Origin: Alphaproteobacteria bacterium
GTDB lineage: Bacteria > Pseudomonadota > Alphaproteobacteria > Rickettsiales > JABCZZ01
Reading direction: 5' to 3'
Assembly: GCA_013286285.1 (NCBI GenBank)
Contig: JABDGA010000002.1
Span: 1,349-65,348, forward strand
Length of the DNA: 64,000 bases
Both the position numbers and the translations under genes were made by a program. The notes beneath the pieces were generated by a model. It worked only from the letters and a program-made list of their open reading frames with translations. It did not search any database and had not been told where the DNA came from. Positions 1 through 64,000 of this stretch are shown in pieces (positions within the stretch are counted from its first letter, which is position 1; the number at the start of each line of letters is the position of its first letter).

Positions 1-1
1 T

Positions 2-379
2 AAGCAGAACGGCTCGCCTATCGGCCAGTTGACCGGTGTGACCATAGACTCCAGCGGCTTTGTCATTGAAACTTTCAGCAACGGCCAGACGCAGCAGGTA
101 TTCCAGGTGCCGCTTGCCAGCGTGAGCAATCCCAACGGGCTTCAGAGCGTTTCGGGCGACGCCTTCCAGGAAACCCTTTCTTCCGGCCAGATCAATCTTG
201 ATATTGCCGGGCAGGGCGGTACGGGAACGATTACTCCTTCCTCGCTGGAGCAATCCAACGTGAACCTTTCGACCCAGCTGACCAACCTGATCGTCGCGCA
301 GCAGGCTTACGGCGCTAACTCAAAGCTGCTCACGGTCGCGGACCAGCTGCTGCAACAGCTCGACCAGATTATTCAGTAA
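2..379 (+). CDS. flgE: Flagellar hook protein FlgE, C-terminal fragment (5' end outside window)
   Basis: Reading frame is open to the window edge. The C-terminus 'LEQSNVNLSTQLTNLIVAQQAYGANSKLL' is the conserved flagellar hook/rod C-terminal helix, and the preceding 'FQVPLASVSNPNGLQ' is hook-like. Stop TAA at 377-379. Confidence 0.7.
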   Translation, partial: KQNGSPIGQLTGVTIDSSGFVIETFSNGQTQQVFQVPLASVSNPNGLQSVSGDAFQETLSSGQINLDIAGQGGTGTITPSSLEQSNVNLSTQLTNLIVAQQAYGANSKLLTVADQLLQQLDQIIQ

Positions 380-390
380 CCTTTCTTTTG

Positions 391-418
391 CCCCTCCTGC
401 CATAAAGAGCAGGAGGGG
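391..418. terminator. GC-rich hairpin between convergent flgE and ligA (probable bidirectional terminator)
   Basis: cccctcctgc (391-400) pairs perfectly with gcaggagggg (409-418) around an 8-nt loop. It lies between two convergent stop codons. Confidence 0.6.
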
Positions 419-435
419 ATTCTCATTGAGTTATT

Positions 436-3797
<3,362 letters not shown>

Positions 3798-3981
3798 AAG
3801 TGTGCTCCTTAAGCAATCATTGTTCGTAATTCTACCTGCGAATCAGATAAAAATCTAATCAATATTATATGGGATCATATTACCCCAATAATATTAATAT
3901 AAGATTAATATAAAAGTATAATGATAAAATAGGCCGGGCTGTGACATTATAATCGCTTGCTAGTCGTTTTGTCTCATTTAC

Positions 3982-5388
3982 TTACATCGCTTCTAGCAAC
4001 TTTTTATCCAGGCCGTAATAGGCAGCTTTATGGGTAAAGTGCGGGCGCAGGCCGGTGGATTTGAATTCGCCTACCAGGCGGCCATTCTCATCTTCGCCCT
4101 GGAATTCAAAAGTGAAAAGATCCTGCGTGATGATAACGTCGCCTTCCATGCCGACCAGCTCGGTCACGTGGGTGATGCGGCGGATACCGTCGCGCATGCG
4201 GCTGATCTGCACGATGAGATTCACGGCGCTGCTAATCTGCGTGCGCACTGCCTTGCTGGGCAGGTTGATACCGGCGAGACCGATCATGTTCTCAAGACGT
4301 GTGAGCGCCTCGCGCGGGGTATTGGCGTGCAGCGTTCCCATGGAGCCGTCATGGCCGGTATTCATGGCTTGAAGCAAGTCAATCGCCTCCGAGCCGCGCA
4401 CCTCGCCGAGGATGATGCGGTCAGGACGCATACGCAGGGCATTTTTCACCAGATCGCGCATGGTGATTTCGCCGTGGCCTTCAAGGTTGGCGGGACGGGT
4501 TTCCAGCGGCACGACGTGTGGCTGCTGCAATTGCAGCTCGGCGGCGTCCTCGATGGTGACGATGCGCTCGCCGTGATCGATCATCTGCGATATGGCGTTT
4601 AAGAGCGTGGTTTTACCGGAGCCGGTGCCGCCGGAGATGATGATGTTGAGGCGCACCGCGCCCGCGATTTTCAGCACCTGGCAGACGTTATGGGAGATGT
4701 TGCCCTGGCCGGCCATGATGTCGAGGGTGATCTTCTTCTTGGAGAACTTACGGATGGAGATGCTGCAGCCGCGAATAGCAAGCGGCGGGGCGATGACGTT
4801 AACGCGGCTGCCGTCCATGAGGCGCGCGTCGCAGATGGGGCTGGATTCATCCACGCGGCGACCTACGGCGGTCACAATGCGTTGTGCGATGCTGATGACA
4901 TGCTGGTTGTCGCGGAACTTGACCTCCGTCAGCCGGAGCTTACCCTTTTGTTCTATATACACCTGTTCAGGGCCGTTCACCATGATATCGGTGATAGTTT
5001 CATCCTGCAGGAGCGGCTCTAAGGGCCCCAGCCCCAGCATGTCGTCCACGATCTGGTTGGCAAGGAACTGCTGTTCCAACTGATTGATGAGGAGCTTCTG
5101 CTCCATCACGATTTCACCGATGAGATCGATAATCTGGCGTTTAAGATCGTCACGCGGCAGGCGGGAAGCGGTGGTGAGATCAATCTGCTCCATGAGCAAG
5201 GCGTATATTTTTTCCTTGGTGGAAGCGATTTCCGGCGCGACCTTCTCTCCTTCCTGAGGGAGGGGCTTTATTTCCTGAGGCGTAAGGCGCTCGTGACTTT
5301 CTTTGGGTTTTTCGGCAGGTGCAACTGGCGGCTCCGCGACAGGCGCAGGTGACGGCAGAGGCTCTGAGCTGCGCCGGCCAAATGCCAC
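3982..5388 (-). CDS. cpaF: Tad/Flp pilus assembly ATPase CpaF/TadA
   Basis: 468 aa secretion ATPase with Walker A 'GGTGSGKTT' and '[12 protein letters not shown]'. Lies immediately downstream of cpaE. Confidence 0.9.
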
Positions 5389-6630
5389 TTACGAGCTCCT
5401 TTTGAGCAAGGAAAATAAACGGGTGTTTTGTTTTGTTTTTTTATCTGCGCTTGTTTCGGCGAAATGTTCGCTCAAGGACTGTAATATTTTGGCGGCTGGA
5501 GCGTTTTTTGCGGTTTCCGCCAATACTTCGCCGGAAGTGGCGGCGGCATGCGCATCTACAATGAAGGGAATGTTGAAATCCACTTTCACGCCTAAGCCTT
5601 TTTCAAACTCATCACGCGCCATCTGGTGCTTGCCCGCGAGGCCGATTTTATTGGCCACGAATATCGGCGGCTTCACTTTCAGCGTATCGCGGCAGTATTC
5701 CAGGTAGCGCAGGGATTCCCGGAGTCCGGCAATGGTATATTCGGTCACGCAGATGACATGGTCGGCATGGGTGATGGCAAAGCGTGTAAACGGTGATAGG
5801 GTGCGTGGCACATCAACAATCATATGGGAAAATTTGGGACGGCACTGCTTGAACAACGTGTCTGCCGCCGCTTCATTTGCGAGGATGTTTTCTTCCAGCG
5901 GTTCTTCCGTGCTTAGGATGGAAAGGCTATCGTTTACCCTTACCATCACGCGATCCACGAACAGGCCGTCAATGCGATCCGGTTTTTCCAGCGCCTCACG
6001 CAGGCCGCGTCCAGGTTCCAGATCGAGCGCCAGTGCGACGGTGCCCAGTTGTGGGTCAAAATCAAGTAATGCGGTTTTCTGCTGCAGGCGATTGGCCAGA
6101 ATCCAAGCCATATTCACGCATACGGTGGTGGCGCCAACCCCGCCGCGCGAGCCAATCACCGTAATAATTTTGGCATCTTTTTTCATATTCTCCGGCTTTG
6201 TCGCCGGGGTTACGACTTCAGTGGCCTTAGCGTACGCGGCCTCGAGGGCGTCAAGCTTGAACGGCTTGAGCAGGTAGTTCGATATTCCGACTTCCACCAG
6301 CCAGCAATAAAAGCTATATTCATTGACTTTTCCCGAAACCATGACCGTGGTGCCGGGTTCGCAGACATCGGCAAGCGTGTCGAGGGAAGCGGGGACGGAC
6401 TCGGCGGAAGCAATATCGACAAACAACACTTTTGGCGAAGGATTGGACTTGAGGAATGTAGCGGCGGTATTGATGTCGCCAGAATGAATGATACTTTCCG
6501 GCCAGCCATGCTTCACGGCAAGCTGTTTAAGAATGGCTATGCTCTCGCCATCGCCAGAAAACGCCATGAAAGCCGGGCTGTCTTTGCCGCTTTTGTCGGT
6601 TTTATTATCCATAACAAACCCCTGCAGCAT
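5389..6630 (-). CDS. cpaE: Tad pilus assembly protein CpaE/TadZ (pseudo-receiver plus ParA/MinD-like ATPase)
   Basis: 413 aa with deviant Walker A 'GSRGGVGATT' and an N-terminal receiver-like domain. Abuts cpaF with no gap. The true start may be the internal Met at 6612. Confidence 0.85.
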   Translation of the reverse strand: MLQGFVMDNKTDKSGKDSPAFMAFSGDGESIAILKQLAVKHGWPESIIHSGDINTAATFLKSNPSPKVLFVDIASAESVPASLDTLADVCEPGTTVMVSGKVNEYSFYCWLVEVGISNYLLKPFKLDALEAAYAKATEVVTPATKPENMKKDAKIITVIGSRGGVGATTVCVNMAWILANRLQQKTALLDFDPQLGTVALALDLEPGRGLREALEKPDRIDGLFVDRVMVRVNDSLSILSTEEPLEENILANEAAADTLFKQCRPKFSHMIVDVPRTLSPFTRFAITHADHVICVTEYTIAGLRESLRYLEYCRDTLKVKPPIFVANKIGLAGKHQMARDEFEKGLGVKVDFNIPFIVDAHAAATSGEVLAETAKNAPAAKILQSLSEHFAETSADKKTKQNTRLFSLLKRSS

Positions 6631-6767
6631 GAAGCTACGGTTATTCTATGGTAAATTTAGCAGAAAATAGTTACTTTTTTATGAAGAAGGGAGGCATTAT
6701 AGCTTCTTACATTTTTGGATTATGATGAGCTATACTAGGTATGATAATAGGTTAGTCTATCATTTTA

Positions 6768-7226
6768 TTAGCCGGGGTGAAAGTATCTGCCTTTGCGCTT
6801 ATCTTGCTCAATTGCTTCTACATGGCTTGTTCTAGGTCCTTTGGGAGCGAATTTATTGCGTGCCAGTCTTTCAGCTTTTGTAATACGCTCTATATACCCA
6901 TCACGAACCAATTCTGTCATTGCTTTATCACTGGCACACAGCACATCATTCGAACCATTTTTATATGTTCCAACCCATTCTTCTTGAACGGTTTTCTCCG
7001 CTTCCTGCCTTGAGAGCTCCGGTGAGAGCCCTTGCTGTACGCCAAGTTCGGTGAAGTAGTCTATTTTTCTGATCCGTAGTGCCTCTATCACGTCCTGAAG
7101 CCTTTTTCCATCAATGGAATAGACTAATTCTCTTTCCTGGGCATCGAGAAAAGCCCTCACAGCCATACTTCCGCTGAGCCAGCCCGTTTTTATCGTTGGT
7201 ACTCTCCGGGCCAGAATAACTTCCAT
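6768..7226 (-). CDS. Hypothetical 152-aa protein; probably the downstream portion of the frameshift-split helicase gene
   Basis: AT-rich. Overlaps the helicase ORF by 37 nt in the -1 frame. Its frame is open back to the A7 run at 7255-7261. It repeats a 'GW[IL]SG' motif also present in the helicase C-terminus. Confidence 0.55.
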   Translation of the reverse strand: MEVILARRVPTIKTGWLSGSMAVRAFLDAQERELVYSIDGKRLQDVIEALRIRKIDYFTELGVQQGLSPELSRQEAEKTVQEEWVGTYKNGSNDVLCASDKAMTELVRDGYIERITKAERLARNKFAPKGPRTSHVEAIEQDKRKGRYFHPG

Positions 7227-9055
7227 CGCTTCTTTGCTGGCATAATATACGGGGTTTTTTTATTTCTATAATAATATAGTGCTATCCAATGAGCCTGTAT
7301 CTCTTGTATTGGTAGGCCTTCTCTAATTTTTTCATCTCTTAATTTTTCAAACTCGCTAATCCATGTTCTGGATGTACCTCCATATGCATTCGCGGCTGCG
7401 AGCCCACTTATCCAGCCCTTGTCATCGTCAGGTGCCCTATCGTAGGTTTGCGCCCGCTTCTGTTTATGTTCATTGCTTATTATAGTTAATGCATTGGCAT
7501 CGGTTATTAATTCAAATTGTGATACATCAATATCTGGCGGCAGTTGTTTAAACTGCCTTGTCGCCCGCGCTCGCCTTACCGCAGTTCTTGGCTCTACTCC
7601 TTCAATTACTTCAGAACAGTAAATCGGCATCATGTTAGGGTTTTCCTGATAAAGTTTTTCGGTATTTTCGTCGATAAGATTAATAACGGTTGCTATTTTG
7701 TCGGGGTTGTCTGGATCAAGGCGAAATCCGCGCCCAAAAATTTGGGTGGCTTCCACTTTGGAAAAGCGGTCAACCAGATCGATAATTATACTATCGCGTC
7801 GGCAATCATAGCCTACTTTCAGCTTGCTTGCCGATGCCAACAGCAAGATTTTGCCTTTTTCATGTAGATCAAAAATTTCATCCTCAGAATACCATTCCTT
7901 ATTACCTTCCATAAGCCTGTTTACTGTGATGGGATTTTCTTCTTTATCCGTCATCATCCCCGGACGAAGAAATGCTCCCTTAATCCCTCCGTGAACGGGA
8001 GCTATCAGCTCTATGCCTTCTTCATTTAACCATCGTTTGCTTTCGGTGTACGCGCTGTCGTCCAACATATTGTTTGCAAGTCTAACAATATCGTCAGCAT
8101 GCTGTCTGCCACCGCAGTAAATGGCTCCGTTCTGGCCGAAATAACGTTCGCTGCTATCTATGTCTCTGCCACGTAAATACGTTTCCAGAGCGCTCCTATT
8201 ACGAGCCTCGTGATTAAGAAGGATTTGTAGTTCTTTAAGGCTTAAATTACGGCCATGCTCTTTTTTAGCAAATTCATGAAATTTTTCTTCATCAATAAGG
8301 AATTTTGTTTTCAATAATACAGGGCGAACGTCACATAGATCGCCACGCTTGATGGCTTCTTTCAAGCTAAGGTTATAATAAGGAGGAAAACGCGCGAGAA
8401 TGGTTTTATCTTCCGTATATTCTGGTGTTGCAGTAACCGCAATTTGCAAACTGTCTTTGAATTTATCAACAGCTTTACCAAATCCTGAAGCGGTTGTTAC
8501 GTGTGCTTCATCAAAGCAAACCAATCCATACTCATCTGGTTTATATATTTTTCTTTCGTCTTCACGGGCGTCATCACGGCTAATGGATTGATAAGTAGTA
8601 ATAAGTACTTTTGGTTTGCGAGTAATATGTTTTCTTTTATGGTATTGAACGCCAATATCACTATTATTCCAATCTATTTTTTTACCTTGTTCATCATCTG
8701 CTTCAATAGTGGGAGCTATTTCTGGAAGAAATTCTGCAAAAGCCCGTGCTGTTTGTATAACAAGGCGTTCTGTAGGCACTACAATCATTATGCGTGGTGC
8801 ATCAGGGTTATCTTTTGTTGCTTCTAGATAACTTTCTATTAAAGCCATAAACGTTGCAGTTTTACCTACACCTGTTGGCAAAATGATGGAGCCTTTACGT
8901 TGTCCTTTTTCTAAGCCTGCGGTATAGGCATCAAACGCTTCTCTTTGCGTACCCTCACGCAAAGCGTGAATTTTGTCATGGAAAACAAATTTGTTCCATG
9001 CAAAAGCTTTTAGTTTTATTAAAAAATCCGATTCAATTTTTAAATTGAGTGACAT
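7190..9055 (-). CDS. Superfamily-2 helicase (ResIII/DEAH-type)
   Basis: 621 aa with motif I 'LPTGVGKT', motif II 'CFDEAH', motif III 'TATPE' and motif VI 'QIFGRGFR'. Very AT-rich: 15/60 GC in a hand count of 8581-8640. Confidence 0.8.
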   Translation of the reverse strand: MSLNLKIESDFLIKLKAFAWNKFVFHDKIHALREGTQREAFDAYTAGLEKGQRKGSIILPTGVGKTATFMALIESYLEATKDNPDAPRIMIVVPTERLVIQTARAFAEFLPEIAPTIEADDEQGKKIDWNNSDIGVQYHKRKHITRKPKVLITTYQSISRDDAREDERKIYKPDEYGLVCFDEAHVTTASGFGKAVDKFKDSLQIAVTATPEYTEDKTILARFPPYYNLSLKEAIKRGDLCDVRPVLLKTKFLIDEEKFHEFAKKEHGRNLSLKELQILLNHEARNRSALETYLRGRDIDSSERYFGQNGAIYCGGRQHADDIVRLANNMLDDSAYTESKRWLNEEGIELIAPVHGGIKGAFLRPGMMTDKEENPITVNRLMEGNKEWYSEDEIFDLHEKGKILLLASASKLKVGYDCRRDSIIIDLVDRFSKVEATQIFGRGFRLDPDNPDKIATVINLIDENTEKLYQENPNMMPIYCSEVIEGVEPRTAVRRARATRQFKQLPPDIDVSQFELITDANALTIISNEHKQKRAQTYDRAPDDDKGWISGLAAANAYGGTSRTWISEFEKLRDEKIREGLPIQEIQAHWIALYYYRNKKTPYIMPAKKRWKLFWPGEYQR

Positions 9056-9071
9056 ATAAAAAAGAGCATTA

Positions 9072-9401
9072 TCATCGAGAAGAGGATCCCGAAGAGCCGG
9101 TCGTAGCCGGGCTAGTGACGTTTTGCTGGGTTGCCGTCAGGTATTTCTGCACGTTAACGCTTTCGCGATCGCCGTTCTGTATATTTTGCCCTTGTCCTTT
9201 ATCCAGATCCGACGGGTTGGCTAGCTGCGCCTTTACATTGTTATAATAGGCACAGCCGAAATTGCTGAAATCGGTATTCTCATAATTATGTATGGAGTTG
9301 CCGCTCCAGTCAGGGCAGGAGCGGGTGGATTTCTGTTCCGGCGTGCAGCTTCCGGCAGATAGCAGAATAGCAATGAGCAGCAATGAAGATGACAAACGCA
9401 T
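9072..9401 (-). CDS. cpaD: Pilus assembly lipoprotein CpaD-like
   Basis: 109 aa with a signal peptide and Cys ('LLSAGSC'). The 'GCAYYNNVKAQLANPSDL' segment resembles the CpaD family. Lies directly downstream of cpaC. Confidence 0.6.
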   Translation of the reverse strand: MRLSSSLLLIAILLSAGSCTPEQKSTRSCPDWSGNSIHNYENTDFSNFGCAYYNNVKAQLANPSDLDKGQGQNIQNGDRESVNVQKYLTATQQNVTSPATTGSSGSSSR

Positions 9402-9411
9402 AAACTCATCC

Positions 9412-10827
9412 TTATTTCAGTTGATACCCGGCTGCACCATGCAGGTGTGGATTTGCCGAATCCGGACTTTCTATGCCTTCCGGCATTTCCTTGTACAGCT
9501 TGCCGAGTAGTATGCGCTCCGCATCGCTGGAAAGCAGCAGCCCCTGTGTGGGATCATGGAGGGCGTCCGCTTTGTCCACGCCGCCGACGATATAGGGAGT
9601 CACGATAATCACAAGTTCGGTCTGATTGTGCTGGAATTGGCTGGAGCGGAACAAAGCTCCCAGAACCGGCATATCACCAAGGAAGGGGAACTTGTTGATA
9701 TCATTATTACGATCATTCTCTATTAATCCGGCGATAGTGAAACTCTGGCCGCTGCCCAACTCTACCGTGGTGGAGGCTTTGCGGGTCTGGAGCGCGGGGA
9801 TGTTAAAGCCGGCAGTGCTTACTGCTCCGGTTTGCGAAAGGGAGCTTACTTCAGGCGCCACAGTAAGGTTGATGCGATCTTTCGATAACACCACGGGTAT
9901 GAAACTCAAGCTGACGCCGAAAGGCTGGTAGGTGATGGAAACCTGCGCCGTGGAGCCGCTTCCGGTCACGGAGGGTATAGGTATCTGGCCACCAGCAAGG
10001 AAACTGGCCGTCTGGCCGGATTGCGTGGTAAGGGTGGGCTCGGCGAGCGTAGCGACCAGCCCGTTATCTTCCAGCGCATCCACCACTCCCTGGAGGCTGT
10101 TATGGGAGTCGGAGAAGGCCGCGTATAGCGAGTTGTCCGTGCCGCTGCGGTTAATGATAGTCGGCGTAGTCGGATCGGTGATGGCGCGTCCCTGCAACAC
10201 ACCGAAAGCAAAGTTACTGAGAGAGCTGGAAAGATTCTGCAGGCTGATGCCGAAGCGCTTCAATTCGGTGCGATCCACTTCCGCCACTTTGACCTTGAGC
10301 ATGACCTGATTGGAACCCAGCGGATGCAGCATGTTCACCAGCGTCTGGCCTGATTTTACGAATGGCGCGGCAAGCTTGCGTATGTCTTCCGCCTGCAGTG
10401 GTGAATCCACATCTCCGTTCATTACCAGCGCGCCGTCAATGGACTGGAAACGGACTTTGGAATCCGGCATGATTTCCTTCACGGTCTCGTTCAGCTTGCT
10501 GAGGTTATGCGTTACGCTCACGATAGCGCGCAGTATTTCATTGTCTTTGGAATCCACCGCAAACACCGTTGTTTCCCCTACACCTTTGGCGTTGATGTAT
10601 ACCAGTGTTGGGGAGACTACTTGCACGTCGGCCACCGTAGGATCGGCGGCAATCACGGAAGAGGCTGGCGCGGAAAGATGTACGAGTTGGCCTTTGCTTA
10701 CCTCAAGGTGATAACTGATTTCACTGGCAATAGCGGGGGAAGCGGCGCTACCTTCCGTCGCCAATGCATAATAGGGCACAGACGTAATGCAGCAAGAAAT
10801 CGCCAGGGAATATATAAACTTTTTCAT
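9412..10827 (-). CDS. cpaC: Tad pilus secretin CpaC/RcpA
   Basis: 471 aa with a signal peptide and the C-terminal secretin core '...PFLGDMPVLGALFRS...ELVIIVTP'. Confidence 0.9.
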   Translation of the reverse strand: MKKFIYSLAISCCITSVPYYALATEGSAASPAIASEISYHLEVSKGQLVHLSAPASSVIAADPTVADVQVVSPTLVYINAKGVGETTVFAVDSKDNEILRAIVSVTHNLSKLNETVKEIMPDSKVRFQSIDGALVMNGDVDSPLQAEDIRKLAAPFVKSGQTLVNMLHPLGSNQVMLKVKVAEVDRTELKRFGISLQNLSSSLSNFAFGVLQGRAITDPTTPTIINRSGTDNSLYAAFSDSHNSLQGVVDALEDNGLVATLAEPTLTTQSGQTASFLAGGQIPIPSVTGSGSTAQVSITYQPFGVSLSFIPVVLSKDRINLTVAPEVSSLSQTGAVSTAGFNIPALQTRKASTTVELGSGQSFTIAGLIENDRNNDINKFPFLGDMPVLGALFRSSQFQHNQTELVIIVTPYIVGGVDKADALHDPTQGLLLSSDAERILLGKLYKEMPEGIESPDSANPHLHGAAGYQLK

Positions 10828-11684
10828 CGCGCTCCCGTCCCCCCATGGAAATCCAGATGTTCTGAGGCGCTGCCATGGAATACGTTGACGCTGCTTCCGG
10901 TGCCTTTATTTTCCATCAGCTTGCTGACATCACTGTTGGTGGAGTAATTGTTTTCCGCAGGCTCGCTTGCCGACGGCTTATCGCTTTGAACAGCGGCATT
11001 GGCAGGAGCATTTATCTTAGGCTTCGTGTCGGCATTCTGGGCGAGGCTGCGCAGGCTTACCGAAATACTCCCGATGCTGATGGCGACATTGATCATCTCC
11101 GCTTGCTTCGGCGAAACCTCGAGGGTGATGGTCTTGGCGACAATCGCTTTATTATCCGGGTTATTCAGCATCTGGTCGATGGCAAGCACGCGGACATCTT
11201 CTATGAAGGTTTCGCTTGCCAGCGTGCCGTCGGAAAGCTTGTGTGTCATGATGAGATCCACCCTGTCGCCGGGAAAGACAAAACCTGCATTGCCGGAGGT
11301 GGAATTGACCGCGATGGATACGGCACGCTTGCCGGGAGTAAGTACCGCAGACATGAAGCCGCCTTCACTTGCTGTAACAATAGACGCGCCGCTTAATGGC
11401 TCCCCTGCGATGATATCGCGCCGTGCCACGCCGCCATTATATTCCTCTATCTTGTGCGCATCCTGCATGATGAAGGAGGGAGACAAGTTTGCCTTTGGCC
11501 ATTCCGCCCAGCCCAAATTCTTTTCCGCACGTACAAAACTGCCCGCAGCGATATCGGCAGTGGCGACAAGGATTTTAGGCCCGCTTTCCGCCACCGGAGC
11601 GGCTGCATGATGCTTCACCATTACAACTAATAGCGTTGCAATGCAGATCGCCATCACGAGTAATATGAGTGTCCGTGCGTTCAT
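10824..11684 (-). CDS. cpaB: Flp pilus assembly protein CpaB/RcpC
   Basis: 286 aa with an N-terminal TM helix and a SAF-like region. Overlaps the cpaC start by 4 nt. Confidence 0.8.
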   Translation of the reverse strand: MNARTLILLVMAICIATLLVVMVKHHAAAPVAESGPKILVATADIAAGSFVRAEKNLGWAEWPKANLSPSFIMQDAHKIEEYNGGVARRDIIAGEPLSGASIVTASEGGFMSAVLTPGKRAVSIAVNSTSGNAGFVFPGDRVDLIMTHKLSDGTLASETFIEDVRVLAIDQMLNNPDNKAIVAKTITLEVSPKQAEMINVAISIGSISVSLRSLAQNADTKPKINAPANAAVQSDKPSASEPAENNYSTNSDVSKLMENKGTGSSVNVFHGSASEHLDFHGGTGAR

Positions 11685-11855
11685 CGAACTATACTATAAA
11701 ACTATAATTAAGGAATCGTTAATAGGATTACGCAGTCGAGAGGGCGGCGGAAGAAAAATAGTAAATAGAAGTGATAATTATGGTACAGTTGGCGGTCGTT
11801 ATTTTATAAAATGCGAATCAAGTTTTACTGAAAACGGAATAAAAAAAGCGGCAAC

Positions 11856-12923
11856 TTATCCTGCAATCTTTTTAAGCTTAGACACTGCAACCGGAGGAGA
11901 AAAATAATATCCTTGAAAAAGATCCACGCCTGCTTTGAGCAGCCCAAGATGGGTTTCTTCATTTTCCACGCCTTCGGCAATTAACGTGGCGCCGGATGCG
12001 TGCGCTATCGCAACCAGTTCGCCGATCGTCTGCTGTTCTCTCGCCAGCGCGGAGTGATGTACCAGATCGATATCGAGTTTGATAAAGTCCGGGCGCACGG
12101 TTTCGAGAATTTTTTTTGCCATGGCGAAGGAGGAAATATCGTCGAGTGACAATAAGTAGCCACGTGAGCGGCAGTAATCGAAAATTGCCTTCAAGTGCGA
12201 AATATCGCGCGGCGTTTCAGAATGGGTAAAATCCAGCACGATTTGTTTTGAGGGCATTCCGTTGAATCTTGCCGCATCGGAAAGGCCTTCAAGATACTTC
12301 TCTGGACGGTGGATGAACCCCGGTATGAGGTTAATGAAAAGAAAGCCGTCGAGATCGCTGGTAATGAATGTCCGGATGGCTTTCAGATGCAGGTAGCGAT
12401 CGAGCATATATTCGGCGTTTAAATATTTCGCCGCTTCAATAATCTCGCCGCCACCGATGACGCGATCACCGGCTTCCATACGAGCAAACGCTTCGTAACC
12501 GAATACTTTCCCACGCTTGTCGAGCACCGGCTGCATGTAACAGACAATGCGATCGTCCAGCAGTGCATCCCCAAGCCAAAGGCTGCCGGCGATTTTGTCT
12601 ATGATATCCAATGACTTTTTGGCAAAGATGAATTCCTGGGGATCCGGTTGCGAGTCACCTACCAACAGTGATACTCTCGCCGTGCCTGCCTGATCATGCT
12701 GTGTTATGATTTCACGTAGCGTTTTCCATGCCGGTTCCCATGCATTGGTGCAGCGTAGGATATAGGGATAATCTACGGAATCCAACTTTTGCATCCCATA
12801 CGTTTCCAGATCTTTTGCGAACGCCGGAGTGTATTCGCAAAAAACCGCCAGCCAGTAATTCGAGGACTGATTATAGGGAAGATTGAAGGTGAACGGGATT
12901 TTTTCATCGCCCATGCGCAGCAA
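11856..12923 (-). CDS. EAL-domain protein (c-di-GMP phosphodiesterase-like, motifs partly divergent)
   Basis: 355 aa containing 'YEAFAR', 'FINLIP', 'IKLD', 'AEGVENEE' and 'QGYYFSPP'. However, 'DDFGTG' reads 'DDISSF' and 'EITE' reads 'DFTH'. Confidence 0.75.
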   Translation of the reverse strand: MLRMGDEKIPFTFNLPYNQSSNYWLAVFCEYTPAFAKDLETYGMQKLDSVDYPYILRCTNAWEPAWKTLREIITQHDQAGTARVSLLVGDSQPDPQEFIFAKKSLDIIDKIAGSLWLGDALLDDRIVCYMQPVLDKRGKVFGYEAFARMEAGDRVIGGGEIIEAAKYLNAEYMLDRYLHLKAIRTFITSDLDGFLFINLIPGFIHRPEKYLEGLSDAARFNGMPSKQIVLDFTHSETPRDISHLKAIFDYCRSRGYLLSLDDISSFAMAKKILETVRPDFIKLDIDLVHHSALAREQQTIGELVAIAHASGATLIAEGVENEETHLGLLKAGVDLFQGYYFSPPVAVSKLKKIAG

Positions 12924-14157
12924 GCTCCTTCAGTCCAAGTAGAGTGTATAACTCGCTCACAGCCGCAATGGACTCGTTTGCCAGCGACGGATCGCGCAAA
13001 TCATCTGAAGCGATTCTATCACGATAATGGTTCTCAATCCACTGGCAAAGCGTAGTGAAAAGTAAATTATCCAGTAATAAATTGCTATTAGCTGTGGCGA
13101 GTTCGGCAGGCGTCAGCGGCAGGCGCAGGCGCAGGCAGGCAGGGCCGCCGCCGTTTTTCATGCTTTCGCGCACATCGAGGTAATGCACCGCCGCGATATG
13201 CCCGTCATCTACAAGCCAGGTAAAACATGCCCTAGCTTGCGCATTTTCTTCGCATTCCTGAGGAGCAATCACTACTATTTCCCCGGAAGGAAGGCTTACC
13301 AGCTGGGAATTAAAGAAATAGGTGGAGATGGCGTTTTCCAGGGAAAGCTCTTTTTCCTTGATAAGAATGAGTTTAAAGTCATTTAAATCCTGTACATTCA
13401 TCTCTTCGTAGGCGTTTTCGTGGTAGACAAAGAGATTTTTATGGCTCATCGCAATCACGTCGTTATGGAATACCCCGGCGTCAATCGCTACCGGGTTCTG
13501 GCGCAGAAAAACGGTGCGTTTCAACTTGTGCATTCCGGCGATGGTTTTGGAGGCAAGCAGGGATTGCCGCGCCGGGTATTTACGGCTGGCGCCGCCATAA
13601 ACAAAAATTTCCGTCCCGTGGTTATCGTCCGGCTTGCATAAATGCATGTGATTGGCTGCGCCTTCATCGGCGAAGATGGCATGCGGGGGCAGGGGGGAAT
13701 GATGAATGAAATCTCCGGACGGAAAAATCTGCTTTAAAAGGGCGGAAGTGCTGCCTACTTCAATAAAACGATGAAACTTGCTTATCAAGTTGGCAGGGGT
13801 GATATGCACCTTGCCGTCTTCGCTGTCGGCGCTTGGAGAAACCGTGGCCGCATTGGCAACCCACATGGAAGAAGCAGAATAGGCCTGATGCAGCAATTCC
13901 TTCGGTGTTTTTTCAATGCTCTCCATGCCGAGAGGACGCAGCATTCCCAAGTTCGGTCGCATCTGCGGTGGCATAACCAGTTGCGGAACGCCTAAGTCAT
14001 GAACGAATTTCATTTTGCGTAGCCCTTCCAGCGCCGCCTTTTTAGGGTTGGATACCGATAAGGCATGTTTTTCAGATGCGACATTGCCGAAAGACAGGCC
14101 TGCGTAATTATGTGTCGGGCCGACAAGGCCGTCCATCTGCGCTTCAGGGAGTCGCAT
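12904..14157 (-). CDS. astB: N-succinylarginine dihydrolase
   Basis: 417 aa. The N-terminus 'DGLVGPTHNYAGLSFGNVAS' is the AstB signature. No other ast genes are nearby. Confidence 0.85.
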   Translation of the reverse strand: MRLPEAQMDGLVGPTHNYAGLSFGNVASEKHALSVSNPKKAALEGLRKMKFVHDLGVPQLVMPPQMRPNLGMLRPLGMESIEKTPKELLHQAYSASSMWVANAATVSPSADSEDGKVHITPANLISKFHRFIEVGSTSALLKQIFPSGDFIHHSPLPPHAIFADEGAANHMHLCKPDDNHGTEIFVYGGASRKYPARQSLLASKTIAGMHKLKRTVFLRQNPVAIDAGVFHNDVIAMSHKNLFVYHENAYEEMNVQDLNDFKLILIKEKELSLENAISTYFFNSQLVSLPSGEIVVIAPQECEENAQARACFTWLVDDGHIAAVHYLDVRESMKNGGGPACLRLRLPLTPAELATANSNLLLDNLLFTTLCQWIENHYRDRIASDDLRDPSLANESIAAVSELYTLLGLKELAAHGR

Positions 14158-14252
14158 ATCCGAAAAATCTCCAAAATATTAAGGTCATTAACGTTGTATT
14201 GAGATAAGAAAAAAATGTCAAAATTAGTTTGCGCCGCGTAGCGAGCGGAATA

Positions 14253-14280
14253 CACATCAGGAATTACGGTTCCTGATGTG
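14253..14280. promoter_or_regulatory. Perfect 11-bp inverted repeat in the divergent astB/rpsB intergenic region (candidate operator)
   Basis: cacatcaggaa-ttacgg-ttcctgatgtg. It lies ~96 nt from the astB ATG and ~180 nt from the rpsB ATG, so it cannot terminate either divergent gene. Confidence 0.4.
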
Positions 14281-14460
14281 CAAGAATATGTTGATCTGAC
14301 TGGCATTCTATGTTAAATACGCGCTCCGTTGTCATTAGGTTGGCGGCGAATTCACAGGCAAATCCGGGATTATTTTACTATTTTCCCATCCGGTGCATTG
14401 CTTAGGCGATGTGCTTGATTTGCCGAAGTTTAACCGGATATATAAGGAATATTTAAGACT

Positions 14461-15444
14461 ATGGCATTGCCAAAATTCACCATGAACGAGCTGATTGAAG
14501 CTGGCGCACATTTCGGACATAAGACCAAACGCTGGAACCCTAAGATGGCTCCGTATCTCTTCGGTGTCCGTAACGGGTTGCATATTATAGACCTTCAGCA
14601 GACCGTTCCGCTGCTTCACCGCGCCATGGTCGCCGTGCGTGAGGTCGTGGCAAAGCATGGACGCGTATTGTTTGTCGGCACCAAGCGGCAGGCGGCGGAT
14701 CCAATAGCGGAAAGCGCCAAGGCATGCGGCCAGTATTATATCAACCAGCGCTGGCTGGGCGGAATGCTCACCAACTGGGGCACGATTCAGGCGTCGATTA
14801 AGCGCTTGCGTAAACTGGAAGAATTATTGGCTCAGGAAGATACCGGTCTTACCAAAAAAGAACTCTTGAGCATCACCCACGAGCATGAGAAGCTCGAAAA
14901 ATCGCTCGGTGGTATTAAGGATATGGGCGGTTTGCCGGATTTGATTTTTATCATTGATACCAACAAGGAAGATCTGGCGGTTAAGGAAGCAGCGCGCCTT
15001 AACATTCCGGTGATTGCTATTCTCGACAGCAACTCCTCGCCGGATTTTATTACCTATCCGGTTCCGGCCAACGACGATGCTACGCGTGCCATCAGGCTCT
15101 ATTGCCAGCTGCTCTCGGATGCGGCGATTGACGGCCTGAAGGAAAGCCTTGCCAAATCCGGTAAAGATTTAGGCGAATCCGAAGAAGCGCCTTTCTCCAG
15201 GCATGCAAAAGAAGAGGCGAAGAAAACTGAGCAGGAAAAAACCGTCAAAGAAGAGGAAGCTCACGGTAAGAAGGGCAAAAAGCCTGAAAAGGCTCCCCCG
15301 GTAGTGGTCAAAAAGCAGGCAAAAGGGAAAGAGGTCGAAGCGGCAGAGAAACCGGAAGAGGCAGAGGAAGAAGAAAAATCGGCAAAGCCGGATAAAACTT
15401 CGAAGCCGTCCGCCAAGACTGCAAAAATTAAAAAAGCCGTATAA
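14461..15444 (+). CDS. rpsB: 30S ribosomal protein S2 with long Lys/Glu-rich C-terminal extension
   Basis: N-terminus '[19 protein letters not shown]'. At 327 aa, the last ~85 aa are a low-complexity K/E/A/P tail. Confidence 0.95.
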
Positions 15445-15460
15445 AACAGTGAGGTAACCT

Positions 15461-16393
15461 ATGAGTGATATATCCGCCTCTATCATCAAAGACTTACGTG
15501 AGATGACCGGTGCAGGCATGATGGACTGCAAAAAGGCGCTGACCGAGACCAAGGGTGTCATACATGAGGCTGTAGACTGGCTGCGCAAAAAAGGCTTGGC
15601 TTCGGCTGCGAAAAAAGCCGGGCGTGTCGCTGCCGAAGGGTTGGTTGCCGTAAGCAGCGCAGGCAATGTTGGCGCTATTATTGAGCTGAATGCGGAAACG
15701 GATTTTGTCGCCCGTAATGATCAATTCCAGGCACTGGCAAAAAACATCGCGGATGCAGCGCTCAAAGATGGCAAGGATATTGAGCAGCTTAAGCAGGCTA
15801 AGGATACATCCGGCGTAGCGGTTTCCGAGCAGGTCGCCCAGCTCATTGGCAAGATCGGAGAAAACATGAACCTGCGCCGTAGCGCAAGGCTTGAAGTGGC
15901 AAATGGTGTCGTGGCTACCTATATCCATAGTGCCATAGCTCCGGGATTGGGTAAGATTGGCGTGCTGGTAGCCCTTGAATCCACCGGCGACAAGGCAAAG
16001 CTCGAAGCGGTCGGCAAGCAAATCGCCATGCATATTGCCGCTGCCAAGCCAGAAGCGCTGGCGGTAAGCGATGTAGCACCGGAAAGACTTGCCCGTGAAC
16101 GCAATGTATTCAAGGAACAGGCGATTGCCTCCGGAAAACCGGCGGAAATTGCGGAGAAGATGGTGGAAGGCCGTGTACGTAAATATTATGAGGAAGTGGT
16201 GCTGCTTGAACAGATCTATGTGATCGATAACAAGACCAAGGTGTCTCAAGTAGTCGCCGATGCTGCAAAGACGGTAGGCGCGCCGGTAAAGCTCGTTGCT
16301 TTCGCACATTTCAAGCTGGGTGACGGCATTGAAAAGCAGGAATCGGATTTTGCTGCGGAAGTGGCTGCCACTGCGTCCGGTGCAGCGGCGTAA
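15461..16393 (+). CDS. tsf: Elongation factor Ts
   Basis: 310 aa with 'IKDLREMTGAGMMDCKKAL' and 'ELNAETDFVARN'. Confidence 0.95.
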   Translation: MSDISASIIKDLREMTGAGMMDCKKALTETKGVIHEAVDWLRKKGLASAAKKAGRVAAEGLVAVSSAGNVGAIIELNAETDFVARNDQFQALAKNIADAALKDGKDIEQLKQAKDTSGVAVSEQVAQLIGKIGENMNLRRSARLEVANGVVATYIHSAIAPGLGKIGVLVALESTGDKAKLEAVGKQIAMHIAAAKPEALAVSDVAPERLARERNVFKEQAIASGKPAEIAEKMVEGRVRKYYEEVVLLEQIYVIDNKTKVSQVVADAAKTVGAPVKLVAFAHFKLGDGIEKQESDFAAEVAATASGAAA

Positions 16394-16403
16394 AGTATTA
16401 TAA

Positions 16404-16440
16404 GGCGTATGGGACATGTATGGAGATAATCCCATACGCC
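16404..16440 (+). promoter_or_regulatory. 11-bp perfect stem-loop spanning the queE ribosome-binding region and start codon
   Basis: ggcgtatggga (16404-16414) pairs with tcccatacgcc (16430-16440). The 15-nt loop contains the queE ATG (16416). The structure starts 11 nt after the tsf stop. Confidence 0.5.
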
Positions 16441-17075
16441 AGCCGCTTTCTGGTGACGGTCTGACGCTCAATATCCAATCTATATTTGCCACTTTGCAGG
16501 GAGAAGGCCCCTATGTAGGCTGGCCAGCGATATTCATACGCTTAGGCGGCTGCAACCTCGCCTGCAGTTTTTGCGATACGGAATTTGAAAGCTTCCAGCC
16601 ATTAAAGCTTGGCGATATCCTTGATACAGTCAGACGACTAACAACCAGCAACCAACGACTGATTGTCATCACCGGCGGTGAGCCGTTCCTCCAGCCGATA
16701 GAACCTTTATGCACACGCCTGCTGGAGGCCGGATTCAAGGTGCAGATTGAAACCAACGGTACGTTATACCGCGAATTGCCTGATGCAGTGGATATTGTCT
16801 GTTCACCGAAAAATACGGGCAAAGGGTATTTCCCTATAAGGCCGGATCTGCTTGCACGGGTAAATGCCTTCAAGTTCCTTATATCGGCGCAGAACACGGA
16901 TTACTCCATGATTGGCGAAGTAGGGCAGGGCCAGCGCGTTCCGGTCTATGTGCAGCCGATGGATGAATATGATGCGGAGAAAAACCGTGCCAACTTACAG
17001 CATGCTACTGATCTGGCCATGGAGCATGGTTATCGTCTATGCCTGCAACTTCATAAGATTGCAGGTATTGAATGA
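16416..17075 (+). CDS. queE: 7-carboxy-7-deazaguanine synthase (radical SAM)
   Basis: 219 aa with 'QGEGPYVG' and the cluster '[11 protein letters not shown]'. Confidence 0.9.
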
Positions 17076-17755
17076 ATAAAAAAGCCGTATTGCTCTTAAG
17101 CGGGGGATTGGATTCAGCCACGGCGTTTGCCCTGGCGGAGGCGCAGGGTTTTGACGTATATGCGCTCAGTTTTCGCTATGGCCAGCGCCATGAAGTGGAG
17201 TTGGATGCTGCCAGGGCCATCGCCCAAAAAATGGGAGCAAAGGAGCATAAAATCGCCGAGATTGACCTGCGTTTATTCGGCGGCTCTGCACTCACGGCGG
17301 ATATTGCCGTGCCCAAGCATAACGCTGCGCACGAAATAAGTACGGATATTCCTATTACCTATGTCCCTGCGCGCAACACGATATTCCTTTCCTTTGCGCT
17401 GGCGTGGGCGGAAGTATTAAAGGCTTACGATATTTTTATTGGCGTGAATGCAGTGGATTATAGCGGATATCCTGACTGCCGCCCGGAATTCATTTCTGCT
17501 TTTGAAGATATGGCGAATAAGGCGACGGCCTATGGTGTGGAAGCAAAACATAAAATTCGTATCCATACGCCCTTGATTCAACTTACCAAAGCCGAAATAA
17601 TACGCAAAGGCATGGAACTCAGCGTGGATTATGCACTGACCATAAGCTGCTATGATCCTACGCCGGAGGGCAAAGCTTGCGGGCATTGTGACAGCTGCCT
17701 GCTGCGTGCAAAGGGGTTTCAAGAGAATAATATAAACGATCCGGCAATAAGGTAA
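17072..17755 (+). CDS. queC: 7-cyano-7-deazaguanine synthase
   Basis: 227 aa with PP-loop 'LLSGGLDS' and C-terminal Zn site 'CGHCDSC'. Confidence 0.95.
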
Positions 17756-17759
17756 GTGT

Positions 17760-18212
17760 ATGAAAAAGAAATTGCAGGTGCTCGGTAAACAGACCTCAGG
17801 CCATGCCTCTCCGGAGGAAGCGGTAATTGAAACGGTCAAGAATCCCCATGCGGATACGGATTACGTGGTACGCTTTACCTGTCCGGAATTCACTTCCATC
17901 TGCCCGGTGACCGGCCAGCCGGACTTTGCCCATATGGTGATTGATTATGTTCCTGCCAAAACCATTGTGGAAAGTAAATCGCTGAAGCTGTTTATGGGAT
18001 CGTTCCGCAATTACGGCGCTTTTCACGAGGACTGCACTATCACCATTGCCAAACGCCTGATACACGCAATGAAGCCGAAATGGCTGCGCATCGGCGGCTA
18101 CTGGTATCCGCGCGGCGGCATCCCGATTGATATATTTTACCAATACGGCGAATTGCCAGAAGGACTATGGCTTCCCGATACCGGCGTTGCATCCTATCGT
18201 GGGCGTGGATAA
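17760..18212 (+). CDS. queF: NADPH-dependent 7-cyano-7-deazaguanine reductase (unimodular type)
   Basis: 150 aa with '[18 protein letters not shown]' and 'ESKSLKLF'. Confidence 0.9.
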
Positions 18213-18287
18213 AAATAAATGCTTTTGCGAGGATATGCGGAGGAGTTCTTATACGACGCCCCGCAGGGGAGGTTTCGTGGAGCGAAA

Positions 18288-18308
18288 TTGGGGGCAGCAT
18301 GCCCCCAA
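18288..18308. terminator. Hairpin between convergent queF and the UPF0262 gene
   Basis: ttgggggca / tgcccccaa form a 9-bp stem with a 3-nt loop. Confidence 0.55.
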
Positions 18309-18313
18309 TAAGA

Positions 18314-18790
18314 TCATTTCAAATGCAGTGCGCAAATCAGGGTAAATAACCGGCGCGCCGTTTCGTAGTCCATCTCCAACGTTTCGGCAGTCATGCTTGC
18401 AAGCAAATCCGCGCCTTCATTGTGCAGCCCGCGCCTGCTCATATCTATGGCCTCGATGCGTTGCAGGTTCCCAGTTTTTATAGCGTCGAAATAACTCTCG
18501 CAGATGAGGAAATAATCGCGGATAAGGCTGCGGAAGGGCGCAATGGTGATAGGGATGGCAACCGGTTTGGCAACAGATGGCGACGTTGCCGAAAACACGA
18601 TACGGTTTTTGCTTGCGCTTAGGGCAATATCATACGGCCCTTGCATCTGTATGCCGTCTTTTTTCTTAATGGAAAAATGATTCCACTCGATAAGATCATT
18701 GACCGCGACACTGCGCTCGTGATCGATTTCCTTGCTGCGTCCGGCAATGCTTGCCTCATCCAGCGATATGGAGGCTATGTACTGTGTCAT
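18314..18790 (-). CDS. UPF0262-family protein
   Basis: 158 aa. Overlaps the hisD stop. This hisD-linked small protein is a recurrent alphaproteobacterial arrangement (from recall). Confidence 0.65.
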   Translation of the reverse strand: MTQYIASISLDEASIAGRSKEIDHERSVAVNDLIEWNHFSIKKKDGIQMQGPYDIALSASKNRIVFSATSPSVAKPVAIPITIAPFRSLIRDYFLICESYFDAIKTGNLQRIEAIDMSRRGLHNEGADLLASMTAETLEMDYETARRLFTLICALHLK

Positions 18791-20073
18791 AACCGTAGCG
18801 TTAGGGATAATTCGTGTGCGGCTAAGCCCTCTGTTTTTGCCAGCAGGGCGGCATCCCTGCCGATTTTTCTCACCGATGTTGCATCACAGCCGATAAGGGA
18901 AGTACGTTTCAGGAAGTCATATACCGACAAACCAGAGGAAAAACGAGCCGTTGCGAATGTGGGCAGCACGTGCGAAGGGCCGGCGATATAATCGCCAATG
19001 GCTTCAGGCGTATAACGGCCCAGGAATATTGCTCCGGCATGGCGGACATGCTTGGTAAGTGTATCCGGACTTGCAACCGCAAGTTCCAGATGCTCCGGCG
19101 CAATACGGTTGATGATTTCCGGTGCTTCCTGCAGTTTCTTTACTATAATGATCGCGCCATAATTATTCCATGAAGTGCGGCTTATCTCATGACGGGGCAA
19201 CGTATGCAGAATATGTTCAATCGTTTTTTCCACCTCGGCGGCAAATTGCTTATCGTCCGTAATCAGGATCGATTGTGACAGCACGTCATGTTCCGCCTGT
19301 GACATCAAATCGGCGGCAATCCATTCCGGCTTGTTCTTATTATCGGCGACTATGAGGATTTCTGACGGGCCTGCGATCATATCAATGCCGACCTTGCCGA
19401 ATACCTGCCGCTTGGCTTCCGCGACATAGGCGTTACCCGGCCCTACGATTTTATCTACCGGCGCGATGGTTTGTGTCCCATAGGCCAGTGCTGCTACCGC
19501 CTGCGCCCCCCCTATCCGGTATATCTCCTCCACTCCGGCGATATCGGCGGCGGCCAGTACAGCGGGATTAATTTTGCCATCCGGCGTTGGCACTACCATT
19601 ACTAGGCGCTTCACTGCGGCAACCTGGGCAGGAATTGCATTCACCAGCACGGAACTAGGGTAAGATGCCGTTCCGCCAGGCACATAAAGCCCCACTGCAT
19701 CTATAGCGTTCCAACGCCAACCGAGCGTTATACCTTGTGCATCCTTATAGCGCAGGTCTTTCGGCAATTGTTTCTTATGGTAACTGCGGATGCGCTTTGC
19801 CGCATGTTCCAGCGCGGAAACGACTGCCTTGCTACAGGCCTTGCGGGCTTTTGTAATTTCTGCCTTGCTTATGCGTAGTTCACCTGAAGAAAGCCGGATA
19901 CGATCAAATCTCTCCGTAAGCGCGATGACCGCCTTATCGCCTTCCGTTCTTACCTGCGCGATAATCTTTCTAGCCACCTCTGTTACATCCTGTTCGCTGG
20001 TTTGGCGCAGGTTCAGGAATGTATGGAATTTTTCTTGAAAACCCTTTTCTGAATTATCGAGTTTCGTGACCAT
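18787..20073 (-). CDS. hisD: Histidinol dehydrogenase
   Basis: 428 aa with '[12 protein letters not shown]' and 'AEHD'. Confidence 0.95.
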
Positions 20074-20722
20074 TTACCGCGTCCTTGAATTTCTTTATCC
20101 ATGTATTCAGCTGCTCGCTGCGTGTTTTGAAGGCTGTCCGGTTGACAATCAGGCGCGAGGATACGTCCATGATTTTTTCAATCTCCACCAATCCATTGGC
20201 TTTGAGCGTCGCGCCGCTGCTCACCAGATCCACGATATGGCGGCATAGCCCGAGTTTTGGCGCCAGTTCCATGGCGCCGGAGAGTTTGATGCATTCAGCC
20301 TGGATACCGCGATTGGCGAAATACTGGCTGGTGATATGCGGATATTTGGTGGCAATGCGAACGTGACTCCATCGCGAAGGATCATCGGTTCTTACGCTTT
20401 TGGCGAGTTCTGCCACAGACAGGCGGCATTTTCCTATGCCCAAATCCAGCGGGGCATAGACATCGGGAAAATCAAATTCATCCAGCACGTCGCTGCCTGC
20501 CACGCCCAGATGCGCCGCTCCGAAGGCGACGAAAGTAGCCACGTCAAAACTGCGGATGCGAATGATGGAAAGCTCGGGATTATTGGTAGAAAATTGTAGT
20601 TTGCGGCTGCTTTCATTGAAAAAATCTGCTTCCGGAATAATGCCCGCGCACGTAAGCAGGGGGTCTAGTTCCTGAAGAATCCGGCCCTTGGGGACTGCTA
20701 ATGTAAGAGATGTGTTGCTCAT
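20054..20722 (-). CDS. hisG: ATP phosphoribosyltransferase (short form)
   Basis: 222 aa with '[10 protein letters not shown]' and '[15 protein letters not shown]'. Confidence 0.9.
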
Positions 20723-22002
20723 GCGTGAATACGTTCAATATCCGCGCCGCAGGCGGAGAGTTTTTCTTCCAGCCGTTCATATCCGCGATCCAGATGATAG
20801 ACGCGATTAATGACGGTGATATTTTTGGCGGCAAGTGCGGCAATTACCAGTGAAACTGAGGCACGAAGGTCGGTGGCCATCACTTCCGCGCCGGTGAGGC
20901 TTTTTACGCCGCGTATCATAGCGGAGGCGCTGTGGACGTTGATTCTTGCCCCCATGCGTGAAAGTTCTGGAACATGCATGAAACGGTTTTCAAAAATCGT
21001 CTCTGTAATCATGGATGCGCCTTTGGCAACGGTCATGAGCGCCATCATCTGCGCCTGCATGTCTGTGGGGAATCCAGGAAAGGGTTGTGTCATAACATCC
21101 ACACCCAGCAGTCCATTCCTGCGGTTTACCCGGACGCCTTCTGCAGTGGGGGTAATATCAACCCCGGCTTCAGAGAATTTTTCCGCGACCGTTCCCAGAA
21201 TATGGACATCAATGCCACGCAGTTCGATATCGCCACCGGTAATGGCGGCAGCGGCGGCATAACTTCCGGCTTCAATGCGATCGGCAATCACCCGGTGTTC
21301 CGTCCCCTTCAATTGTTCTATGCCGCGCACAACGAGCGTATCGCTGCCTATGCCCTGAATATCCGCGCCCATTTTTACCAGGCAATGCGCAAGATCGGAT
21401 ACTTCCGGCTCACGGGCAGCGTTGCGTAGTGTGGTTTCCCCCTCGGCAAGTACCGCTGCCATCAGGATGTTTTCTGTTCCGGTTACGGTCACAGTGTCGA
21501 ATGTAATCTCCGCGCCGCGCAGCCTGCCTTTGACATAAGCATGGATATAGCCATCGGACAGCTCAATCAGCGCGCCCATCTGTTCCAGCGCTTTCAGGTG
21601 CAGATCAATAGGACGTGTGCCGATGGCGCAGCCGCCTGGCAGCGACACTTTCGCCTGCCCAAAACGCGCAAGTAGGGGGCCAAGCACCAACACGGAGGCG
21701 CGCATTGTGCGCACGAGATTGTAAGGTGCAGTGAAATTGTTGATATTCCGGGCATTTAACGTAAGGGTGCGCCCGTTACTGGAATGAGAGGCTGGTTTTT
21801 CATCCATATGCAACGTGACGCCATGCTGGACCATCAGGTTGGCCATGGTCACCACATCGGCCAGGTAGGGAATATTGGAAAGCGTCAATTTTCCTTCCGT
21901 CAGCAGTGAAGCGGCCATTAGCGGCAGCGCTGCATTCTTTGCTCCGCTTATCGAAATAATGCCTTTAAGCGCCTTGCCGCCGCGTATGCGTATTTTATCC
22001 AT
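20719..22002 (-). CDS. murA: UDP-N-acetylglucosamine 1-carboxyvinyltransferase
   Basis: 427 aa with '[10 protein letters not shown]', '[16 protein letters not shown]' and '[11 protein letters not shown]'. Confidence 0.95.
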
Positions 22003-22071
22003 TACAGTTCCTGAAGAAATCTATTGGAATATGTATAGATAACCAGTGGGAGTCAATCAAATTACTTCTTG

Positions 22072-22539
22072 TTAATTCTTTCCCGGAATGCCCTTGCGCG
22101 CCAGCGCGTCCGCCCGTTCATTCATCGGATCCCCGTTATGCCCTTTTACCCAGTGCCATTTTATGTCATGTTTTGCGGCGGCTTCCTCTAGCATCTGCCA
22201 TAGATCCGTGTTCTTGACCGGTTTTTTGTCGGCAGTTTTCCAGCCGCGCCTTTTCCAGTCGGAAATCCAGGTGGTGATGCCATTGCGGACGTAATTACTG
22301 TCGGTATATAAAGCCACCCGGCATTTTTTCTTCAGCGCGGAAAGTGCCTGAATTGCCGCCATAAGCTCCATGCGGTTATTGGTGGTGTTCTTCTCCCCGC
22401 CGGACAAATCCTTTTCCCGGCCTCCTGCAATGAGTACGGCTCCCCAGCCGCCAGGCCCGGGATTGCCCGAACATGCGCCGTCCGTATAAATAGTAACATG
22501 AGTGATTTGATCCATATCGGAATTTACAGTGTTTTGCAT
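22072..22539 (-). CDS. rnhA: Ribonuclease HI
   Basis: 155 aa with '[17 protein letters not shown]', 'TNNRMEL' and 'WVKGHNG...NERAD'. Confidence 0.95.
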
Positions 22540-22625
22540 AATTATTAAGGGATCTTTCCAGCTTTCAGCATGTCTATGATAGGACTCTATTCTTGTCTAT
22601 AAAAACCGGTTTCATGCTCACCTGC

Positions 22626-23726
22626 TTAATTCTCAAAAATCAGCAGAAGGTATGCGGCGAACAGAATCAAGTGCACCAATCCTTGCAGTACATTAGTGCG
22701 GCCGCTTGCGAAAGTCACAATGCTTACCGTAAGCGTAAGCAGGAGCATCACGGTGTCGGTGTGCTGCAGGCCCAGGACGATGCTTTGTCCGCTGAAGCTG
22801 CTGACTGCCAGTATGGCAGGAATGGTGAGGCCAATCGTGGAAAGCACCGAGCCAAGGAATATATTTACGGCACGTTGCAAGCGGTTGGCGATGGCTGCGC
22901 GGATAGCGCCGAGGGCTTCCGGAGTTGCCACCAGCAGGGCGATGGTGATGCCGCCGAGCTTTCCTGGGACGTGAAGTGTATCAATCAGGTAATCGAGCGG
23001 TTTGGAAAATTGTTCCGCCAGGAAGATGACCGGAACCATATATATTGCAAGCAGTATGGCATGATATGCAAGCGGATGCGGTGTGGTTGGAGTATTATGT
23101 TCCGTCTCGTCACCGAAATGGAAGTATCCGCGGTGGCGACCGGTCTGCATCACGAGGAAAGCGCCATAGAGACTGAGGAAAATGATCGCCAGAAATGTCT
23201 CCTGCAAGGCGGATAACTTAGGACCTGGTGTGGTCAGGGTATAATTGGGCAGTATAAGGCTCAGCACGGCCAGAGGTATGATCACACAGAGATAGGTATT
23301 CGCCCCCTGGAGATTATAGTATTGTTCCCTGTGCCGCCATGCGCCGATGAGCAGGGAAAAGCCTACCATGCCGTTGAGGACGATCATGATGACGGAAAAT
23401 AACGTGTCACGCGCCATAGCGGGGTTGTCGCCGTGTGTCATGACGGCGGAGATGCTCATGACCTCGATGGAGGTGACTGCAAGCGTGAGTATGAGTGTTC
23501 CGTACGGCTCCCCTAGTCGGATGGCCAGATGGTCGGCATGGCGGACGACGGACAGCGCGGCTCCAAGAATGACAGCAAACAGCCAGATAGACAGGATTCC
23601 CAGCCAGTAAGGATTGGCGAGATGCTCAGATAATGTATCGTCGAAAAAGAATATAAGGCTGGTTCCCAGGCTGATGCCGAGCAGCCACTCCTTTCTGGTA
23701 AACATTACGAGCCGGTGTATCATCAC
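22626..23726 (-). CDS. chaA: Ca2+/H+ antiporter (CaCA family, ChaA-like)
   Basis: 366 aa polytopic membrane protein with two alpha-repeat-like 'G...PE' segments ('LLVATPEALGAI') and typical ChaA length. Confidence 0.7.
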   Translation of the reverse strand: MMIHRLVMFTRKEWLLGISLGTSLIFFFDDTLSEHLANPYWLGILSIWLFAVILGAALSVVRHADHLAIRLGEPYGTLILTLAVTSIEVMSISAVMTHGDNPAMARDTLFSVIMIVLNGMVGFSLLIGAWRHREQYYNLQGANTYLCVIIPLAVLSLILPNYTLTTPGPKLSALQETFLAIIFLSLYGAFLVMQTGRHRGYFHFGDETEHNTPTTPHPLAYHAILLAIYMVPVIFLAEQFSKPLDYLIDTLHVPGKLGGITIALLVATPEALGAIRAAIANRLQRAVNIFLGSVLSTIGLTIPAILAVSSFSGQSIVLGLQHTDTVMLLLTLTVSIVTFASGRTNVLQGLVHLILFAAYLLLIFEN

Positions 23727-23840
23727 TGTCTATCCAGCATTTATTCTTTATGGTATTTGCATAATAGTGCGCATTTGATTGTAATCAAGTTAGTGTTGTC
23801 AAAGATAGTGTACGGCGCATGCAACTAAAGGAGGCAGCCT

Positions 23841-24410
23841 ATGTTATTTACCAAAGCCGCCATGACGGCTGATACGGGGACGCTGAGCATGCGTCTGGAA
23901 GAAGAACTGCGCAATCACAAAGCAAAGTATATTATTCAGGGGCTGATATTTGTCATCGCGGGGGTGCTGGCGGCTTCCATGCCCGCCGCTACGGCGCTGA
24001 ATGTGGAACTGCTGGTGGGAGCGATCCTGCTGCTTACCGGTATTTTACAGATGGCGCTGACCATACGTTCGCGCATGCACTGGTGGTCGGCATTATCTGC
24101 GTTCCTCTCGATTGGCATAGGAGTCCTGATGTTGTGGAAGCCATTTCCGGTACTGCTGGCTTTTGTAACACTGCTTGCCCTTTTCATGACGCTGGAGGGC
24201 ATATTCGAGCTGTTCCTTGCGTTCCAGTTCCGTCCATTGCGTAACTGGAACTGGATGCTATTTTCAGCCGTTATCACCCTGGTGCTTGCTGCGATACTCT
24301 GGATAGGGTTTCCGGCCTTTGATATATTGTATCTGGGATGGGTGATTGCGGCTAACCTTTTACTCTATGGATTGTCGCTGTTGATGCTGGTGTGGAGGGT
24401 AGGGGCCTGA
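23841..24410 (+). CDS. HdeD/DUF308-family membrane protein
   Basis: 189 aa with six hydrophobic helices and the repeating pattern typical of DUF308. Confidence 0.6.
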   Translation: MLFTKAAMTADTGTLSMRLEEELRNHKAKYIIQGLIFVIAGVLAASMPAATALNVELLVGAILLLTGILQMALTIRSRMHWWSALSAFLSIGIGVLMLWKPFPVLLAFVTLLALFMTLEGIFELFLAFQFRPLRNWNWMLFSAVITLVLAAILWIGFPAFDILYLGWVIAANLLLYGLSLLMLVWRVGA

Positions 24411-24440
24411 GGTGTGTGTAAAACGCCTGCGTTAGCCGTC

Positions 24441-24464
24441 ATACCGCGGCAAAGACCGCGGTAT
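24441..24464. repeat. Single-hairpin member of the intergenic hairpin-repeat family (may also act as a terminator)
   Basis: gtcATACCGCGGcaaagaCCGCGGTATct. It has the same 'gtcat-stem-loop-stem-atct' frame as hairpin 1 of the elements at 28297 and 47013. Confidence 0.5.
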
Positions 24465-24947
24465 CTATTCGTCATTCTGGTAGTGGCCTTTTTCCGGCTG
24501 GGGCTGCCATTTGTGGGACTTGGCGCGCGCATCGTCAATCTCGCTCTGTGTCATGCTCCAGGCTTCATCATTACGCAGGCTGAATGCCTCGCTGCTGCCG
24601 TTTTTGGTGGCCAGATCGAACCACATATAGGACAGCACCTTGTCCATCTGCATGCCGTTGCCGCCGCGATACACAAACCCCATGGCGATCTGCCCATCCA
24701 CATATCCCTGCATGGCGGAGCGATAGTACCATTTGGCGGCTTCTTTTTCGCTTTGCACGACGCCTTCGCCTTTTAAATATGCTTCCCCCAGATCATACTG
24801 GGCTTCGGGATCGCCCTTGTCCGCCTGGACGCGCAGCCGGGCAATATCGGCGCTATCCAGATTCCCGTCACTGTCATATGCAAATGCACCTGCAGGACAT
24901 AAAGAATACAGAATCACTAATAAAAGGGTGGCGATAATAAACCTCAT
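24465..24947 (-). CDS. Secreted Sel1-repeat protein (copy 1)
   Basis: Sel1/TPR-like repeats 'AQYDLGEAYLKGEGVVQSEKEAAKWYYRSAMQG'. Signal peptide from the Met at 24947, whose ATGA overlaps the upstream paralogue's stop. The longer track ORF starts at 24989. Confidence 0.8.
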   Translation of the reverse strand: MRFIIATLLLVILYSLCPAGAFAYDSDGNLDSADIARLRVQADKGDPEAQYDLGEAYLKGEGVVQSEKEAAKWYYRSAMQGYVDGQIAMGFVYRGGNGMQMDKVLSYMWFDLATKNGSSEAFSLRNDEAWSMTQSEIDDARAKSHKWQPQPEKGHYQNDE

Positions 24948-25435
24948 TCGGACTCTCCGTATTGTTTGGGGGGCGGTTGTGGTTTCCATTCATCGGATTT
25001 CTTACGGGCTTCTTCTATTTCATGCAGTGTCATGGACCATGCAAGCTCATTGCGCATCCACAAGGCACGATCATCGCCGTTTTTTGTCGCAAGATCAAGC
25101 CACATGTAGGACTGCACCTTATCCATGGGAATCCCGCCGCCGCCGCGATAGACGAATCCCATGGCAATCTGCGCATCCGGATAATCCTGCATGGCGGAGC
25201 GGTAGTACCACTTGGCGGCTTCTTTTTCGCTTTGCACGACGCCTTCACCCTTTAAATACGCTTCTGCGAGATCATACTGCGCCTCAGGGTCTCCCTTTTC
25301 CGCCTGGATACGCAGGTTGGCGATATAGTCTGGTTTGGTGAATTCAGTATCATAGGCATCATAAGCAAAAGAAAGTACCGGGAATGCCTGCATAGCGATG
25401 GACAGTGCAGCAAAATAAATGCAAAATCTTTTCAT
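24944..25435 (-). CDS. Secreted Sel1-repeat protein (copy 2, tandem paralogue)
   Basis: 163 aa with a signal peptide 'MKRFCIYFAALSIAMQAFPVLSFA'. The core is nearly identical to copy 1. Confidence 0.8.
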   Translation of the reverse strand: MKRFCIYFAALSIAMQAFPVLSFAYDAYDTEFTKPDYIANLRIQAEKGDPEAQYDLAEAYLKGEGVVQSEKEAAKWYYRSAMQDYPDAQIAMGFVYRGGGGIPMDKVQSYMWLDLATKNGDDRALWMRNELAWSMTLHEIEEARKKSDEWKPQPPPKQYGESE

Positions 25436-25500
25436 ATAATAAATTATATGGTGTTTATAAATAATGTAAATATGATAGAATCATCATAGCTGGAGAGCAT

Positions 25501-26463
25501 GTGCAGTTTGTTGCATTATTACTTATACTGATAAGTTTTCCTGCCTTTGCCGAACAGCAAGGCTTTGATGACTGGCTTGCCGATCTGAAGCGCGAGGCGC
25601 TTTCCCGCGGTATTGATGCAGAAGTGGTGGATGATGCCTTTGATAAGGTGGATGAGCCATCTGGCGATATAGTGGCGCTGGATCATAAACAGCCGGAACA
25701 TACCCAGACATTTACGGAATATTCAGAAGGCGTTTTGACTGCAAGGCGGATAAAGGCGGCTAAGGAAGCCTATTATAAGCACAGGAAAATATTAAAAAGA
25801 GTTGAAGCAAAATATCATGTGCCCGCGCCTATATTAATTGCCCTCTGGTCTGTAGAGAGCAATTTAGGGGAACATCAGGGGGATTATTCGGTTATAGAAT
25901 CACTGGCAACCCTGGCGTATGATGGTAGGCGTAGCCAGTTTTTCCGTGGGCAGTTATTTGACGCCCTCCGGATTCTACAGGACGAGGATATGAGCGCGGA
26001 TGAATTGACCGGATCCTGGGCGGGCGCAATGGGCCAGACACAGTTCATGCCCTCCAACTTTCTAAAATTTGCCGTGGATTTCGATGGCGAAGGCAAAAGG
26101 GATATCTGGAATAATGATGCCGACGCGCTTGCCTCCATTGCCAATTACCTGCACAGCAAAGGGTGGAACCATAAAGCAGGATGGGGAATGGCAGTCGCCC
26201 TGCCGGATTCTGAAGATGTGGAAGCCCTACGGCTGGAAAAAAGCGAGCATACGCTTAAGGAGTGGAATAAGCGTGGTTTCCGGCAGGTAAATGGCAAGCG
26301 CTTGCCCAGAACCGCTACGCGGGCGCATCTGGTCGTTCCGGACGATGCGGTATCCACGGCGTATCTTGCATTCCCCAATTACAATATTCTCATGGACTGG
26401 AACCATTCGATATACTTTGCCACTACTGTTGGCCTGCTTGCGGATGCGGTAGGGAAAAAATAA
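25501..26463 (+). CDS. mltB: Lytic murein transglycosylase (MltB/SLT_2 family)
   Basis: 320 aa with a signal peptide, 'ALWSVESNLG' and 'SWAGAMGQTQFMPS'. Confidence 0.85.
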   Translation: MQFVALLLILISFPAFAEQQGFDDWLADLKREALSRGIDAEVVDDAFDKVDEPSGDIVALDHKQPEHTQTFTEYSEGVLTARRIKAAKEAYYKHRKILKRVEAKYHVPAPILIALWSVESNLGEHQGDYSVIESLATLAYDGRRSQFFRGQLFDALRILQDEDMSADELTGSWAGAMGQTQFMPSNFLKFAVDFDGEGKRDIWNNDADALASIANYLHSKGWNHKAGWGMAVALPDSEDVEALRLEKSEHTLKEWNKRGFRQVNGKRLPRTATRAHLVVPDDAVSTAYLAFPNYNILMDWNHSIYFATTVGLLADAVGKK

Positions 26464-26465
26464 CG

Positions 26466-27464
26466 ATGCAACATGGAAAGTCCTATATCTGTGTATCCTT
26501 GCTGCTTCTTTTATTTCTTTCCGCCTGCGGAACTTCATCTCCTCCCTATCAGGGCATTAAAATCGGGAAGCCATATGTGGTAGCCGGGCATGTATATGTG
26601 CCAAGATACACTCCTGATTATGATGAGACCGGTATTGCCTCTTGGTACGGGCCGGGATTCCATGGTGGGCATACGGCAAGCGGTGAGCGCTATGATCAGA
26701 ACGACATTACCGCGGCGCACAGGACATTGCCGTTGCCTTCGCTGGTGCGTGTAACTAACCTTGATAATGGCAGGAGCGCGATTATCCGCATTAATGACCG
26801 CGGCCCGTTCGCCCACGGCAGGATTATTGACCTTTCACGCGGAGCGGCGGAAAAGCTTGGGGTATTGCGAACCGGCACGGCGAAAGTCCGGGTGCAGTTC
26901 CTCGATAAGGAAACCCGTGAATATGTCAGCAACCTGCCCAATGGCGCCGCATCGCTTGCTGCGCTCGATCGTTACCGCGAGTTGCAGGCGACAAAGCCTG
27001 AGGTGACAGAGCAGGCTGCGCCTGAGATATTCCCGCCTACACAATTGGGTGATGTCGAGCCGTTGCCTTTTGTTGCCCCCCAGCCTGTGCTGGAGGGAAA
27101 TGATCATGTAAACAGCGAGTATTACAGTGCGCCTTCGCCAGTTGCGGCTAATCCGCAGGTGGCAGTGGAAACTGCAAATATGAAGATACAGCCTGCGCTT
27201 CGTCCGATGGAAATCTCGCAACAATCTGTGAAGCGGAACGGGTATTATGTGCAGGTAGGCACATTCGGCGTAAAGGATAATGCCTACCGGCTGGCGAAAC
27301 AAATGCTGGAGGTGAGCAATGCCCAGGTCGTGGAGAACAGAATCAAGACGAGGATGTTCTATTGCGTGCTGGCCGGTCCTTATAATTCGCGTACCGATGC
27401 CGACACTATTATTAGCAGGCTTGCTGGGATGGGAATTCGGGATGCGAAGGTAATGAAATTGTAG
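26466..27464 (+). CDS. rlpA: Septal ring lytic transglycosylase RlpA (DPBB plus C-terminal SPOR domain)
   Basis: 332 aa with lipobox 'LSACG', 'GIASWYGPGFHGGHTASGERYD' and 'IRINDRGPF'. The C-terminal 'YYVQVGTF...' is SPOR-like. Confidence 0.9.
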   Translation: MQHGKSYICVSLLLLLFLSACGTSSPPYQGIKIGKPYVVAGHVYVPRYTPDYDETGIASWYGPGFHGGHTASGERYDQNDITAAHRTLPLPSLVRVTNLDNGRSAIIRINDRGPFAHGRIIDLSRGAAEKLGVLRTGTAKVRVQFLDKETREYVSNLPNGAASLAALDRYRELQATKPEVTEQAAPEIFPPTQLGDVEPLPFVAPQPVLEGNDHVNSEYYSAPSPVAANPQVAVETANMKIQPALRPMEISQQSVKRNGYYVQVGTFGVKDNAYRLAKQMLEVSNAQVVENRIKTRMFYCVLAGPYNSRTDADTIISRLAGMGIRDAKVMKL

Positions 27465-27484
27465 CCTAAAATAATGGAGAGTCT

Positions 27485-28222
27485 ATGCCCACTTTTTTAA
27501 TTGCGTTTCTTATTACCATTGGAACGGCGGCGTTATGTGATATTATTCTCTCATTGCTTGCCGTCCCGAAAGAAATTGCTATCGCCATGTCTGGGTCCAT
27601 TTTTGGATCCTTGCCTTTTCTGAAAGAGGCGATGGATAGGTGGCAGGAGAAAAGAACCAAGGCAGGTTCTCCCATTCTTTCCTATGAGGGCTATGGCATT
27701 TCGTTCTGGCGCACGCTCGTGTACGCGTATGCTTTATTTTTTTCCAGTATGGAGTTGGTAGGTGTGGCAGGGGGAATATCGGCTGCGATTGATTCCGAAG
27801 CATCTTTTGGGAATTTTATGGAACATGCAGCGCTCATGACTATTGTAATTGCATACCCGCTGACATTTTTAATTGCGCGCTGGATGGGTAGAAGAAATAT
27901 ATCCCATGGCGCGTGGGCTACCCTTATAGCAGTACTGCTTGCTTTCCTTACGGATACTATGTTGCCGTACTTATTGGGAGATTCAGGCTTCTCGCATGCT
28001 TGGGAAGCATTGGTAGGGAACACAAGAATGGAGTTTATAAAGTTCCGGTTACTGGGAGCCATACCCTTTGTTATTATTGCATGGATAGGCTTTTTTTGGG
28101 GGCGGAGGCAGCAATTATCTGGGTACATATCCTACCTGTTCCGGCAAGTATCACCGGAAGCGCGTGCTACGATAGTGGATCTTGTATATCAAGAAGCAAA
28201 GCTGCGGGTGAGCGTATCTTAA
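27485..28222 (+). CDS. Hypothetical polytopic membrane protein
   Basis: 245 aa with about 6 hydrophobic helices and no recognisable motif. More AT-rich than its neighbours. Confidence 0.5.
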   Translation: MPTFLIAFLITIGTAALCDIILSLLAVPKEIAIAMSGSIFGSLPFLKEAMDRWQEKRTKAGSPILSYEGYGISFWRTLVYAYALFFSSMELVGVAGGISAAIDSEASFGNFMEHAALMTIVIAYPLTFLIARWMGRRNISHGAWATLIAVLLAFLTDTMLPYLLGDSGFSHAWEALVGNTRMEFIKFRLLGAIPFVIIAWIGFFWGRRQQLSGYISYLFRQVSPEARATIVDLVYQEAKLRVSVS

Positions 28223-28234
28223 TATAGTAAGATA

Positions 28235-28254
28235 CCATGGGGCTTGCCCCATGG
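28235..28254 (+). terminator. Hairpin after the membrane-protein gene
   Basis: ccatgggg-cttg-ccccatgg, an 8-bp stem 13 nt after the stop. Confidence 0.5.
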
Positions 28255-28296
28255 AGGTTCACGTCTTTCTAAATTCCCCTATTACTCACTTGCCCA

Positions 28297-28383
28297 AATT
28301 CCAATACATATCCGTTATTCCGGCGAAAGCCGGAATCTCAGGCTTCCTCCATGAGATACCGCTGTCAAGCAGCGGTATGACGG
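28297..28383. repeat. Multi-hairpin intergenic repeat element, copy 1
   Basis: aattccaatacat...ATTCCGGCgaaaGCCGGAATctca..catgagATACCGCTGtcaagCAGCGGTATgacgg. It shares flanks and loops with copy 2 (47013-47095) while the stems differ by compensatory changes. Confidence 0.75.
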
Positions 28384-28518
28384 TGTCTTTTTATTTAGAA
28401 GAATGAGTATAGTTTGCTCCGCCAAATCGGGAAATGGCGAAACAAGGCTCATATTTAGAATAATTGAATTGCAATTCCCACGCTTGTTCCCTGCGGTTCA
28501 GAAGAAAAAAGGATGCCG

Positions 28519-28764
28519 TTACTGTGCTTCCAGTTCGAAGCGGTAATTTTCAATAACCGTATTGGCCAGCAGCTTTTTGCACATGGCGTCAATGGCATCA
28601 TGGGCTTTCTGCGGATTCTTTTCCTTTAATTCCACTTCGATATACTTGCCCTGGCGCACGTTTTCGACACCGTCAAAACCGAGATGGCCTAGCGCACTGG
28701 AAATCGCTTTTCCTTGTGGATCGAGCACGCCATTTTTTAACGTAATGTGGATTTTGGCTTTCAT
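28519..28764 (-). CDS. purS: Phosphoribosylformylglycinamidine synthase subunit PurS
   Basis: 81 aa with 'ITLKNGVLDPQGKAI'. Confidence 0.9.
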   Translation of the reverse strand: MKAKIHITLKNGVLDPQGKAISSALGHLGFDGVENVRQGKYIEVELKEKNPQKAHDAIDAMCKKLLANTVIENYRFELEAQ

Positions 28765-28838
28765 AATTTTTGGGGGAGGAGGGAATAGGGAATAGAAAAA
28801 GGGTAAGTTTTAAAATTTATTCCCTAGTCCCTCACCCC

Positions 28839-29618
28839 CTATTTCCCTTTCTTCCTTGTCTTCGCTATTTTTTTGACTTCTTCCTTCACTTCATTGCCGG
28901 GGAGCACACCAAGCCGGTGGGCGACTTCGCGGTAGGCTTCTTCCACTTTGCCCAAATCGCGGCGGAAGCGGTCCTTGTCCATTTTTTCGCCGGTTTTTAT
29001 GTCCCACAGGCGGCAGCAGTCCGGGCTGATTTCGTCCGCGAGTATGATCTGCACCGTATTGCCTTCATAGAAACGGCCAAATTCGATTTTAAAATCGACG
29101 AGCTTGATCCCGACGCCCAGGAAAAGGCCACTCAGGAAGTCATTGATACGCAGCGCCATGGAGGTAATATCTTCCAATTCATTCGGCTGCGCCCACTGGA
29201 AGGCGATGACAATCTCCGGTGCGACAATAGGATCGCCCAGTTTATCGTTTTTGAGGCAGAATTCGATGATGGGGTAGGGGAGCTGCGCGCCTTCCTCTAC
29301 GCCGAAGCGGGTAGAAAAGCTACCTGCCGCCACGTTGCGGACGATCACTTCCAGCGGGACAATCTCCACTGCTTTAACCAGCTGTTCGCGCATATTGAGC
29401 GTGCGGATGAAATGCGTCGGGATGCCAATCTCCTGAAGGCGTAGCATGATATATTCGGAAATACGGTTATTAATAACCCCTTTCCCGTTGATTACTCCCT
29501 TCTTGGCATTATTGAATGCGGTGGCGTCATCCTTAAAATGCTGGATGAGCGTACCCGGCTCTGGCCCTTCAAAAAGCTGCTTGGCTTTGCCTTCGTAAAT
29601 CGGTGTTCTGCGGTTCAT
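28839..29618 (-). CDS. purC: SAICAR synthase
   Basis: '[12 protein letters not shown]' starts 6 aa after the Met at 29618. The track ORF's extra 126 N-terminal aa are AT-rich junk that overlap the divergent zeta gene. Confidence 0.9.
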
Positions 29619-29696
29619 GGTTCTACTTGCGATTCGTTTGGATGGCATGTAAAGGTCTTTCATAATATTGGCAACTGAAAAAGAAGGAAGAAAAAT

Positions 29697-30017
29697 ATGA
29701 CCGCCTTTGATAATAAGGAAAAAGCCGAAGAAAACAAGTATGCGCATGACAAGGAGTTGGAATTCCGGATTTATGCCAAATATCATGGGCTTCTGGCTGC
29801 TTGGGTTGCCAAAAAAGCTGGATTGGACACGGAACGTGCTGAGAAATATAAAAATACTCTGATAACGGGCGGATTGGGAAAGAACGATCCAGAGGCGCTG
29901 CTTCATAAGATAAAGCAGGATCTGGAGGCAAAAAACGTGCATCTGAGTGAACACCAGATACGTGAGGAAATGCACCATAGCATGCAGGCGGCCCAAAAGC
30001 AGGTGAAGGGTTCATGA
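29697..30017 (+). CDS. DUF1476 protein (homologue of the alphaproteobacterial F1Fo-ATPase inhibitor zeta subunit)
   Basis: 106 aa. '[21 protein letters not shown]...EHQIREEM' matches my recall of the DUF1476/zeta pattern. The purC-adjacent position is typical of Alphaproteobacteria. Confidence 0.7.
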
Positions 30018-30061
30018 TTTTGTAATAATCCTGTGGTATTATACGCTTAAAAGGAATAACT

Positions 30062-30328
30062 ATGAAAAAGTTTACTATTCCCTGCGATTTCAGCGGTCAG
30101 AAGGCTCCATTTAATATTTATGTAGGCGAACCGGATCCCAATAAGCATCCACTGCAGAACCAGGCGCACTGGCTGGCCACCGAGCGCGGCGGCACCATTC
30201 CGCCGGAAGTCATGGATAGCTTCCAGAAGCTGCACGATATTTCCAAGGAGAACGGCGTTTCCTTCGAAGAGCTTTGCGTCTATGCGCTGGGTACCGCTTC
30301 CGGCAGCGGTGGTACAAAGGCGGCTTAA
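30062..30328 (+). CDS. Conserved-looking small hypothetical protein (88 aa)
   Basis: Good SD (aaaaggaat). 'FTIPCDFSGQKAPFNIYVGEP...HPLQNQAHWLATERGGTIPPEVM' looks like a small family seen in intracellular Proteobacteria, but that recall is uncertain. Confidence 0.5.
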   Translation: MKKFTIPCDFSGQKAPFNIYVGEPDPNKHPLQNQAHWLATERGGTIPPEVMDSFQKLHDISKENGVSFEELCVYALGTASGSGGTKAA

Positions 30329-30331
30329 GAT

Positions 30332-31201
30332 ATGGGAATTACCATTACGCATATTGCTGATGAACTGGAACAGCTTGTCCGGCATTTTAACTCACTGGAT
30401 TCGTTAAGCCAGGCAAGCAAGGAAGAGGCGGTTGGGCATGCCCGTGATATTCTGGAGAGGCTGCGTTTTAAAAAAGATGACGAAGAGAGTGACGAACAGT
30501 TGCTGGATAAGGATGAGGCTAATCGTAAAATAGCCGAAGATTTGCTGGAGGTTGCCAAGGCCTTTTTTGGGCTTGTAAAATGGGCGATAAGGAACGATCC
30601 GGAAAAGGCAATAGAGAAGCAAATTTCCCCGGTGTTTGAGAAAACGCATGATGCGCTGGGAAAAGCGACCTATAAGGTGCGTATTGAGGTAATAAACCAA
30701 CTTATAAAACAGGGAAAAGCAGCAGAAGCCGCGTTCATGCGGGCGCAGCTTGAAGTACGGACACCGGAAAAATTTAAAGCACATTCTTTACCGTTATCTC
30801 AGTTGCTTGAAGTGATGGAGGAAGGGCTTACCCAGGCGGAGTTGATCGAAAAACGCATTGCTGCTGGGTTGCAGGCGCAGCAATGGCAGAATCTTCCACC
30901 CCCGCCTCTTGCGCCGAAAAAGAGCGAGCTTAAGGATAAGCTGGATATAAAGGATAAGATAAAGGCGGCGCTGTTTAGCGAGCATCATACGGTGCTGGTG
31001 TCGCAGGTATCGAGCGTGAGTGAAGCGGCCCTGATTCCGGCAGCGCAGCAAATCAATGATCTGCCCGATCCGCTGATACATCATGGCGTGAGCTATAAGG
31101 TGGCAGCGGTAAGCAAGGAAGAGTTAGTGCATCCGGCTAAACAAGTGAACGAAGAATCCGAAAAGCAACAGGATTCGGCAAGAAGCCTATTGAATAAATA
31201 G
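30332..31201 (+). CDS. Hypothetical helical, charged 289-aa protein
   Basis: Starts 4 nt after the previous stop. Rich in E/K/Q/A with a 'PPPPLAP' linker and no recognisable motif. Confidence 0.5.
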   Translation: MGITITHIADELEQLVRHFNSLDSLSQASKEEAVGHARDILERLRFKKDDEESDEQLLDKDEANRKIAEDLLEVAKAFFGLVKWAIRNDPEKAIEKQISPVFEKTHDALGKATYKVRIEVINQLIKQGKAAEAAFMRAQLEVRTPEKFKAHSLPLSQLLEVMEEGLTQAELIEKRIAAGLQAQQWQNLPPPPLAPKKSELKDKLDIKDKIKAALFSEHHTVLVSQVSSVSEAALIPAAQQINDLPDPLIHHGVSYKVAAVSKEELVHPAKQVNEESEKQQDSARSLLNK

Positions 31202-31216
31202 CTGTTTTCACTTAGC

Positions 31217-34200
31217 TTGCCTGCCATGGAAAAAAAGAAATATTACCCCGATATTGAGGCCAGTCCTGATTTCCCTGCCATTGAGGAAAAAATACTGGAT
31301 TACTGGCAGCAGGAGCAGGTATTCGCTGCGTCCGTAAAGGAGAGGCCTGCCAAGCAATCCGGCAAAAGCAATGAATTCATCTTTTATGACGGCCCACCCT
31401 TTGCCAATGGCCTGCCGCACTACGGCCATCTGCTTACCGGTTTTGTGAAAGATGTCTTTGCGCGTTATCAGGCCATGCGCGGCAAAAGGGTAGAGCGCCG
31501 CTTTGGCTGGGATTGTCATGGTCTGCCCGCGGAAATGGGAGCGGAAAAGGATCTGGGGATTTCAGGCCGTCAGGCGATTGTGAAATACGGCATCGGCAAG
31601 TTCAATGATTACTGCCAGACCGCAGTGATGAAATATACCCATGAATGGGAATATTATGTGACCCGTCAGGCGCGCTGGGTGGATTTCAAAAATGACTACA
31701 AGACGATGGACAAAAACTACATGGAGTCCGTCATCTGGGCGTTCAAGCAGCTTTATGACAAGGGGCTGGTCTATGAAGCTTACCGGGTCATGCCCTATAG
31801 CTGGGCGGCTGAAACGCCTTTGTCTAACTTTGAAACCAAGCTCGATAACTCCTATCGCGACAGGGTGGATAAGGCGATTACGGTGGCGTTTGAGTTGAAT
31901 ACCCCGCCGCATGGCGCGCCTGAGGCCAAAAAATATTATGTCCTTGCCTGGACGACTACGCCCTGGACCCTGCCGAGCAATCTGGCGTTGGCGGTGAACA
32001 AGGAAATTGAATATGCCATTGCCCGGAGCGAGAATGGGCATGTATATATACTGGCGCAGAAAATGGTGCCGGCTTTGGCTAAGGAATTAAAGCTGGTGCT
32101 GGAGGAAGGGGTAAGCCCTCCGGTGATTGCCGGTGAATATTTGCTGGGGCTTTCCTATCATCCGCTTTTCCCGTATTTTGCCAATCATAAGCATGCGTTC
32201 CGCATTCTGGACGGTAGCGGATTTGTCACGGATTCGGATGGCACGGGCGTGGTGCATATGGCGCCGGGATTCGGCGAGGACGACCAGAAGGTATGCGAGG
32301 CGAGCGGCATTGAGCTTGTCTGCCCGGTCGATCATGCCGGGCGGTTCACCAATGATATCGCCGATCTGCCGGACCTATCCCTCAAAGGCATGAATGTTAT
32401 TGAGGAGAATGTCGAAAAATTACGGTTCGGCGAAGCGAATGAACGCATCATTGACTGGCTCAAGCGGCATGGCCATCTGATAAAACAGGAACAGATTACC
32501 CATAGCTACCCGCATTGCTGGCGTACCGACAAGCCGCTGATTTACCGCGCCATGCCGAGCTGGTATGTCGAGGTGACCAAGTTTCGTGACCGTGCAGCAG
32601 AGCTTAACCGGCAGATTAACTGGATTCCCGAGCATATCCGCGACGGCCAGATGGGGCATATGCTGGCGACCGCGCCGGACTGGTCCATTTCGCGTAACCG
32701 TTTCTGGGGAACACCGATCCCGGTATGGAGAAGCAAGTCAGGCAAGATAAAAGTATTCGGCTCCATCGCGGAGCTGGAGAAGGCCAGTGGCCAGAAGATT
32801 GACAACCTGCACCGCCCGTTCATTGATGACATCATCATCCGGGAAGGCAGTGAAGAATATAAACGCGTGGAAGACGTGTTCGACTGCTGGTTTGAATCCG
32901 GCTCCATGCCTTTCGCGCAGGTGCATTACCCCTTTGAAAATAAGGAGTGGTTCGAGCACCATTTCCCGGCGGATTTCATTACCGAATATGTCGGCCAGAC
33001 GCGCGGCTGGTTCAATACGCTTATCATGCTCTCTACAGCATTATTTGACAAGCCGCCGTTTAAGAACTGCATCTGCCACGGCGTGGTGCTCGACTCCGAG
33101 ACCGGGCTTAAATATTCCAAACGCTTGAAGAATTATAGAGACCCGAAGGCAGTCATGGACAAGTTCGGCGCGGATGCGCTGCGCTGGTTGATGATGGCGT
33201 CGCCGGTCATGCGCGGATTGGATATGAGCGTCGATCCGGAAGGCAAGTTCATTCGCGATGTCGTGCGCCTCGCCATCAAGCCGATCTGGAATGCGTATAA
33301 TTTCTTCTGCCTCTATGCCAATGCGGACGGGGTGAAGGCAACTCCCTATTTAGAAGCGAATGAGCTTTATCTTCCATCTGAATATATAGAGAAACATGGG
33401 AACGTTTTTGAAGGAGCAGAAGCAGTAAAAGCGGTACAAAATACAAAGCCATCACATTCTATAAATGAGATGGATCGCTATATTCTGGCGAAGTGCAGGC
33501 ATGCGGTAGAAGCCATCCAAAATTCGCTTGATGCATATGATACGCCAGCCGCGACTGAAACAAGCTTACAATTTTTTGAATTACTCAATAACTGGTATAT
33601 CCGCCGTAGCAAGGAGCGCTTCTGGCGAGAAGAAAAAGATGACGACAAGCAAGCGGCTTATAATACGCTTTATACTGTTTTGCACATCATGTGCCGTGCT
33701 GTTGCTCCTCTATTGCCATTGACGAGTGAAGAAATATATCGAGGACTTACAGAAGAAGGAAGTGTGCATCTTGCTGGATATCCTGATGTGCGGCATTTGG
33801 AAATCAATGAGCATTTGATGCATGATATGGATGCGACGAAAGATATATGTAATGCCGCTCTTGCTGTACGTAGTGCAAAAAATTTACGTGTGCGGCTTCC
33901 TCTTGCCGCGCTTACGATTGTGGCTCGAACAACTTCCGGATATAAAGATATTATTCGTGATGAAGTAAATGTAAAAAATGTTAATTTTAATGGTGATGTA
34001 GATAAATACGCTACTTTCAAACTTCAAATCAATTTCCCTGTGCTTGGAAAGCGCCTGCCGGATAAAATAAAGCAAATCATTCCGGCTTCTAAAAAAGGCG
34101 ACTGGAAGCAGCTGCCGGATGGTAGGATTGAGATAGCAGGTGAGATATTGGAAAAGACCGAGTTCACCCTTCTTCTCGAACCGAAGGCGGAATATAAGGA

Positions 34201-34534
34201 TCGTGCCCAGCCCCTTTCGACTAATGATGCGCTGGTGATACTGGATACCACGATTACCCCGGAACTGGAAGCGGAAGGCTATGCGCGGGATATGGTGCGG
34301 CTTATCCAGCAGGCGCGTAAGGATGCGGGGCTGCATGTGGCGGATCGCATCAACTTACGACTGGTGGTTTCCGATAAACTGGCTTTCGCGCTTGCTTCCC
34401 ATAAGAATTATATTGCAGAACAGGTACTGGCGGCAACGCTGGTGCAAGGGGATATAAACGGTGCTGCGTTTGTCGCGAATGAAACGATTGAAGAACAGAA
34501 AGTGACTATTGGCATTACGGTGGTAGCGGCATGA
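31217..34534 (+). CDS. ileS: Isoleucine--tRNA ligase (long, type-2/eukaryote-like form)
   Basis: 1105 aa with HIGH-type 'PHYGHLLTG', 'WDCHGLP', 'WISRNRFWGTPIP' and KMSKS-like 'KYSKRL'. Confidence 0.95.
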   Translation: MPAMEKKKYYPDIEASPDFPAIEEKILDYWQQEQVFAASVKERPAKQSGKSNEFIFYDGPPFANGLPHYGHLLTGFVKDVFARYQAMRGKRVERRFGWDCHGLPAEMGAEKDLGISGRQAIVKYGIGKFNDYCQTAVMKYTHEWEYYVTRQARWVDFKNDYKTMDKNYMESVIWAFKQLYDKGLVYEAYRVMPYSWAAETPLSNFETKLDNSYRDRVDKAITVAFELNTPPHGAPEAKKYYVLAWTTTPWTLPSNLALAVNKEIEYAIARSENGHVYILAQKMVPALAKELKLVLEEGVSPPVIAGEYLLGLSYHPLFPYFANHKHAFRILDGSGFVTDSDGTGVVHMAPGFGEDDQKVCEASGIELVCPVDHAGRFTNDIADLPDLSLKGMNVIEENVEKLRFGEANERIIDWLKRHGHLIKQEQITHSYPHCWRTDKPLIYRAMPSWYVEVTKFRDRAAELNRQINWIPEHIRDGQMGHMLATAPDWSISRNRFWGTPIPVWRSKSGKIKVFGSIAELEKASGQKIDNLHRPFIDDIIIREGSEEYKRVEDVFDCWFESGSMPFAQVHYPFENKEWFEHHFPADFITEYVGQTRGWFNTLIMLSTALFDKPPFKNCICHGVVLDSETGLKYSKRLKNYRDPKAVMDKFGADALRWLMMASPVMRGLDMSVDPEGKFIRDVVRLAIKPIWNAYNFFCLYANADGVKATPYLEANELYLPSEYIEKHGNVFEGAEAVKAVQNTKPSHSINEMDRYILAKCRHAVEAIQNSLDAYDTPAATETSLQFFELLNNWYIRRSKERFWREEKDDDKQAAYNTLYTVLHIMCRAVAPLLPLTSEEIYRGLTEEGSVHLAGYPDVRHLEINEHLMHDMDATKDICNAALAVRSAKNLRVRLPLAALTIVARTTSGYKDIIRDEVNVKNVNFNGDVDKYATFKLQINFPVLGKRLPDKIKQIIPASKKGDWKQLPDGRIEIAGEILEKTEFTLLLEPKAEYKDRAQPLSTNDALVILDTTITPELEAEGYARDMVRLIQQARKDAGLHVADRINLRLVVSDKLAFALASHKNYIAEQVLAATLVQGDINGAAFVANETIEEQKVTIGITVVAA

Positions 34535-35565
34535 CGCAGCAGCGTACCAGTATAGGGGTTATCAGCGCCGGGGCGTGGGGAACGGCGCTGGCCATTGCGG
34601 CAAACCGGGCAGGGAGCGAGGTCATGCTCTATACTCCCAACCCGAATGTGCTGGATTCCATCACCCGCAAGCGTACCAATGACGTCTATCTGCCGGATGT
34701 TTTCATTAATCCGGATATTGCCATCAGCGATAGTCTGGCGCAGGCCTGCGCACGCGATATTATCATCCTGAGCGTGCCCTCCCAGCACTTGCGTTCGGTA
34801 TGTATCAGTATTTCCGATCAACTTGATCCAAGCGTGCCGGTGGTGATTGCGACTAAGGGTATTGAGCGCGGCAGCCTTGCCCTCATGAGTGAGGTGGTTG
34901 CGTCCGTTTTGCCCCAGAATCCTATTGCAATCTTAAGCGGTCCGAATTTTGCTGTCGAGGTGGCAAACGGCCTGCCCACCGCGACCACCATTGCGTGCCA
35001 GGATGCTACGGTTGCCAACCGGGTTATTTATGCCATCGGCGGTAAATATTTTCGCCCCTACCATAGCGAGGATATTATCGGTACGCAGGTAGGCGGCTCG
35101 GTTAAGAATGTCATTGCCATTGGGTGCGGTATCGCCATCGGGCGCGGGCTGGGTGAAAACGCAAGGGCGGCGCTTATCACGCGTGGCATTACGGAGATGG
35201 CGCGTTTGTGCCTTGCAAAAGGCGGCAGGCAGGAAACCCTGATGGGATTTTCCGGCTTTGGCGATCTGGTGCTCACCTGCGGGAGTTCGATATCGCGCAA
35301 TATGTCGCTTGGCATTGAGATTGGGCGGCAGCGGCAGCCGGTTAAAATGATTCTCGAAAATAATCAGAGAAAACTGGCGGAAGGGGTTGCAACCGCTGAA
35401 TCGGTGAATGATCTGGCTGGCCGAATTGGGATTGCCATGCCGATATGCAAAGCCGTGCATGCGATTATCAGCGAGACGATGGACATTGATCAGGCCATTG
35501 CCCAACTGCTTGAACGTCCTTTTGTACCGGAAGCGGTGCGGCCAGGGTTCAAGCACGCTTCTTAA
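34531..35565 (+). CDS. gpsA: NAD(P)H-dependent glycerol-3-phosphate dehydrogenase
   Basis: 344 aa with 'VISAGAWGTALA', 'GPNFA.EV' and 'GGSVKNVIAIGCGI'. Confidence 0.9.
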   Translation: MTQQRTSIGVISAGAWGTALAIAANRAGSEVMLYTPNPNVLDSITRKRTNDVYLPDVFINPDIAISDSLAQACARDIIILSVPSQHLRSVCISISDQLDPSVPVVIATKGIERGSLALMSEVVASVLPQNPIAILSGPNFAVEVANGLPTATTIACQDATVANRVIYAIGGKYFRPYHSEDIIGTQVGGSVKNVIAIGCGIAIGRGLGENARAALITRGITEMARLCLAKGGRQETLMGFSGFGDLVLTCGSSISRNMSLGIEIGRQRQPVKMILENNQRKLAEGVATAESVNDLAGRIGIAMPICKAVHAIISETMDIDQAIAQLLERPFVPEAVRPGFKHAS

Positions 35566-36499
35566 GCTTACTCTCAACCGCATCCCAGAACACACTTTCC
35601 TGCTTAAGATTGTAGAGTGCGTTGGATCCGACAAGCCCTGTCGGGCAGGTGACGTTGATTTCCGTCAGGTAATCACCGATGACATCCAGTCCGGCAAGCA
35701 GGATACCGCGTTTCACCAGTTCTTTACCAACGGTTTCCCCAATCCTTATATCTCGCTCGGACGCTTCTATTTTGATGCCTGTGCCGCCGACGCGCATATT
35801 GGCACGAATGTCATCCTTGGCCGGGACGCGGCCATATATGGCAGTCACTTTCCCGTTAATAACGATGATGCGCTTATCCATTGTTTTTATTTCCGGGATG
35901 AAAAGTTGGGCAATAATCGGCTCGTTTGAACTGCCAAAGAACATTTCCAGCAATGCATGAAAATTAGAATCGCCTTTTTTGACACGGAACACTGACTGCC
36001 CTGCATAGCCGTAAAGCGGCTTGAGGACAATATCCTGATGAGTACCCAAAAAATCCTCGATGGTTTGCACATCGCGGCTGATGAGGGTAGGGGCCAGGAA
36101 TTGAGGAAACCGGAACATGAACAGTTTTTCCGGCGCATTGCGGACATGGAATGGATCATTTACCACCAGTACGTCCGGCTGCAGCATTTCCAGCAGATGG
36201 GTGGCCGTGATATATTCCATGTTGAAGGGAGGATCCTGCCGCATGAGGACAACATCCGCCTCTCGCAGGTTTATAATCTGCCAGCCGCCTGCCGTAAAAT
36301 ATGCATCCGGGTTCTTATGGAAGGTGACTTGCCGCGCCCGTGCCGTTATTGCCCCGTTTAGAAAAATGAGGTCCTTCGGTTGGTAGCAATACACGTCATA
36401 TCCACGCTCCAATGCTTCAAGGCCGAGCAGCATGGTCGTATCGGTACGCGGATTGATGGATTCTACAGGATCCATCTGGATGGCAAGTATCTTTTTCAT
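35549..36499 (-). CDS. gshB: Glutathione synthetase
   Basis: 'MKKILAIQMDPVESINP...DTTMLL' and an ATP-grasp C-terminal half. Start chosen at the Met at 36499. Confidence 0.9.
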   Translation of the reverse strand: MKKILAIQMDPVESINPRTDTTMLLGLEALERGYDVYCYQPKDLIFLNGAITARARQVTFHKNPDAYFTAGGWQIINLREADVVLMRQDPPFNMEYITATHLLEMLQPDVLVVNDPFHVRNAPEKLFMFRFPQFLAPTLISRDVQTIEDFLGTHQDIVLKPLYGYAGQSVFRVKKGDSNFHALLEMFFGSSNEPIIAQLFIPEIKTMDKRIIVINGKVTAIYGRVPAKDDIRANMRVGGTGIKIEASERDIRIGETVGKELVKRGILLAGLDVIGDYLTEINVTCPTGLVGSNALYNLKQESVFWDAVESKLKKRA

Positions 36500-36521
36500 A
36501 GTGAACAGCAAAAACAGGCTA

Positions 36522-37127
36522 CTATTTGCCTGTCCTTCTTTCATCATCCTTTAATATCACATGGCTGATAACCTGCTTCACATGCGACGTGGTGCTGGCG
36601 ATATACGAGGCTTTGTCCAATTCCGCCTGATCCTGCGCAATGCCCATCAGGTAGACGATGCCATTCACCACCTCTACGTTATAATTGACAGAGCGCAGGT
36701 TCTTTTCCAAAAGCAACTTGGTACGTATCTGGTTGGCAATCCAGCTATCCTGCGCGTAATCCATCACGCCGGTCTGGTCGTTGACCTGGATTTCGTCGAT
36801 AACTTCTTTTACGCCTTTTACCTTCCAGGCAATCTGTACGGCCTGCACCTTGGAATCAGGCTTATCCACATCGCCGGTCAGCATGACGCGCCCTTCTTTT
36901 ACATGAGTGTCAACATTGCGAAAAAGATCCTTCACATCCTGCTGGAGGAACTGGGCGTCAAGGGCAAGCTTTATGCCCGCATCGTCTACGACAGTGCCGG
37001 TGGAGCGCTCCTGCACGGCAACTTCCCCCGCAGTGCCTGCTCCTGCTAATACGGCAGGAATGCAACCACTGATGAGGAACGGGGCAAATAGAATAATCCA
37101 GCTTACGGGTTTCATTCGGGTCTCCAC
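36522..37127 (-). CDS. BON-domain lipoprotein (OsmY/DolP-like)
   Basis: 201 aa with lipobox 'FLISGC' and two BON-like repeats ('V...GRVMLTGDV', 'VEVVNGIVYLMGIA'). Confidence 0.75.
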   Translation of the reverse strand: METRMKPVSWIILFAPFLISGCIPAVLAGAGTAGEVAVQERSTGTVVDDAGIKLALDAQFLQQDVKDLFRNVDTHVKEGRVMLTGDVDKPDSKVQAVQIAWKVKGVKEVIDEIQVNDQTGVMDYAQDSWIANQIRTKLLLEKNLRSVNYNVEVVNGIVYLMGIAQDQAELDKASYIASTTSHVKQVISHVILKDDERRTGK

Positions 37128-37495
37128 GCGTTTTTAAGGTGGTGAATTTTCAATGGCGATGTTACCACCATTACGTCGAAGCGCAAGCCAAGATCCGCAA
37201 ATTTTGCATGTACAGCAATGAAACCGCGTGCGGCACTGGAGATGATCTGCTGTTTGGCGGGGGATATGGAATAGAGCGCGGTTTCTTTCTGCGCACGCGC
37301 CTTTACTTCGATGAAAACAAGGATTTTGCCTTTGGTGGCGATAATATCAATCTCGCCGGAGTGATTGCGGTAGCGCAGTTTTATCAGTGAATAGCCTTTG
37401 AAGAACAGGAAGGCCGCGCAGAGATATTCGGCGGCAATGCCCCATCCGTGTGAGCGCCTGCGTTTATTCCTTTTTGATGTATAATGCTTTTGCAT
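37112..37495 (-). CDS. yraN: YraN-family (UPF0102) endonuclease-like protein
   Basis: 'GEIDIIA...LVFIEVKAR' core. Start taken at the Met at 37495; the track ORF extends to 37546. Confidence 0.8.
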   Translation of the reverse strand: MQKHYTSKRNKRRRSHGWGIAAEYLCAAFLFFKGYSLIKLRYRNHSGEIDIIATKGKILVFIEVKARAQKETALYSISPAKQQIISSAARGFIAVHAKFADLGLRFDVMVVTSPLKIHHLKNAWRPE

Positions 37496-38315
37496 ATATT
37501 TCCTGACGCGACAATCCCGTGAGCTTTGCCACCTGTGCTGCAGCATCTTTTACGCTCAAGTTTTTTAATGCCTTGCGCAGCAGCTTGTCTACATCCGTAT
37601 CCGATGGGGCGGCAGGGGGCAGTGGCGGCGCGATGACAACCACCACTTCGCCTTTGGGTTCCCCGGTTTCTGCATAATAGGTTGCAAGTTCCGCAAGTGT
37701 GCCCCTGCGCAATTCTTCATGCAGCTTGGTAAGCTCGCGGGCGATAACGGCCTCGCGTTGTCCCAGCAATGTGGCAAGCGCTTCCAGAGATTCCGGTAGT
37801 CGGCGCGCTGATTCAAAGCACACCAGCGTTGCGGGAATCGCCGCCAGTTCCTGTATTGCTTTCTCGCGTGCTACTTTTTTGGCAGGCAGGAACCCGGTAA
37901 ATAGGAAGCAATCCGTCGGCAAGCCGCAGACGGAAAGCGCCGCAGTCATAGAAGAGGCTCCCGGAACGGGAAAGACTTTTATGCCACGTTCGGTGGCTTC
38001 TTTCACCAGCTTATATCCCGGATCGGAAATCAGGGGCGTACCGGCGTCAGAAATCAAGGCAATGGTTTTGCCGCTTTCCAGGTCGGCAAGCAGCCGCGGG
38101 AGTTTGCCTTCGGAGTTATGATCGTGATAGGAGATGGTGCGCGCCTTGATACCGAAATGTGAAAGCAACTTTGCGCTCGTACGGGTATCCTCGCAGGCAA
38201 TAACGTCGGCGGCGCGCAGGACATCGAGTGCACGCAGGGTGATATCCCCCAGGTTGCCGATGGGCGTCGCCACCACATAAAGCCCTGCTGCAATCGTTTG
38301 ACTATTCCTGCCCAT
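37464..38315 (-). CDS. rsmI: 16S rRNA (cytidine1402-2'-O)-methyltransferase
   Basis: 283 aa with 'LYVVATPIGNLGDITLRAL..L...D.IACEDTR' and 'SDAGTPLISDPG'. Confidence 0.9.
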   Translation of the reverse strand: MGRNSQTIAAGLYVVATPIGNLGDITLRALDVLRAADVIACEDTRTSAKLLSHFGIKARTISYHDHNSEGKLPRLLADLESGKTIALISDAGTPLISDPGYKLVKEATERGIKVFPVPGASSMTAALSVCGLPTDCFLFTGFLPAKKVAREKAIQELAAIPATLVCFESARRLPESLEALATLLGQREAVIARELTKLHEELRRGTLAELATYYAETGEPKGEVVVVIAPPLPPAAPSDTDVDKLLRKALKNLSVKDAAAQVAKLTGLSRQEIYAKALYIKKE

Positions 38316-38336
38316 TCTACTATCCCTTTACCCTAT

Positions 38337-39731
38337 ATGTTGCCGCATTTTTCCCGCTTTGTGTACCGTTTAATTGCGCTGCTGGCGCTTTTTGCCTTTG
38401 CGGCCTGCTCCATGCCTATGGATGAGGAGGATGACGAGCAGGAAAGCCCTCCCGCCGTGAAGTCGGTCTCTTCGATTCCAGCACCAGCAAAAACGGCGCA
38501 GGAGAAAGCGCCTGAGCAAAAGTCTCCACCAGTGATAGAGGTCAAGCCGCAAGAGGGTAAAAATGATTTCGCTCCGCCCAGCCATATAACAACGGATACT
38601 CCAGCTCCCCCAGCGCAGAATGGCCCCTATGCCCCGCCAACACAGATGGGCGAGACGGCGACCCCAAAAGCGCCTGTGCTGAAGGTTGGGTTGCTGATAC
38701 CCATGTCGGGCGATTCGTTGGCGCTTGGTCAGTCGTTGCTCGATGCCGCGGTGCTGGCCATATATGATAAATACAGCGGTCTGGCGCCGCATGAGATAAC
38801 AGCGAAAGTCCAGTTGCTGCCCAAAGATACGGGAGATAGCATTGAGGGAGCGGAAAAGGCCGCTCAGGATGCCGTACAGGAAGGCGCAACGCTTCTGCTG
38901 GGGCCGGTGTTCAGCAAGCAGGTGAGCGTGGTGGCGCTCACGGCCCGCCATAAGAATATTCCGGTGATTACTTTTTCCAATAACATCGCGGTGGCGGGGG
39001 ATGGCGTCTATCTGTTCGGATTTATCCCGGAGCAGCAGGTGATACGCATCGTACAATATTCCTTAAGCCATAATGTCAATAATATTGCAGCTTTGGTTCC
39101 CAGTAATCCTTATGGCGCGGCGATAGTGAAACAGCTCACCGCCGAGGTGCGCAAGCATAACGGGCGTGTGCATCCTATTGAATATTACTCTGAGGATATG
39201 CTGACGCTGGATAATAACGTGGGGCGGCTTGCACGCTTCCTGCAGGATGATCCGGTGAAAGGGCAAGCCCTGTTTATCGCGGAAGGTGGGGATAAATTAA
39301 AAACCCTGACGGATACGCTTGCGGCTAACGGCATCAATCCCGGCAATGTGCAGTTGCTTGGCACCGGCCTGTGGGACGATCCCGCCATCATCAAATGGCC
39401 CGCGCTACACGGCGGATGGTTCGCCAGCTCGCCACCGGAGAAATACCGTGCGTTCGAGCAGCATTTCGTCGCGACCTATTCGTATAAGCCGGAGCGTCGC
39501 GCCAGCCTGTCCTATGATGCGGTGGCGCTTGCAGTTAATATCGCGCTTGCCTCAAACGGTAAGGGATTTCCTAAAGAAATGCTCAATGATCCAGTAGGGT
39601 TTAACGGACCGGCCAATGGCATATTCCGCTTCCATGATGACGGCTCCGTAGAGCGCGGACTCTCCATTCTTATGGTCACGCCTTCCGGGTTTAAGAGCAT
39701 TGATCCGTCGCCGACGATGTTTAATCAGTAG
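38337..39731 (+). CDS. Penicillin-binding protein activator-like lipoprotein (LpoA/periplasmic-binding fold)
   Basis: Signal/lipobox 'LFAFAAC', a Pro-rich linker, then a type-1 periplasmic binding fold ('KVGLLIPMSG...'). Divergent from rsmI, as in E. coli rsmI/lpoA. Confidence 0.65.
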   Translation: MLPHFSRFVYRLIALLALFAFAACSMPMDEEDDEQESPPAVKSVSSIPAPAKTAQEKAPEQKSPPVIEVKPQEGKNDFAPPSHITTDTPAPPAQNGPYAPPTQMGETATPKAPVLKVGLLIPMSGDSLALGQSLLDAAVLAIYDKYSGLAPHEITAKVQLLPKDTGDSIEGAEKAAQDAVQEGATLLLGPVFSKQVSVVALTARHKNIPVITFSNNIAVAGDGVYLFGFIPEQQVIRIVQYSLSHNVNNIAALVPSNPYGAAIVKQLTAEVRKHNGRVHPIEYYSEDMLTLDNNVGRLARFLQDDPVKGQALFIAEGGDKLKTLTDTLAANGINPGNVQLLGTGLWDDPAIIKWPALHGGWFASSPPEKYRAFEQHFVATYSYKPERRASLSYDAVALAVNIALASNGKGFPKEMLNDPVGFNGPANGIFRFHDDGSVERGLSILMVTPSGFKSIDPSPTMFNQ

Positions 39732-39735
39732 CGGT

Positions 39736-40119
39736 ATGAGCTTAACGTTACGATTCCATAACATGGATCTGTCGGTGTGCAAGCTGGCTCCTTCCGCGCC
39801 TATTCCGGTGGATATATTGACATGGGAGTTTACGGTTTTTCTGCGCACTCCGGATGAAGTGACCCTTATATGTCCTACCACAATAGCGCCGATAGCCGTA
39901 AAAGTGGAATCCGGATGGATTGCGTTGGAACTTGTCGGGCCCTTTGATTTTGGGCAGACGGGTATTCTGATGCAGGTAGCAAAACCATTGGCTGCTTCCG
40001 GTGTCGCAATTTATGCACTTTCCACTTTCAATACGGACTATGTACTGGTTAAGGCAGATAAGCGTACTCTTGCACAAGAAGCGCTTCAAAAAACCGGACA
40101 CAGGTTTATAGAGGATTAG
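39736..40119 (+). CDS. ACT-domain-containing small protein
   Basis: 127 aa from the Met at 39736. '...GILMQVAKPLAASGVAIYALSTFNTDYVLV' is an ACT-like ligand-binding fold pattern. Confidence 0.55.
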   Translation: MSLTLRFHNMDLSVCKLAPSAPIPVDILTWEFTVFLRTPDEVTLICPTTIAPIAVKVESGWIALELVGPFDFGQTGILMQVAKPLAASGVAIYALSTFNTDYVLVKADKRTLAQEALQKTGHRFIED

Positions 40120-40921
40120 TCATTCCCAGTTTCTTCACCGCTTTTATCAGCGGTTCCACTATCTGCTCATTGGTATAATCGGCGTGGTGGACGTCTTTAT
40201 ATATGACCATTTCCTTAGGCTCATTTGCGGCTGCAAACAGCTCTTGACCATGGCGCAGCGGGATAGTGATGTCTTTTTCTCCGTGTAGCAAGACAAGGGG
40301 GGCATGGACGTTTTTTATCTTTGCCAGCGAATCGTATTTATCGCGCACCAGATAACGCGCGCCGAGTACGAACGGATAAAGTTCCGCCGAGCGGGTTTCC
40401 ACCGAAGTATATGCGGCCTCCAGCATTAGCAAACCGGGCGCTCGCTCGGTTGCCATCTGCACCGCCACGCCGCTGCCAAGTGATTCACCGAAATAGATTA
40501 ATCTCTTTTGCGGAATATGCAGATCGTTTAAGGCGTAGTTAATCGTTGCGTGTGCATCCTCATATAGCCCAACCTCTGAAGGTGTCCCTTCGCTTTTACC
40601 GAATCCCCGGTAGCTCACCGCCAGAAGCCCGAAGCCATTGTCAACAAACGCACTGAACTTCGCTGCGCGATCGCCTAAGTTAGCGGCATTGCCGTGAAAG
40701 TAGAGGATGGTGGGATAGCCGGGTTTGGCGCTATGTTTCCACACCTGCAGGCGCGTGCCGTCTGATGAGTGCAGAAAGATTTCTTCTATATGCGGAAGTT
40801 TATATTTCTCAGGCTCGGCAATAGCGCGAGAAGGATGATACATGAGGTTTCTCTGGAAGAGAAAGATAAGCGCGATAAGGATAATATATCCTGTAATCGC
40901 AAATTTAATCAGAACCCACAT
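40106..40921 (-). CDS. Alpha/beta-fold hydrolase, membrane-anchored
   Basis: 271 aa with an N-terminal TM helix, nucleophile elbow 'GESLGSG', 'HGEKD' and a C-terminal 'HH'. Confidence 0.8.
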   Translation of the reverse strand: MWVLIKFAITGYIILIALIFLFQRNLMYHPSRAIAEPEKYKLPHIEEIFLHSSDGTRLQVWKHSAKPGYPTILYFHGNAANLGDRAAKFSAFVDNGFGLLAVSYRGFGKSEGTPSEVGLYEDAHATINYALNDLHIPQKRLIYFGESLGSGVAVQMATERAPGLLMLEAAYTSVETRSAELYPFVLGARYLVRDKYDSLAKIKNVHAPLVLLHGEKDITIPLRHGQELFAAANEPKEMVIYKDVHHADYTNEQIVEPLIKAVKKLGMTNPL

Positions 40922-40944
40922 GTAAAAACGGTTTCGTTGAATCC

Positions 40945-41313
40945 TTATGATTCGTTATCGTCGAAGAATTTGGGTTGAAATGTGTTAGCAAAGATAGCGG
41001 CTGGTTTGGGAACAGGTACATCAATCATATTATATAGAGCTTTCATTTCATCACGAACTTCCTGTGAAGGGATGCCACGCCCGGCTACAATTACAGTGCC
41101 GTAATCTGCTGGTTTAAAATTCTCGCTAGCTTGCATTTTTGCAAACATTTTTTTTAGATTCTTCCCTAATAATTTGATGTAGGAATATACTTGATCACCA
41201 AACATATTAGTGCCTTGAAGAAGCACTACGACTTCAGTTTCTAAATATTCATCGCTCACTAACTCAGGTGATACATTTTTACCAAAGCCAGGTGTTGACC
41301 AGTTGTTTTTCAT
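40945..41313 (-). CDS. Hypothetical protein, paralogue A of an unknown ~120-aa family (AT-rich copy)
   Basis: 122 aa. About half the residues are identical by eye to 41885-42244 ('FGK.VSP.LV', 'EVVVLL.G.N.FGD.VY', 'QASENFKP..YG', 'QPKFFD'). GC 20/60 at 41161-41220. Confidence 0.6.
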   Translation of the reverse strand: MKNNWSTPGFGKNVSPELVSDEYLETEVVVLLQGTNMFGDQVYSYIKLLGKNLKKMFAKMQASENFKPADYGTVIVAGRGIPSQEVRDEMKALYNMIDVPVPKPAAIFANTFQPKFFDDNES

Positions 41314-41421
41314 GAAATTGCATTGCCTGCTAGCTGATTTAATACTTATAAACCAAATTACACTAGCATCTTAGAATATCAAGAGAATAAGTAAAACAAA
41401 AAAATAATTCAATGTATGAAT

Positions 41422-41598
41422 TTAACGCGGAAATCCAGGAGAGTTCTTGGGCTTCATAGGCAATGATGGTAATTCCCCTGTTTGGCTATATGACTGTGCT
41501 GCACTATTTGCCCAACGCATCGCTGCTGCTGTTTCTCCGCCAAATGCCCCAAATTTGCCTGTTCTAAATTCGTGAGCTTCTTCTTCTATGATTGCCAT
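41422..41598 (-). CDS. Possible small ORF (58 aa), below the track threshold
   Basis: ATG preceded by 'gaggaagag'. Translation is MAIIEEEAHEFRTGKFGAFGGETAAAMRWANSAAQSYSQTGELPSLPMKPKNSPGFPR. No homology is recognisable. Confidence 0.3.
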   Translation of the reverse strand: MAIIEEEAHEFRTGKFGAFGGETAAAMRWANSAAQSYSQTGELPSLPMKPKNSPGFPR

Positions 41599-41884
41599 AC
41601 TCTTCCTCGTTTTCTTATCTTAGCACGCCATAGTGTTATTCTAGCTACATCTTTTTAATATTCCGTTAATTAAAGATGATATTTTATCTATTTTCTTAAC
41701 ACGTAGCGGAATGCTTTCTTCTATAATCAGATTATACCGAAAGTAAACCCTGCATGTCCATCGCATAGTGCACCTGTCAAAAACAGTTCACATGATTGTA
41801 ACGGAACTGTCATAAATCTTTGGCTTTCGTGGGAAGCAAGCAATTCTGCAGGGTTGAAAAGGAAAAAACAATGGGACGAGTCTA

Positions 41885-42244
41885 TTATTCGTCAAAAAAT
41901 TTCGGCTGGGTTGTATTAATATGGAAGGGAGGATTGGGTTTGGGGATATCGGTAATTTCATGTTCGCTATGCATCGCCGCTTTGACTTCAGGCGGCGGTT
42001 CGCCGCGGCCCGAGGCGACGACATCACCATACTCTGAAGGCTTAAAGTTTTCTGAGGCCTGGATTTTCCGGAATATCTCCTTTAGGTTGGCGCAGGTCAG
42101 TTGCAAGTAGCAATACACCTTGTCGCCGAACAAATTATTGCCTTCCAGCAGCACTACCACTTCCGCGTCCAGAAGTCCGTCATCCACCAGATCGGGGGAG
42201 ACGTATTTGCCGAAAGCGGGCGCAATCCATTTATTTTTTGTCAT
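41885..42244 (-). CDS. Hypothetical protein, paralogue B of the unknown ~120-aa family (GC-rich copy)
   Basis: 119 aa. GC 35/60 at 42001-42060. Lies 8 nt downstream of the 86-aa ORF. Confidence 0.6.
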   Translation of the reverse strand: MTKNKWIAPAFGKYVSPDLVDDGLLDAEVVVLLEGNNLFGDKVYCYLQLTCANLKEIFRKIQASENFKPSEYGDVVASGRGEPPPEVKAAMHSEHEITDIPKPNPPFHINTTQPKFFDE

Positions 42245-42252
42245 AATGCGTC

Positions 42253-42513
42253 CTAGTGACTATGGCCAGTGCTTTGGCCCCGGTTGGCGGCCTGAAACAT
42301 CTGGCGGTCGATTTCTTCCCGTTTCTTTCTTGCCTTTTCCAATTCTGCTATAAGCACCAAAGCCGCCATTCGCGATTTCTTCTTCCGCTCTTCGGATGCA
42401 TTTTTTATGACACCCAGCCCCGTAGGCAGCATGCTGTTGGCATCGACCAGCGCATCCGCTACGGCTTCATTAATGGTGCCGTCATTGTTGAAAAAGAGTT
42501 TCCAGTCCGTCAT
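42253..42513 (-). CDS. Hypothetical 86-aa protein with a basic coiled-coil-like C-terminal half
   Basis: '...EERKKKSRMAALVLIAELEKARKKREEIDRQ'. Tightly coupled upstream of paralogue B. Confidence 0.45.
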   Translation of the reverse strand: MTDWKLFFNNDGTINEAVADALVDANSMLPTGLGVIKNASEERKKKSRMAALVLIAELEKARKKREEIDRQMFQAANRGQSTGHSH

Positions 42514-42679
42514 TGCTTTTACGTATTTTTAATTTAGATCAATTCTAGCATACACGGCATAAGTTTTATGATAAGCAATGAGGCGAGTTTTCTACTACCC
42601 TGCGATTATGTCAAGAATAGTTTAAGAAATCTTTAACGATGTTCCGGTAATATGCTTTTTTGACTTTATTCAGTGAACT

Positions 42680-44635
42680 ATGACTCTACGTCTTACCGTC
42701 ATTCTGTTTGTCTTGTTTAGTTTGGTGCAGGCTCCGCAAGGATTCGCAGAGGATGCGGATGTCATGCACCGGCAGTCTGCCTTTCTTTTTGCCAAGCGTA
42801 AGATATGGAATGACGCCATACTGCATGCGAAAGCGGCGCATAATGCAGTGCTCGTTAAATATTTCACGTGGGAATATCTGAAGGATCCGCAGTCGGGCGC
42901 GAGCTTCGACAGTATCGTGAGGTTCATGGAAGAGAATCCCGGCTGGCCGGACAAGGCCACCCTTGAAAAGCGCGCGGAAGTTGCGTTGATGTCGGGCAAT
43001 CCATCCGACACGGTGCTTGCCGAATGGTTTCAGAAACACCCGCCGCAGACCAATCTTGTCCGATTGAAAATGGCGAAGGATGAGAAGGAACTTGATGCTA
43101 TGATCCGTCATGCATGGGTCATGGACAATTATGACAGCACAACAGAAAAAGCAGTACTTGCTAAATACCATGCGGTGTTGCGTCCGGTGGATCATATCCG
43201 CCGTGTTGATCGGTTGCTATGGGAAGGGAATGAAGATGAGGCTAAGCGCCTGCTCAAATTTGTGTCGACGGATCATCAGAAACTGTTTCAGGCGCGTATG
43301 GCGCTGGCGGACGACAAGCTTTCCGTCCCCATGGCATTGCACCGGGTGCCGAAGAGCTTACGGGGCGATCTGGGATTGCTCTATGAGCGTCTAAAGTGGC
43401 ATGTGCGCCATAATGACAGGGACGGGGTGCGCGGATCGCTGGCGAGTATGCCGAACGAAGTGCCGTATCCGGAAAAATGGTGGGGGATGCGCGAGCGTCA
43501 GGTGCGCGCGGCAATCGGCGAAGGAAATATCAACCTTGCGGAAAGGCTGCTGGCCCGTCACGGGCAGAAACGCGATACGCCTGGTTACAAGGAAGCGGAG
43601 TGGCTTAAGGGATGGATTGTGCTTAAATACCGTAAAGCTCCGCAGAAGGCCTATGCGATTTTTACGGCATTGCTTGAGCAGACGGAAACGCCGGGAAGCA
43701 AGGCGCGCGCTGCCTATTGGGCGGCCCGCGCGGCGGAGAAGATGGTCAAGACCGATCCGGCGCGCTGGTATGGCGAGGCGTCCCGCTATCCGACGACGTT
43801 CTACGGGCAGCTTGCATTCTGGGAGTTGAATAAATATGACCAGAACCGGCACGGCCATCCGGTGAAATCGAATAATTTGCCGACACCGGAAGAGAAGCAG
43901 CGTTTCCGGCAGCATGAGCTGGTGCAGCTGGTATATGCGCTGGCCGCCGCCAATGAAAGCGACGCAGCAAGCAAATTCATCTATTATCTTGCCCAAAATG
44001 CACAGTCCGGCAATGAAGCGATTATGGCGGCGGATCTGGGACGTGAGATCCATCGTATCGATTTCAGCGTACGCGCTGCCAAGAAAATATTGCAGCGTGA
44101 TATCATCTCGCTCGATAATGGCTGGCCGGTGATCGCCGTTCCCACGAATACAGCGATAGACAAAGCCCTCCTGCTGGCGCTTTCCCGCCAGGAGAGCGAG
44201 TTCTATGCCGGCGCAGTAAGCCCGTCCGGGGCGTATGGGTTGATGCAGCTTCTGCCAGCAACTGCCAAAGAAACTGCAAGAAAGAACGGGCTTTCCTATT
44301 CCAGCGATGATTTATTCGAACCGCAATATAATATGGCGCTGGGAAGTATTTACATGAACATGCTCGTGACGAAATTCAGCGGTTCCTATGTGCTGGCAGT
44401 GGCAAGTTATAACGCAGGACCCGGCAGGGTACGGCAATGGCTGGGGGAGTTCGGGCGTCCGACGGCGGATGTCAGGGAAACTGTAGACTGGATAGAAAAA
44501 ATTCCGACGGAGGAAACCCGCAATTATGTAGAGCATGTATTTGAGAATATGGAAGTATACCGTTTCCTTCTCGCCGGAAAAGCATTCGTCAGGACTATGA
44601 TAGCCGATGATCTGGTAAGGAGCAGTGGCCTTTAG
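42680..44635 (+). CDS. slt: Soluble lytic murein transglycosylase (Slt70-like)
   Basis: 651 aa with a signal peptide, a superhelical N-terminal domain and the catalytic 'SRQESEFYAGAVSPSGAYGLMQLLPATA'. Confidence 0.9.
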   Translation: MTLRLTVILFVLFSLVQAPQGFAEDADVMHRQSAFLFAKRKIWNDAILHAKAAHNAVLVKYFTWEYLKDPQSGASFDSIVRFMEENPGWPDKATLEKRAEVALMSGNPSDTVLAEWFQKHPPQTNLVRLKMAKDEKELDAMIRHAWVMDNYDSTTEKAVLAKYHAVLRPVDHIRRVDRLLWEGNEDEAKRLLKFVSTDHQKLFQARMALADDKLSVPMALHRVPKSLRGDLGLLYERLKWHVRHNDRDGVRGSLASMPNEVPYPEKWWGMRERQVRAAIGEGNINLAERLLARHGQKRDTPGYKEAEWLKGWIVLKYRKAPQKAYAIFTALLEQTETPGSKARAAYWAARAAEKMVKTDPARWYGEASRYPTTFYGQLAFWELNKYDQNRHGHPVKSNNLPTPEEKQRFRQHELVQLVYALAAANESDAASKFIYYLAQNAQSGNEAIMAADLGREIHRIDFSVRAAKKILQRDIISLDNGWPVIAVPTNTAIDKALLLALSRQESEFYAGAVSPSGAYGLMQLLPATAKETARKNGLSYSSDDLFEPQYNMALGSIYMNMLVTKFSGSYVLAVASYNAGPGRVRQWLGEFGRPTADVRETVDWIEKIPTEETRNYVEHVFENMEVYRFLLAGKAFVRTMIADDLVRSSGL

Positions 44636-44709
44636 GCCCTCTAAGTGTAGTATTGTGTAATACGGGTATCTTTGTTAATAAGGGGCTATCATCAGCAATC
44701 AGTAGCATC

Positions 44710-45384
44710 ATGTCCGATATTTCCATCGCCAAGCTTATTCAGGGGTATAAAAAATTTTACCGCAAATACACCGGTCAGGAATACAGCGATTATCGTAAGG
44801 CGGCGGCGCTTGGTCAGGAACCGAAGATCATGGTGATTGCCTGCAGCGATTCACGCGTCAACCCGTCTAAGATAATGCAGTCTAACCTGGGTGAAGTGTT
44901 TCAGGTGCGCAATGTCGCTAACATGGTGCCGCCGTACCGCCCGGATAAAGGTCATCATCACAGCACCAGCTCGGCGCTTGAATTTGCGGTGGGCACGCTC
45001 AACGTGGAGCATATCATCGTGATGGGGCATAGCGGCTGCGGTGGCATAAAAAGCCTGATTGACGGCGCTCCGGTGGCGCTTGACGGTGAATACAGCTTCA
45101 TCAGCCAGTGGGTGAATATCATCGCGCAGGCGAAAAAGAAGGTAAGCGCCTTGCCGAGGCAGGAGCAGTACCATGCCTGCGAGTTGGAAGCGCTTAAGAT
45201 ATCCTTGAAAAATCTTTTGAGCTTCCCCTGGATCGCCGAAAGGGTAAAGCAGGGTAGCTTATCCATCCATGCATGGCACTTTGATATAGCAAGCGGCATG
45301 ATGATGGCATATGATGAGGCCAGTGATAGTTTTTCCCCTGTGATAGAAGATAATGGCGCGGCGTCAGCAAGAAGAAACAGTTGA
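44710..45384 (+). CDS. Beta-class carbonic anhydrase
   Basis: 'CSDSR', 'HSGCGG'. Start at the ATG at 44710; the track ORF begins at TTG 44653. Confidence 0.9.
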   Translation: MSDISIAKLIQGYKKFYRKYTGQEYSDYRKAAALGQEPKIMVIACSDSRVNPSKIMQSNLGEVFQVRNVANMVPPYRPDKGHHHSTSSALEFAVGTLNVEHIIVMGHSGCGGIKSLIDGAPVALDGEYSFISQWVNIIAQAKKKVSALPRQEQYHACELEALKISLKNLLSFPWIAERVKQGSLSIHAWHFDIASGMMMAYDEASDSFSPVIEDNGAASARRNS

Positions 45385-46411
45385 AGAAAACTCAGCCCCT
45401 TTGCATCCCAAATGCAATGAACGTCTTATTGCACATGCGCAACAAGAAAAGCAGCTGCTTAAGATGATAACCGATAAACGCCTGCCGCATGCCTTGCTGT
45501 TCACCGGGCAGCAAGGCATCGGTAAGGCGACGCTGGCCTACCGTCTGGCGCGTTTTCTGCTTGCGTCGCAGGAACCCGGCAGCAGCCTTTTCGGCGATAC
45601 TCTGCCGCCGGAATCACTGCATATTGCGGCTACCCATTCTACCTTTCGGCGGGTGATTTCGGGAGGACACCCTGATTTGCTGATGCTGGAAGGCGATGAC
45701 ATCAAGATAGAGGAAGCGCGAAAAGTCCCGGAATTCCTTTCGCTGACACCGGCGGAAAGCGACTGGCGCGTAGTGGTGATTGACAGTGCGGAAGCCATGA
45801 ACCGCAATGCCGCCAATGCGTTGCTCAAGACACTGGAGGAGCCGCCGTCTCAGGCGGTCATATTGCTGGTGAGTCATAACCCGGGTGAGTTGCTGCCCAC
45901 TATCCGCTCGCGTTGCCGGACGTTCCGAATCCCTGCGCTTAAGGAAGAGGAATTTGCTTCTGTCATGTTGCAGATAGCTCCTGAAGTGGAGCGCTATGAT
46001 TATGGTAAATGGGCATTGCTCTCTGGAGGTTCGCCGGGGATTGCATTGACGCTGATAGAAGGCGAGGCGGACGTGCTTTATAAGGAATTGCTGGAGCGCA
46101 TCACCGAACAGGATACGGTGAAGCTGCATGCCTTCGCCGATCGTTTTGCGCGTAAGGATGCGGACAGCGACTGGCAGATATTAAAACGGCTGGTGCTCTG
46201 GCTGATTCCCCGGCTGGCTGCTCTCGGGAGTGGGATACGTGCGGAAGTGTTCCAGGGGGAGCTTGTGAAGTTGCAGCAAATACACGCCGCAAAGCCTGCA
46301 TATTTCTGGACGGAAATATGGGACAGGCTTGGTAGCCTGTTTTCAGACACGGAACGGCTTTATCTGGACCGTAAGCAGGCGATGATTACGCTTATGCGGG
46401 CGCTAAGGTAA
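45353..46411 (+). CDS. holB: DNA polymerase III subunit delta'
   Basis: 352 aa with 'HALLFTGQQGIGKATLA', 'ANALLKTLEEPP' and 'SRC'. Confidence 0.85.
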   Translation: MARRQQEETVEENSAPLHPKCNERLIAHAQQEKQLLKMITDKRLPHALLFTGQQGIGKATLAYRLARFLLASQEPGSSLFGDTLPPESLHIAATHSTFRRVISGGHPDLLMLEGDDIKIEEARKVPEFLSLTPAESDWRVVVIDSAEAMNRNAANALLKTLEEPPSQAVILLVSHNPGELLPTIRSRCRTFRIPALKEEEFASVMLQIAPEVERYDYGKWALLSGGSPGIALTLIEGEADVLYKELLERITEQDTVKLHAFADRFARKDADSDWQILKRLVLWLIPRLAALGSGIRAEVFQGELVKLQQIHAAKPAYFWTEIWDRLGSLFSDTERLYLDRKQAMITLMRALR

Positions 46412-46424
46412 GAAATCAATATTT

Positions 46425-47012
46425 TTACAAAACCCCTTTAGTAGAGGGAATGTCGTCGCTTTTGCGTGGGTCAATGGCGATGGCCTCACGCAGGGAACGC
46501 GCCAGCCCTTTGTAACAGGATTCCACGATGTGGTGGTTGTTTTCACCATAGAGGTTTTCTATGTGCAGGGTTGTGCCGGAATTAAAGGCGAATGCCTGGA
46601 ACCACTCACGGAAAAGCTCGGTATCCATTTCGCCGAGTTTGGGACGGCTAAAATTTACTTTCCAGACTAAATAGGGCCGTCCGGAAATATCAATGACGAC
46701 GCGTGACAAGGCCTCGTCAAGCGGAATGAGTGCTGCGCCGTAGCGCGTAATACCGCGTTTTTCACCTAGTGCTTGTTTAACTGCCTTGCCAATGGCAATT
46801 CCTATATCCTCTGTGGTATGGTGGCCATCAATGTGTAGATCGCCTTTTGCTTGGATTGTCATATCAATAAGGCTATGACGTGACAAATGATCTATCATGT
46901 GATCAAGAAAGCCTATGCCAGTTGAGATGTCACTTTTTCCAGTGCCATCAAGATTTACGCTAACTTTTATTTGCGTTTCTTTCGTATTACGTTCTACCGT
47001 TGCGATTCTCAT
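46425..47012 (-). CDS. hisB: Imidazoleglycerol-phosphate dehydratase
   Basis: 195 aa with 'RNTKETQI', 'GFLDHM' and 'HHIVES'. Confidence 0.95.
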
Positions 47013-47095
47013 AATTCCAATACATTTTATTATGTCATCCCGCGACTTGATCGCGGGATCTCATGAGATTGCGCGGTCAAGCCGCGCAATGACGG
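47013..47095. repeat. Multi-hairpin intergenic repeat element, copy 2
   Basis: aattccaatacat...ATCCCGCGacttgatCGCGGGATctcatgagATTGCGCGGtcaagCCGCGCAATgacgg. It begins on the nucleotide next to the hisB start codon. Confidence 0.75.
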
Positions 47096-47161
47096 CTACT
47101 TTTGAAATATTAAAGAATAAAACCCTTGAAATCCATAAAATTCTATCCACATATAGGGAAT

Positions 47162-47710
47162 ATGAATGATACACAAAATCCTATAATATGGCACGGTACG
47201 ACCATTCTTTCTATCCGCAAAGGCGGTAAAGTGGTAGTGGCGGGCGACGGGCAGGTGAGTTTTGGCACGACTGTTCTGAAATCCACGGCAAAAAAGGTGC
47301 GCAGGCTGGCGGATAACAAGATTATTGCCGGTTTTGCAGGCGCGACAGCAGATGCGTTTACCTTGTTTGAACGTCTGGAGGCAAAATTGGAAAAACACCC
47401 TGGCCAACTTACCCGTGCCTGCGTGGAGTTGGCGAAGGACTGGCGAACGGATCGTTATCTCAGGCGGCTGGAAGCGATGATGGCGGTGGCGGATAAGAAA
47501 ACATCGTTGATTATCAGTGGTACAGGCGATGTACTGGAGCCGGAGTATGGCATTATCGGTATTGGTTCCGGCGGCAATTATGCACTTTCTGCGGCGCGGG
47601 CGCTTATAGATACCGAGTTGGATGCTGAGGAAATTGCGAAGAAGGCGATGAAAATCGCAGCTGAAATCTGCATCTATACGAATGATAACATCACGATAGA
47701 GACGTTATAA
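47162..47710 (+). CDS. hslV: ATP-dependent protease subunit HslV
   Basis: '[23 protein letters not shown]' and '[14 protein letters not shown]'. Start at the ATG at 47162. Confidence 0.95.
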
Positions 47711-48079
47711 GACCTTCAGTTTTATAAGCTCGTTTTCAAGCTTGTCCTGTGTCAGGGGTTTTGCGATATAGCTGTTTGCGCCGCTGACATAGGCATGGCC
47801 GATATAGCTTGAGTGGTCGTGCGAGGTGCAGATAATAATCGGCACCTCTCTTCCTTTTTCCATCTGGCGTATTTTTTTCATCAGCTCTATGCCGTTCATT
47901 CTCTCCATTTCCCAGTCCAGCAGGATACAGTCGGGAAAGGTGCTGTTACAAATGGCCAGCGCTTCTTCGCCATTGGATGCGCTGTGCACATAGAGTCCGG
48001 CTTTTGTCGCACATTGTTCGATTATCATGCGATCAAAAGCCGTATCGTCTACCACAAGGCATGTTTTCATGGCCACCAC
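47705..48079 (-). CDS. Single-domain response regulator (CheY-like receiver)
   Basis: 124 aa with 'VVDD', phospho-acceptor context 'ILLDWEM', 'ICTS' and 'AKPL'. Starts 3 nt after the gltA stop. Confidence 0.85.
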
Positions 48080-48082
48080 GTG

Positions 48083-49399
48083 TTATTTACGCTTCGACAA
48101 CTCGACAAAGGGACGATGGGGTGCGCCGGTGAAAAGCTGGCGCGGACGCCCGATTTTCTGTTTCGGATCCTCGATCATTTCCTTCCATTGCGCCACCCAG
48201 CCGACAGTGCGGGCAAGTGCGAAAAGCGGGGTAAACATCTGCGAAGGAATGCCCAGCGCCCGGTAGATAATGCCGGAATAAAAGTCTACGTTCGGGTAAA
48301 GTTTGCGATCGATAAAATATTTATCTTCCAGCGCAATACGCTCTAGCTCCATAGCAATGCCGAGTAGGGGTTCGTCCTGCTTGCCAACTTCCTGAAGCAC
48401 TTCATAGCAGGCTTTGCGCAGTACCGCCGCGCGTGGGTCGTAGTTTTTATAGACGCGGTGGCCGAAGCCCATCAGGCGGCGTTTTTTGTCTTTCACCCCG
48501 GCGATGAATTCCGGAATTTTGTCCTTGCTGCCGATTTCCACCAGCATGTTAATCACGGCTTCGTTGGCGCCGCCATGTGCAGGGCCCCAAAGCGATGCGA
48601 TGCCTGCGCCGATGCAGGCGAAAGGATTGGCTCCCGATGATCCGGCCAGGCGGACGGTGGAGGTGGAGGCATTCTGCTCGTGGTCGGCATGGAGAATGAA
48701 GATCTTATCGAACGCGCGCGCCAGCACGGGATTGACCACATACGGCTCGCTGGGGTTAGAGAACATCATATGCAGGAAATTCTCTGAAAAAGTGAGACGG
48801 TTCTGCGGGTACACGAACGGATGGCCGATGGAATATTTATAGGCCATGGCGCAGAGCGTCGGCATTTTTGCAATCATCCGAAGTGCTGCAATTTCCCGGT
48901 GTTCGGGATTATTGATGTCAAGGCTATCATGGTAGAACGCGGAAAGCGAAGCGACTGCGCCTACGAGAATGGCCATCGGGTGCGAACGCCGCGGGAAGCC
49001 GCGATAAAGGAATTGCAGTTGTTCATGCACTATCGTACGGTGTGTGACTTTATTGGTAAAATCCTTCTTCTGTTCGGGATTCGGCAGATCGCCGTATAAC
49101 AGAAGATAGCATACTTCCGAGAAATCGCTTTTTTCCGCGAGTTCCGCGATGTCATAGCCGCTATAGCGCAATATGCCTTCGTCACCGTCAATATAGGTGA
49201 TTTTGGATTCACAGGCGGCGGTGGAGAGGAAACCCGGATCGAATGTGAAATATCCTGATTCGCTATAGAGCTTGCTGATGTCAATAACATCCGGCCCTTC
49301 CGAGCCTTTCAGGATAGGCAGTTCCAGCGTTTTATCGCCAATGGTGAGCCGTGCGGTTTTTGTTTCGGATACGAGTTTTGCGACTTTAGCTTCAGGCAT
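48083..49399 (-). CDS. gltA: Citrate synthase
   Basis: '[14 protein letters not shown]' and '[11 protein letters not shown]'. Start at the Met at 49399, preceded by 'ggaggac'. Confidence 0.95.
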
Positions 49400-49446
49400 G
49401 GGAGTCCTCCTTCTAAGAATCAACAGAATACTACAGAAAGGTTAAT

Positions 49447-50154
49447 TTAAAGTTTACAGCAAGCCTCTTCAATCACATTCTGCAATTTTGTAAGGAATTC
49501 ACGATTTTTCATGCCGTGTGTGATATTTTCTAAAAATTCTATCGTGATCGTGCCAGGTTTCTTAACAAAAGCATTTTTTTGCCAGAGATAGCCTGAATTG
49601 AGCGCAACTGGCACGACCGGAAGTTGGAGGCTTTGGTAAAGCGCCGCGACTCCGGGGTGGTAGAGGGAGGCGCTGCCCGGTGACATCCGTGTGCCTTCCG
49701 GGAAAATGATAATCGGGCGGTTTTCTTTCGCACGGGCCTTTGCTTCGCGCAGCATCTGTTTCATGGCGGACGCGCCGGACTTGCGATCGATGTAGATATT
49801 TTTCAGCCAGACAAGATACCAGCCGAAAACCGGAAAAAATATCAATTCCCGTTTTAGGACATAGGCGGGGCGATCCAGCAGCACCCAGAAAATAATCGTG
49901 TCCCAGGCCGATTGATGCTTGGAGGCGATAAGTGCCGCACCTTTAGGGATATGCTCGCGCCCGCGCACTTCATAGGTGATGTTGCACAGCACGCGCAGCA
50001 GCCACAGCGAACCCGCTCCCCATGCGCGGGCGATCGTAAACGCAAATGGGCGGTATACACAGACAAGTGGTATGCCGCATAGCCCAAGTACGGCAATCCA
50101 TGCCCAGAAAGCGATATTAAATAGGGCAGAGCGGATCAGCATGGCTTTATACAA
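49447..50154 (-). CDS. plsC: 1-acyl-sn-glycerol-3-phosphate acyltransferase
   Basis: 235 aa with 'HQSAWDT' (HX4D) and 'FPEGTR'. Confidence 0.85.
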   Translation of the reverse strand: MYKAMLIRSALFNIAFWAWIAVLGLCGIPLVCVYRPFAFTIARAWGAGSLWLLRVLCNITYEVRGREHIPKGAALIASKHQSAWDTIIFWVLLDRPAYVLKRELIFFPVFGWYLVWLKNIYIDRKSGASAMKQMLREAKARAKENRPIIIFPEGTRMSPGSASLYHPGVAALYQSLQLPVVPVALNSGYLWQKNAFVKKPGTITIEFLENITHGMKNREFLTKLQNVIEEACCKL

Positions 50155-50238
50155 TATTTATAAAAAGATTGCATTGTGGTGTAGTTTTTTTATGTTGGAT
50201 AATATATTTTATATATTTAATGAACCGTACAAAAGAAA

Positions 50239-50655
50239 ATGAAAACACGCATCTCTATTTTTGTTCTGGCTGCTGTTTTACTTGCAGGATGCAATAGCGG
50301 CGATTCTTCCTATTATACGGAGTATTCCCTGAATAAGAAGTTTGAAGGGCACCCGATCAATGAATTTTTCCATGCTTATGGTTTTCCTTCTGCCCGATTT
50401 GAAAAATCGGATGGCCAGATTATGTATCGCTGGGCTTCGTCTCAGTTAGATGTGTATCCGGCGCATGCGCATCCTGAAGCCTATTATTCTGATAAGGGAA
50501 CGTATGAGGTAGTGGATGAACCCCGTGGCGGAACACGCAGGCAGTATTGCGAGTTACGTATTCATACAGACAGGGCAGAGACTATCCATAAGATAGATAT
50601 TACGGTGGATTCCATGGGAAAATGGAGCAATTCAAGATGCTCTGAGATTTTCTGA
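50239..50655 (+). CDS. Hypothetical lipoprotein
   Basis: 138 aa with lipobox 'LLAGC' and no recognisable domain. Confidence 0.55.
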   Translation: MKTRISIFVLAAVLLAGCNSGDSSYYTEYSLNKKFEGHPINEFFHAYGFPSARFEKSDGQIMYRWASSQLDVYPAHAHPEAYYSDKGTYEVVDEPRGGTRRQYCELRIHTDRAETIHKIDITVDSMGKWSNSRCSEIF

Positions 50656-50674
50656 ACATAGTTGCAAGCAGAGT

Positions 50675-51847
50675 TTATGGTGCCCCCGGCGGACTTATCA
50701 TACCACCGATAGCGTATTTAGATAAAATATTTTCTGTCGGATCCCCTGTACCGATAGACCATCCTTTGCTTGTTGGATTGTCATTTTTGTTCCAGATAAC
50801 ATATCCAGCAACACCATTATTAAACGCTGTTTGTAGATTATTATCAAATAAGGCTGCTCGTTGCTGCAAGGTTGCCTCAGTTACCGTACCTCCTGGGCAT
50901 TGACCAGTTGTAGTAACTCCTTCCGCACAAATGCCGACTTCCCCTATAAAAGAAGGCTTATTCAGTGCTTTGCACGCGGCAAGACGGGACTGCAACTGCG
51001 GAGGAAAGGGAAGACTGCCAGTTTTATAACCGTGATACACATCGCATAAGTCAACAGTTCCGCTATTTACACGCTGAAAATCCGATCCTTGCCCGCCGCA
51101 CCAGCTAATCGCTCCCAGGTCCACCATATGGTTATGGTCAACTTGTTTGATTGCTTCTACCATATTATGGGCAAAATTAAATAATGCACTTTCTGCGGTA
51201 GTCTCGGAACAGGAATTGTTGGGGTTTCTTCCATCCGGCTCATTTACCAGTTGATACCAGGCAATAGTCGGTTCGTTCGCATAATGCTGCGCTACTTTTA
51301 CTGCGTAATCATGAAACGATAAAGGATATCCATCGTTTTGCTGGGTATATCCGCTTTGATACCATGACAGGTACTTCATAGTGCTGGAAGGCTCACAATT
51401 TGTCCATTCGTTCACCAGTATGGGAAGTATATAGAGATTATATTTTTTGGCATAACTGACGAAACGGTCAAATGTTGTGAAAGTGGAAGCGTTGTCTCCT
51501 CCCTGAAAAAATGCGACACGCACAATATTGCCCTTTGATGCGTTATGGATTTGTGCAAATACTGTATCAAGCTGGCTATCTGAAGGCCCAGAGCAACCGC
51601 TACCTAACCAGTCGTAATTATAACCGACAGCCCGGAACTCTTGTCCGTTAACCAGAAGATGTGTGCCGGATTTAGTAATAAAACCGCTAATTATCGGCGT
51701 TCCTTGTGCGTCTTGAGAAAAAGCAGAACCTGATAATATTCCCCCTAATAACACCGTCCACGAAAATATACTCACGACGCCTTTACGCATATAACGTAAC
51801 GGATTGTTCTGGAAGAAAAAAACAAAAGACTTAAATATTCCTGGCAT
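50675..51847 (-). CDS. Secreted glycoside hydrolase, GH5-like (beta-mannanase/cellulase type)
   Basis: Acid/base motif 'QLVNEPDG' and nucleophile 'FIGEVG', with a (beta/alpha)8-like spacing. The signal peptide probably starts at the Met at 51790. GC 20/60 at 51421-51480. Confidence 0.7.
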   Translation of the reverse strand: MPGIFKSFVFFFQNNPLRYMRKGVVSIFSWTVLLGGILSGSAFSQDAQGTPIISGFITKSGTHLLVNGQEFRAVGYNYDWLGSGCSGPSDSQLDTVFAQIHNASKGNIVRVAFFQGGDNASTFTTFDRFVSYAKKYNLYILPILVNEWTNCEPSSTMKYLSWYQSGYTQQNDGYPLSFHDYAVKVAQHYANEPTIAWYQLVNEPDGRNPNNSCSETTAESALFNFAHNMVEAIKQVDHNHMVDLGAISWCGGQGSDFQRVNSGTVDLCDVYHGYKTGSLPFPPQLQSRLAACKALNKPSFIGEVGICAEGVTTTGQCPGGTVTEATLQQRAALFDNNLQTAFNNGVAGYVIWNKNDNPTSKGWSIGTGDPTENILSKYAIGGMISPPGAP

Positions 51848-51964
51848 AAATATATCTTAAAAGTTAATAAAAATATACGTATTGGAGAGTATTATTTTGA
51901 TGATAATATCATAAATAAGTTAACTAATCGTTAGTTATAGAGATATTTACTAAACGAATTGCGT

Positions 51965-52879
51965 TTATTGAAATCTGAATGACAAAGCGCAGTTTTGGAT
52001 AGGAGCGTTTTGTAACTGGTATTTCTGAACTGCGGCGCTGCCACCTGCATAGCTGTTATCATAACAGGTTGTATTTGCATATGGAGTTGCCGCTGTTGAT
52101 GAAGCACAATAATCACTACCCCCGGCTCCTTGAGTGAGGCCACCGGCGGGGCCTATATAATTGCTACTGTTCCCAACATCAAAATTTTGATAACAGGCAA
52201 TGACGTTACCCGATTGCGGCAAGCCATCATCGATCTTGCTGTCAATGTTATATGCTTGCTGTACGGTTAGCCCAGGATTAGAGGTTGAATATATGCTGCA
52301 AATAATTTGAGTGACTGAAGAGACGGTATAGTAATTTGTGCCGTTGCCGATGCTGATAACATAGACAAAATTGTTTGTTCCTATCTTTGCGGTTGGAAGC
52401 CATCCGCTTATTTTTGGAGTTGATGTCAAGGTCGTTGTGCTGGAAGTACTTTCGTTGGGATAGCCAGCTCCTATCCCTATATAGGTGTCAATCAGGCCGG
52501 CTGTGCTAAGGTCCTGCCAAAAGATGGCAAGTTCGCCGCTTCCTATAGTGTGATTGCCAACCCCACTTGCATTATTGCTGCAATTACTTTGCAGTATGCC
52601 GTTCCCATCGCCTTCGCCAGGATATTGTCCCCTGGCCTGAAATCCGAAATTACTTGCATAAGGGTCGGGAATATCGCCAGGCAAACCGCCGTATTTACCC
52701 TGAAATGTGTGAAGCGCCGTATTATATTTTTCGATCTGAGCAATTTGTGCCCGCTGTGCGGCGGTGTCTATCAAATCCCGCCCGGTCAAAATCCCACCGA
52801 CAATCAGGCCGATAATGACTAGGACGATGCTTAGTTCGATGAGCGTGAAGCCGGAAGCAGAACAGGCAGTGGGGAGCAT
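51965..52879 (-). CDS. Large type-IV-prepilin-like protein (N-terminal cleavage/methylation motif)
   Basis: 'MLPTACSASG|FTLIELSIVLVIIGLIVGGIL' is a class-III signal: Gly-Phe cleavage site, Glu at +5 and a hydrophobic helix. At 304 aa it is about twice pilin size. The C-terminal region is rich in G/S/T/N/Y with 6 Cys. Confidence 0.75.
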   Translation of the reverse strand: MLPTACSASGFTLIELSIVLVIIGLIVGGILTGRDLIDTAAQRAQIAQIEKYNTALHTFQGKYGGLPGDIPDPYASNFGFQARGQYPGEGDGNGILQSNCSNNASGVGNHTIGSGELAIFWQDLSTAGLIDTYIGIGAGYPNESTSSTTTLTSTPKISGWLPTAKIGTNNFVYVISIGNGTNYYTVSSVTQIICSIYSTSNPGLTVQQAYNIDSKIDDGLPQSGNVIACYQNFDVGNSSNYIGPAGGLTQGAGGSDYCASSTAATPYANTTCYDNSYAGGSAAVQKYQLQNAPIQNCALSFRFQ

Positions 52880-52999
52880 TTCCTAAGTATAGAAAATTCC
52901 CCTAATAAATCAATGTGATTTTCTGATTGACCTAATATCATTAGGGGAGATCGTTTGTCATTCTGAAGTGTAGTTGTTTTCAGCAATGGGGTAGGAGAT

Positions 53000-54928
53000 T
53001 TATTCACTAATCTCCGGTGCCATCCTGCCAGTATTGCGTTTGGGCAGGTAATTGCTGTTTATTGTTTTTACCACTCCTTTTTCTGTGTCAAGAAGATGTA
53101 TGGCATAGGTGGCATGTGTGTTGAAAGACTCCTCGCCATAGGAAAGCAGGATATGCGAGTCAGTGTTGCGGAAAGCCGGGATGGAAGGATCGGCGGCAGC
53201 ACCGGTGATATAAAGCAGTCCGCCCAGAATTTCCGAATGCGCGCCCGCTTTATTATCCAGCACAGTACAGTCCTGCTCAGTCTTGATGCCAAGAATCCAT
53301 AACGGCGCGCCGATATTTGCAATCCGCACTCCCGGTCCTTCTGTGTTAAGCTGGCGTGCCCATACACCCTGGCTGCCTGCTACGGAAACAGTGCCGCAGC
53401 AGGTGTTATCCATGAATGCCTTGCCGCCGCCTGCCGGACGGAGCAAGGTAGTCACGCCCGCGCCGACGACATCGCGTAAATAGAGGGGAGCGCTGCCTGC
53501 GGCTTCTACGGCCACCTGATCGCCCAACCAGCTATTATCGAAGGCGAGTTTTTCGATAATAAGGATATTTTTCATATTATTGGTACGGAACATGCCAAAA
53601 TCACGCCGAAATCCTGAAGGACGCCGGGCAACAGCGTGAATGGTGGAAGTCATGCCGATAATATGCCGCACACTTGGCGGAACAATGATATTATCGCTGA
53701 TAAGGTAGGTGCCGTGCGGAAAATATACAGTTGCTGCACCGGATGCGAACGCCTTGCGGATCGCTCCTGTCGAGTCTTCTTCTGAGTCCGGCTTTGCACC
53801 AAAATGTGTAACACTTACCCATTTTTGCGGAGGCTCGTATGAAGGGGCGGGGGGATATTCCACCGGTAGCGACCATGGGGTCCCTGAAGTTGAAAGCCGT
53901 GTGTTCCCATTATAAACACCGTCCATAACGGCAGGCGGTGTCATGCCCAGCGCTGTTTCATAGCCTTGTATGTGTAGGCTCCGTATGTTCATATAGCCTT
54001 TATTATCAATTGCATTGCTACCTGATGTTGAATTCTCTATCTTTCCGCCTTCTATCACCATCAAGCCGTCCTGTGACAGGTTGACGATTGGCTGGCGTGC
54101 CTGACTGATTGCCAAATCATGGATGGAAAGCACATTATGGTTATTACGCAACCCGATTTCCTGGTTCTTCAGCGCTATAGCTTCCATCGTCACGCCATAT
54201 TCGGTATTGGCGGCGTCAATGCCGATGGTAAAGCCGTCCACCGTAACATTCTGTAATAACGATGGTCCTGGCCATTTGCGGGTCAGTGCAATGCCTGTAC
54301 TTCCGCTGCCGGGGGCAGCGCGCACCAGTACATTGCGTACCGCGCCCATATTATTGGCAAGGTAATCAATGCCGATCGCACCCGGATTATTTTTGCCGGC
54401 GTCAATGGTCATGTTCTCGACGTAGTTCATATAGGCGTCGTTACCTTCGCCTTTGCCGGTATAATCCTTGCCGCCGCTGGTAGGTGTGCCATCGATCAGC
54501 TTCGCTGTCGTAAAGAAGATAGCCTTTGGATTTTCCTGGTTATTATAACCTTCTGCATTATCCTTAAGCCGGATAATGGTGCTGCTTTTATCTTCTCCCA
54601 TAAGAATCGCGCCGCTGCCGAACTTGCCGTTCGGATAACGCTTTTCTATGGAAGATGATACGAGGTAAGTGCCTGAAGGAAAATATACAATTTTGTCTTT
54701 CCAGAAAGAAGGGCCGGTATCGCTGCCGCTTGCGGTAAGCGCGGCCTTTATTGCAGCCGTATCATCCGTAACACCGTCGCCTTTTGCACCAAAATTCCGT
54801 ACGTTAATCGCCCCCGCATCCACCGGAAATACCAGCGCAGCCTGGGAGTCCGTATAGATAAGAACGGATGCCGCTGCGAGTAATCTTAATGCAAATAACA
54901 TACAAATCCCTAAAAATCCCAATGACAT
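53000..54928 (-). CDS. Secreted two-lobed right-handed beta-helix protein (pectate-lyase-3 / GH55-like)
   Basis: 642 aa with a signal peptide. 'INVRNFGAKGDGVTDDTAAIKAAL' is echoed ~350 aa later by 'VSVTHFGAKPDSEEDSTGAIRKAF'. This tandem-lobe layout is what I recall for GH55 beta-1,3-glucanases. Confidence 0.6.
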   Translation of the reverse strand: MSLGFLGICMLFALRLLAAASVLIYTDSQAALVFPVDAGAINVRNFGAKGDGVTDDTAAIKAALTASGSDTGPSFWKDKIVYFPSGTYLVSSSIEKRYPNGKFGSGAILMGEDKSSTIIRLKDNAEGYNNQENPKAIFFTTAKLIDGTPTSGGKDYTGKGEGNDAYMNYVENMTIDAGKNNPGAIGIDYLANNMGAVRNVLVRAAPGSGSTGIALTRKWPGPSLLQNVTVDGFTIGIDAANTEYGVTMEAIALKNQEIGLRNNHNVLSIHDLAISQARQPIVNLSQDGLMVIEGGKIENSTSGSNAIDNKGYMNIRSLHIQGYETALGMTPPAVMDGVYNGNTRLSTSGTPWSLPVEYPPAPSYEPPQKWVSVTHFGAKPDSEEDSTGAIRKAFASGAATVYFPHGTYLISDNIIVPPSVRHIIGMTSTIHAVARRPSGFRRDFGMFRTNNMKNILIIEKLAFDNSWLGDQVAVEAAGSAPLYLRDVVGAGVTTLLRPAGGGKAFMDNTCCGTVSVAGSQGVWARQLNTEGPGVRIANIGAPLWILGIKTEQDCTVLDNKAGAHSEILGGLLYITGAAADPSIPAFRNTDSHILLSYGEESFNTHATYAIHLLDTEKGVVKTINSNYLPKRNTGRMAPEISE

Positions 54929-55000
54929 TAATGCAACAATTGTTATATATAAAGAAGATTAATAAATATAAACGAATGTTAACAATAATTATATATTGAT

Positions 55001-55645
55001 ATGGCGGGATCCCTGGTAACATTACTGCTTTTACGGAAACTCCGTGTGCATTCTCTGGATAAAACCGGATTGAAACATGCTGCGGAAGATCTGGCGGCGC
55101 GTGCGCGCGATTTTTCACCGAATGTTATCATTGGTATCCGCTCCGGCGGTTATCATGTCGCGAAAATCATGGCAGAAACAACACCACAGGCAGCGCTGCT
55201 GGGCATAACCTGCCGCAGGCCTAGCACACAGAAAAAGCAACGCTATTCGATTTTTAAACGCCTGTTGTGTAAATTACCGCATTTTATTACCGATCGGCTG
55301 CGCTTACTTGAGCATATTATTATTACCAGCCTGTGTGTGCCGAAACGCACCGCCCTGATACCAGACGCGGGAGAACTGGCTGCGATAGAGCATACGTTAC
55401 AGCGGGTGGGCGGCGCTGCGCGAATCCTGATTGTAGATGATGCGGTGGATAGTGGCTCTACCATCGCGGCGGTGCATAAGGCGATAAAGAACATTGCCAA
55501 TCCTTCCGCGGTCATTAAGATAGCGGCGATTACCGTCACTACTACCACGCCGTTTATCGAACCGGATTTTTCACTGTACCGTTATGTCCTTTGCCGATTC
55601 CTCTGGTCGCTCGACTCTAAAAGCGGCAGCTGTGCTGATTTTTGA
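55001..55645 (+). CDS. Phosphoribosyltransferase-fold protein (type I PRT motif)
   Basis: 214 aa with PRPP-binding loop 'ILIVDDAVDSGST'. Substrate unknown. Confidence 0.6.
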   Translation: MAGSLVTLLLLRKLRVHSLDKTGLKHAAEDLAARARDFSPNVIIGIRSGGYHVAKIMAETTPQAALLGITCRRPSTQKKQRYSIFKRLLCKLPHFITDRLRLLEHIIITSLCVPKRTALIPDAGELAAIEHTLQRVGGAARILIVDDAVDSGSTIAAVHKAIKNIANPSAVIKIAAITVTTTTPFIEPDFSLYRYVLCRFLWSLDSKSGSCADF

Positions 55646-56300
55646 TCTCGACGGCACCATTCTCTCCGTCAATAGTTTCCATTTCTGGGTACTAACCATG
55701 CTTATAGGCCGATTTGGCGGTCTTTCCTATGGTGAACGTATTGTACTCTCCCTGCGTACTATCCGAACATTAGTGGAACGCAAATTGTTTAGAAAAAGCC
55801 ACTCTGCTATCCGGCAATATCTGCAGGGGGCATGGATGGATGCTTTGGAGAAGGATGCAGGGCAAGCGGCCCTGCTCAGGCTGCACGAAGGCTTAAGGAA
55901 TCGAATCAGGCCGAATCTCAGGAACGTGCTTGATATCGTAGCGGAAGGCAAGGCGGATGCTGTCCTGGCAACAGCAGCGGCGGGTGTATATGCGGAAGGC
56001 TTTGCCCTTAGCCTGGGGTTCCGGCACATCCTTACCACGGATGGCTTAAGCGAAAATTCCGGCGAAAAGAAGCGCGACAGGGTGTTATCACTGCTTGCGG
56101 ATCAGGGATTGCAGCACCGCACGCGGATTTTCTTTACCGATCATGAGGACGATCTGCCGTTGATACGGGAAAGTCATCTCGTCTTATGGTTCGGCAAGTA
56201 TGAAGATATGCAACGGATACGAAAATATGCGCTGGATGTAGAGATTATTCCCTGTGCGCATCTGCCCGGTAATGAAATTATAAGGTTATTAGAGATATGA
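55584..56300 (+). CDS. HAD-superfamily hydrolase
   Basis: 238 aa with motif I 'IFDLDGTI' and C-terminal 'TDHEDD'. Overlaps the PRT gene by 62 nt and the trmFO start by 4 nt. Confidence 0.65.
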
Positions 56301-57664
56301 AACCGGTTCACATTATCGGCAGCGGGCTGGCAGGCAGTGAAGCGGCATGGCAACTGGCGCAGGCAGGCAGAAGCGTCGTTGTCCACGAGATGCGGCCTAT
56401 CCGCAAGACCGAGGCGCACCAGACGGATAAATGCGCCGAGTTGGTATGCTCGAATTCTTTCCGATCGGATGATTCAGTAAATAACGCCGTAGGGTTGTTG
56501 CATGAAGAGATGCGCCGCGCCGGATCGCTTATCATGCGTGAGGCGGATGCGCATAAGCTGCCTGCAGGATCCGCGCTTGCAGTAGATCGGGAGGGCTTTT
56601 CGCAGGGGGTGACTCAGGCCTTGCAATGCCATCCGTTTATCCGTTTTGAGAGAGAAGAGCTGACTGTGTTGCCGCCGCCGGAATATGGCGACATAATTAT
56701 CGCCACCGGGCCACTGACCTCACAGGCGTTGTCGGATGCTATTTTGTACGCTACCGGCGAGGCCTATCTTTCATTCTTTGACGCTATTGCGCCGATTGTG
56801 CTCAAAGACAGCATCGACATGAACGTAGCATGGTTCCAGTCGCGCTATGATAAAGGCGAGGGGGCGGATTATATCAACTGCCCACTGTCGCAGGAACAGT
56901 ATTATGCGTTTATCGATGCGCTGCTGGATGGACAGAAAACCGAGTTCCGCGAATGGGAGAAAAATACGCCTTATTTTGAGGGTTGCCTGCCCGTGGAAGT
57001 GATGGCGGAACGGGGCAGGGAGACGTTACGGTTTGGCCCCATGAAACCAGTAGGGCTAAAAAATCCGCATCGGGTAGAGCAGCCTTTTGCTGTGGTGCAG
57101 TTGCGTCAGGATAACAAACTCGGCACGCTTTATAATATGGTCGGTTTCCAGACCAAGCTGAAATATGGCGAGCAGCAACGGGTATTGCGGATGATACCGG
57201 GGTTGGAAAACGCTGAATTCGTTCGTCTGGGTGGCCTGCACCGCAATACGTTTATCAACAGCCCTAGGCTTCTGACGGGTGATTTACGCCTTAAAGCCGC
57301 GCTGCATATACGTTTTGCCGGGCAGATTACCGGGGTGGAAGGCTATGTTGAAAGCGCTGCTATCGGGTTGCTTGCGGGCAGGTTTGCCGCCGGTCAGGTG
57401 ACTCCGCCGCCACCCACCACGGCATTAGGCAGCCTGCTGGCACATATTACCGGCGGTGCAGAAAGCAGGCATTTTCAGCCGATGAATATCAATTTTGGGT
57501 TATTCCCGACCTTATCTGGTAAAGTCCGCAAGGATAGACGCGCTGAGCGTATGACTACGCGGGCAAAAGAAGATTTGCAGCAGTGGCTGCGTTCTTCTGT
57601 GGATAGCAATACGGGCAATGTTCATCCTGAACATAGTGCGGTTGTGCTTGATCCGATTGCGTGA
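56297..57664 (+). CDS. trmFO: Methylenetetrahydrofolate--tRNA-(uracil54-C5)-methyltransferase
   Basis: 455 aa with '[16 protein letters not shown]', '[11 protein letters not shown]' and '[16 protein letters not shown]'. Confidence 0.9.
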
Positions 57665-58409
57665 GCGTATGCTCACGTGCGGCGCAGAGGGTAGCTGTCT
57701 GGGAAGCCGCAAGTCCGTGACCGACGGCGATGCGCTCATCAAATACGTAGCATTCACCCTGCCATCTGCTTTCTGATTCGGGTATTTCTTCCAGATATTT
57801 CAGGATGCCGCCTTTCAAGTGGTAGACTTCTTCAAACCCCTGATCGAGCATCCAGGCACTGAATTTTTCGCAACGTATGCCGCCGGTACAGAACGTAGCT
57901 ATTTTCTTATGTTTTGCCGGATCCAGTGTATTACGCACATAGGCGGGCAGTTTCTTGAAGGTACGGATGTCCGGATTGTGCGCACGCTCAAACGTGCCAA
58001 GATGCACTTCATAGCGGTTGCGGGCGTCGATAATGATGGTTTCAGGATCGTCGATCAAGGCATTCCATTCATGCGCGCTGACATAAGTTCCCACTTTCTT
58101 CAGCGAGACTTTTTCCCCGATGGAAATTGTCTCTTTTTTCAGACGAACCTTGGTGCGCTTGAAAGGCTTAGTCTCACAGAAACTTTCCTTATAGTCAAAG
58201 TCACTTTTGATGACATCGTTTTTGAGATAGGCAAGGAATTCGTGCATCGCCTGCCTGCTGCCCGCAATGGTGCCGTTAATGCCTTCCGGGGTGATCAAGA
58301 GCGAGCCGCAGATGGATCTGGCAGTAAGCTCTTCCAGCAGTGGTGCGCGCATGCGTTCAAAGTGGGGGAAGTCAAAAAAATGATATAATGCGGCGACGAC
58401 AAAAGACAT
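57555..58409 (-). CDS. trhO: Rhodanese-domain tRNA uridine(34) hydroxylase (UPF0176/YceA)
   Basis: 284 aa with 'AALYHF' and rhodanese active-site loop '[10 protein letters not shown]'. Confidence 0.8.
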
Positions 58410-58436
58410 AGCGTATTTTTATCCGTACAAGATTAG

Positions 58437-58578
58437 AGCGTGTCCTCAATTACTACTATCGCTTGCTACAAACAACGATTATCGCGCTTCCGGTGCTCAC
58501 GTACTTTAACGTACGCTCCGCGCCGGTTCTCATAATCCGTTGTTTTCACTGGCGCGCTAGCGTAATTGAGGACACGCT
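58437..58578. repeat. MITE-like long imperfect palindrome, element 1 (17-bp perfect terminal inverted repeats)
   Basis: agcgtgtcctcaattac (58437-58453) pairs with gtaattgaggacacgct (58562-58578). The interior arms also pair (acaaacaacgattat / ataatccgttgtttt). The centre is 'ctcacgtactttaacgtacgctc'. Confidence 0.7.
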
Positions 58579-58579
58579 G

Positions 58580-58728
58580 TAGACTTCCCCTGCAACTCTT
58601 CTGCACCGGAAAATCTGCTTGGAAATTCCATACTCAAAACTCACGTACTTCCTTGTACGCTCAAGTTTCTCCCTGCGAAGAATTTCCTTCGCGCTTTTCT
58701 CGCCGCAGCGAGTTTGAAAGAAAGTCTA
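58580..58728. repeat. MITE-like long imperfect palindrome, element 2 (diverged relative of element 1)
   Basis: tagactt...aagtcta ends. The arms caactcttctgcaccggaaaa and ttttctcgccgcagcgagtttg pair imperfectly. The centre 'ctcacgtacttccttgtacgctc' shares the element-1 core. Confidence 0.6.
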
Positions 58729-58783
58729 TTAGATTGCAGCCTATATCACCCTATTCGCTATTTTCAATCAAAAGGAGTCTTTT

Positions 58784-59446
58784 ATGGGAAATAATCCCTT
58801 TCTTCCCGAACATGTGGAACGCTACGTCACCGGCACTGTCACCCGCGAATTGCCCGTGCAGAAACGCTTGAGGGAAGCCACCCGCCAGATGCCGCAGCAT
58901 GTCATGCAGATCTCGCCGGATGAAGCAGCGTTCCTTGCCATGATGGTACGGACGATAAATGCCCGTAGCATACTGGAGATCGGTACTTTTACCGGGTATA
59001 GCGCCTTGGCAATGGCGCTGGTGCTTCCTGCAGGCGGCAAGTTGGTGGCATGTGACATCAGCAAGGGGTGGACGGATATCGGAAGGCGTTACTGGCGTGA
59101 AGCAGGAGTGGAGGAGAAGATTGAACTCCGGCTTGGGCCGGCGCAGGATACGCTTGCCGAATTGCTGGCAGAGGGCAGGGAAGATAGTTTTGATTTGGCA
59201 TTCATCGATGCCGATAAAACCGGGTATGATGGCTATTACGAAGCCTGTCTGAAACTGGTACGGCCCGGCGGCATGATTGCATTTGATAATATGCTCTGGG
59301 GAGGGGCGGTGGCCGATTTGACGGAACACGATGTTGATACGGAAGCTTTGCGCACGCTAAACCTGAAAATCCATAACGATATGCGTGTGGATAGCTGCTT
59401 GCTTACCCTTGCGGACGGAGTTATGCTGGCGCGCAGACGCGAGTAG
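58784..59446 (+). CDS. Class I SAM-dependent O-methyltransferase (caffeoyl-CoA OMT-like, family 3)
   Basis: 220 aa with 'ILEIGTFTGYSAL' and 'FDLAFIDADK..Y'. Confidence 0.85.
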   Translation: MGNNPFLPEHVERYVTGTVTRELPVQKRLREATRQMPQHVMQISPDEAAFLAMMVRTINARSILEIGTFTGYSALAMALVLPAGGKLVACDISKGWTDIGRRYWREAGVEEKIELRLGPAQDTLAELLAEGREDSFDLAFIDADKTGYDGYYEACLKLVRPGGMIAFDNMLWGGAVADLTEHDVDTEALRTLNLKIHNDMRVDSCLLTLADGVMLARRRE

Positions 59447-59465
59447 GCCTTTATTTTTCCACATT

Positions 59466-59546
59466 CTAGTGTACCGTCCCATGCAGTGCTTTACCTAATG
59501 GCTTATGCCATAGTCTGTAGGCAGCATGGGACGAAAGGTACACTAG
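59466..59546. repeat. Long intergenic hairpin A
   Basis: ctagtgtacc/ggtacactag and gtcccatgc/gcatgggac arms. The apex is atggc-ttat-gccat. Confidence 0.6.
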
Positions 59547-59556
59547 CCATTATAAT

Positions 59557-59629
59557 GAGTGTAGTGTTTACCCGCGCAGGCAACGGACTTTCAATCTGGG
59601 GTAAAGTGCTGCGCGGGACACTACACTAG
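59557..59629. repeat. Long intergenic hairpin B, ending at the SD of the aldo/keto reductase gene
   Basis: gtgtagtgt/acactacac and cccgcgcag/ctgcgcggg arms. The 3' arm is followed directly by 'tagaggagg' and the ATG at 59641. Confidence 0.6.
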
Positions 59630-59640
59630 AGGAGGCGGTT

Positions 59641-60519
59641 ATGGCAAATGACGCATCACGTTCCGGTACATTCAAAATCGGAGGAGAAATTACGGTTAAC
59701 CGGCTTGGGTTTGGCGCTATGCGTATTACGGGGCCTGGTATATGGGATGAACCGCAGGATCGTCCTGAAGCAGTGCGTACACTTAAGCGCCTGCCTGAAC
59801 TAGGCGTGAATTTTATCGATACTGCAGACAGTTATGGGCCTGAAACCAGCGAAAACCTGATCTGTGAAGCGCTTTATCCTTATAAGCAACTGCTGATTGC
59901 CACCAAAGGCGGCCTGGTGCGCACGGGGCCTGATAATTGGGTGCCGCTTGCGAGGCCGGAATATCTGCGTCAGTGTGTTGCCCTGAGCTTGCGCCGCCTG
60001 AAGGTGGAACGTATTGATCTTTGGCAACTGCATCGTATTGATCCCAAAACCCCGCGTGAAGAGCAGTTCGGCGTCATCCAGGAGATGCAGAAGCAAGGCC
60101 TTATCCGCCATGTGGGATTAAGCGAGGTAAGCGTCAAGGAAATCGAAGCGGCACGGAAATTCTTTCCCGTAGCGACAGTACAGAACCGCTACAACCTGAT
60201 TGATCGCAGCAGTGAAGAAGTGCTGGATTATTGTGCCAAGCATACTATCGGTTTTATCCCCTGGTATCCGCTTGCTGCCGGGGAACTGGCGAAGCCGGGC
60301 GCAGTGCTGGATAGCGTGGCGCGTAAGCTGAACGCCACGCCAAGCCAGATTGCACTTGCTTGGGTGTTGAAGAGAAGCCCGGTTATGCTGCCCATTCCCG
60401 GCACCGGAAAGGTAAAACATTTGGAGGAAAATGTCGCTGCCGTATCCATTATGCTTTCCGATGAGGATTTCCACGCTTTGGACGAAGCAGGTCGGAATGC
60501 GTCGAAACAGGCCGCGTAA
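59641..60519 (+). CDS. Aldo/keto reductase
   Basis: 292 aa with '[10 protein letters not shown]', 'FIDTADSYG' and 'IDLWQLHR'. Confidence 0.9.
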
Positions 60520-60676
60520 TTTTATCTATTGGCAGGTGATGACAAGCTTGGCGATTATGTCTGGGACATTGTTAGTCTTACGTCTTCTTTATATCTCTTT
60601 CGGATATGGAACGTAACCTGTTTATGTGCTATATATTATACTTCAAGTTAGTGAATGACTAAGGGGGGGGGATTTT

Positions 60677-60898
60677 ATGAAAAATTCCGTAAAATTAGTT
60701 TATGCTATCACAATCTTGAGTCTGGTGGCAGGATGTGGAGACACTCCCGGTCGCCGTGCGGCTACAGGTGCCGGTATTGGTGCGGGAGCCGGTGCCGTTG
60801 GGGCAGTGCTACTCGATGCTAACCCAGTCGCTGGTGCGTTGATCGGGGGGGGCAGCGGGGGCGGTGACTGGAGCAGCAACCAACAAGAAGCAAATTAA
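60677..60898 (+). CDS. Small glycine-zipper lipoprotein (frame uncertain after the G8 tract)
   Basis: 73 aa with lipobox 'LVAGCG' and 'GAGIGAGAGAVGAVLL..GALIGG'. A G8 run lies at 60845-60852 inside the gene and a G9 run at 60663-60671 just upstream of the ATG. Confidence 0.6.
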   Translation: MKNSVKLVYAITILSLVAGCGDTPGRRAATGAGIGAGAGAVGAVLLDANPVAGALIGGGSGGGDWSSNQQEAN

Positions 60899-60907
60899 TT
60901 TGGGCAA

Positions 60908-62026
60908 TTAGGCGAAGAGTTCTGCCTGTATAGAGCCATGATCCACAGCTAGCACTTGGGCATCCAGGCCTTCAAAGACATCGTGATCGGTTCCAGTGAG
61001 CCAGCATTGCGCGCCTAAGGCCTGCAGTTCAGTGAAAAGTGCTTCGCGGCGTGTGCCGTCAAGGTGGGTGGCCACCTCGTCAAGCAGCATGACGGGTACA
61101 TTACCGTGCCATAGCGCACCCGCCTGTGCCTGTGCAAGCACTATGGAAACCAGCAATGCCTTCTGCTCGCCGGTAGAACAAAATTCTGCAGGCAGATTTT
61201 TTTCTTTATGTATGACATCTATTTTTGTCCGATGCACGCCGGTGAGGGCGCGTCCAGCCGCTGCATCCTGAGCACGGCTGCTTTTTAGTGAGTCTCTGAA
61301 GCCATTTTCGGTTGCCAGCGCTGAATTCTGCGTCAGCAACTCTTCCACAGCTCCCGATAAGACGATATGCGCTTTAGGAAAGACATGGGTGGGGATGTTC
61401 ATGGCGTTATTCAACTGTTCCGCAGCATTCTGGCGTGCAACCGCTATGGCAATGCCCTGTTCCGCCATTTTCTTCTCCAGCGCTGTGAGCCAGACCGGAT
61501 CGGTCTGTCCCATTTGTAGCAGACGGTTACGTTCGCGCATGACGCTTTCGTAGGCATTTACGCGCGTGGCATGCGCGCCGTCAAAACTGAACACCAGCCG
61601 ATCCAGGAATTTACGCCGCTCGCTGTTGCCTTCGATAAACAGCGTATCCATTTGCGGCGTGAGCCACAGCACAGAAAAGATACGGGCGAGATCCGTATGC
61701 GAGCGCGCGGTTTTTTCGTCGATTTTGACAATGCGTTTATCGTTACCATTACACTCTCTGCCGGTGCCGATGTTCGCGGGCCCCTTTAACCCCTCAATCT
61801 CTGCATGCAGCGCCCAGGGCTTGCCGTTATGCAGGTTGTCCAGTTCACTGACGCTTGCCCGCCGCAGGCCACGTCCGGGAGTGAGCAGTGAAATCGCTTC
61901 CAGTATATTGGTTTTCCCCGCACCATTGGCGCCGACAAGCACTACTGGGCGTATATCTACCTCCAAGTGTGCATAGGAATAGTTGCGGAAATTGGAAAGT
62001 ATCAGGGTTTTAATATGGATGTTCAT
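60908..62026 (-). CDS. recF: DNA replication/repair protein RecF
   Basis: 372 aa with 'GANGAGKTNILEAI' and the signature 'SGEQKALL', then 'LLDEV.AHLD'. Confidence 0.95.
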   Translation of the reverse strand: MNIHIKTLILSNFRNYSYAHLEVDIRPVVLVGANGAGKTNILEAISLLTPGRGLRRASVSELDNLHNGKPWALHAEIEGLKGPANIGTGRECNGNDKRIVKIDEKTARSHTDLARIFSVLWLTPQMDTLFIEGNSERRKFLDRLVFSFDGAHATRVNAYESVMRERNRLLQMGQTDPVWLTALEKKMAEQGIAIAVARQNAAEQLNNAMNIPTHVFPKAHIVLSGAVEELLTQNSALATENGFRDSLKSSRAQDAAAGRALTGVHRTKIDVIHKEKNLPAEFCSTGEQKALLVSIVLAQAQAGALWHGNVPVMLLDEVATHLDGTRREALFTELQALGAQCWLTGTDHDVFEGLDAQVLAVDHGSIQAELFA

Positions 62027-62098
62027 TTCAGCAGGCAGCAGTACTGCATTGTTCTTCTGAAGTTTAGGTATTAGCGGGCAGTTATAATAGGTAGAGAT

Positions 62099-62512
62099 TT
62101 AACGTTCTCTGTCTGTGTTACCTTTTTTCTGTTCTTTTTTTGCTTTTTGTCTTCTCAGGAATTCGTCAGAGCCGGTTATGTTATCATGTTGTTCTTCACC
62201 GGAAGATATGGTATCTGCTGTATCTTGTTTGTTTCCGATTACACGGATGTCTTTGGCTTGTGGATGACTTTTAAGATATTTCTCAAATAATTCTTCAGCA
62301 TACACCGGATCGCCAGCTATCGCATCTCTGATTGATTGCCTTTGTCTATCAATTTCCTGTCTCTCACTTGGAATGATATATCCTTCAGGAGCTGGTACTT
62401 TGGCCACAGCTTCTGCTTCAATTAACTCTATGATTATACTATCAAGTTCAGGATCCAAATCGGAGAATTTTCTTATCCCTTCTGGTCTTTGAGCATCAAA
62501 TTCATTCGTCAT
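62099..62512 (-). CDS. Hypothetical acidic/basic orphan protein (137 aa)
   Basis: AT-rich (21/60 GC at 62101-62160). No recognisable motif. Lies between dnaN and recF on the same strand. Confidence 0.45.
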   Translation of the reverse strand: MTNEFDAQRPEGIRKFSDLDPELDSIIIELIEAEAVAKVPAPEGYIIPSERQEIDRQRQSIRDAIAGDPVYAEELFEKYLKSHPQAKDIRVIGNKQDTADTISSGEEQHDNITGSDEFLRRQKAKKEQKKGNTDRER

Positions 62513-62535
62513 ATAATTTAATATACTGCTAGGGA

Positions 62536-63654
62536 TTACACCCGCATCGGCATGATGACGTAGAGCGCGCTGACATCGGCAGTGTCGCGCACCAATGCCG
62601 GAGAAGTGCCGTCGGCCAGCATGAATTGCACGATGTCGCCTTCTATCTGTCCCATCATATCTAGCAGGTAGCGCGAGTTAAAGCCAATCTCTATCGGGTC
62701 GGCGGCATAGGTAACATCAATTTCTTCCGTCGCTGTGCCGTGTTCGGGGCTATCGGCGGAAAGGGTCAGCTTGCCCTTTGCTACCGCAAGGCGGATGCCG
62801 CGGGTTTTCTCAGAGGCAATGGTAGACACGCGATCGACCGCAGAGGTAAACGTCTTGCCATCGAGCTCCATTAATTTGTCATTCTGGCTGGGGATAACGC
62901 GCTCATAATCGGGGAAAGTGCCGTCTATCAATTTCGACACCAGCACGGCGTTGCCGCAGGCGAAGCGAATCTTGCTTTCCGACAGCGAGATATCAATATG
63001 GGTGAGCCCGTCCTGTGTCAGTTTTTGGATTTCACCGATGGTTTTGCGCGGGATGATGACGCCGGGCATGCCCGCTGCTCCACCCGGCAGCGCCACTTCA
63101 ATGCGTGCAAGGCGGTGGCCGTCGGTCGCCACGCTACGCAGCACCCCAACTCCCTGGTTCTCGGCGGCATGGAGGTAAATACCATTTAAATAATAGCGGG
63201 TCTCCTCGGTGGAAACCGCAAAACGCGTCTTTTCAATAAGTGCGCTGCATTCCGAAGCGGTAATCGAAAAGGAAAAAGGCAGTTCACCTTCGGTCATCAC
63301 CGGGAAGTCTTCCACCGGTAATGTGGCAAGCGAGAAACGCGAATTCCCGGCGCGGATGACGAGCTTGGTTGCATCCGGTACGCGGGATATTTCAACCTGT
63401 GCGCCATCGGGCAGCTTGCGGATGATGTCATAGAGCGTTTGTGCGGGAACGGTGGTTTTGCCAGGTTCCGCAACCGCTGCTACCGTGCGCTCGACAATGG
63501 CGATGTCCATATCGGTCGCCGTCAGGTAAAGCGTATCCGCTGCGGCTTCCAGCTTGACATTGGAGAGGATTGGGATGGTGCCCCGGCGCTCGACAACGGA
63601 TTGCACATGCCCCAGCGCTTTAAGCAACAACGAACGTTCAATGGTCAGTTTCAT
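62536..63654 (-). CDS. dnaN: DNA polymerase III beta sliding clamp
   Basis: 372 aa with 'MKLTIERS.LLKAL..V..VVERR.TIPILSNV' and C-terminal 'YVIMPMRV'. Confidence 0.95.
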   Translation of the reverse strand: MKLTIERSLLLKALGHVQSVVERRGTIPILSNVKLEAAADTLYLTATDMDIAIVERTVAAVAEPGKTTVPAQTLYDIIRKLPDGAQVEISRVPDATKLVIRAGNSRFSLATLPVEDFPVMTEGELPFSFSITASECSALIEKTRFAVSTEETRYYLNGIYLHAAENQGVGVLRSVATDGHRLARIEVALPGGAAGMPGVIIPRKTIGEIQKLTQDGLTHIDISLSESKIRFACGNAVLVSKLIDGTFPDYERVIPSQNDKLMELDGKTFTSAVDRVSTIASEKTRGIRLAVAKGKLTLSADSPEHGTATEEIDVTYAADPIEIGFNSRYLLDMMGQIEGDIVQFMLADGTSPALVRDTADVSALYVIMPMRV

Positions 63655-63760
63655 AGGTTTTGCCGATTCCTGATTAATTTTTCGAGAACATAGTATATAA
63701 AATAATTTGTTGCAAGCTTGGAAGCTTGTTGTATTTCAGGGGATGAAAGCGGAGGAAAAA

Positions 63761-64000
63761 ATGCAGAAACCATTTACTATCGGCTTGATCCAGATGCGCA
63801 TGGAAGAAGATGGCAGTGCGAATCTGGCGAAGGCGCAGGCCATGCTGGAAAAAGCGGCAAAGCAAGGCGTGCAGGTGGCCTGCCTGCCGGAGCTATTCCG
63901 CTCGCCGTATTTTTGCAAAACGGAAGATCATACCATATTTGATCTGGCGGAGTCTATTCCCGGCCCGAGCACGGAAGCGCTTGCAAAAACGGCGAAGCAG
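63761..64000 (+). CDS. Carbon-nitrogen hydrolase family protein (N-carbamoylputrescine-amidase-like), 5' fragment
   Basis: The ATG at 63761 is preceded by 'ggagga'. Translation is 'MQKPFTIGLIQMRMEEDGSANLAKAQAMLEKAAKQGVQVACLPELFRSPYFC...'. Open to the window end and absent from the ORF track. Confidence 0.7.
   Translation, partial: MQKPFTIGLIQMRMEEDGSANLAKAQAMLEKAAKQGVQVACLPELFRSPYFCKTEDHTIFDLAESIPGPSTEALAKTAKQ

Follow-up and report, generated by a model that had tools for sequence, protein, structure and literature searches.

The gene studied here lies in a tad/cpa pilus operon, in the spacer between cpaD and cpaE, within a window of 64,000 nucleotides (the whole stretch of alphaproteobacterial DNA that was analyzed); the genes and features of this locus are on its minus strand. 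On the upstream side is cpaD (9072..9401; 109 aa, PF09476), whose stop lies 16 bp upstream of a helicase start codon, and on the downstream side is cpaE (5389..6630; 413 aa). Between them is a low-GC insertion of ~2.3-2.4 kb, with approximate boundaries at 6675..9071, that contains the helicase gene only; this gene has a GC content of 0.41 and a GC3 of 0.33, versus ~0.52 and ~0.57 for its neighbors. The closest syntenic relatives found, L032 and L033 (“Rickettsiales bacterium” MAG), have CpaE proteins 70-73% identical to that of the window and the same gene order, rpsB-astB-EAL-cpaB-cpaC-cpaD-cpaE-cpaF, with L033 reaching isocitrate lyase; their cpaD-cpaE gaps hold no helicase and measure only 217 bp in L032 and 142 bp in L033. 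Comparison of the three loci also revealed a shared spacer motif upstream of cpaE, GTAAC.(G/A)TTTT.TG.TAA(A)TTT (6653..6674 in the window), which is retained downstream of the insert and may serve as a promoter or other regulatory element for cpaE. The short gap in both relatives, together with survival of the spacer motif beside the insert, leads us to conclude that a single foreign gene, the helicase, makes up a 2.3-kb insertion specific to this lineage. A search around the insert for mobile-element ends found only short chance repeats.

The helicase gene is broken into two open reading frames at a run of seven adenines (A7; 7255..7261), which we identify as the frameshift site from the sequence itself and from its position in the encoded protein and its structural model. 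Plus-strand T7 at 7255-7261 is minus-strand A7 (7261-7255), and the minus strand at ~7270-7240 reads ...TAT AGA AAT AAA AAA ACC CCG TAT ATT ATG.... The first frame, ORF1 (7190..9055; 621 aa), comprises a complete superfamily 2 (SF2) helicase core recognized by Pfam and phrog_16, the first 59 residues of a C-terminal repeat, and an out-of-frame tail: past A7 it continues for 21 further codons (TPYIMPAKKRWKLFWPGEYQR) until the stop codon at 7192-7190. A TAA at 7262-7260 in the -1 frame is followed by 163 open codons (KNPVYYASKEAMEVIL...) that end at a stop at 6770-6768. This downstream open frame (6768..7259) encodes, as judged from sequence, profile and model, the last 14 residues of the interrupted repeat, a second repeat and a basic tail, and it contains the annotated ORF2, a 152-aa frame starting from an ATG at 7226. 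Its openness is beyond chance, a frame this long surviving in 1 of 20,000 shuffles of 6768-7262. Adding one A to the run yields a single fused protein of 762 aa, with the junction reading ...YYYRNKKNPVYYASKEAMEVILARR...; in the numbering of this protein A7 codes for Lys599-Lys600, and the shift point is K600|N601. An earlier sequence-only reading of the window had given the same coordinates for A7, the ORFs, the stops and the frames, all of which we reproduced, and had proposed that an A8 run would fuse the ORFs, as it does, although the ~770 aa that it expected becomes 762 aa. The A7 run is in itself unremarkable for the window, where 22 homopolymers of at least 7 nt occur, 19 of them A/T runs.

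The SF2 motifs all lie within ORF1: motif I (PTGVGKT, 8878-8858), motif II (DEAH, 8512-8501), motif III (TATP, 8434-8423) and motif VI (QIFGRGFR, 7744-7721). Pfam searches with the fused protein matched ResIII (1.2e-26), DEAD (2.5e-15) and SNF2-related (2e-10) with scores exceeding the gathering threshold, and the phage helicase family phrog_16 matched residues 37-507 (1.4e-40). The predicted gene product is thus an SF2 helicase of the ResIII/DEAD type (PF04851, PF00270), having motifs I, II, III and VI in common with ResIII/DEAD and phrog_16 helicases; unlike typical ResIII/DEAD helicases, it carries a C-terminal array of an uncharacterized ~80-aa repeat that is absent from Pfam. The best match in a sequence search of the PDB was weak and partial. 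No curated NCBIfam family was reached, the best score being 65 bits for EcoAI, against a cut-off of 550 and over the N-terminal motor region only. We rejected assignment as a restriction enzyme (type I/III, HsdR/Res) or defense protein, for which PADLOC and NCBIfam gave partial motor-lobe matches far under their cut-offs. No methylase, nuclease or other restriction-modification partner was found near the helicase, whose neighbors are cpaD and cpaE.

A search of 5.8 billion proteins retrieved ~45 family members at 37-55% identity, nearly all from uncultured Alphaproteobacteria or “Rickettsiales” MAGs. These homologs are uninterrupted ORFs of 700-1100 aa, which share a conserved core of ~545 aa and vary in the C-terminal array beyond it; in many members this array consists of 1-6 tandem ~80-aa repeats, often followed by a basic tail. 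The repeats follow the pattern P.K..W.SG..L...Y.G....F..L.....K......G.....A...V...WVG.Y.......ASP.AI.EL, and several members share the conserved basic tail FAEKVGKR.IAPGS..LKRTGR. In the family loci retrieved from genomes and metagenomes, the reading frame never changes at the point where the window gene is broken, and the homologs have neither a Lys-Lys pair nor an A run there. The split is therefore not conserved.

Other family members are singletons in unrelated neighborhoods, one of them on an integrative conjugative element beside a TrwC relaxase, ArdC and an integrase. Two carry lesions unrelated to the one in the window: L034 has an in-frame TAA within the core, and L035 has an IS insertion (DUF4096 transposase) at residue 427. 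These two lesions indicate that the family is dispensable and prone to decay, and the overall pattern is that of a dispensable, horizontally moving gene that readily decays. The repeat also occurs outside helicases: a profile search found free-standing two-repeat proteins of ~190-205 aa (333 representatives at E <= 1e-3); a word-indexed search with such free-standing repeat proteins found 3 proteins only.

The C-terminal region of the window gene conforms to this family architecture across both frames. Using a repeat HMM built with the window sequence left out, we delimited repeat 1 (7215..7432; fused residues 542-614), which is cut after residue 600, and repeat 2 (6909..7199; fused residues 620-716), which is intact and is supported by the AlphaFold2 model as well. 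One match of the HMM to the fused protein spans residues 542-612 and takes in HMM positions 1-78 of 80 (E = 1.2e-11), a second match lies within the 620-716 envelope, and the frame break falls at about position 66 of the 80-position repeat. The end of repeat 1 is read in the shifted frame (14 residues; 7256-7215), where “VYYASKEAME” (compare NPVYYASKEAME) aligns to the conserved repeat end “..lcaSPeaia” of the HMM. BLASTP alignments of the fused C-terminus with two family proteins (P0002 and P0003) run uninterrupted through the junction; the 21 out-of-frame codons of ORF1 have no counterpart in homologs. The basic C-terminal tail (6908-6771; AERLARNKFAPKG...KRKGR) is similar to that of the family. 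The sequence-only reading had pointed to a “GW[IL]SG” motif on either side of the junction; both copies are real, and they are the starts of repeats 1 and 2. Its central proposal, that one ancestral ORF was broken at the A run, is borne out by the single-ORF homologs and by the alignments and repeat HMM that span the junction, and we found no homolog that ends where the 621-aa ORF ends and is followed by a separate downstream gene.

The break also falls inside a predicted structural unit. An AlphaFold2 model made from the shifted-frame product and 30 homologous repeat segments (pLDDT 83, pTM 0.68) predicts a repeat fold of helices followed by a β-hairpin and a terminal helix, in which the first 18 shifted-frame residues supply repeat 1 with its second hairpin strand and its terminal helix. 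A7 encodes the predicted β-hairpin turn of this repeat, so the break splits a domain and does not lie at a module boundary. A Foldseek search of the PDB with the repeat model returned nothing significant (best E = 0.046); the weak matches are mostly winged-helix regulators, which we treat as a hint only.

We suggest, with a probability of roughly 60%, that these observations reflect a recent A8-to-A7 deletion that truncated a dispensable foreign helicase gene. Replication slippage would have removed one A from a run that was probably A8 in the ancestor, after a stand-alone SF2 helicase gene had been acquired horizontally. The main product would then be the 621-aa protein, with its ATPase/helicase core intact, repeat 1 broken, and repeat 2 and the basic tail missing, a truncation likely to impair function. 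That the event was recent follows from its being the sole lesion, in front of a downstream frame that is fully open and matches the family profile; the 163 downstream codons show no further decay in the form of extra stops or indels. A single lesion followed by 163 intact codons fits a recent event, but an error, or continued selection acting on the downstream part, would explain it equally well. A small full-length fraction might still arise by unprogrammed slippage, either -1 ribosomal slippage on U-AAA-AAA or addition of an A by RNA polymerase, and low-level restoration of the frame in this way is mechanistically plausible. A young pseudogene, or a truncated allele, is the description that suits the gene best. 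Among the alternatives listed by the sequence-only reading we accordingly favor the inactivating frameshift, regard a sequencing error as less likely, and disfavor phase variation and programmed recoding.

That the run is A8 in the true genome, leaving an intact 762-aa gene, and was shortened by a sequencing or assembly error, is unlikely, but has the most in its favor after a recent deletion. Homopolymers are classic sites of indel error, and a single lesion with an intact downstream frame and perfectly conserved architecture is what an error would give. The Logan assembly of SRR8423047, however, contains both ORFs at 100% identity to the window over 5,621 bp, A7 included, so a second assembler also arrived at A7; since the reads behind the Logan contig are probably those of the deposited assembly, this excludes an assembler artifact but would not reveal an error shared by the reads. 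Systematic errors of short-read sequencing would usually be expected in runs longer than 7-8 nt. Nor does the remainder of the window point to error: none of the other 21 runs of at least 7 nt that lie in ORFs disrupts a gene, and the lengths of neighboring genes agree with those of their syntenic relatives, indicating that the assembly is not generally prone to homopolymer errors. Eleven candidate homopolymer-split junctions occur in the window; those resolvable by Pfam join unrelated domains and are thus separate genes, while two (24414-25341 and 15494-16492) had no Pfam match. On balance, the change is probably a real mutation.

A selected contingency switch, in which the run changes length by replication slippage, A7 giving an off or motor-only state and A8 the full-length protein, appears improbable. 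Some pathogens have restriction systems with phase-variable helicases of the ResIII type, and both the position of the break exactly in a homopolymer and the preservation of the downstream frame are as a phase-variable gene would have them. Against this, contingency tracts are typically longer than A7 or A8, the Lys-Lys pair and A run are not conserved in homologs, no methylase, nuclease or other restriction-modification context was found for the gene, and a recent foreign insert offers no evident role for switching. Tract-length variation was not seen either: a 26-nt pattern ending in the A run had no match in JGI metagenome contigs, and neither another copy of this allele nor a variant in tract length was present in the collections searched.

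Still less probable, in our view, is programmed or selected recoding, by which transcriptional slippage or -1 frameshifting would produce 621-aa and 762-aa isoforms in a set ratio. In the 0 frame the site reads U-AAA-AAA-A, of the X-AAA-AAA type that supports -1 frameshifting in E. coli (PMC1851650), U_AAA_AAA being a near-canonical slippery heptamer at which the P-site would retain 2/3 pairs. Frameshifting by -1 would yield exactly the protein encoded with A8, and other split genes have been described that are rescued at A runs (PMC4256274, PMC1088944). The features expected around such a site are nevertheless missing, as no 3' structure accompanies the run (7262-7150, 113 nt: MFE z = +0.80, with 157 of 200 shuffles folding at least as well), no Shine-Dalgarno-like (AGGAGG-like) sequence is seen upstream of it, and Rfam matches nothing in the window. 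A7 is also shorter than the demonstrated bacterial transcriptional slippage sites (A8-A11), the split and the A run are absent from homologs, and the break would fall in mid-hairpin inside a predicted domain, not at a module boundary. For the more general proposal that A7 is a working switch, with a co-transcribed helicase embedded in the tad operon alternating between a motor-only form and a form with the uncharacterized, putatively winged-helix-like repeat array and the basic tail, by low-frequency slippage or by reversible A7/A8 variation, our expectation is equally low.

Least probable of all is a functional fission into two subunits, a motor (ORF1) and one repeat with the tail (ORF2, from the ATG at 7226): a repeat module can work alone, as free-standing two-repeat proteins (~190-205 aa) include one that adjoins no helicase (P0233), and ORF2, from ATG 7226, shares 37 nt with the end of ORF1, an overlap that could allow coupling, and is preceded 4-9 nt upstream by an AAGAAG stretch, but these purines match a Shine-Dalgarno sequence poorly, the start codon falls within the predicted last helix of repeat 1 so that both products would carry broken domain fragments, and at no homologous locus does a separate repeat gene follow a helicase-core gene.

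Annotation should treat ORF1 and ORF2 as a single frameshifted gene instead of listing a helicase next to a hypothetical protein. A genuine frameshift here would show an acquired gene whose decay is only just beginning. The event is a frameshift of an ordinary kind; mildly more interesting are two by-products of the analysis, an uncharacterized helicase family with a variable C-terminal array of a new ~80-aa repeat domain, and a clean case in which one foreign gene has entered a tad operon between cpaD and cpaE.

Among known systems, the helicase gene most resembles ordinary homopolymer frameshift pseudogenes, which likewise show a one-base change in a run, intact homologs, a non-homologous tail, and a foreign, dispensable gene; it differs from them in that the lesion is the only one and the downstream frame is wholly preserved, which means either a very young event or no true mutation at all. 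Citrobacter rodentium tssM1 has an A11 run at which 20-25% transcriptional slippage occurs, and both forms of its product are required (PMC4256274). As in tssM1, the helicase gene is interrupted just past an A run, and an extra A in the mRNA would restore the C-terminal domain and give products of two lengths; unlike tssM1, the helicase run is A7 and shows no conservation, and the break interrupts a domain. Transcriptional slippage at A9/A8 runs is found in Thermus thermophilus dnaX and in IS elements, where the runs are conserved among homologous elements, and selection against coding A/T runs is evident from ~9 nt in many genomes (Baranov et al., 2005, PMC1088944). The helicase run lies between two frames as these sites do, but is 7 nt long and unique to one lineage. 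In E. coli, -1 ribosomal frameshifting occurs on X-AAA-AAA sequences such as C-AAA-AAA in pDEST17 and A-AAA-AAG in dnaX, the latter requiring an upstream Shine-Dalgarno-like element and a downstream hairpin (PMC1851650). U-AAA-AAA has the same form, and tandem or single tRNA-Lys slippage on it would give ...KKNPVYY...; in contrast to E. coli dnaX, the helicase site has neither the upstream Shine-Dalgarno-like element nor the downstream hairpin.

The helicase gene lies as a single low-GC gene in the cpaD-cpaE spacer of the tad/cpa pilus operon (6675-9071, minus strand), with only 16 bp separating its start from the stop of cpaD. It is absent from two syntenic relatives (loci L032 and L033). We recognised no mobile-element ends around this insertion. 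The remainder of the cpaD-cpaE spacer is divergent among the three genomes; they do retain a motif upstream of cpaE, GTAAC.(G/A)TTTT.TG.TAA(A)TTT, at 6653-6674 on the minus strand of the window, at about 5860-5890 in L032 and at about 5930-5960 in L033. A possible role for this motif is that of a promoter or operator inside the tad operon.

Behind the helicase core lies a repeat domain of ~80 aa with the pattern W.SG...Y.G...WVG.Y...ASP.AI.EL, seen at 6909-7432 in the window gene, in the helicase homologues P0002-P0036, and in the repeat-carrying proteins P0191-P0332. Helicase C-termini bear one to six tandem copies, and the repeat is also found in free-standing proteins of about 190-205 aa that have two copies. 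A profile search with 50% clustering gave 333 representatives. Pfam has no model for the repeat, an uncharacterised domain that is predicted to fold as helices, a beta-hairpin and a further helix, with weak, non-significant fold matches toward winged-helix regulators.

The window also holds a poly-G-bearing gene on the plus strand, a glycine-zipper lipoprotein ORF of 73 aa (ATG at 60677, beginning MKNSVKLVYAITILSLVAGC...). A G9 run (60663-60671) lies 5 nt ahead of this start codon, where the Shine-Dalgarno sequence would be expected, and a G8 run (60845-60852) within the ORF codes for GGG. A surface-protein gene this small with two long tracts of poly-G resembles a candidate for phase variation more closely than the A7 run of the helicase does. 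Elsewhere, two small minus-strand ORFs near each other are paralogues: 40945-41313 (122 aa, N-terminus MKNNWSTPGFGKNVSPELV...) and 41885-42244 (119 aa, N-terminus MTKNKWIAPAFGKYVSPDLV...). GC is much lower in one of the pair, 0.38 versus 0.49, and the spacer separating them is also of low GC.

Other helicase-family members have been disrupted independently: in L034 an in-frame TAA inside the core (3900-4010) leaves ORFs of 340 and 430 aa, and in L035 a DUF4096 (IS) insertion lies behind residue 427 (1985-2840). The homologue P0016 is carried by an integrative conjugative element (L031, 5100-15700), where it lies between an integrase/AlpA module, ArdC and a TrwC relaxase. Combined with the conserved, Arg/Lys-rich C-terminal tail, this context raises the idea that these helicases might travel with, or through, conjugation machinery.

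Follow-up and report, generated by a model that had tools for sequence, protein, structure and literature searches.

The segment at positions 50160-54990 of the window (the whole stretch of DNA that was analyzed, 64,000 nucleotides long) is probably a mosaic of independently evolving exported-protein genes, not one functional or mobile unit. Its three minus-strand genes, which encode a GH5 glycanase, a pilin-like protein, and a two-lobed β-helix protein, are ordinary genes with separate histories, placed next to each other by chance, and do not form a new system. Two modest leads come out of the locus: an uncharacterized pilin family and a GH55-like family linked to exopolysaccharide (EPS).

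Gene layout and composition

Four open reading frames (ORFs) make up the segment, with plsC as its left flank and PRT/HAD/trmFO as its right.

50239..50655, plus strand: predicted lipoprotein gene, 138 aa (ORF listing)
50675..51847, minus strand: GH5 glycanase gene, 390 aa from the first ATG
51965..52879, minus strand: type IVa-pilin/pseudopilin-like gene, 304 aa
53000..54928, minus strand: two-lobed β-helix gene, 642 aa
55001-55645, plus strand: type I phosphoribosyltransferase (PRT) gene (Pfam, NCBIfam)
55584-56300, plus strand: HAD-IB hydrolase (HAD) gene, overlapping PRT (Pfam, NCBIfam)

An earlier, sequence-only reading had described the four ORFs with their signal peptides and ~120-nt AT-rich spacers, flanked by plsC and PRT/HAD/trmFO, and the ORF listing and the Pfam/NCBIfam assignments agree with it on all of these. 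The minus-strand spacers are 117 nt (GC 0.205) and 120 nt (GC 0.35) long, and recomputing the GC count at 51421-51480 gave the same 20/60. The proposed ~4.8-kb low-GC block holds only for its left 2.8 kb (50160-52999; lipoprotein, GH5, and pilin genes), which has a GC of 0.43, whereas the β-helix gene has a GC of 0.507 and is not distinguished from the window mean of 0.504. For GC3, the z-scores are -1.7 for the lipoprotein, -2.1 for GH5, -1.3 for the pilin, and -0.4 for the β-helix gene, and atypical composition does not extend across the whole block.

The three minus-strand genes may be cotranscribed, since they share a strand, are separated by short spacers, and have no predicted terminator between them; promoter- and terminator-like sites occur across the block no more often than at chance level. 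No tRNA or integrase ORF was found in the window, and flanking repeats are only short or AT-rich, as expected by chance. The PRT/HAD pair (55001..56300) is divergent from the β-helix gene and falls outside the 50160-54990 interval delimited earlier, yet it belongs with that gene. The metabolism encoded in the window is of the free-living type (isocitrate lyase, histidine and purine biosynthesis, and AstB). The source organism is an uncultured alphaproteobacterium that carries the NCBI label Rickettsiales.

A resident β-helix gene with homologues at EPS clusters

The β-helix gene is a resident chromosomal gene and not part of an island, as indicated by its native composition, its synteny with PRT-HAD(-trmFO) in relatives, and the wide presence of full-length homologues in Alphaproteobacteria, including Niveispirillum and Magnetospirillaceae. 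Three related contigs keep the PRT-HAD/β-helix arrangement, L083 with a 75% identical β-helix protein and L084/L085 with 64% identity. On the other side of the gene these contigs differ from the window, and the pilin, GH5, lipoprotein, and plsC genes are absent from them. Because both plsC and gltA are missing from L083 and L084, insertion and rearrangement are indistinguishable at this site.

What polymer might such a protein act on? Homologues at 34-64% identity are located inside or beside Wzx/Wzy-type EPS clusters. L084 has an EPS cluster (GT4, Acyl_transf_3, GT2, Wzx, Wza, Wzc) beside HAD, and in L169 a 56% identical homologue follows wza-wzc-x-GT4 with a 4-nt overlap with GT4, surrounded by Bac_transf, GT4, and Acyl_transf_3. 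Around more distant homologues, GT4 makes up 9 of 80 neighbors, in 4 loci, accompanied by Bac_transf, RgpF, GT2, and Acyl_transf_3. There is no EPS cluster within this window, and in this genome the β-helix gene would have been split from its cluster while retaining PRT and HAD as neighbors. Judging from the gene context of the homologues, the likeliest substrate is an extracellular polysaccharide of the bacterium itself, as opposed to eukaryotic walls. Exported by Sec and built on a GH55 architecture with a cleft between two β-helices, it would cleave or process the polysaccharide of a Wzx/Wzy-type pathway, much as glycanases, lyases, and epimerases do in many EPS clusters.

The GH55-like two-lobed fold proposed earlier is confirmed by modeling. 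The protein has two PF12708 matches (E=1e-38) and a Sec-type signal read by eye, and its AF2 model (pLDDT 89.5, pTM 0.90) shows two β-helix domains arranged as a rib-cage with an interdomain cleft. Foldseek TMq values are 0.66-0.67 to 5m5z, 3eqn, and 8jhh, 0.34-0.45 to the bacterial GH55 enzyme SacteLam55A, and <0.3 to non-GH55 β-helix proteins. GH55 structures are the only ones to match the whole two-lobed model; PDB sequence E-values range from 1e-17 to 3e-23, and one homologue carries the PGAP name "glycoside hydrolase family 55 protein." These results are consistent with a true GH55 exo-/endo-β-1,3-glucanase feeding on laminarin or fungal glucan, the EPS contexts then being coincidental or reflecting a β-1,3-glucan-type EPS. 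We regard this as rather unlikely, since sequence similarity to 3eqn and 5m5z is limited to the cap at the N-terminal end of either lobe and a weakly matching stretch in the middle, and the cap motif is generic, being shared with epimerases, tailspikes, and adhesins. Other homologues are named "GH28-related," and a profile of residues 440-642, which would hold the general acid, finds no GH55 chain even at E<=10, so that GH55 sequence similarity does not run across the catalytic region.

In SacteLam55A, the general acid E502 has an adjacent Tyr, Y505, and E480-H481 form a relay/subsite pair (PMC10637969). Near E551 and Y573 of the β-helix protein, both of them invariant, neither the E-H nor the E-x-x-Y motif can be recognized with the spacing expected for GH55. 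E551 (in LGxKTE) aligns with "GTSSEH" of 5m5z in a nonsignificant stretch only, and the His is not conserved; there is no Glu 22 residues after E551, while Y573, E599, and E600 are invariant. With no detectable GH55 similarity in the C-lobe sequence, no residues of this protein could be assigned as the GH55 general acid or proton relay.

A probably acquired GH5 glycanase and an orphan lipoprotein

The GH5 protein matches PF00150 (Cellulase) at residues 74-310 (E=2.9e-12; 47.1 bits against a cut-off of 23.5). Its acid/base E203 lies in VNEPD and its nucleophile E303 in GEVG (390-aa numbering), in line with the GH5 (β/α)8 catalytic domain, in which the NEP Glu is followed by a nucleophile ~100 residues downstream. 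Both residues are invariant in 27 homologues; in the alignments, E203 falls on the NEP motifs of 1rh9 and 3ziz and E303 on the EEYG of 3ziz. Sequence matches in the PDB are the GH5 mannanases 1rh9, 9m20, and 3ziz, and the family profile recovers 19 GH5 sequences there (best 1.8e-15), with both Glu residues aligned in 3ziz, 1rh9, and 1qno. The earlier assignment to GH5 with NEP and GEVG catalytic residues therefore stands, endo-β-1,4-mannanases being the best solved relatives, and the enzyme is a retaining β-glycanase, probably of β-mannanase-like type.

Signal peptides had been claimed for both enzyme-like proteins, and Sec-type signals can be read by eye in each. In the GH5 protein the signal, MRKGVVSIFSWTVLLGGILSGSAFS with cleavage before Q, starts from an internal ATG at residue 20 (51790), and the actual product would probably be 371 aa long, not 390. 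GC3 of the GH5 gene (0.381) is the lowest of the block. No more than 112 homologues came to light, with 60% as the highest identity; those with names belong to Ktedonobacteraceae (Chloroflexota) and Actinomycetota, outside Proteobacteria. Homologues also match PF26410 GH5_mannosidase. The low GC, the patchy distribution, and the closest named relatives in Chloroflexota and Actinomycetota suggest that the gene was probably acquired laterally, with transfer presumably running toward this genome. The gain of this gene, whose product would be exported by Sec, probably occurred with, or next to, that of the lipoprotein gene.

The lipoprotein gene is convergent with the GH5 gene and has a GC of 0.441 and a GC3 of 0.417. 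Its product, a small predicted lipoprotein, has the N terminus MKTRISIFVLAAVLLAG and a lipobox, LLAG, cut before C. No family in Pfam or NCBIfam and no homologue in ~170 fetched loci was found for it, which makes it an orphan.

A dispersed multicopy pilin family

The class III prepilin signal noted earlier is genuine: PF07963 (N_methyl) matches at E=6e-5 with 22.8 bits (cut-off 21.2), and TIGR02532 scores 23.7 (cut-off 16.3). The leader MLPTACSASG precedes FTLIELSIVLVIIGLIVGGIL, the motif reading SASG before FTLIELSIVLVIIG, with Gly at -1, the hydrophobic residue F at +1, E at +5, and a hydrophobic helix after it. This motif is unique within the window. In the AF2 model (pLDDT 83.8), a long α1 helix (residues 13-63) is set on a globular head, which together with a C-terminal Cys pair in the alignment conforms to pilin architecture. 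C272 and C297, near the C-terminal NCALSFRFQ, are invariant in 30 aligned sequences and may form a disulfide; LPGDIPDP, GEGDGNG (88-94), and IDxKIDDGxPQSG are also conserved. The model has no Foldseek match in the PDB and the globular domain no Pfam family. The best full-family similarities in NCBIfam are to the N termini of the type II secretion system (T2SS) proteins GspG and GspH.

Relatives number at least 460 in GTDB genomes, and a search with the C-terminal domain alone reached 1,685 representatives of clusters formed at 50% identity. The family spans several phyla, Planctomycetota and Verrucomicrobiota among them, and includes paralogues from the same sample (P0009). Neighbors were surveyed over ±8-10 kb on MAG or metagenome contigs. 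There, 133 family ORFs are distributed over 82 loci, some of them in tandem arrays of up to 7, and 91 of the 133 are solitary, beside housekeeping genes. Pfam assigned the 139 nearest nonpilin neighbors to 193 families; each of these has at most 3 members, and the top families include no glycoside hydrolase. The pilin-like gene of the window is a single copy from this dispersed, multicopy family, and the genes found next to family members are essentially random. Each genome has several such paralogues, in which the ends are conserved and the surface loops vary. The protein would be cut after Gly10 by a PilD/GspO-type peptidase and assembled via its hydrophobic α1 helix by a T4P/T2SS-type machine encoded elsewhere.

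The claim that no fitting pilus assembly system is encoded in the window needs to be qualified. Pilus machinery does exist there, namely, Tad/Flp-type genes (CpaB/C/E/F at 3982-11684, plus a CpaD-like gene), but this is a different type from the one that a GFTLIE-class prepilin would be expected to use, and PilB/C/D/Q and GspD-F are absent from the window. A cognate prepilin peptidase with T4aP/T2SS assembly genes was found neither there nor in the fetched loci; a T2SSE ATPase lies near 1 of the 82 pilin loci and a secretin near 1.

In one relative (L004), a pilin-family gene is directly followed by a GH16 gene after a 20-nt gap, a second case of a pilin gene next to a glycanase gene.

Could the family supply pseudopilins or filament subunits to a secretion or uptake machinery that, in this lineage, is at times paired with polysaccharide-active enzymes? 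The local pairing (GH5 in the window, GH16 in L004) would then be weakly functional and the β-helix gene unrelated. The similarity to the GspG/GspH N termini points in this direction, and so does the fact that 2 of the ~5 closest-relative pilin loci, the window and L004, abut a same-strand glycoside hydrolase. Such a role is nonetheless improbable, given that no GH family recurs across the 139 neighbors, that GH16 is confined to L004, that most family genes are solitary and have housekeeping genes as neighbors, and that T2SS components are so rarely nearby. There is an even slimmer chance that in this lineage members of the pilin family work together with secreted glycanases (GH5 here, GH16 in the relative). 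If so, a filament could, for instance, present or help export glycanases against mannan- or glucan-walled cells, and the locus would exemplify an as yet undescribed strategy that combines a pilus with glycanases.

No recurrence of the three genes

The sequence-only reading had proposed that the three genes form one acquired "attach and digest" module for eukaryotic walls. Searches with the GH5 and β-helix proteins of the window (tblastn, blastp; up to ±10 kb) gave no match at the 81 other pilin loci, and neither pilin, GH5, nor lipoprotein was found in L083-L165, which include ~26 loci with a near-full-length β-helix homologue. Among the called genes of L166-L170, no GH5 homologue has a pilin gene as its neighbor, and no β-helix homologue has either a pilin or a GH5 gene beside it. 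Overall, the trio recurs at 0 of 81 pilin loci, 0 of ~28 β-helix loci, and 0 of 3 GH5 loci. The neighborhood survey suggested earlier showed no enrichment of glycanases or of any neighbor Pfam family. The recurrent co-occurrence expected of a conserved multigene system was not seen.

Under the module proposal, the operon would have been acquired as a whole, its pilus adhesin anchoring to fungal, algal, or amoebal walls while two glycanases digest mannan and β-1,3-glucan. The co-orientation with short spacers, the signal peptides on both enzymes, the mannanases among the solved GH5 relatives, the fungal GH55 β-1,3-glucanases as best structural matches of the β-helix protein, and the pilin-GH16 adjacency in one relative all fit this picture. 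We nevertheless consider it very unlikely, because the trio is never repeated, the pilin neighbors are random, no mobility signature is present, and the β-helix gene has native GC, PRT/HAD synteny, and homologues in or beside EPS clusters. Moreover, GH55 similarity stops short of the catalytic C-lobe sequence, and the encoded metabolism is of the free-living type. The sequence-only reading had itself named lack of co-occurrence and broad presence in other genomes as grounds for giving up the module, and with no co-occurrence and a widely present β-helix gene it is largely refuted on these grounds.

Comparison with known systems

The GH5 protein shares the PF00150 TIM barrel and both aligned Glu residues with GH5 endo-β-1,4-mannanases (GH5_7-like 3ZIZ, 1RH9, 1QNO), but E-values to the solved enzymes are only 1e-15, and it is placed in a separate clade, in which several Cys residues are invariant. 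Unlike those mannanases, some members of this clade are fused to WD40/β-propeller domains or encoded beside a GT2-PMT_2 synthase.

With the GH55 β-1,3-glucanases (PcLam55A 3EQN, CtLam55 5M5Z, MnLam55A 8JHH, SacteLam55A 4PEW), the β-helix protein has in common secretion, tandem right-handed β-helices in a rib-cage, and the PF12708 cap "NVxDFGAKGDGxTDDT" that opens both lobes. It differs in its low identity (14-18%), in its length, which is ~110 residues below that of the fungal enzymes, and in the context of its homologues, which is EPS biosynthesis and not glucan catabolism. AlgE mannuronan C5-epimerases and the Vibrio cholerae VPS lyase RbmB are also among the fold matches; AlgG and colanic acid WcaM are further β-helix proteins of EPS clusters. 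Like AlgE and RbmB, the protein is an exported right-handed β-helix whose homologues are encoded near Wza, Wzc, glycosyltransferases, and flippases, but those proteins have a single β-helix in place of two lobes, and TM-scores are only ~0.2-0.3.

The pilin-like protein resembles type IVa pilins and T2SS pseudopilins (PilE/PilA, GspG/H) in its short Gly-ending leader, F+1, E+5, and predicted α1 of ~50 residues, and its conserved Cys272 and Cys297 close to the C terminus recall the pilin D-region. In contrast to them, it is about twice the usual size, and its family has many dispersed or tandem copies per genome, usually unlinked to assembly genes. A parallel in genomic behavior is found in the DUF1559 prepilin-like proteins of Planctomycetota and Verrucomicrobiota, which are ~300 aa long, have a prepilin-type N terminus, and are highly multicopy and dispersed. 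Although the family described here has no DUF1559 match and carries other motifs (GEGDGNG, IDxKxDDG, NCALSFxFQ), it shares with these proteins the prepilin N terminus, the length of ~300 aa, the multicopy and dispersed distribution, and the presence in the same phyla.

Composition of the four-gene segment

The ORF map agrees with the four genes that the sequence-only reading had placed between plsC and a row beginning with a phosphoribosyltransferase (PRT) and a HAD hydrolase gene, and which it had described as an AT-rich island, possibly acquired:

49447-50154, plsC, left flank
50239-50655, plus strand, predicted lipoprotein of 138 aa (lipobox LLAG/C)
50675-51847, minus strand, GH5 protein (PF00150)
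51965-52879, minus strand, prepilin-like protein of 304 aa (PF07963/TIGR02532)
53000-54928, minus strand, beta-helix protein of 642 aa (two PF12708 domains in Pfam)
from 55001, PRT/HAD/trmFO row, right flank

The AT-rich spacers of about 120 nt described between the minus-strand genes measure 117 nt (GC 0.205) and 120 nt (GC 0.35), and the low-GC stretch at 51421-51480 does contain 20 G or C in 60 positions. The low-GC block stands for 50160-52999, with a GC of 0.43, but not for the beta-helix gene, at 0.507 versus 0.504 for the window. Third-codon-position GC (GC3) gave z-scores of -1.7 for the lipoprotein, -2.1 for GH5, -1.3 for the pilin, and -0.4 for the beta-helix gene relative to 58 other ORFs. 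The beta-helix gene being at window GC, and tRNA, integrase, and convincing flanking repeats being absent, acquisition of the island as a whole is not supported. A mobile-element origin was rejected for lack of the same three features: no tRNA lies within the window, and inverted repeat I1 is an AT-rich stretch with 75% matching. Promoter- and terminator-like sites in the segment occur at chance level only, and a search for regulatory RNAs in the AT-rich spacers gave no Rfam match at E<=1.

Two small ORFs of very low GC elsewhere in the window may be acquired genes. One (62099-62512, minus strand; GC 0.386, GC3 0.26) separates recF (60908-62026) from dnaN (62536-63654), two genes that normally adjoin each other; the other is at 40945-41313 (minus strand; GC 0.377, GC3 0.32). 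Searches for exact matches to two other window proteins, encoded at 31217-34534 and 9412-10827, retrieved nothing, probably owing to differing start-codon calls.

The pilin-like gene belongs to a large dispersed family

The prepilin signal was correctly recognized: the N terminus, SASG/FTLIELSIVLVIIGLIVGGIL, matches both PF07963 and TIGR02532, and this type of motif occurs only once in the whole window. In an alignment of 30 homologues, the N-terminal helix is invariant and the central loops are variable. The motifs LPGDIPDP, GEGDGNG, and IDxKxDDGxPQSG are conserved, as are Cys272, Cys297, and NCALSFxFQ at the C terminus. The AlphaFold2 model (pLDDT 83.8) places the alpha1 helix at residues 13-63, and Foldseek found no match to it in the PDB. 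The head domain alone (residues 60-304) retrieved 1,685 representatives of clusters built at 50% identity (E<=1e-3), 917 of them at E<=1e-10; all are about 270 to 340 aa in length. At least 460 stretches of GTDB genomes encode relatives. The carriers are Acidobacteriota, Planctomycetota, and Verrucomicrobiota as well as MAGs with a Rickettsiales or Alphaproteobacteria label, a single one of which often has many loci. The relative in the Chloroflexota isolate Thermogemmatispora carboxidivorans is 52% identical to the window protein, an unusually high identity across phyla.

Among 133 family ORFs on 82 loci, 91 are solitary and 42 adjoin another copy, the longest array having 7. Four loci (L008, L021, L028, and L029) have 5 to 7 family genes in tandem within 20 kb, in contrast to the lone dispersed copies elsewhere. 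A paralogue from the same sample (63% identical) forms a tandem pair beside yidC, and other copies are situated between birA and sucA or follow two-component-system genes. A few copies adjoin integrase, TraG, or ArdC genes, suggesting that the family spreads laterally.

The assembly machine for this protein would be encoded elsewhere. No T4aP or T2SS genes were found in the window, and across the 82 pilin loci a T2SSE ATPase is near a pilin gene in one and a secretin in one. About 40 kb from the pilin gene, the window encodes a Tad/Flp-type pilus cluster (3982-11684, minus strand):

3982-5388, minus strand, cpaF
5389-6630, minus strand, tadZ/cpaE
9072-9401, minus strand, CpaD-like lipoprotein
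9412-10827, minus strand, cpaC secretin
10824-11684, minus strand, cpaB

The cluster is split by a low-GC ResIII/SNF2-type helicase gene (7190-9055; GC 0.405, GC3 0.33) and by an ORF of 152 aa (6768-7226). Near these Tad genes there is no flp, cpaA, or tadB/C, nor is there a G/xxxxEY motif. Since the pilin leader is of the T4a/T2SS type, the Tad system was rejected as the obvious partner, though it may still act as one.

The proposed module does not recur

The sequence-only reading had joined the GH5, pilin-like, and beta-helix genes into a possible "attach and digest" unit and proposed checking whether the pilin recurs with glycanases. When the 81 other pilin loci were searched with the window GH5 and beta-helix proteins (tblastn 1e-5, blastp 1e-3), no homologue came up, and we consider such a module highly improbable. 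The 139 nearest nonpilin neighbours gave 193 Pfam families, each with at most three members; a few are integrase, TraG, or ArdC, and the recurrent families include no glycoside hydrolase. In locus L004, a GH16 gene lies 20 nt downstream of a pilin gene; this GH16 occurs in none of the other loci. A weaker pairing of pilin and glycanase, restricted to this lineage, has a slim chance. With genes for isocitrate lyase, AstB, glutathione synthetase, and the synthesis of histidine and purines, the window does not look like part of a reduced, host-dependent genome.

The GH5 gene was probably acquired

The GH5 protein scores 47 bits against PF00150 (cutoff, 23.5), and its closest PDB structures are endo-beta-1,4-mannanases, both for the single sequence (1rh9, 9m20, and 3ziz) and for the family profile (3ziz, 1rh9, and 1qno). 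The proposed catalytic glutamates, acid/base E203 (VNEPD) and nucleophile E303 (GEVG), align with those of the mannanases and are invariant in 27 homologues. An ATG at residue 20, where the Logan gene call also begins, is followed by MRKGVVSIFSWTVLLGGILSGSAFS/Q, which by eye reads as a typical Sec signal. The family is small, with 112 matches in a search of 5.8 billion proteins and a top identity of 60%, and its few named members are from Ktedonobacteraceae or Actinomycetota. Low GC3 and this patchy distribution indicate that the gene was probably gained by lateral transfer. Neither a pilin nor a beta-helix protein neighbours the GH5 homologue in the three loci checked (L166 to L168); the neighbours in L166 include transposases. 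In L167 and L168, the homologue is divergent from an adjoining 1,141-aa GT2-PMT_2 fusion protein, a possible polysaccharide synthase. Some homologues, among them P0266, P0269, and P0271, carry fused WD40/Tol-like beta-propeller domains.

The beta-helix protein has a GH55-like fold and a probable exopolysaccharide link

The description of this protein as two-lobed and GH55-like is right at the level of the modelled fold. Sequence matches to GH55 in the PDB (3eqn at 1e-17; 3.4e-23 with a profile) do not reach beyond the cap at the N terminus of each lobe, a motif that also matches epimerases, adhesins, and tailspikes. The AlphaFold2 model (pLDDT 89.5, pTM 0.90) gave Foldseek TMq values of 0.66 to 0.67 to 5m5z, 3eqn, and 8jhh, 0.34 to 0.45 to SacteLam55A, and <0.3 to non-GH55 beta-helix proteins, and the fold assignment follows from GH55 structures alone matching both lobes. 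Inside the model, a single loop is of low confidence (residues 152-165, pLDDT <50). It bears a strongly conserved GGKDYxxKGEGNDAYMN, with D155, Y156, G160 to A165, and N168 invariant, and could be a flexible functional lid or a metal-binding loop.

Catalysis in GH55 relies on a Glu as the general acid, a Tyr close to it, and, some 22 residues upstream, a Glu-His pair (PMC10637969). E551, Y573, E599, and E600 are invariant in the window protein's family. A profile of residues 440-642 matched no GH55 among PDB chains even at E<=10, and E551 pairs with the "SEH" of 5m5z in one nonsignificant alignment only; assignment to GH55 as CAZy defines it is thus unproven, and a laminarinase seems unlikely, whatever is made of the module.

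At least 120 full-length homologues at 45 to 75% identity were found, among others in Niveispirillum, Magnetospirillaceae, and MAGs labelled Rickettsiales. A metagenome scan with the beta-helix profile, limited by the shortness of its patterns, brought up 80 loci, of which about 20 have a near-full-length relative. The closest relative (L083, 75%) preserves the order trmFO-HAD-PRT/beta-helix, with different genes on the opposite side. In GCA_035765535.1 (L084, 64%), HAD-PRT/beta-helix is preserved, DUF1993 is on the opposite side, and the HAD side runs into an exopolysaccharide (EPS) cluster of GT4, Acyl_transf_3, GT2, Wzx-like, Wza, and Wzc genes. Locus L169 (6048-11926) is a clean example of the GH55-fold protein within a Wzx/Wzy EPS cluster: a 56% homologue ends the row wza-wzc-(234 aa)-GT4-beta-helix, sharing 4 nt with GT4, and Acyl_transf_3, GT4, an unannotated protein of 454 aa, and Bac_transf flank the row. 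For 14 more distant homologues, the 80 neighbours include nine GT4 genes, spread over four loci, and recurrent Bac_transf, RgpF, GT2, and Acyl_transf_3; a PEP-CTERM protein is present in one locus, and a GDSL esterase with a GH97 in one. From these contexts, the conserved partners of the beta-helix gene are those on its right and those of EPS biosynthesis, rather than its left-hand neighbours.

The PRT (type I) and HAD (HAD-IB) genes (window 55001-56300, plus strand) overlap by 62 nt, and in L084 the pair lies between the beta-helix gene and the EPS cluster. A PRPP-dependent glycan phosphoribosyltransferase with a HAD phosphatase adds ribofuranose to polysaccharides (PMC11127046), and the pair might, speculatively, be a split version of such an enzyme. 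This stays speculative because PRT matches only purine PRTases in the PDB, HAD matches nothing there, and PRT and HAD adjacency was not found in the distant beta-helix loci. HAD also gives a weak match to the UbiA-family model NF006088, in its phosphatase-like N-terminal part.

A probable mosaic of resident and acquired genes

We regard the segment as likely to be a mosaic. Its beta-helix gene would encode a resident, exported GH55-fold enzyme that, judging from gene context, most plausibly trims or modifies bacterial EPS; the pilin-like gene is one copy of a dispersed multicopy family; and the GH5 gene would be a probably acquired mannanase-like gene accompanied by an orphan lipoprotein. With the proposed new system not upheld, the locus itself has little consequence. 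Two uncharacterized families brought out by the analysis are worth biochemical study. The pilin-like family, of about 300 aa, is large and uniform in architecture, with about 1,700 clusters at 50% identity, a head with no Pfam domain or solved relative, and many copies in each genome, the carriers being uncultured Alphaproteobacteria, Acidobacteriota, Planctomycetota, Verrucomicrobiota, and one Chloroflexota isolate. The other is the two-lobed, GH55-shaped family found repeatedly within Wzx/Wzy EPS clusters of Alphaproteobacteria, suggesting that the GH55 architecture was recruited to process the cell's own EPS. Glycanases, lyases, and epimerases of EPS clusters are a well-known class, and the beta-helix proteins AlgE (an epimerase) and RbmB (a lyase) are among the weaker Foldseek matches of the model. 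Each of the segment's genes adds a member to a superfamily already known, and the proposed system does not exist as a unit.

Follow-up and report, generated by a model that had tools for sequence, protein, structure and literature searches.

A one-base frameshift at a coding G8 tract sets a conserved glycine-zipper lipoprotein out of its ancestral frame in an uncultured Rickettsiales-like alphaproteobacterium

Within the window analysed here, the whole 64-kb stretch of DNA, a small lipoprotein gene of outer-membrane type lies between an aldo/keto reductase (AKR) gene, from which it is separated by a 157-nt AT-rich spacer, and a convergent recF gene (Table 1). The first-pass annotation had placed a G9 run 5 nt before the ATG and a G8 run within the gene, and both are confirmed in the sequence, the bases between G9 and the ATG at 60677 being ATTTT. 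The 73-aa product of the gene as sequenced is identical to the database protein P0001. Its N-terminal signal peptide, MKNSVKLVYAITILSLVAG/C, ends in a lipobox, a call that rests on the established [LVI][ASTVI][GAS]C rule, and the homologues show an L(S/T/V)(A/G)C-G motif at the aligned position, with Cys-Gly in all homologues read. An Rfam search of the window gave no match, and a search between lipoprotein gene and recF, which converge, showed no intrinsic terminator.

Table 1. Features of the lipoprotein locus (window coordinates)
Feature	Position	Strand	Basis or remark
Aldo/keto reductase gene, upstream	59641..60519	+	Pfam Aldo_ket_red, E = 1.5e-71
G9 homopolymer, 5' leader	60663..60671	+	Sequence; ends 5 nt before ATG
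Lipoprotein CDS as sequenced, 73 aa	60677..60898	+	ORF list; ends ...GALIGGGSGGGDWSSNQQEAN
Signal peptide with lipobox LVAG/C; lipidated Cys is codon 20	60677..60736	+	Translation MKNSVKLVYAITILSLVAGC
G8 homopolymer, coding, across conserved Gly-Gly-Ala codons	60845..60852	+	One G above in-frame state
Ancestral-frame C-terminal segment AAGAVTGAATNKKQINLGN, then stop	60852..60911	+	Out of frame in sequenced allele; G7 reconstruction
recF, convergent with lipoprotein gene	60908..62026	-	Pfam SMC_N, E = 2e-20; RecF homologues at most 69% identity

The two reading frames that meet at the coding tract differ in their relationship to known protein families. With one G removed, the G7 frame matches Pfam Gly-zipper_YMGG (PF13441) over profile positions 2-43 of 45 (E = 4e-4; 20.4 bits, below the curated cut-off of 28.9) and its alignment to the OsmB model NF007830 is end to end (profile positions 10-71 of 72), at 19.6 bits against a cut-off of 98. 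In the frame as sequenced, YMGG is not matched at E <= 1, the sole Pfam match being Gly-zipper_OmpA at E = 0.5, and the Pfam and NCBIfam matches end at residue 62. As the profile scores lie below their cut-offs, family membership is drawn here from phmmer matches to PF13441-annotated proteins (E down to 1e-24), and the gene can on this comparison be assigned to the YMGG/OsmB-type glycine-zipper lipoproteins. It resembles the YMGG family and E. coli OsmB in its lipobox-Cys signal peptide, a mature protein of about 55 aa and two GxxxG/A zipper helices, but the sequenced G8 allele retains the first zipper only, and its product is an incomplete member. Because both curated cut-offs are missed, we place the gene in a distant subfamily, alphaproteobacterial and marked by the tail TKKQINLG(D/N), and do not regard it as an OsmB equivalog.

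Comparison with homologues, 376 of which were found with phmmer, identifies the G7 frame as the ancestral one. The second zipper, G(G/A)AAGA(V/A)TGA, is present in each of the 119 other top homologues and a (Q)INLG-type tail in 117 of them, the remaining two (P0054 and P0083) stopping just past the zipper. The C terminus read in the ancestral frame matches these homologue C termini residue for residue. When five homologous genes were aligned as DNA, all five had one base fewer, with a single-base gap falling exactly at the G8 tract; none has a homopolymer at that site, and no poly-G tract occurs in these genes at either the G8 or the G9 position. Downstream of the tract, the differences from the homologue genes lie mainly at third codon positions. 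The earlier proposal that G7 is the ancestral frame, continuing the glycine-zipper pattern, is thus borne out by the restored YMGG match, the universal second zipper and the one-base gap. The orthologue comparison suggested alongside it, for which homologues were used here, points the same way, as none of the 119 shares the DWSSNQQEAN ending.

The gene was rebuilt in silico with coding tracts of G5 to G11. The G7 product is 77 aa long and ends ...GALIGGAAGAVTGAATNKKQINLGN, with a stop at 60909-60911 that overlaps the recF stop codon (60908-60910). As sequenced, with G8, the CDS is frameshifted relative to the family after codon 58 and yields an altered tail and a product 4 aa shorter; G6 or G9 gives shortened products of 62-63 aa, and G10 restores the canonical protein with one additional Gly. 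The coding tract is situated at 74% of the CDS, and the segment swapped, about 35% of the mature protein, includes the conserved domain. In the ancestral frame this segment comprises the helix of the second glycine zipper together with the conserved tail, and it is undecayed.

The first-pass annotation had read the two open frames as meaningful alternative C termini, a suggestion that does not hold up against the tract-less homologues. When one base was inserted at the equivalent site of three of them, the shifted frame stayed open for 12-41 codons, and one homologue so altered ends ...NQEAN at the same stop. Since the homologues behave alike, the openness of the alternative frame appears to be a by-product of base composition. 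It could nevertheless be supposed that the G8 frame is functional and supplies a lineage-specific new C terminus (…GGGSGGGDWSSNQQEAN), the frame being open and the product so little shortened. We consider this hardly credible, as the tail occurs in no homologue, the conserved second zipper is lost, the openness looks compositional and an unused ancestral frame should have decayed, which it has not. Because the alternative tail removes the conserved second zipper helix, the G8 tail looks like the mark of a defective allele rather than of an antigenic variant.

A further possibility is that the additional G arose in sequencing, amplification or assembly and that the genome really carries an intact gene with G7. 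The frameshift does sit exactly in a homopolymer, and the ancestral frame downstream of it is perfectly kept. A Logan assembly of run SRR8423047, which is k-mer-based and from which a contig was retrieved with the AKR protein, agrees with the window at every position of a 3,952-nt stretch that takes in G9 and G8; the deposited and Logan assemblies were both built from this one read set, so a template or amplification artefact could be common to them. The other window genes checked are intact, with full-length domain matches, and no homopolymer of at least 7 disrupts an ORF elsewhere in the window. Given the Logan match and the absence of frameshifts from the other genes checked, a plain assembly error is unlikely. 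The use of high-accuracy short reads is suggested solely by the identical k-mer-based Logan contig; in such reads, 8-nt runs seldom give rise to indel errors in the consensus, which would tell further against a spurious G. Taken over sequencing, amplification and assembly together, an artefact seems quite improbable to us. A second candidate frameshift, at a G6 run (24968) between two Sel1 ORFs, was rejected, as both ORFs proved to be complete: they are tandem paralogues, and each has a signal peptide and a stop of its own.

The presence of two long G tracts at a single surface-lipoprotein gene could also be taken to indicate an evolved contingency locus. In such a locus, the coding tract would alternate at high frequency between ON states (G7 and G10) and OFF or altered states (G8 and G9), the G9 leader would provide a second level of modulation, and the consensus sequence would have captured the OFF phase. 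G8 and G9 both have the length (about 8 or more) and the placement (in an ORF or in expression signals) expected of the hypermutable repeat of an SSR contingency locus; changes of one base in either direction reach all three frame states, and an undecayed downstream ancestral frame is expected if OFF states are transient. G9 and G8, 182 bp apart, are the only G/C runs of at least 8 in the 64-kb window, where the only other run of at least 7 is a C7 at 19506. The number of such runs is nonetheless at chance level: three overlapping G8 matches were observed, whereas dinucleotide-preserving shuffles average 2.2, and three is reached in 41 of 100 of them. GGG accounts for 17% of Gly codons, and of the 65 Gly-Gly pairs encoded by other genes two are GGG-GGG, so ordinary codon usage can yield a G7 precursor with no need of special selection. 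No simple-sequence repeats typical of contingency genomes were found elsewhere in the window.

The one unusual feature is the co-location of G9 and G8 at a single gene. For the 261-nt region, a local first-order Markov null gives at least two runs a probability of 0.009 when the tracts are left in and of 0.0008 when they are collapsed, values that are optimistic because the region was chosen post hoc; two runs within 250 bp arose in none of 300 whole-window simulations. Such co-location at a surface-protein gene is a classic signature for nominating a contingency locus, and purely incidental mutation leaves it unexplained.

The leader tract itself is probably not a switch. G9 occupies the expected Shine-Dalgarno position and aligns with GCAGGAGGTGG, an AGGAGG-type Shine-Dalgarno sequence, of homologue L001 and with GGGAGGA of homologue L027, which suggests that it acts as the ribosome-binding site of the lipoprotein gene in the form of a G-only Shine-Dalgarno sequence. 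L027 (P0021) was also considered as a syntenic orthologue, as its convergent downstream gene overlaps by 4 nt, and was rejected because its neighbours are unrelated to recF and AKR. A single sigma-70-like match lies more than 100 nt upstream, and G9 falls outside every predicted promoter spacer. With its 3' end fixed relative to the ATG and its position outside the spacer, a change of one base at G9 is predicted to have no switching effect, which weakens the case for an evolved contingency locus. A locus with two active tracts can be imagined, in which a hypermutable G9 ribosome-binding site, which would also determine the frame of an upstream ATG (60655), is combined with a coding tract whose G7, G8 and G9 states give intact, tail-swapped and truncated lipoprotein, and we regard this as unlikely.

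Allelic variation at the locus was sought more widely. SRR8423047 is the only sequencing run that contains it, and its two assemblies agree on G9 and G8, with no tract-length variation between them. Exact look-ups of P0001 and RecF gave no match, that of the aldo/keto reductase having yielded the Logan contig; a DNA pattern tolerating G6-G10 found no match in JGI metagenomes, and a literature search on the run accession returned none. When metagenomes were scanned on the basis of the protein, 600 pattern matches were obtained, but tblastn confirmed none of them, probably because the query is short and of low complexity. A search of 185,579 species genomes for syntenic loci, with RecF as the query, retrieved no close relative; downstream of recF, the loci of RecF homologues from the protein database (at most 69% identity) have DUF179 or flagellar-export genes and no syntenic lipoprotein gene. 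The same genomes were scanned for at least G7 followed by AAGAVTG, and 14 matches were obtained, about four of them in other glycine-zipper genes and the rest unrelated. All these glycine-zipper genes, including those of Bosea lupini, a Syntrophaceae and a Desulfovibrionaceae member, are in frame, so the scan gives no evidence of a recurrent frameshift hotspot at this motif and speaks against a switch, as does the lack of a tract at either site in the homologues examined.

Known systems offer partial parallels. Translational phase variation through poly-G/C tracts is described in Neisseria, Campylobacter, Bordetella pertussis and Mycobacterium tuberculosis (PMC5084427, PMC8355987, PMC1891110, PMC10334774). 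As in those species, a G/C run of at least 8 lies inside a surface-type ORF, a change of one base toggles the frame, and an out-of-frame state is found. The present tract lies late in the CDS, however, not near its 5' end, the host is an uncultured alphaproteobacterium for which no repertoire of such loci is known, further simple-sequence contingency features are absent from the window, and one tract length is known. Another parallel is the C-terminal phase variation of Helicobacter canadensis, in which reads showed population-level length variation in tracts of G11-G14 (Snyder et al. 2010, PMC2823697) and in which, as predicted here, a late poly-G tract alters the C-terminal sequence and its length by a few residues while translation is kept. 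Here, by contrast, a single G8 state is seen, the swapped part of the mature protein includes a conserved domain, two of the three frames give 73 and 77 aa while the third ends at 62-63 aa, and the alternative frame is open in tract-less homologues too. Homopolymer switches, including switches of C-terminal sequence, are thus documented elsewhere (PMC2823697, PMC1891110, PMC10334774), and an evolved contingency locus may be kept as a possibility here, albeit a doubtful one.

It is also conceivable that G8 is fixed and that the canonical protein is made by recoding, through RNA-polymerase slippage (-1 G or +2 G) or a +1 shift of tRNA-Gly on GGG GGG GG, in which case AAGAVTGAATNK-type peptides would be produced. 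A G8 run is slippery to polymerases and ribosomes alike, and slippage in transcription or translation can partly bypass frameshifting indels in homonucleotide runs, G and C runs included (Rockah-Shmuel et al. 2013, PMC3812077; reviewed by Atkins et al. 2016, PMC5009743). The present +1 indel lies in a run of this kind, at which indels originate and also find partial phenotypic rescue, and bypass would account for the undecayed downstream frame. Programmed events are normally conserved, however, whereas this frameshift occurs in none of the 119 homologous proteins and none of the five homologous genes and so gives no indication of being programmed; nor was any stimulatory element identified, and non-programmed bypass is usually inefficient. 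Recoding is accordingly very improbable.

The explanation we prefer, and to which we give an even chance, is a recent, genuine and potentially reversible slippage frameshift that makes the gene at most a candidate contingency locus. The intact protein consists of a signal peptide, the lipobox Cys and two GxxxG/A zipper helices with a DANP loop between them. In the ancestral frame of this organism, helix 2 has its conserved Gly-Gly-Ala codons spelled GGG GGG GCA, a G7 run to which replication slippage may have added one G. The resulting G8 allele would encode the 73-aa product in which GSGGGDWSSNQQEAN replaces the second zipper helix and conserved tail, and from this loss of a domain it is most likely defective or OFF. 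Because the out-of-frame downstream codons remain a perfect family match, the event is judged to be recent. The same slippage could presumably revert it, from G8 to G7 or from G8 to G10, restoring the frame, and G9 would serve as a ribosome-binding site, not as a switch. No positive evidence was found for selection maintaining the tract as a switch.

Whichever reading applies, the mechanism is a textbook one and the biological pay-off modest. If the tract does not switch, the value of the finding lies in annotation: P0001, as deposited, is a frameshifted allele, whose C-terminal 15 residues are unfit for use as family sequence. If it does switch, a poorly known lineage of uncultured Alphaproteobacteria would offer a first hint that a surface lipoprotein is under contingency-type regulation, and this small glycine-zipper lipoprotein would be marked out as subject to fluctuating selection, for example by host, phage or predator. 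A true two-tract locus would add to homopolymer phase variation both a lineage and a protein family in which it is undescribed.

The two G tracts and the lipoprotein ORF described in the first-pass annotation are present as described (see table). To compare their products, the gene was rebuilt in silico with coding-tract lengths from G5 to G11. The G7 rebuild yields a 77-aa protein that ends ...GALIGGAAGAVTGAATNKKQINLGN, with its stop at 60909-60911, and G10 yields the same protein with one additional Gly. Truncation at 62-63 aa results from G6 and G9, and the DWSSNQQEAN tail is produced by G5, G8, and G11.

Features of the lipoprotein locus and of other ORFs considered in the window
Feature	Position	Strand	Remarks
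G9 run	60663-60671	+	ATTTT separates it from the ATG at 60677
G8 run	60845-60852	+	within ORF 60677-60898
Lipoprotein ORF as sequenced	60677-60898	+	73 aa, C-terminus ...GALIGGGSGGGDWSSNQQEAN
Predicted RNA hairpin	60668-60687	+	GGGAUUUU-AUGA-AAAAUUCC
Upstream ATG	60655 (region 60655-60679)	+	no recognisable Shine-Dalgarno (SD) sequence; reads through G9
Acidic, lysine-rich 137-aa ORF	62099-62512	-	between dnaN and recF; weak DUF4464 match only, E = 8e-4
Tandem Sel1-repeat genes	24465-25435	-	own signal peptide each; near-identical core …GDPEAQYDL(A/G)EAYLKGEGVVQSEKEAAKWYYRSAMQ…

Comparison with homologues bears out the proposal that G7 is the ancestral state. The second glycine zipper, G(G/A)AAGA(V/A)TGA, is kept in 119/119 other top homologues and a (K/P)xQINLG(D/N)-type tail in 117 of the 119, several of which share the precise ending ...QINLGN with the G7 frame; the C-terminus of two homologous proteins (P0054 and P0083) lies just past the zipper and is without this tail. 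The sequence DWSS is absent from all 119. When five homologous genes were aligned to the window at the DNA level, all five had one base fewer at the tract (GGC GGC GC, GGT GGC GC, or GGT GCC GC) and none had a homopolymer there, and 3' of the tract most of their differences from the window fall at third positions of G7-frame codons. Taken together, the homologue tails, the one-base gaps, and the third-position differences give firm support to G7 as the selected frame and to a recent gain of the additional G, the out-of-frame tail being still undecayed.

The N-terminus of the protein, MKNSVKLVYAITILSLVAG and then C, corresponds to a signal peptide with lipobox and is followed by a GxxxG/A-rich segment. 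The G7 frame matches Pfam Gly-zipper_YMGG over positions 2-43 of 45 (E = 4e-4, under the gathering score) and NCBIfam OsmB from one end to the other (positions 10-71 of 72; E = 7e-4, well short of its cut-off score); in the sequenced frame, matches reach no further than residue 62. With the G7 protein as query, 376 homologues were retrieved from the database (E down to 1e-24, excluding the window's own protein), nearly all of them lipoproteins of 75-85 aa annotated as PF13441 or "osmotically inducible lipoprotein OsmB." On the basis of these profile and homologue matches, the gene is a member of the YMGG/OsmB-type glycine-zipper lipoproteins, within a distant subfamily from alphaproteobacteria.

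The further suggestion that tract length toggles between two meaningful C-termini does not hold. When a single base is inserted at the corresponding position of three homologues that lack the tract, their shifted frames likewise stay open, for 12, 16, and 41 codons, and with the inserted base the product of the homologous locus L004 ends ...NQEAN at the homologous TAA. The openness of the shifted frame is a consequence of base composition, and with the alternative tail about 35% of the mature protein is lost, comprising the second zipper helix plus the conserved tail; a design for two tails was rejected. Because a domain is lost, the G8 product would fit the description of a defective or OFF allele better than that of an antigenic variant, and it is extremely improbable that the new C-terminus is functional in its own right.

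An extra G introduced by sequencing, amplification, or assembly is unlikely. NCBI, JGI/IMG, and Logan all have records of the exact 73-aa protein, of RecF, and of the upstream aldo/keto reductase (AKR), on a contig of 68.7 kb. The Logan assembly of SRR8423047 contains a 7,994-nt contig, and the portion retrieved from it (3,952 nt) agrees with the window at every base, G9 and G8 included. This identity excludes an assembler or polishing artefact and would imply short accurate reads. As both assemblies share one read set, a template or amplification artefact could still account for the additional base. Full-length domain matches were obtained for ligA, ileS, trmFO/gid-like, dnaN, recF, AKR, O-methyltransferase, and other genes; none of the genes checked elsewhere in the window is broken, and A/T runs of 7-8 lie within uninterrupted ORFs or are intergenic. 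A Sel1 pair at first resembled a single gene split at a G6/C6 run (24968), but this second frameshift was rejected, the overlapping same-strand ORFs being two complete tandem paralogues. Secreted Sel1 proteins are frequent in host-associated bacteria.

The locus lies in an unexceptional part of the core chromosome close to dnaN-recF, with AKR, an O-methyltransferase, a UPF0176/rhodanese protein, a gid-type protein, ileS, and ligA as neighbours. The lipoprotein gene and recF are convergent, and the ancestral stop overlaps that of recF (60908-60910). No intrinsic terminator was found between the two genes, and recF read-through would therefore be antisense to the entire lipoprotein gene. Between dnaN and recF, where the window has its 137-aa ORF, the related locus L010 has an unannotated 207-aa gene and the other relatives have none. 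GC content is markedly low at 40001-42000 (0.43; T8 at 41148, and ORFs that match no Pfam family) and 50001-52000 (0.42) against 0.50 for the window, and these stretches could be horizontally acquired.

Upstream of the gene, G9 spans -14 to -6, counted from the ATG, and aligns with GCAGGAGGTGG and GGGAGGA, the SD sequences of the homologous loci L001 and L027, respectively. By established rules, G can pair with either base of the anti-SD CCUCC (C or U), so the run is workable as an SD. Its 3' end keeps a constant distance of 5 nt to the ATG; a change of +/-1 should fall on the 5' side only and leave SD-to-start spacing unchanged. The one sigma-70-like match in 60400-61000 (60529-60558) lies over 100 nt upstream, and an alphaproteobacterial-type CTATAT was read directly from the sequence at 60629-60634; with either predicted element, G9 is outside the promoter spacer. 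In the predicted hairpin, the last Gs of G9 and AUUUU pair with AAAAUUCC (codons 2-4), placing AUG in the loop; the 121-nt leader fold has z = -2.45 versus shuffles, and the hairpin has no obvious conservation in homologues. From the upstream ATG, G9 gives a 55-codon out-of-frame ORF, G8 or G11 an in-frame addition of MTKGG(G)DF to the lipoprotein, and G7 or G10 a 7-8-codon uORF whose TGA stop overlaps the main ATG (ATGA). Neither the hairpin nor the upstream ATG is evidence of function.

G9 and G8 are the only G/C runs of at least 8 in the 64-kb window, and C7 at 19506 is the sole further run of at least 7. The count of G8 matches is not unusual (3 versus a mean of 2.2 in dinucleotide-preserving shuffles, 41/100 of which reach 3). 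Co-location of the two runs is unusual: in the G-rich 261-nt region around them (35.6% G), a local first-order Markov null gives at least two runs with a probability of 0.009 when it includes the tracts and 0.0008 when they are collapsed, and 0/300 whole-window simulations placed two runs at most 250 bp apart, all values being optimistic because the region was chosen post hoc. GGG accounts for 17% of Gly codons and GGG-GGG for 2/65 Gly-Gly pairs in the window's long ORFs; given this usage, the existence of a G7 precursor is unremarkable.

Two long G tracts at a single surface-type gene, an undecayed frame downstream, and access to all three frame states by +/-1 steps would suit an evolved contingency locus, that is, a phase-variation switch. 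We consider this plausible but doubtful, as the locus is known from a single run (SRR8423047), no length polymorphism was observed, and the window has no further contingency-type simple-sequence repeats. A G6-G10-tolerant DNA pattern had no match in JGI metagenomes, and a protein-based metagenome scan gave no confirmed match. The organism has no close relatives: RecF reaches at best 65-69% identity, to uncultured "Rickettsiales" or "Alphaproteobacteria" MAGs, whose recF loci lack the lipoprotein gene. A run of at least G7 leading into AAGAVTG was found 14 times in 185,579 species genomes, and the approximately 4 occurrences in other glycine-zipper genes are all in frame, which also argues against a switch. 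In locus L014 (Bosea lupini NZ_FOAN01000005.1, 3703-3729), a glycine-zipper lipoprotein gene (MKTFTLAALAVMAMGLGAC…) has an in-frame G8 at the equivalent GG-AAGAVTG motif, and long G runs are therefore able to persist in frame in such genes. Recoding by transcriptional or ribosomal slippage, for which bypass at homonucleotide runs including G and C is documented (PMC3812077), is very unlikely here, since the shift is not conserved in homologues.

Slipped-strand frameshifting at homopolymers is known from Neisseria, Campylobacter, Bordetella pertussis, and Mycobacterium tuberculosis (PMC5084427, PMC8355987, PMC1891110, PMC10334774), and the mechanism class is textbook. Formally, the two-C-termini idea comes closest to the "C-terminal phase variation" put forward for Helicobacter canadensis, where read data showed length variation at tracts of G11-G14 (PMC2823697), whereas the window locus presents a single G8 state from one run. 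Observed length polymorphism is the defining feature of phase-variable loci; the window locus is at most a candidate for such a locus of known type, and phase or antigenic variation at it is unproven. The best explanation, to which we give about even credence, would be a genuine, recent replication-slippage insertion from G7 to G8 that disables the second zipper in a lipoprotein of YMGG/OsmB type, with G9 acting as the SD of the gene, and the G8 state may be revertible through the same slippage mechanism.
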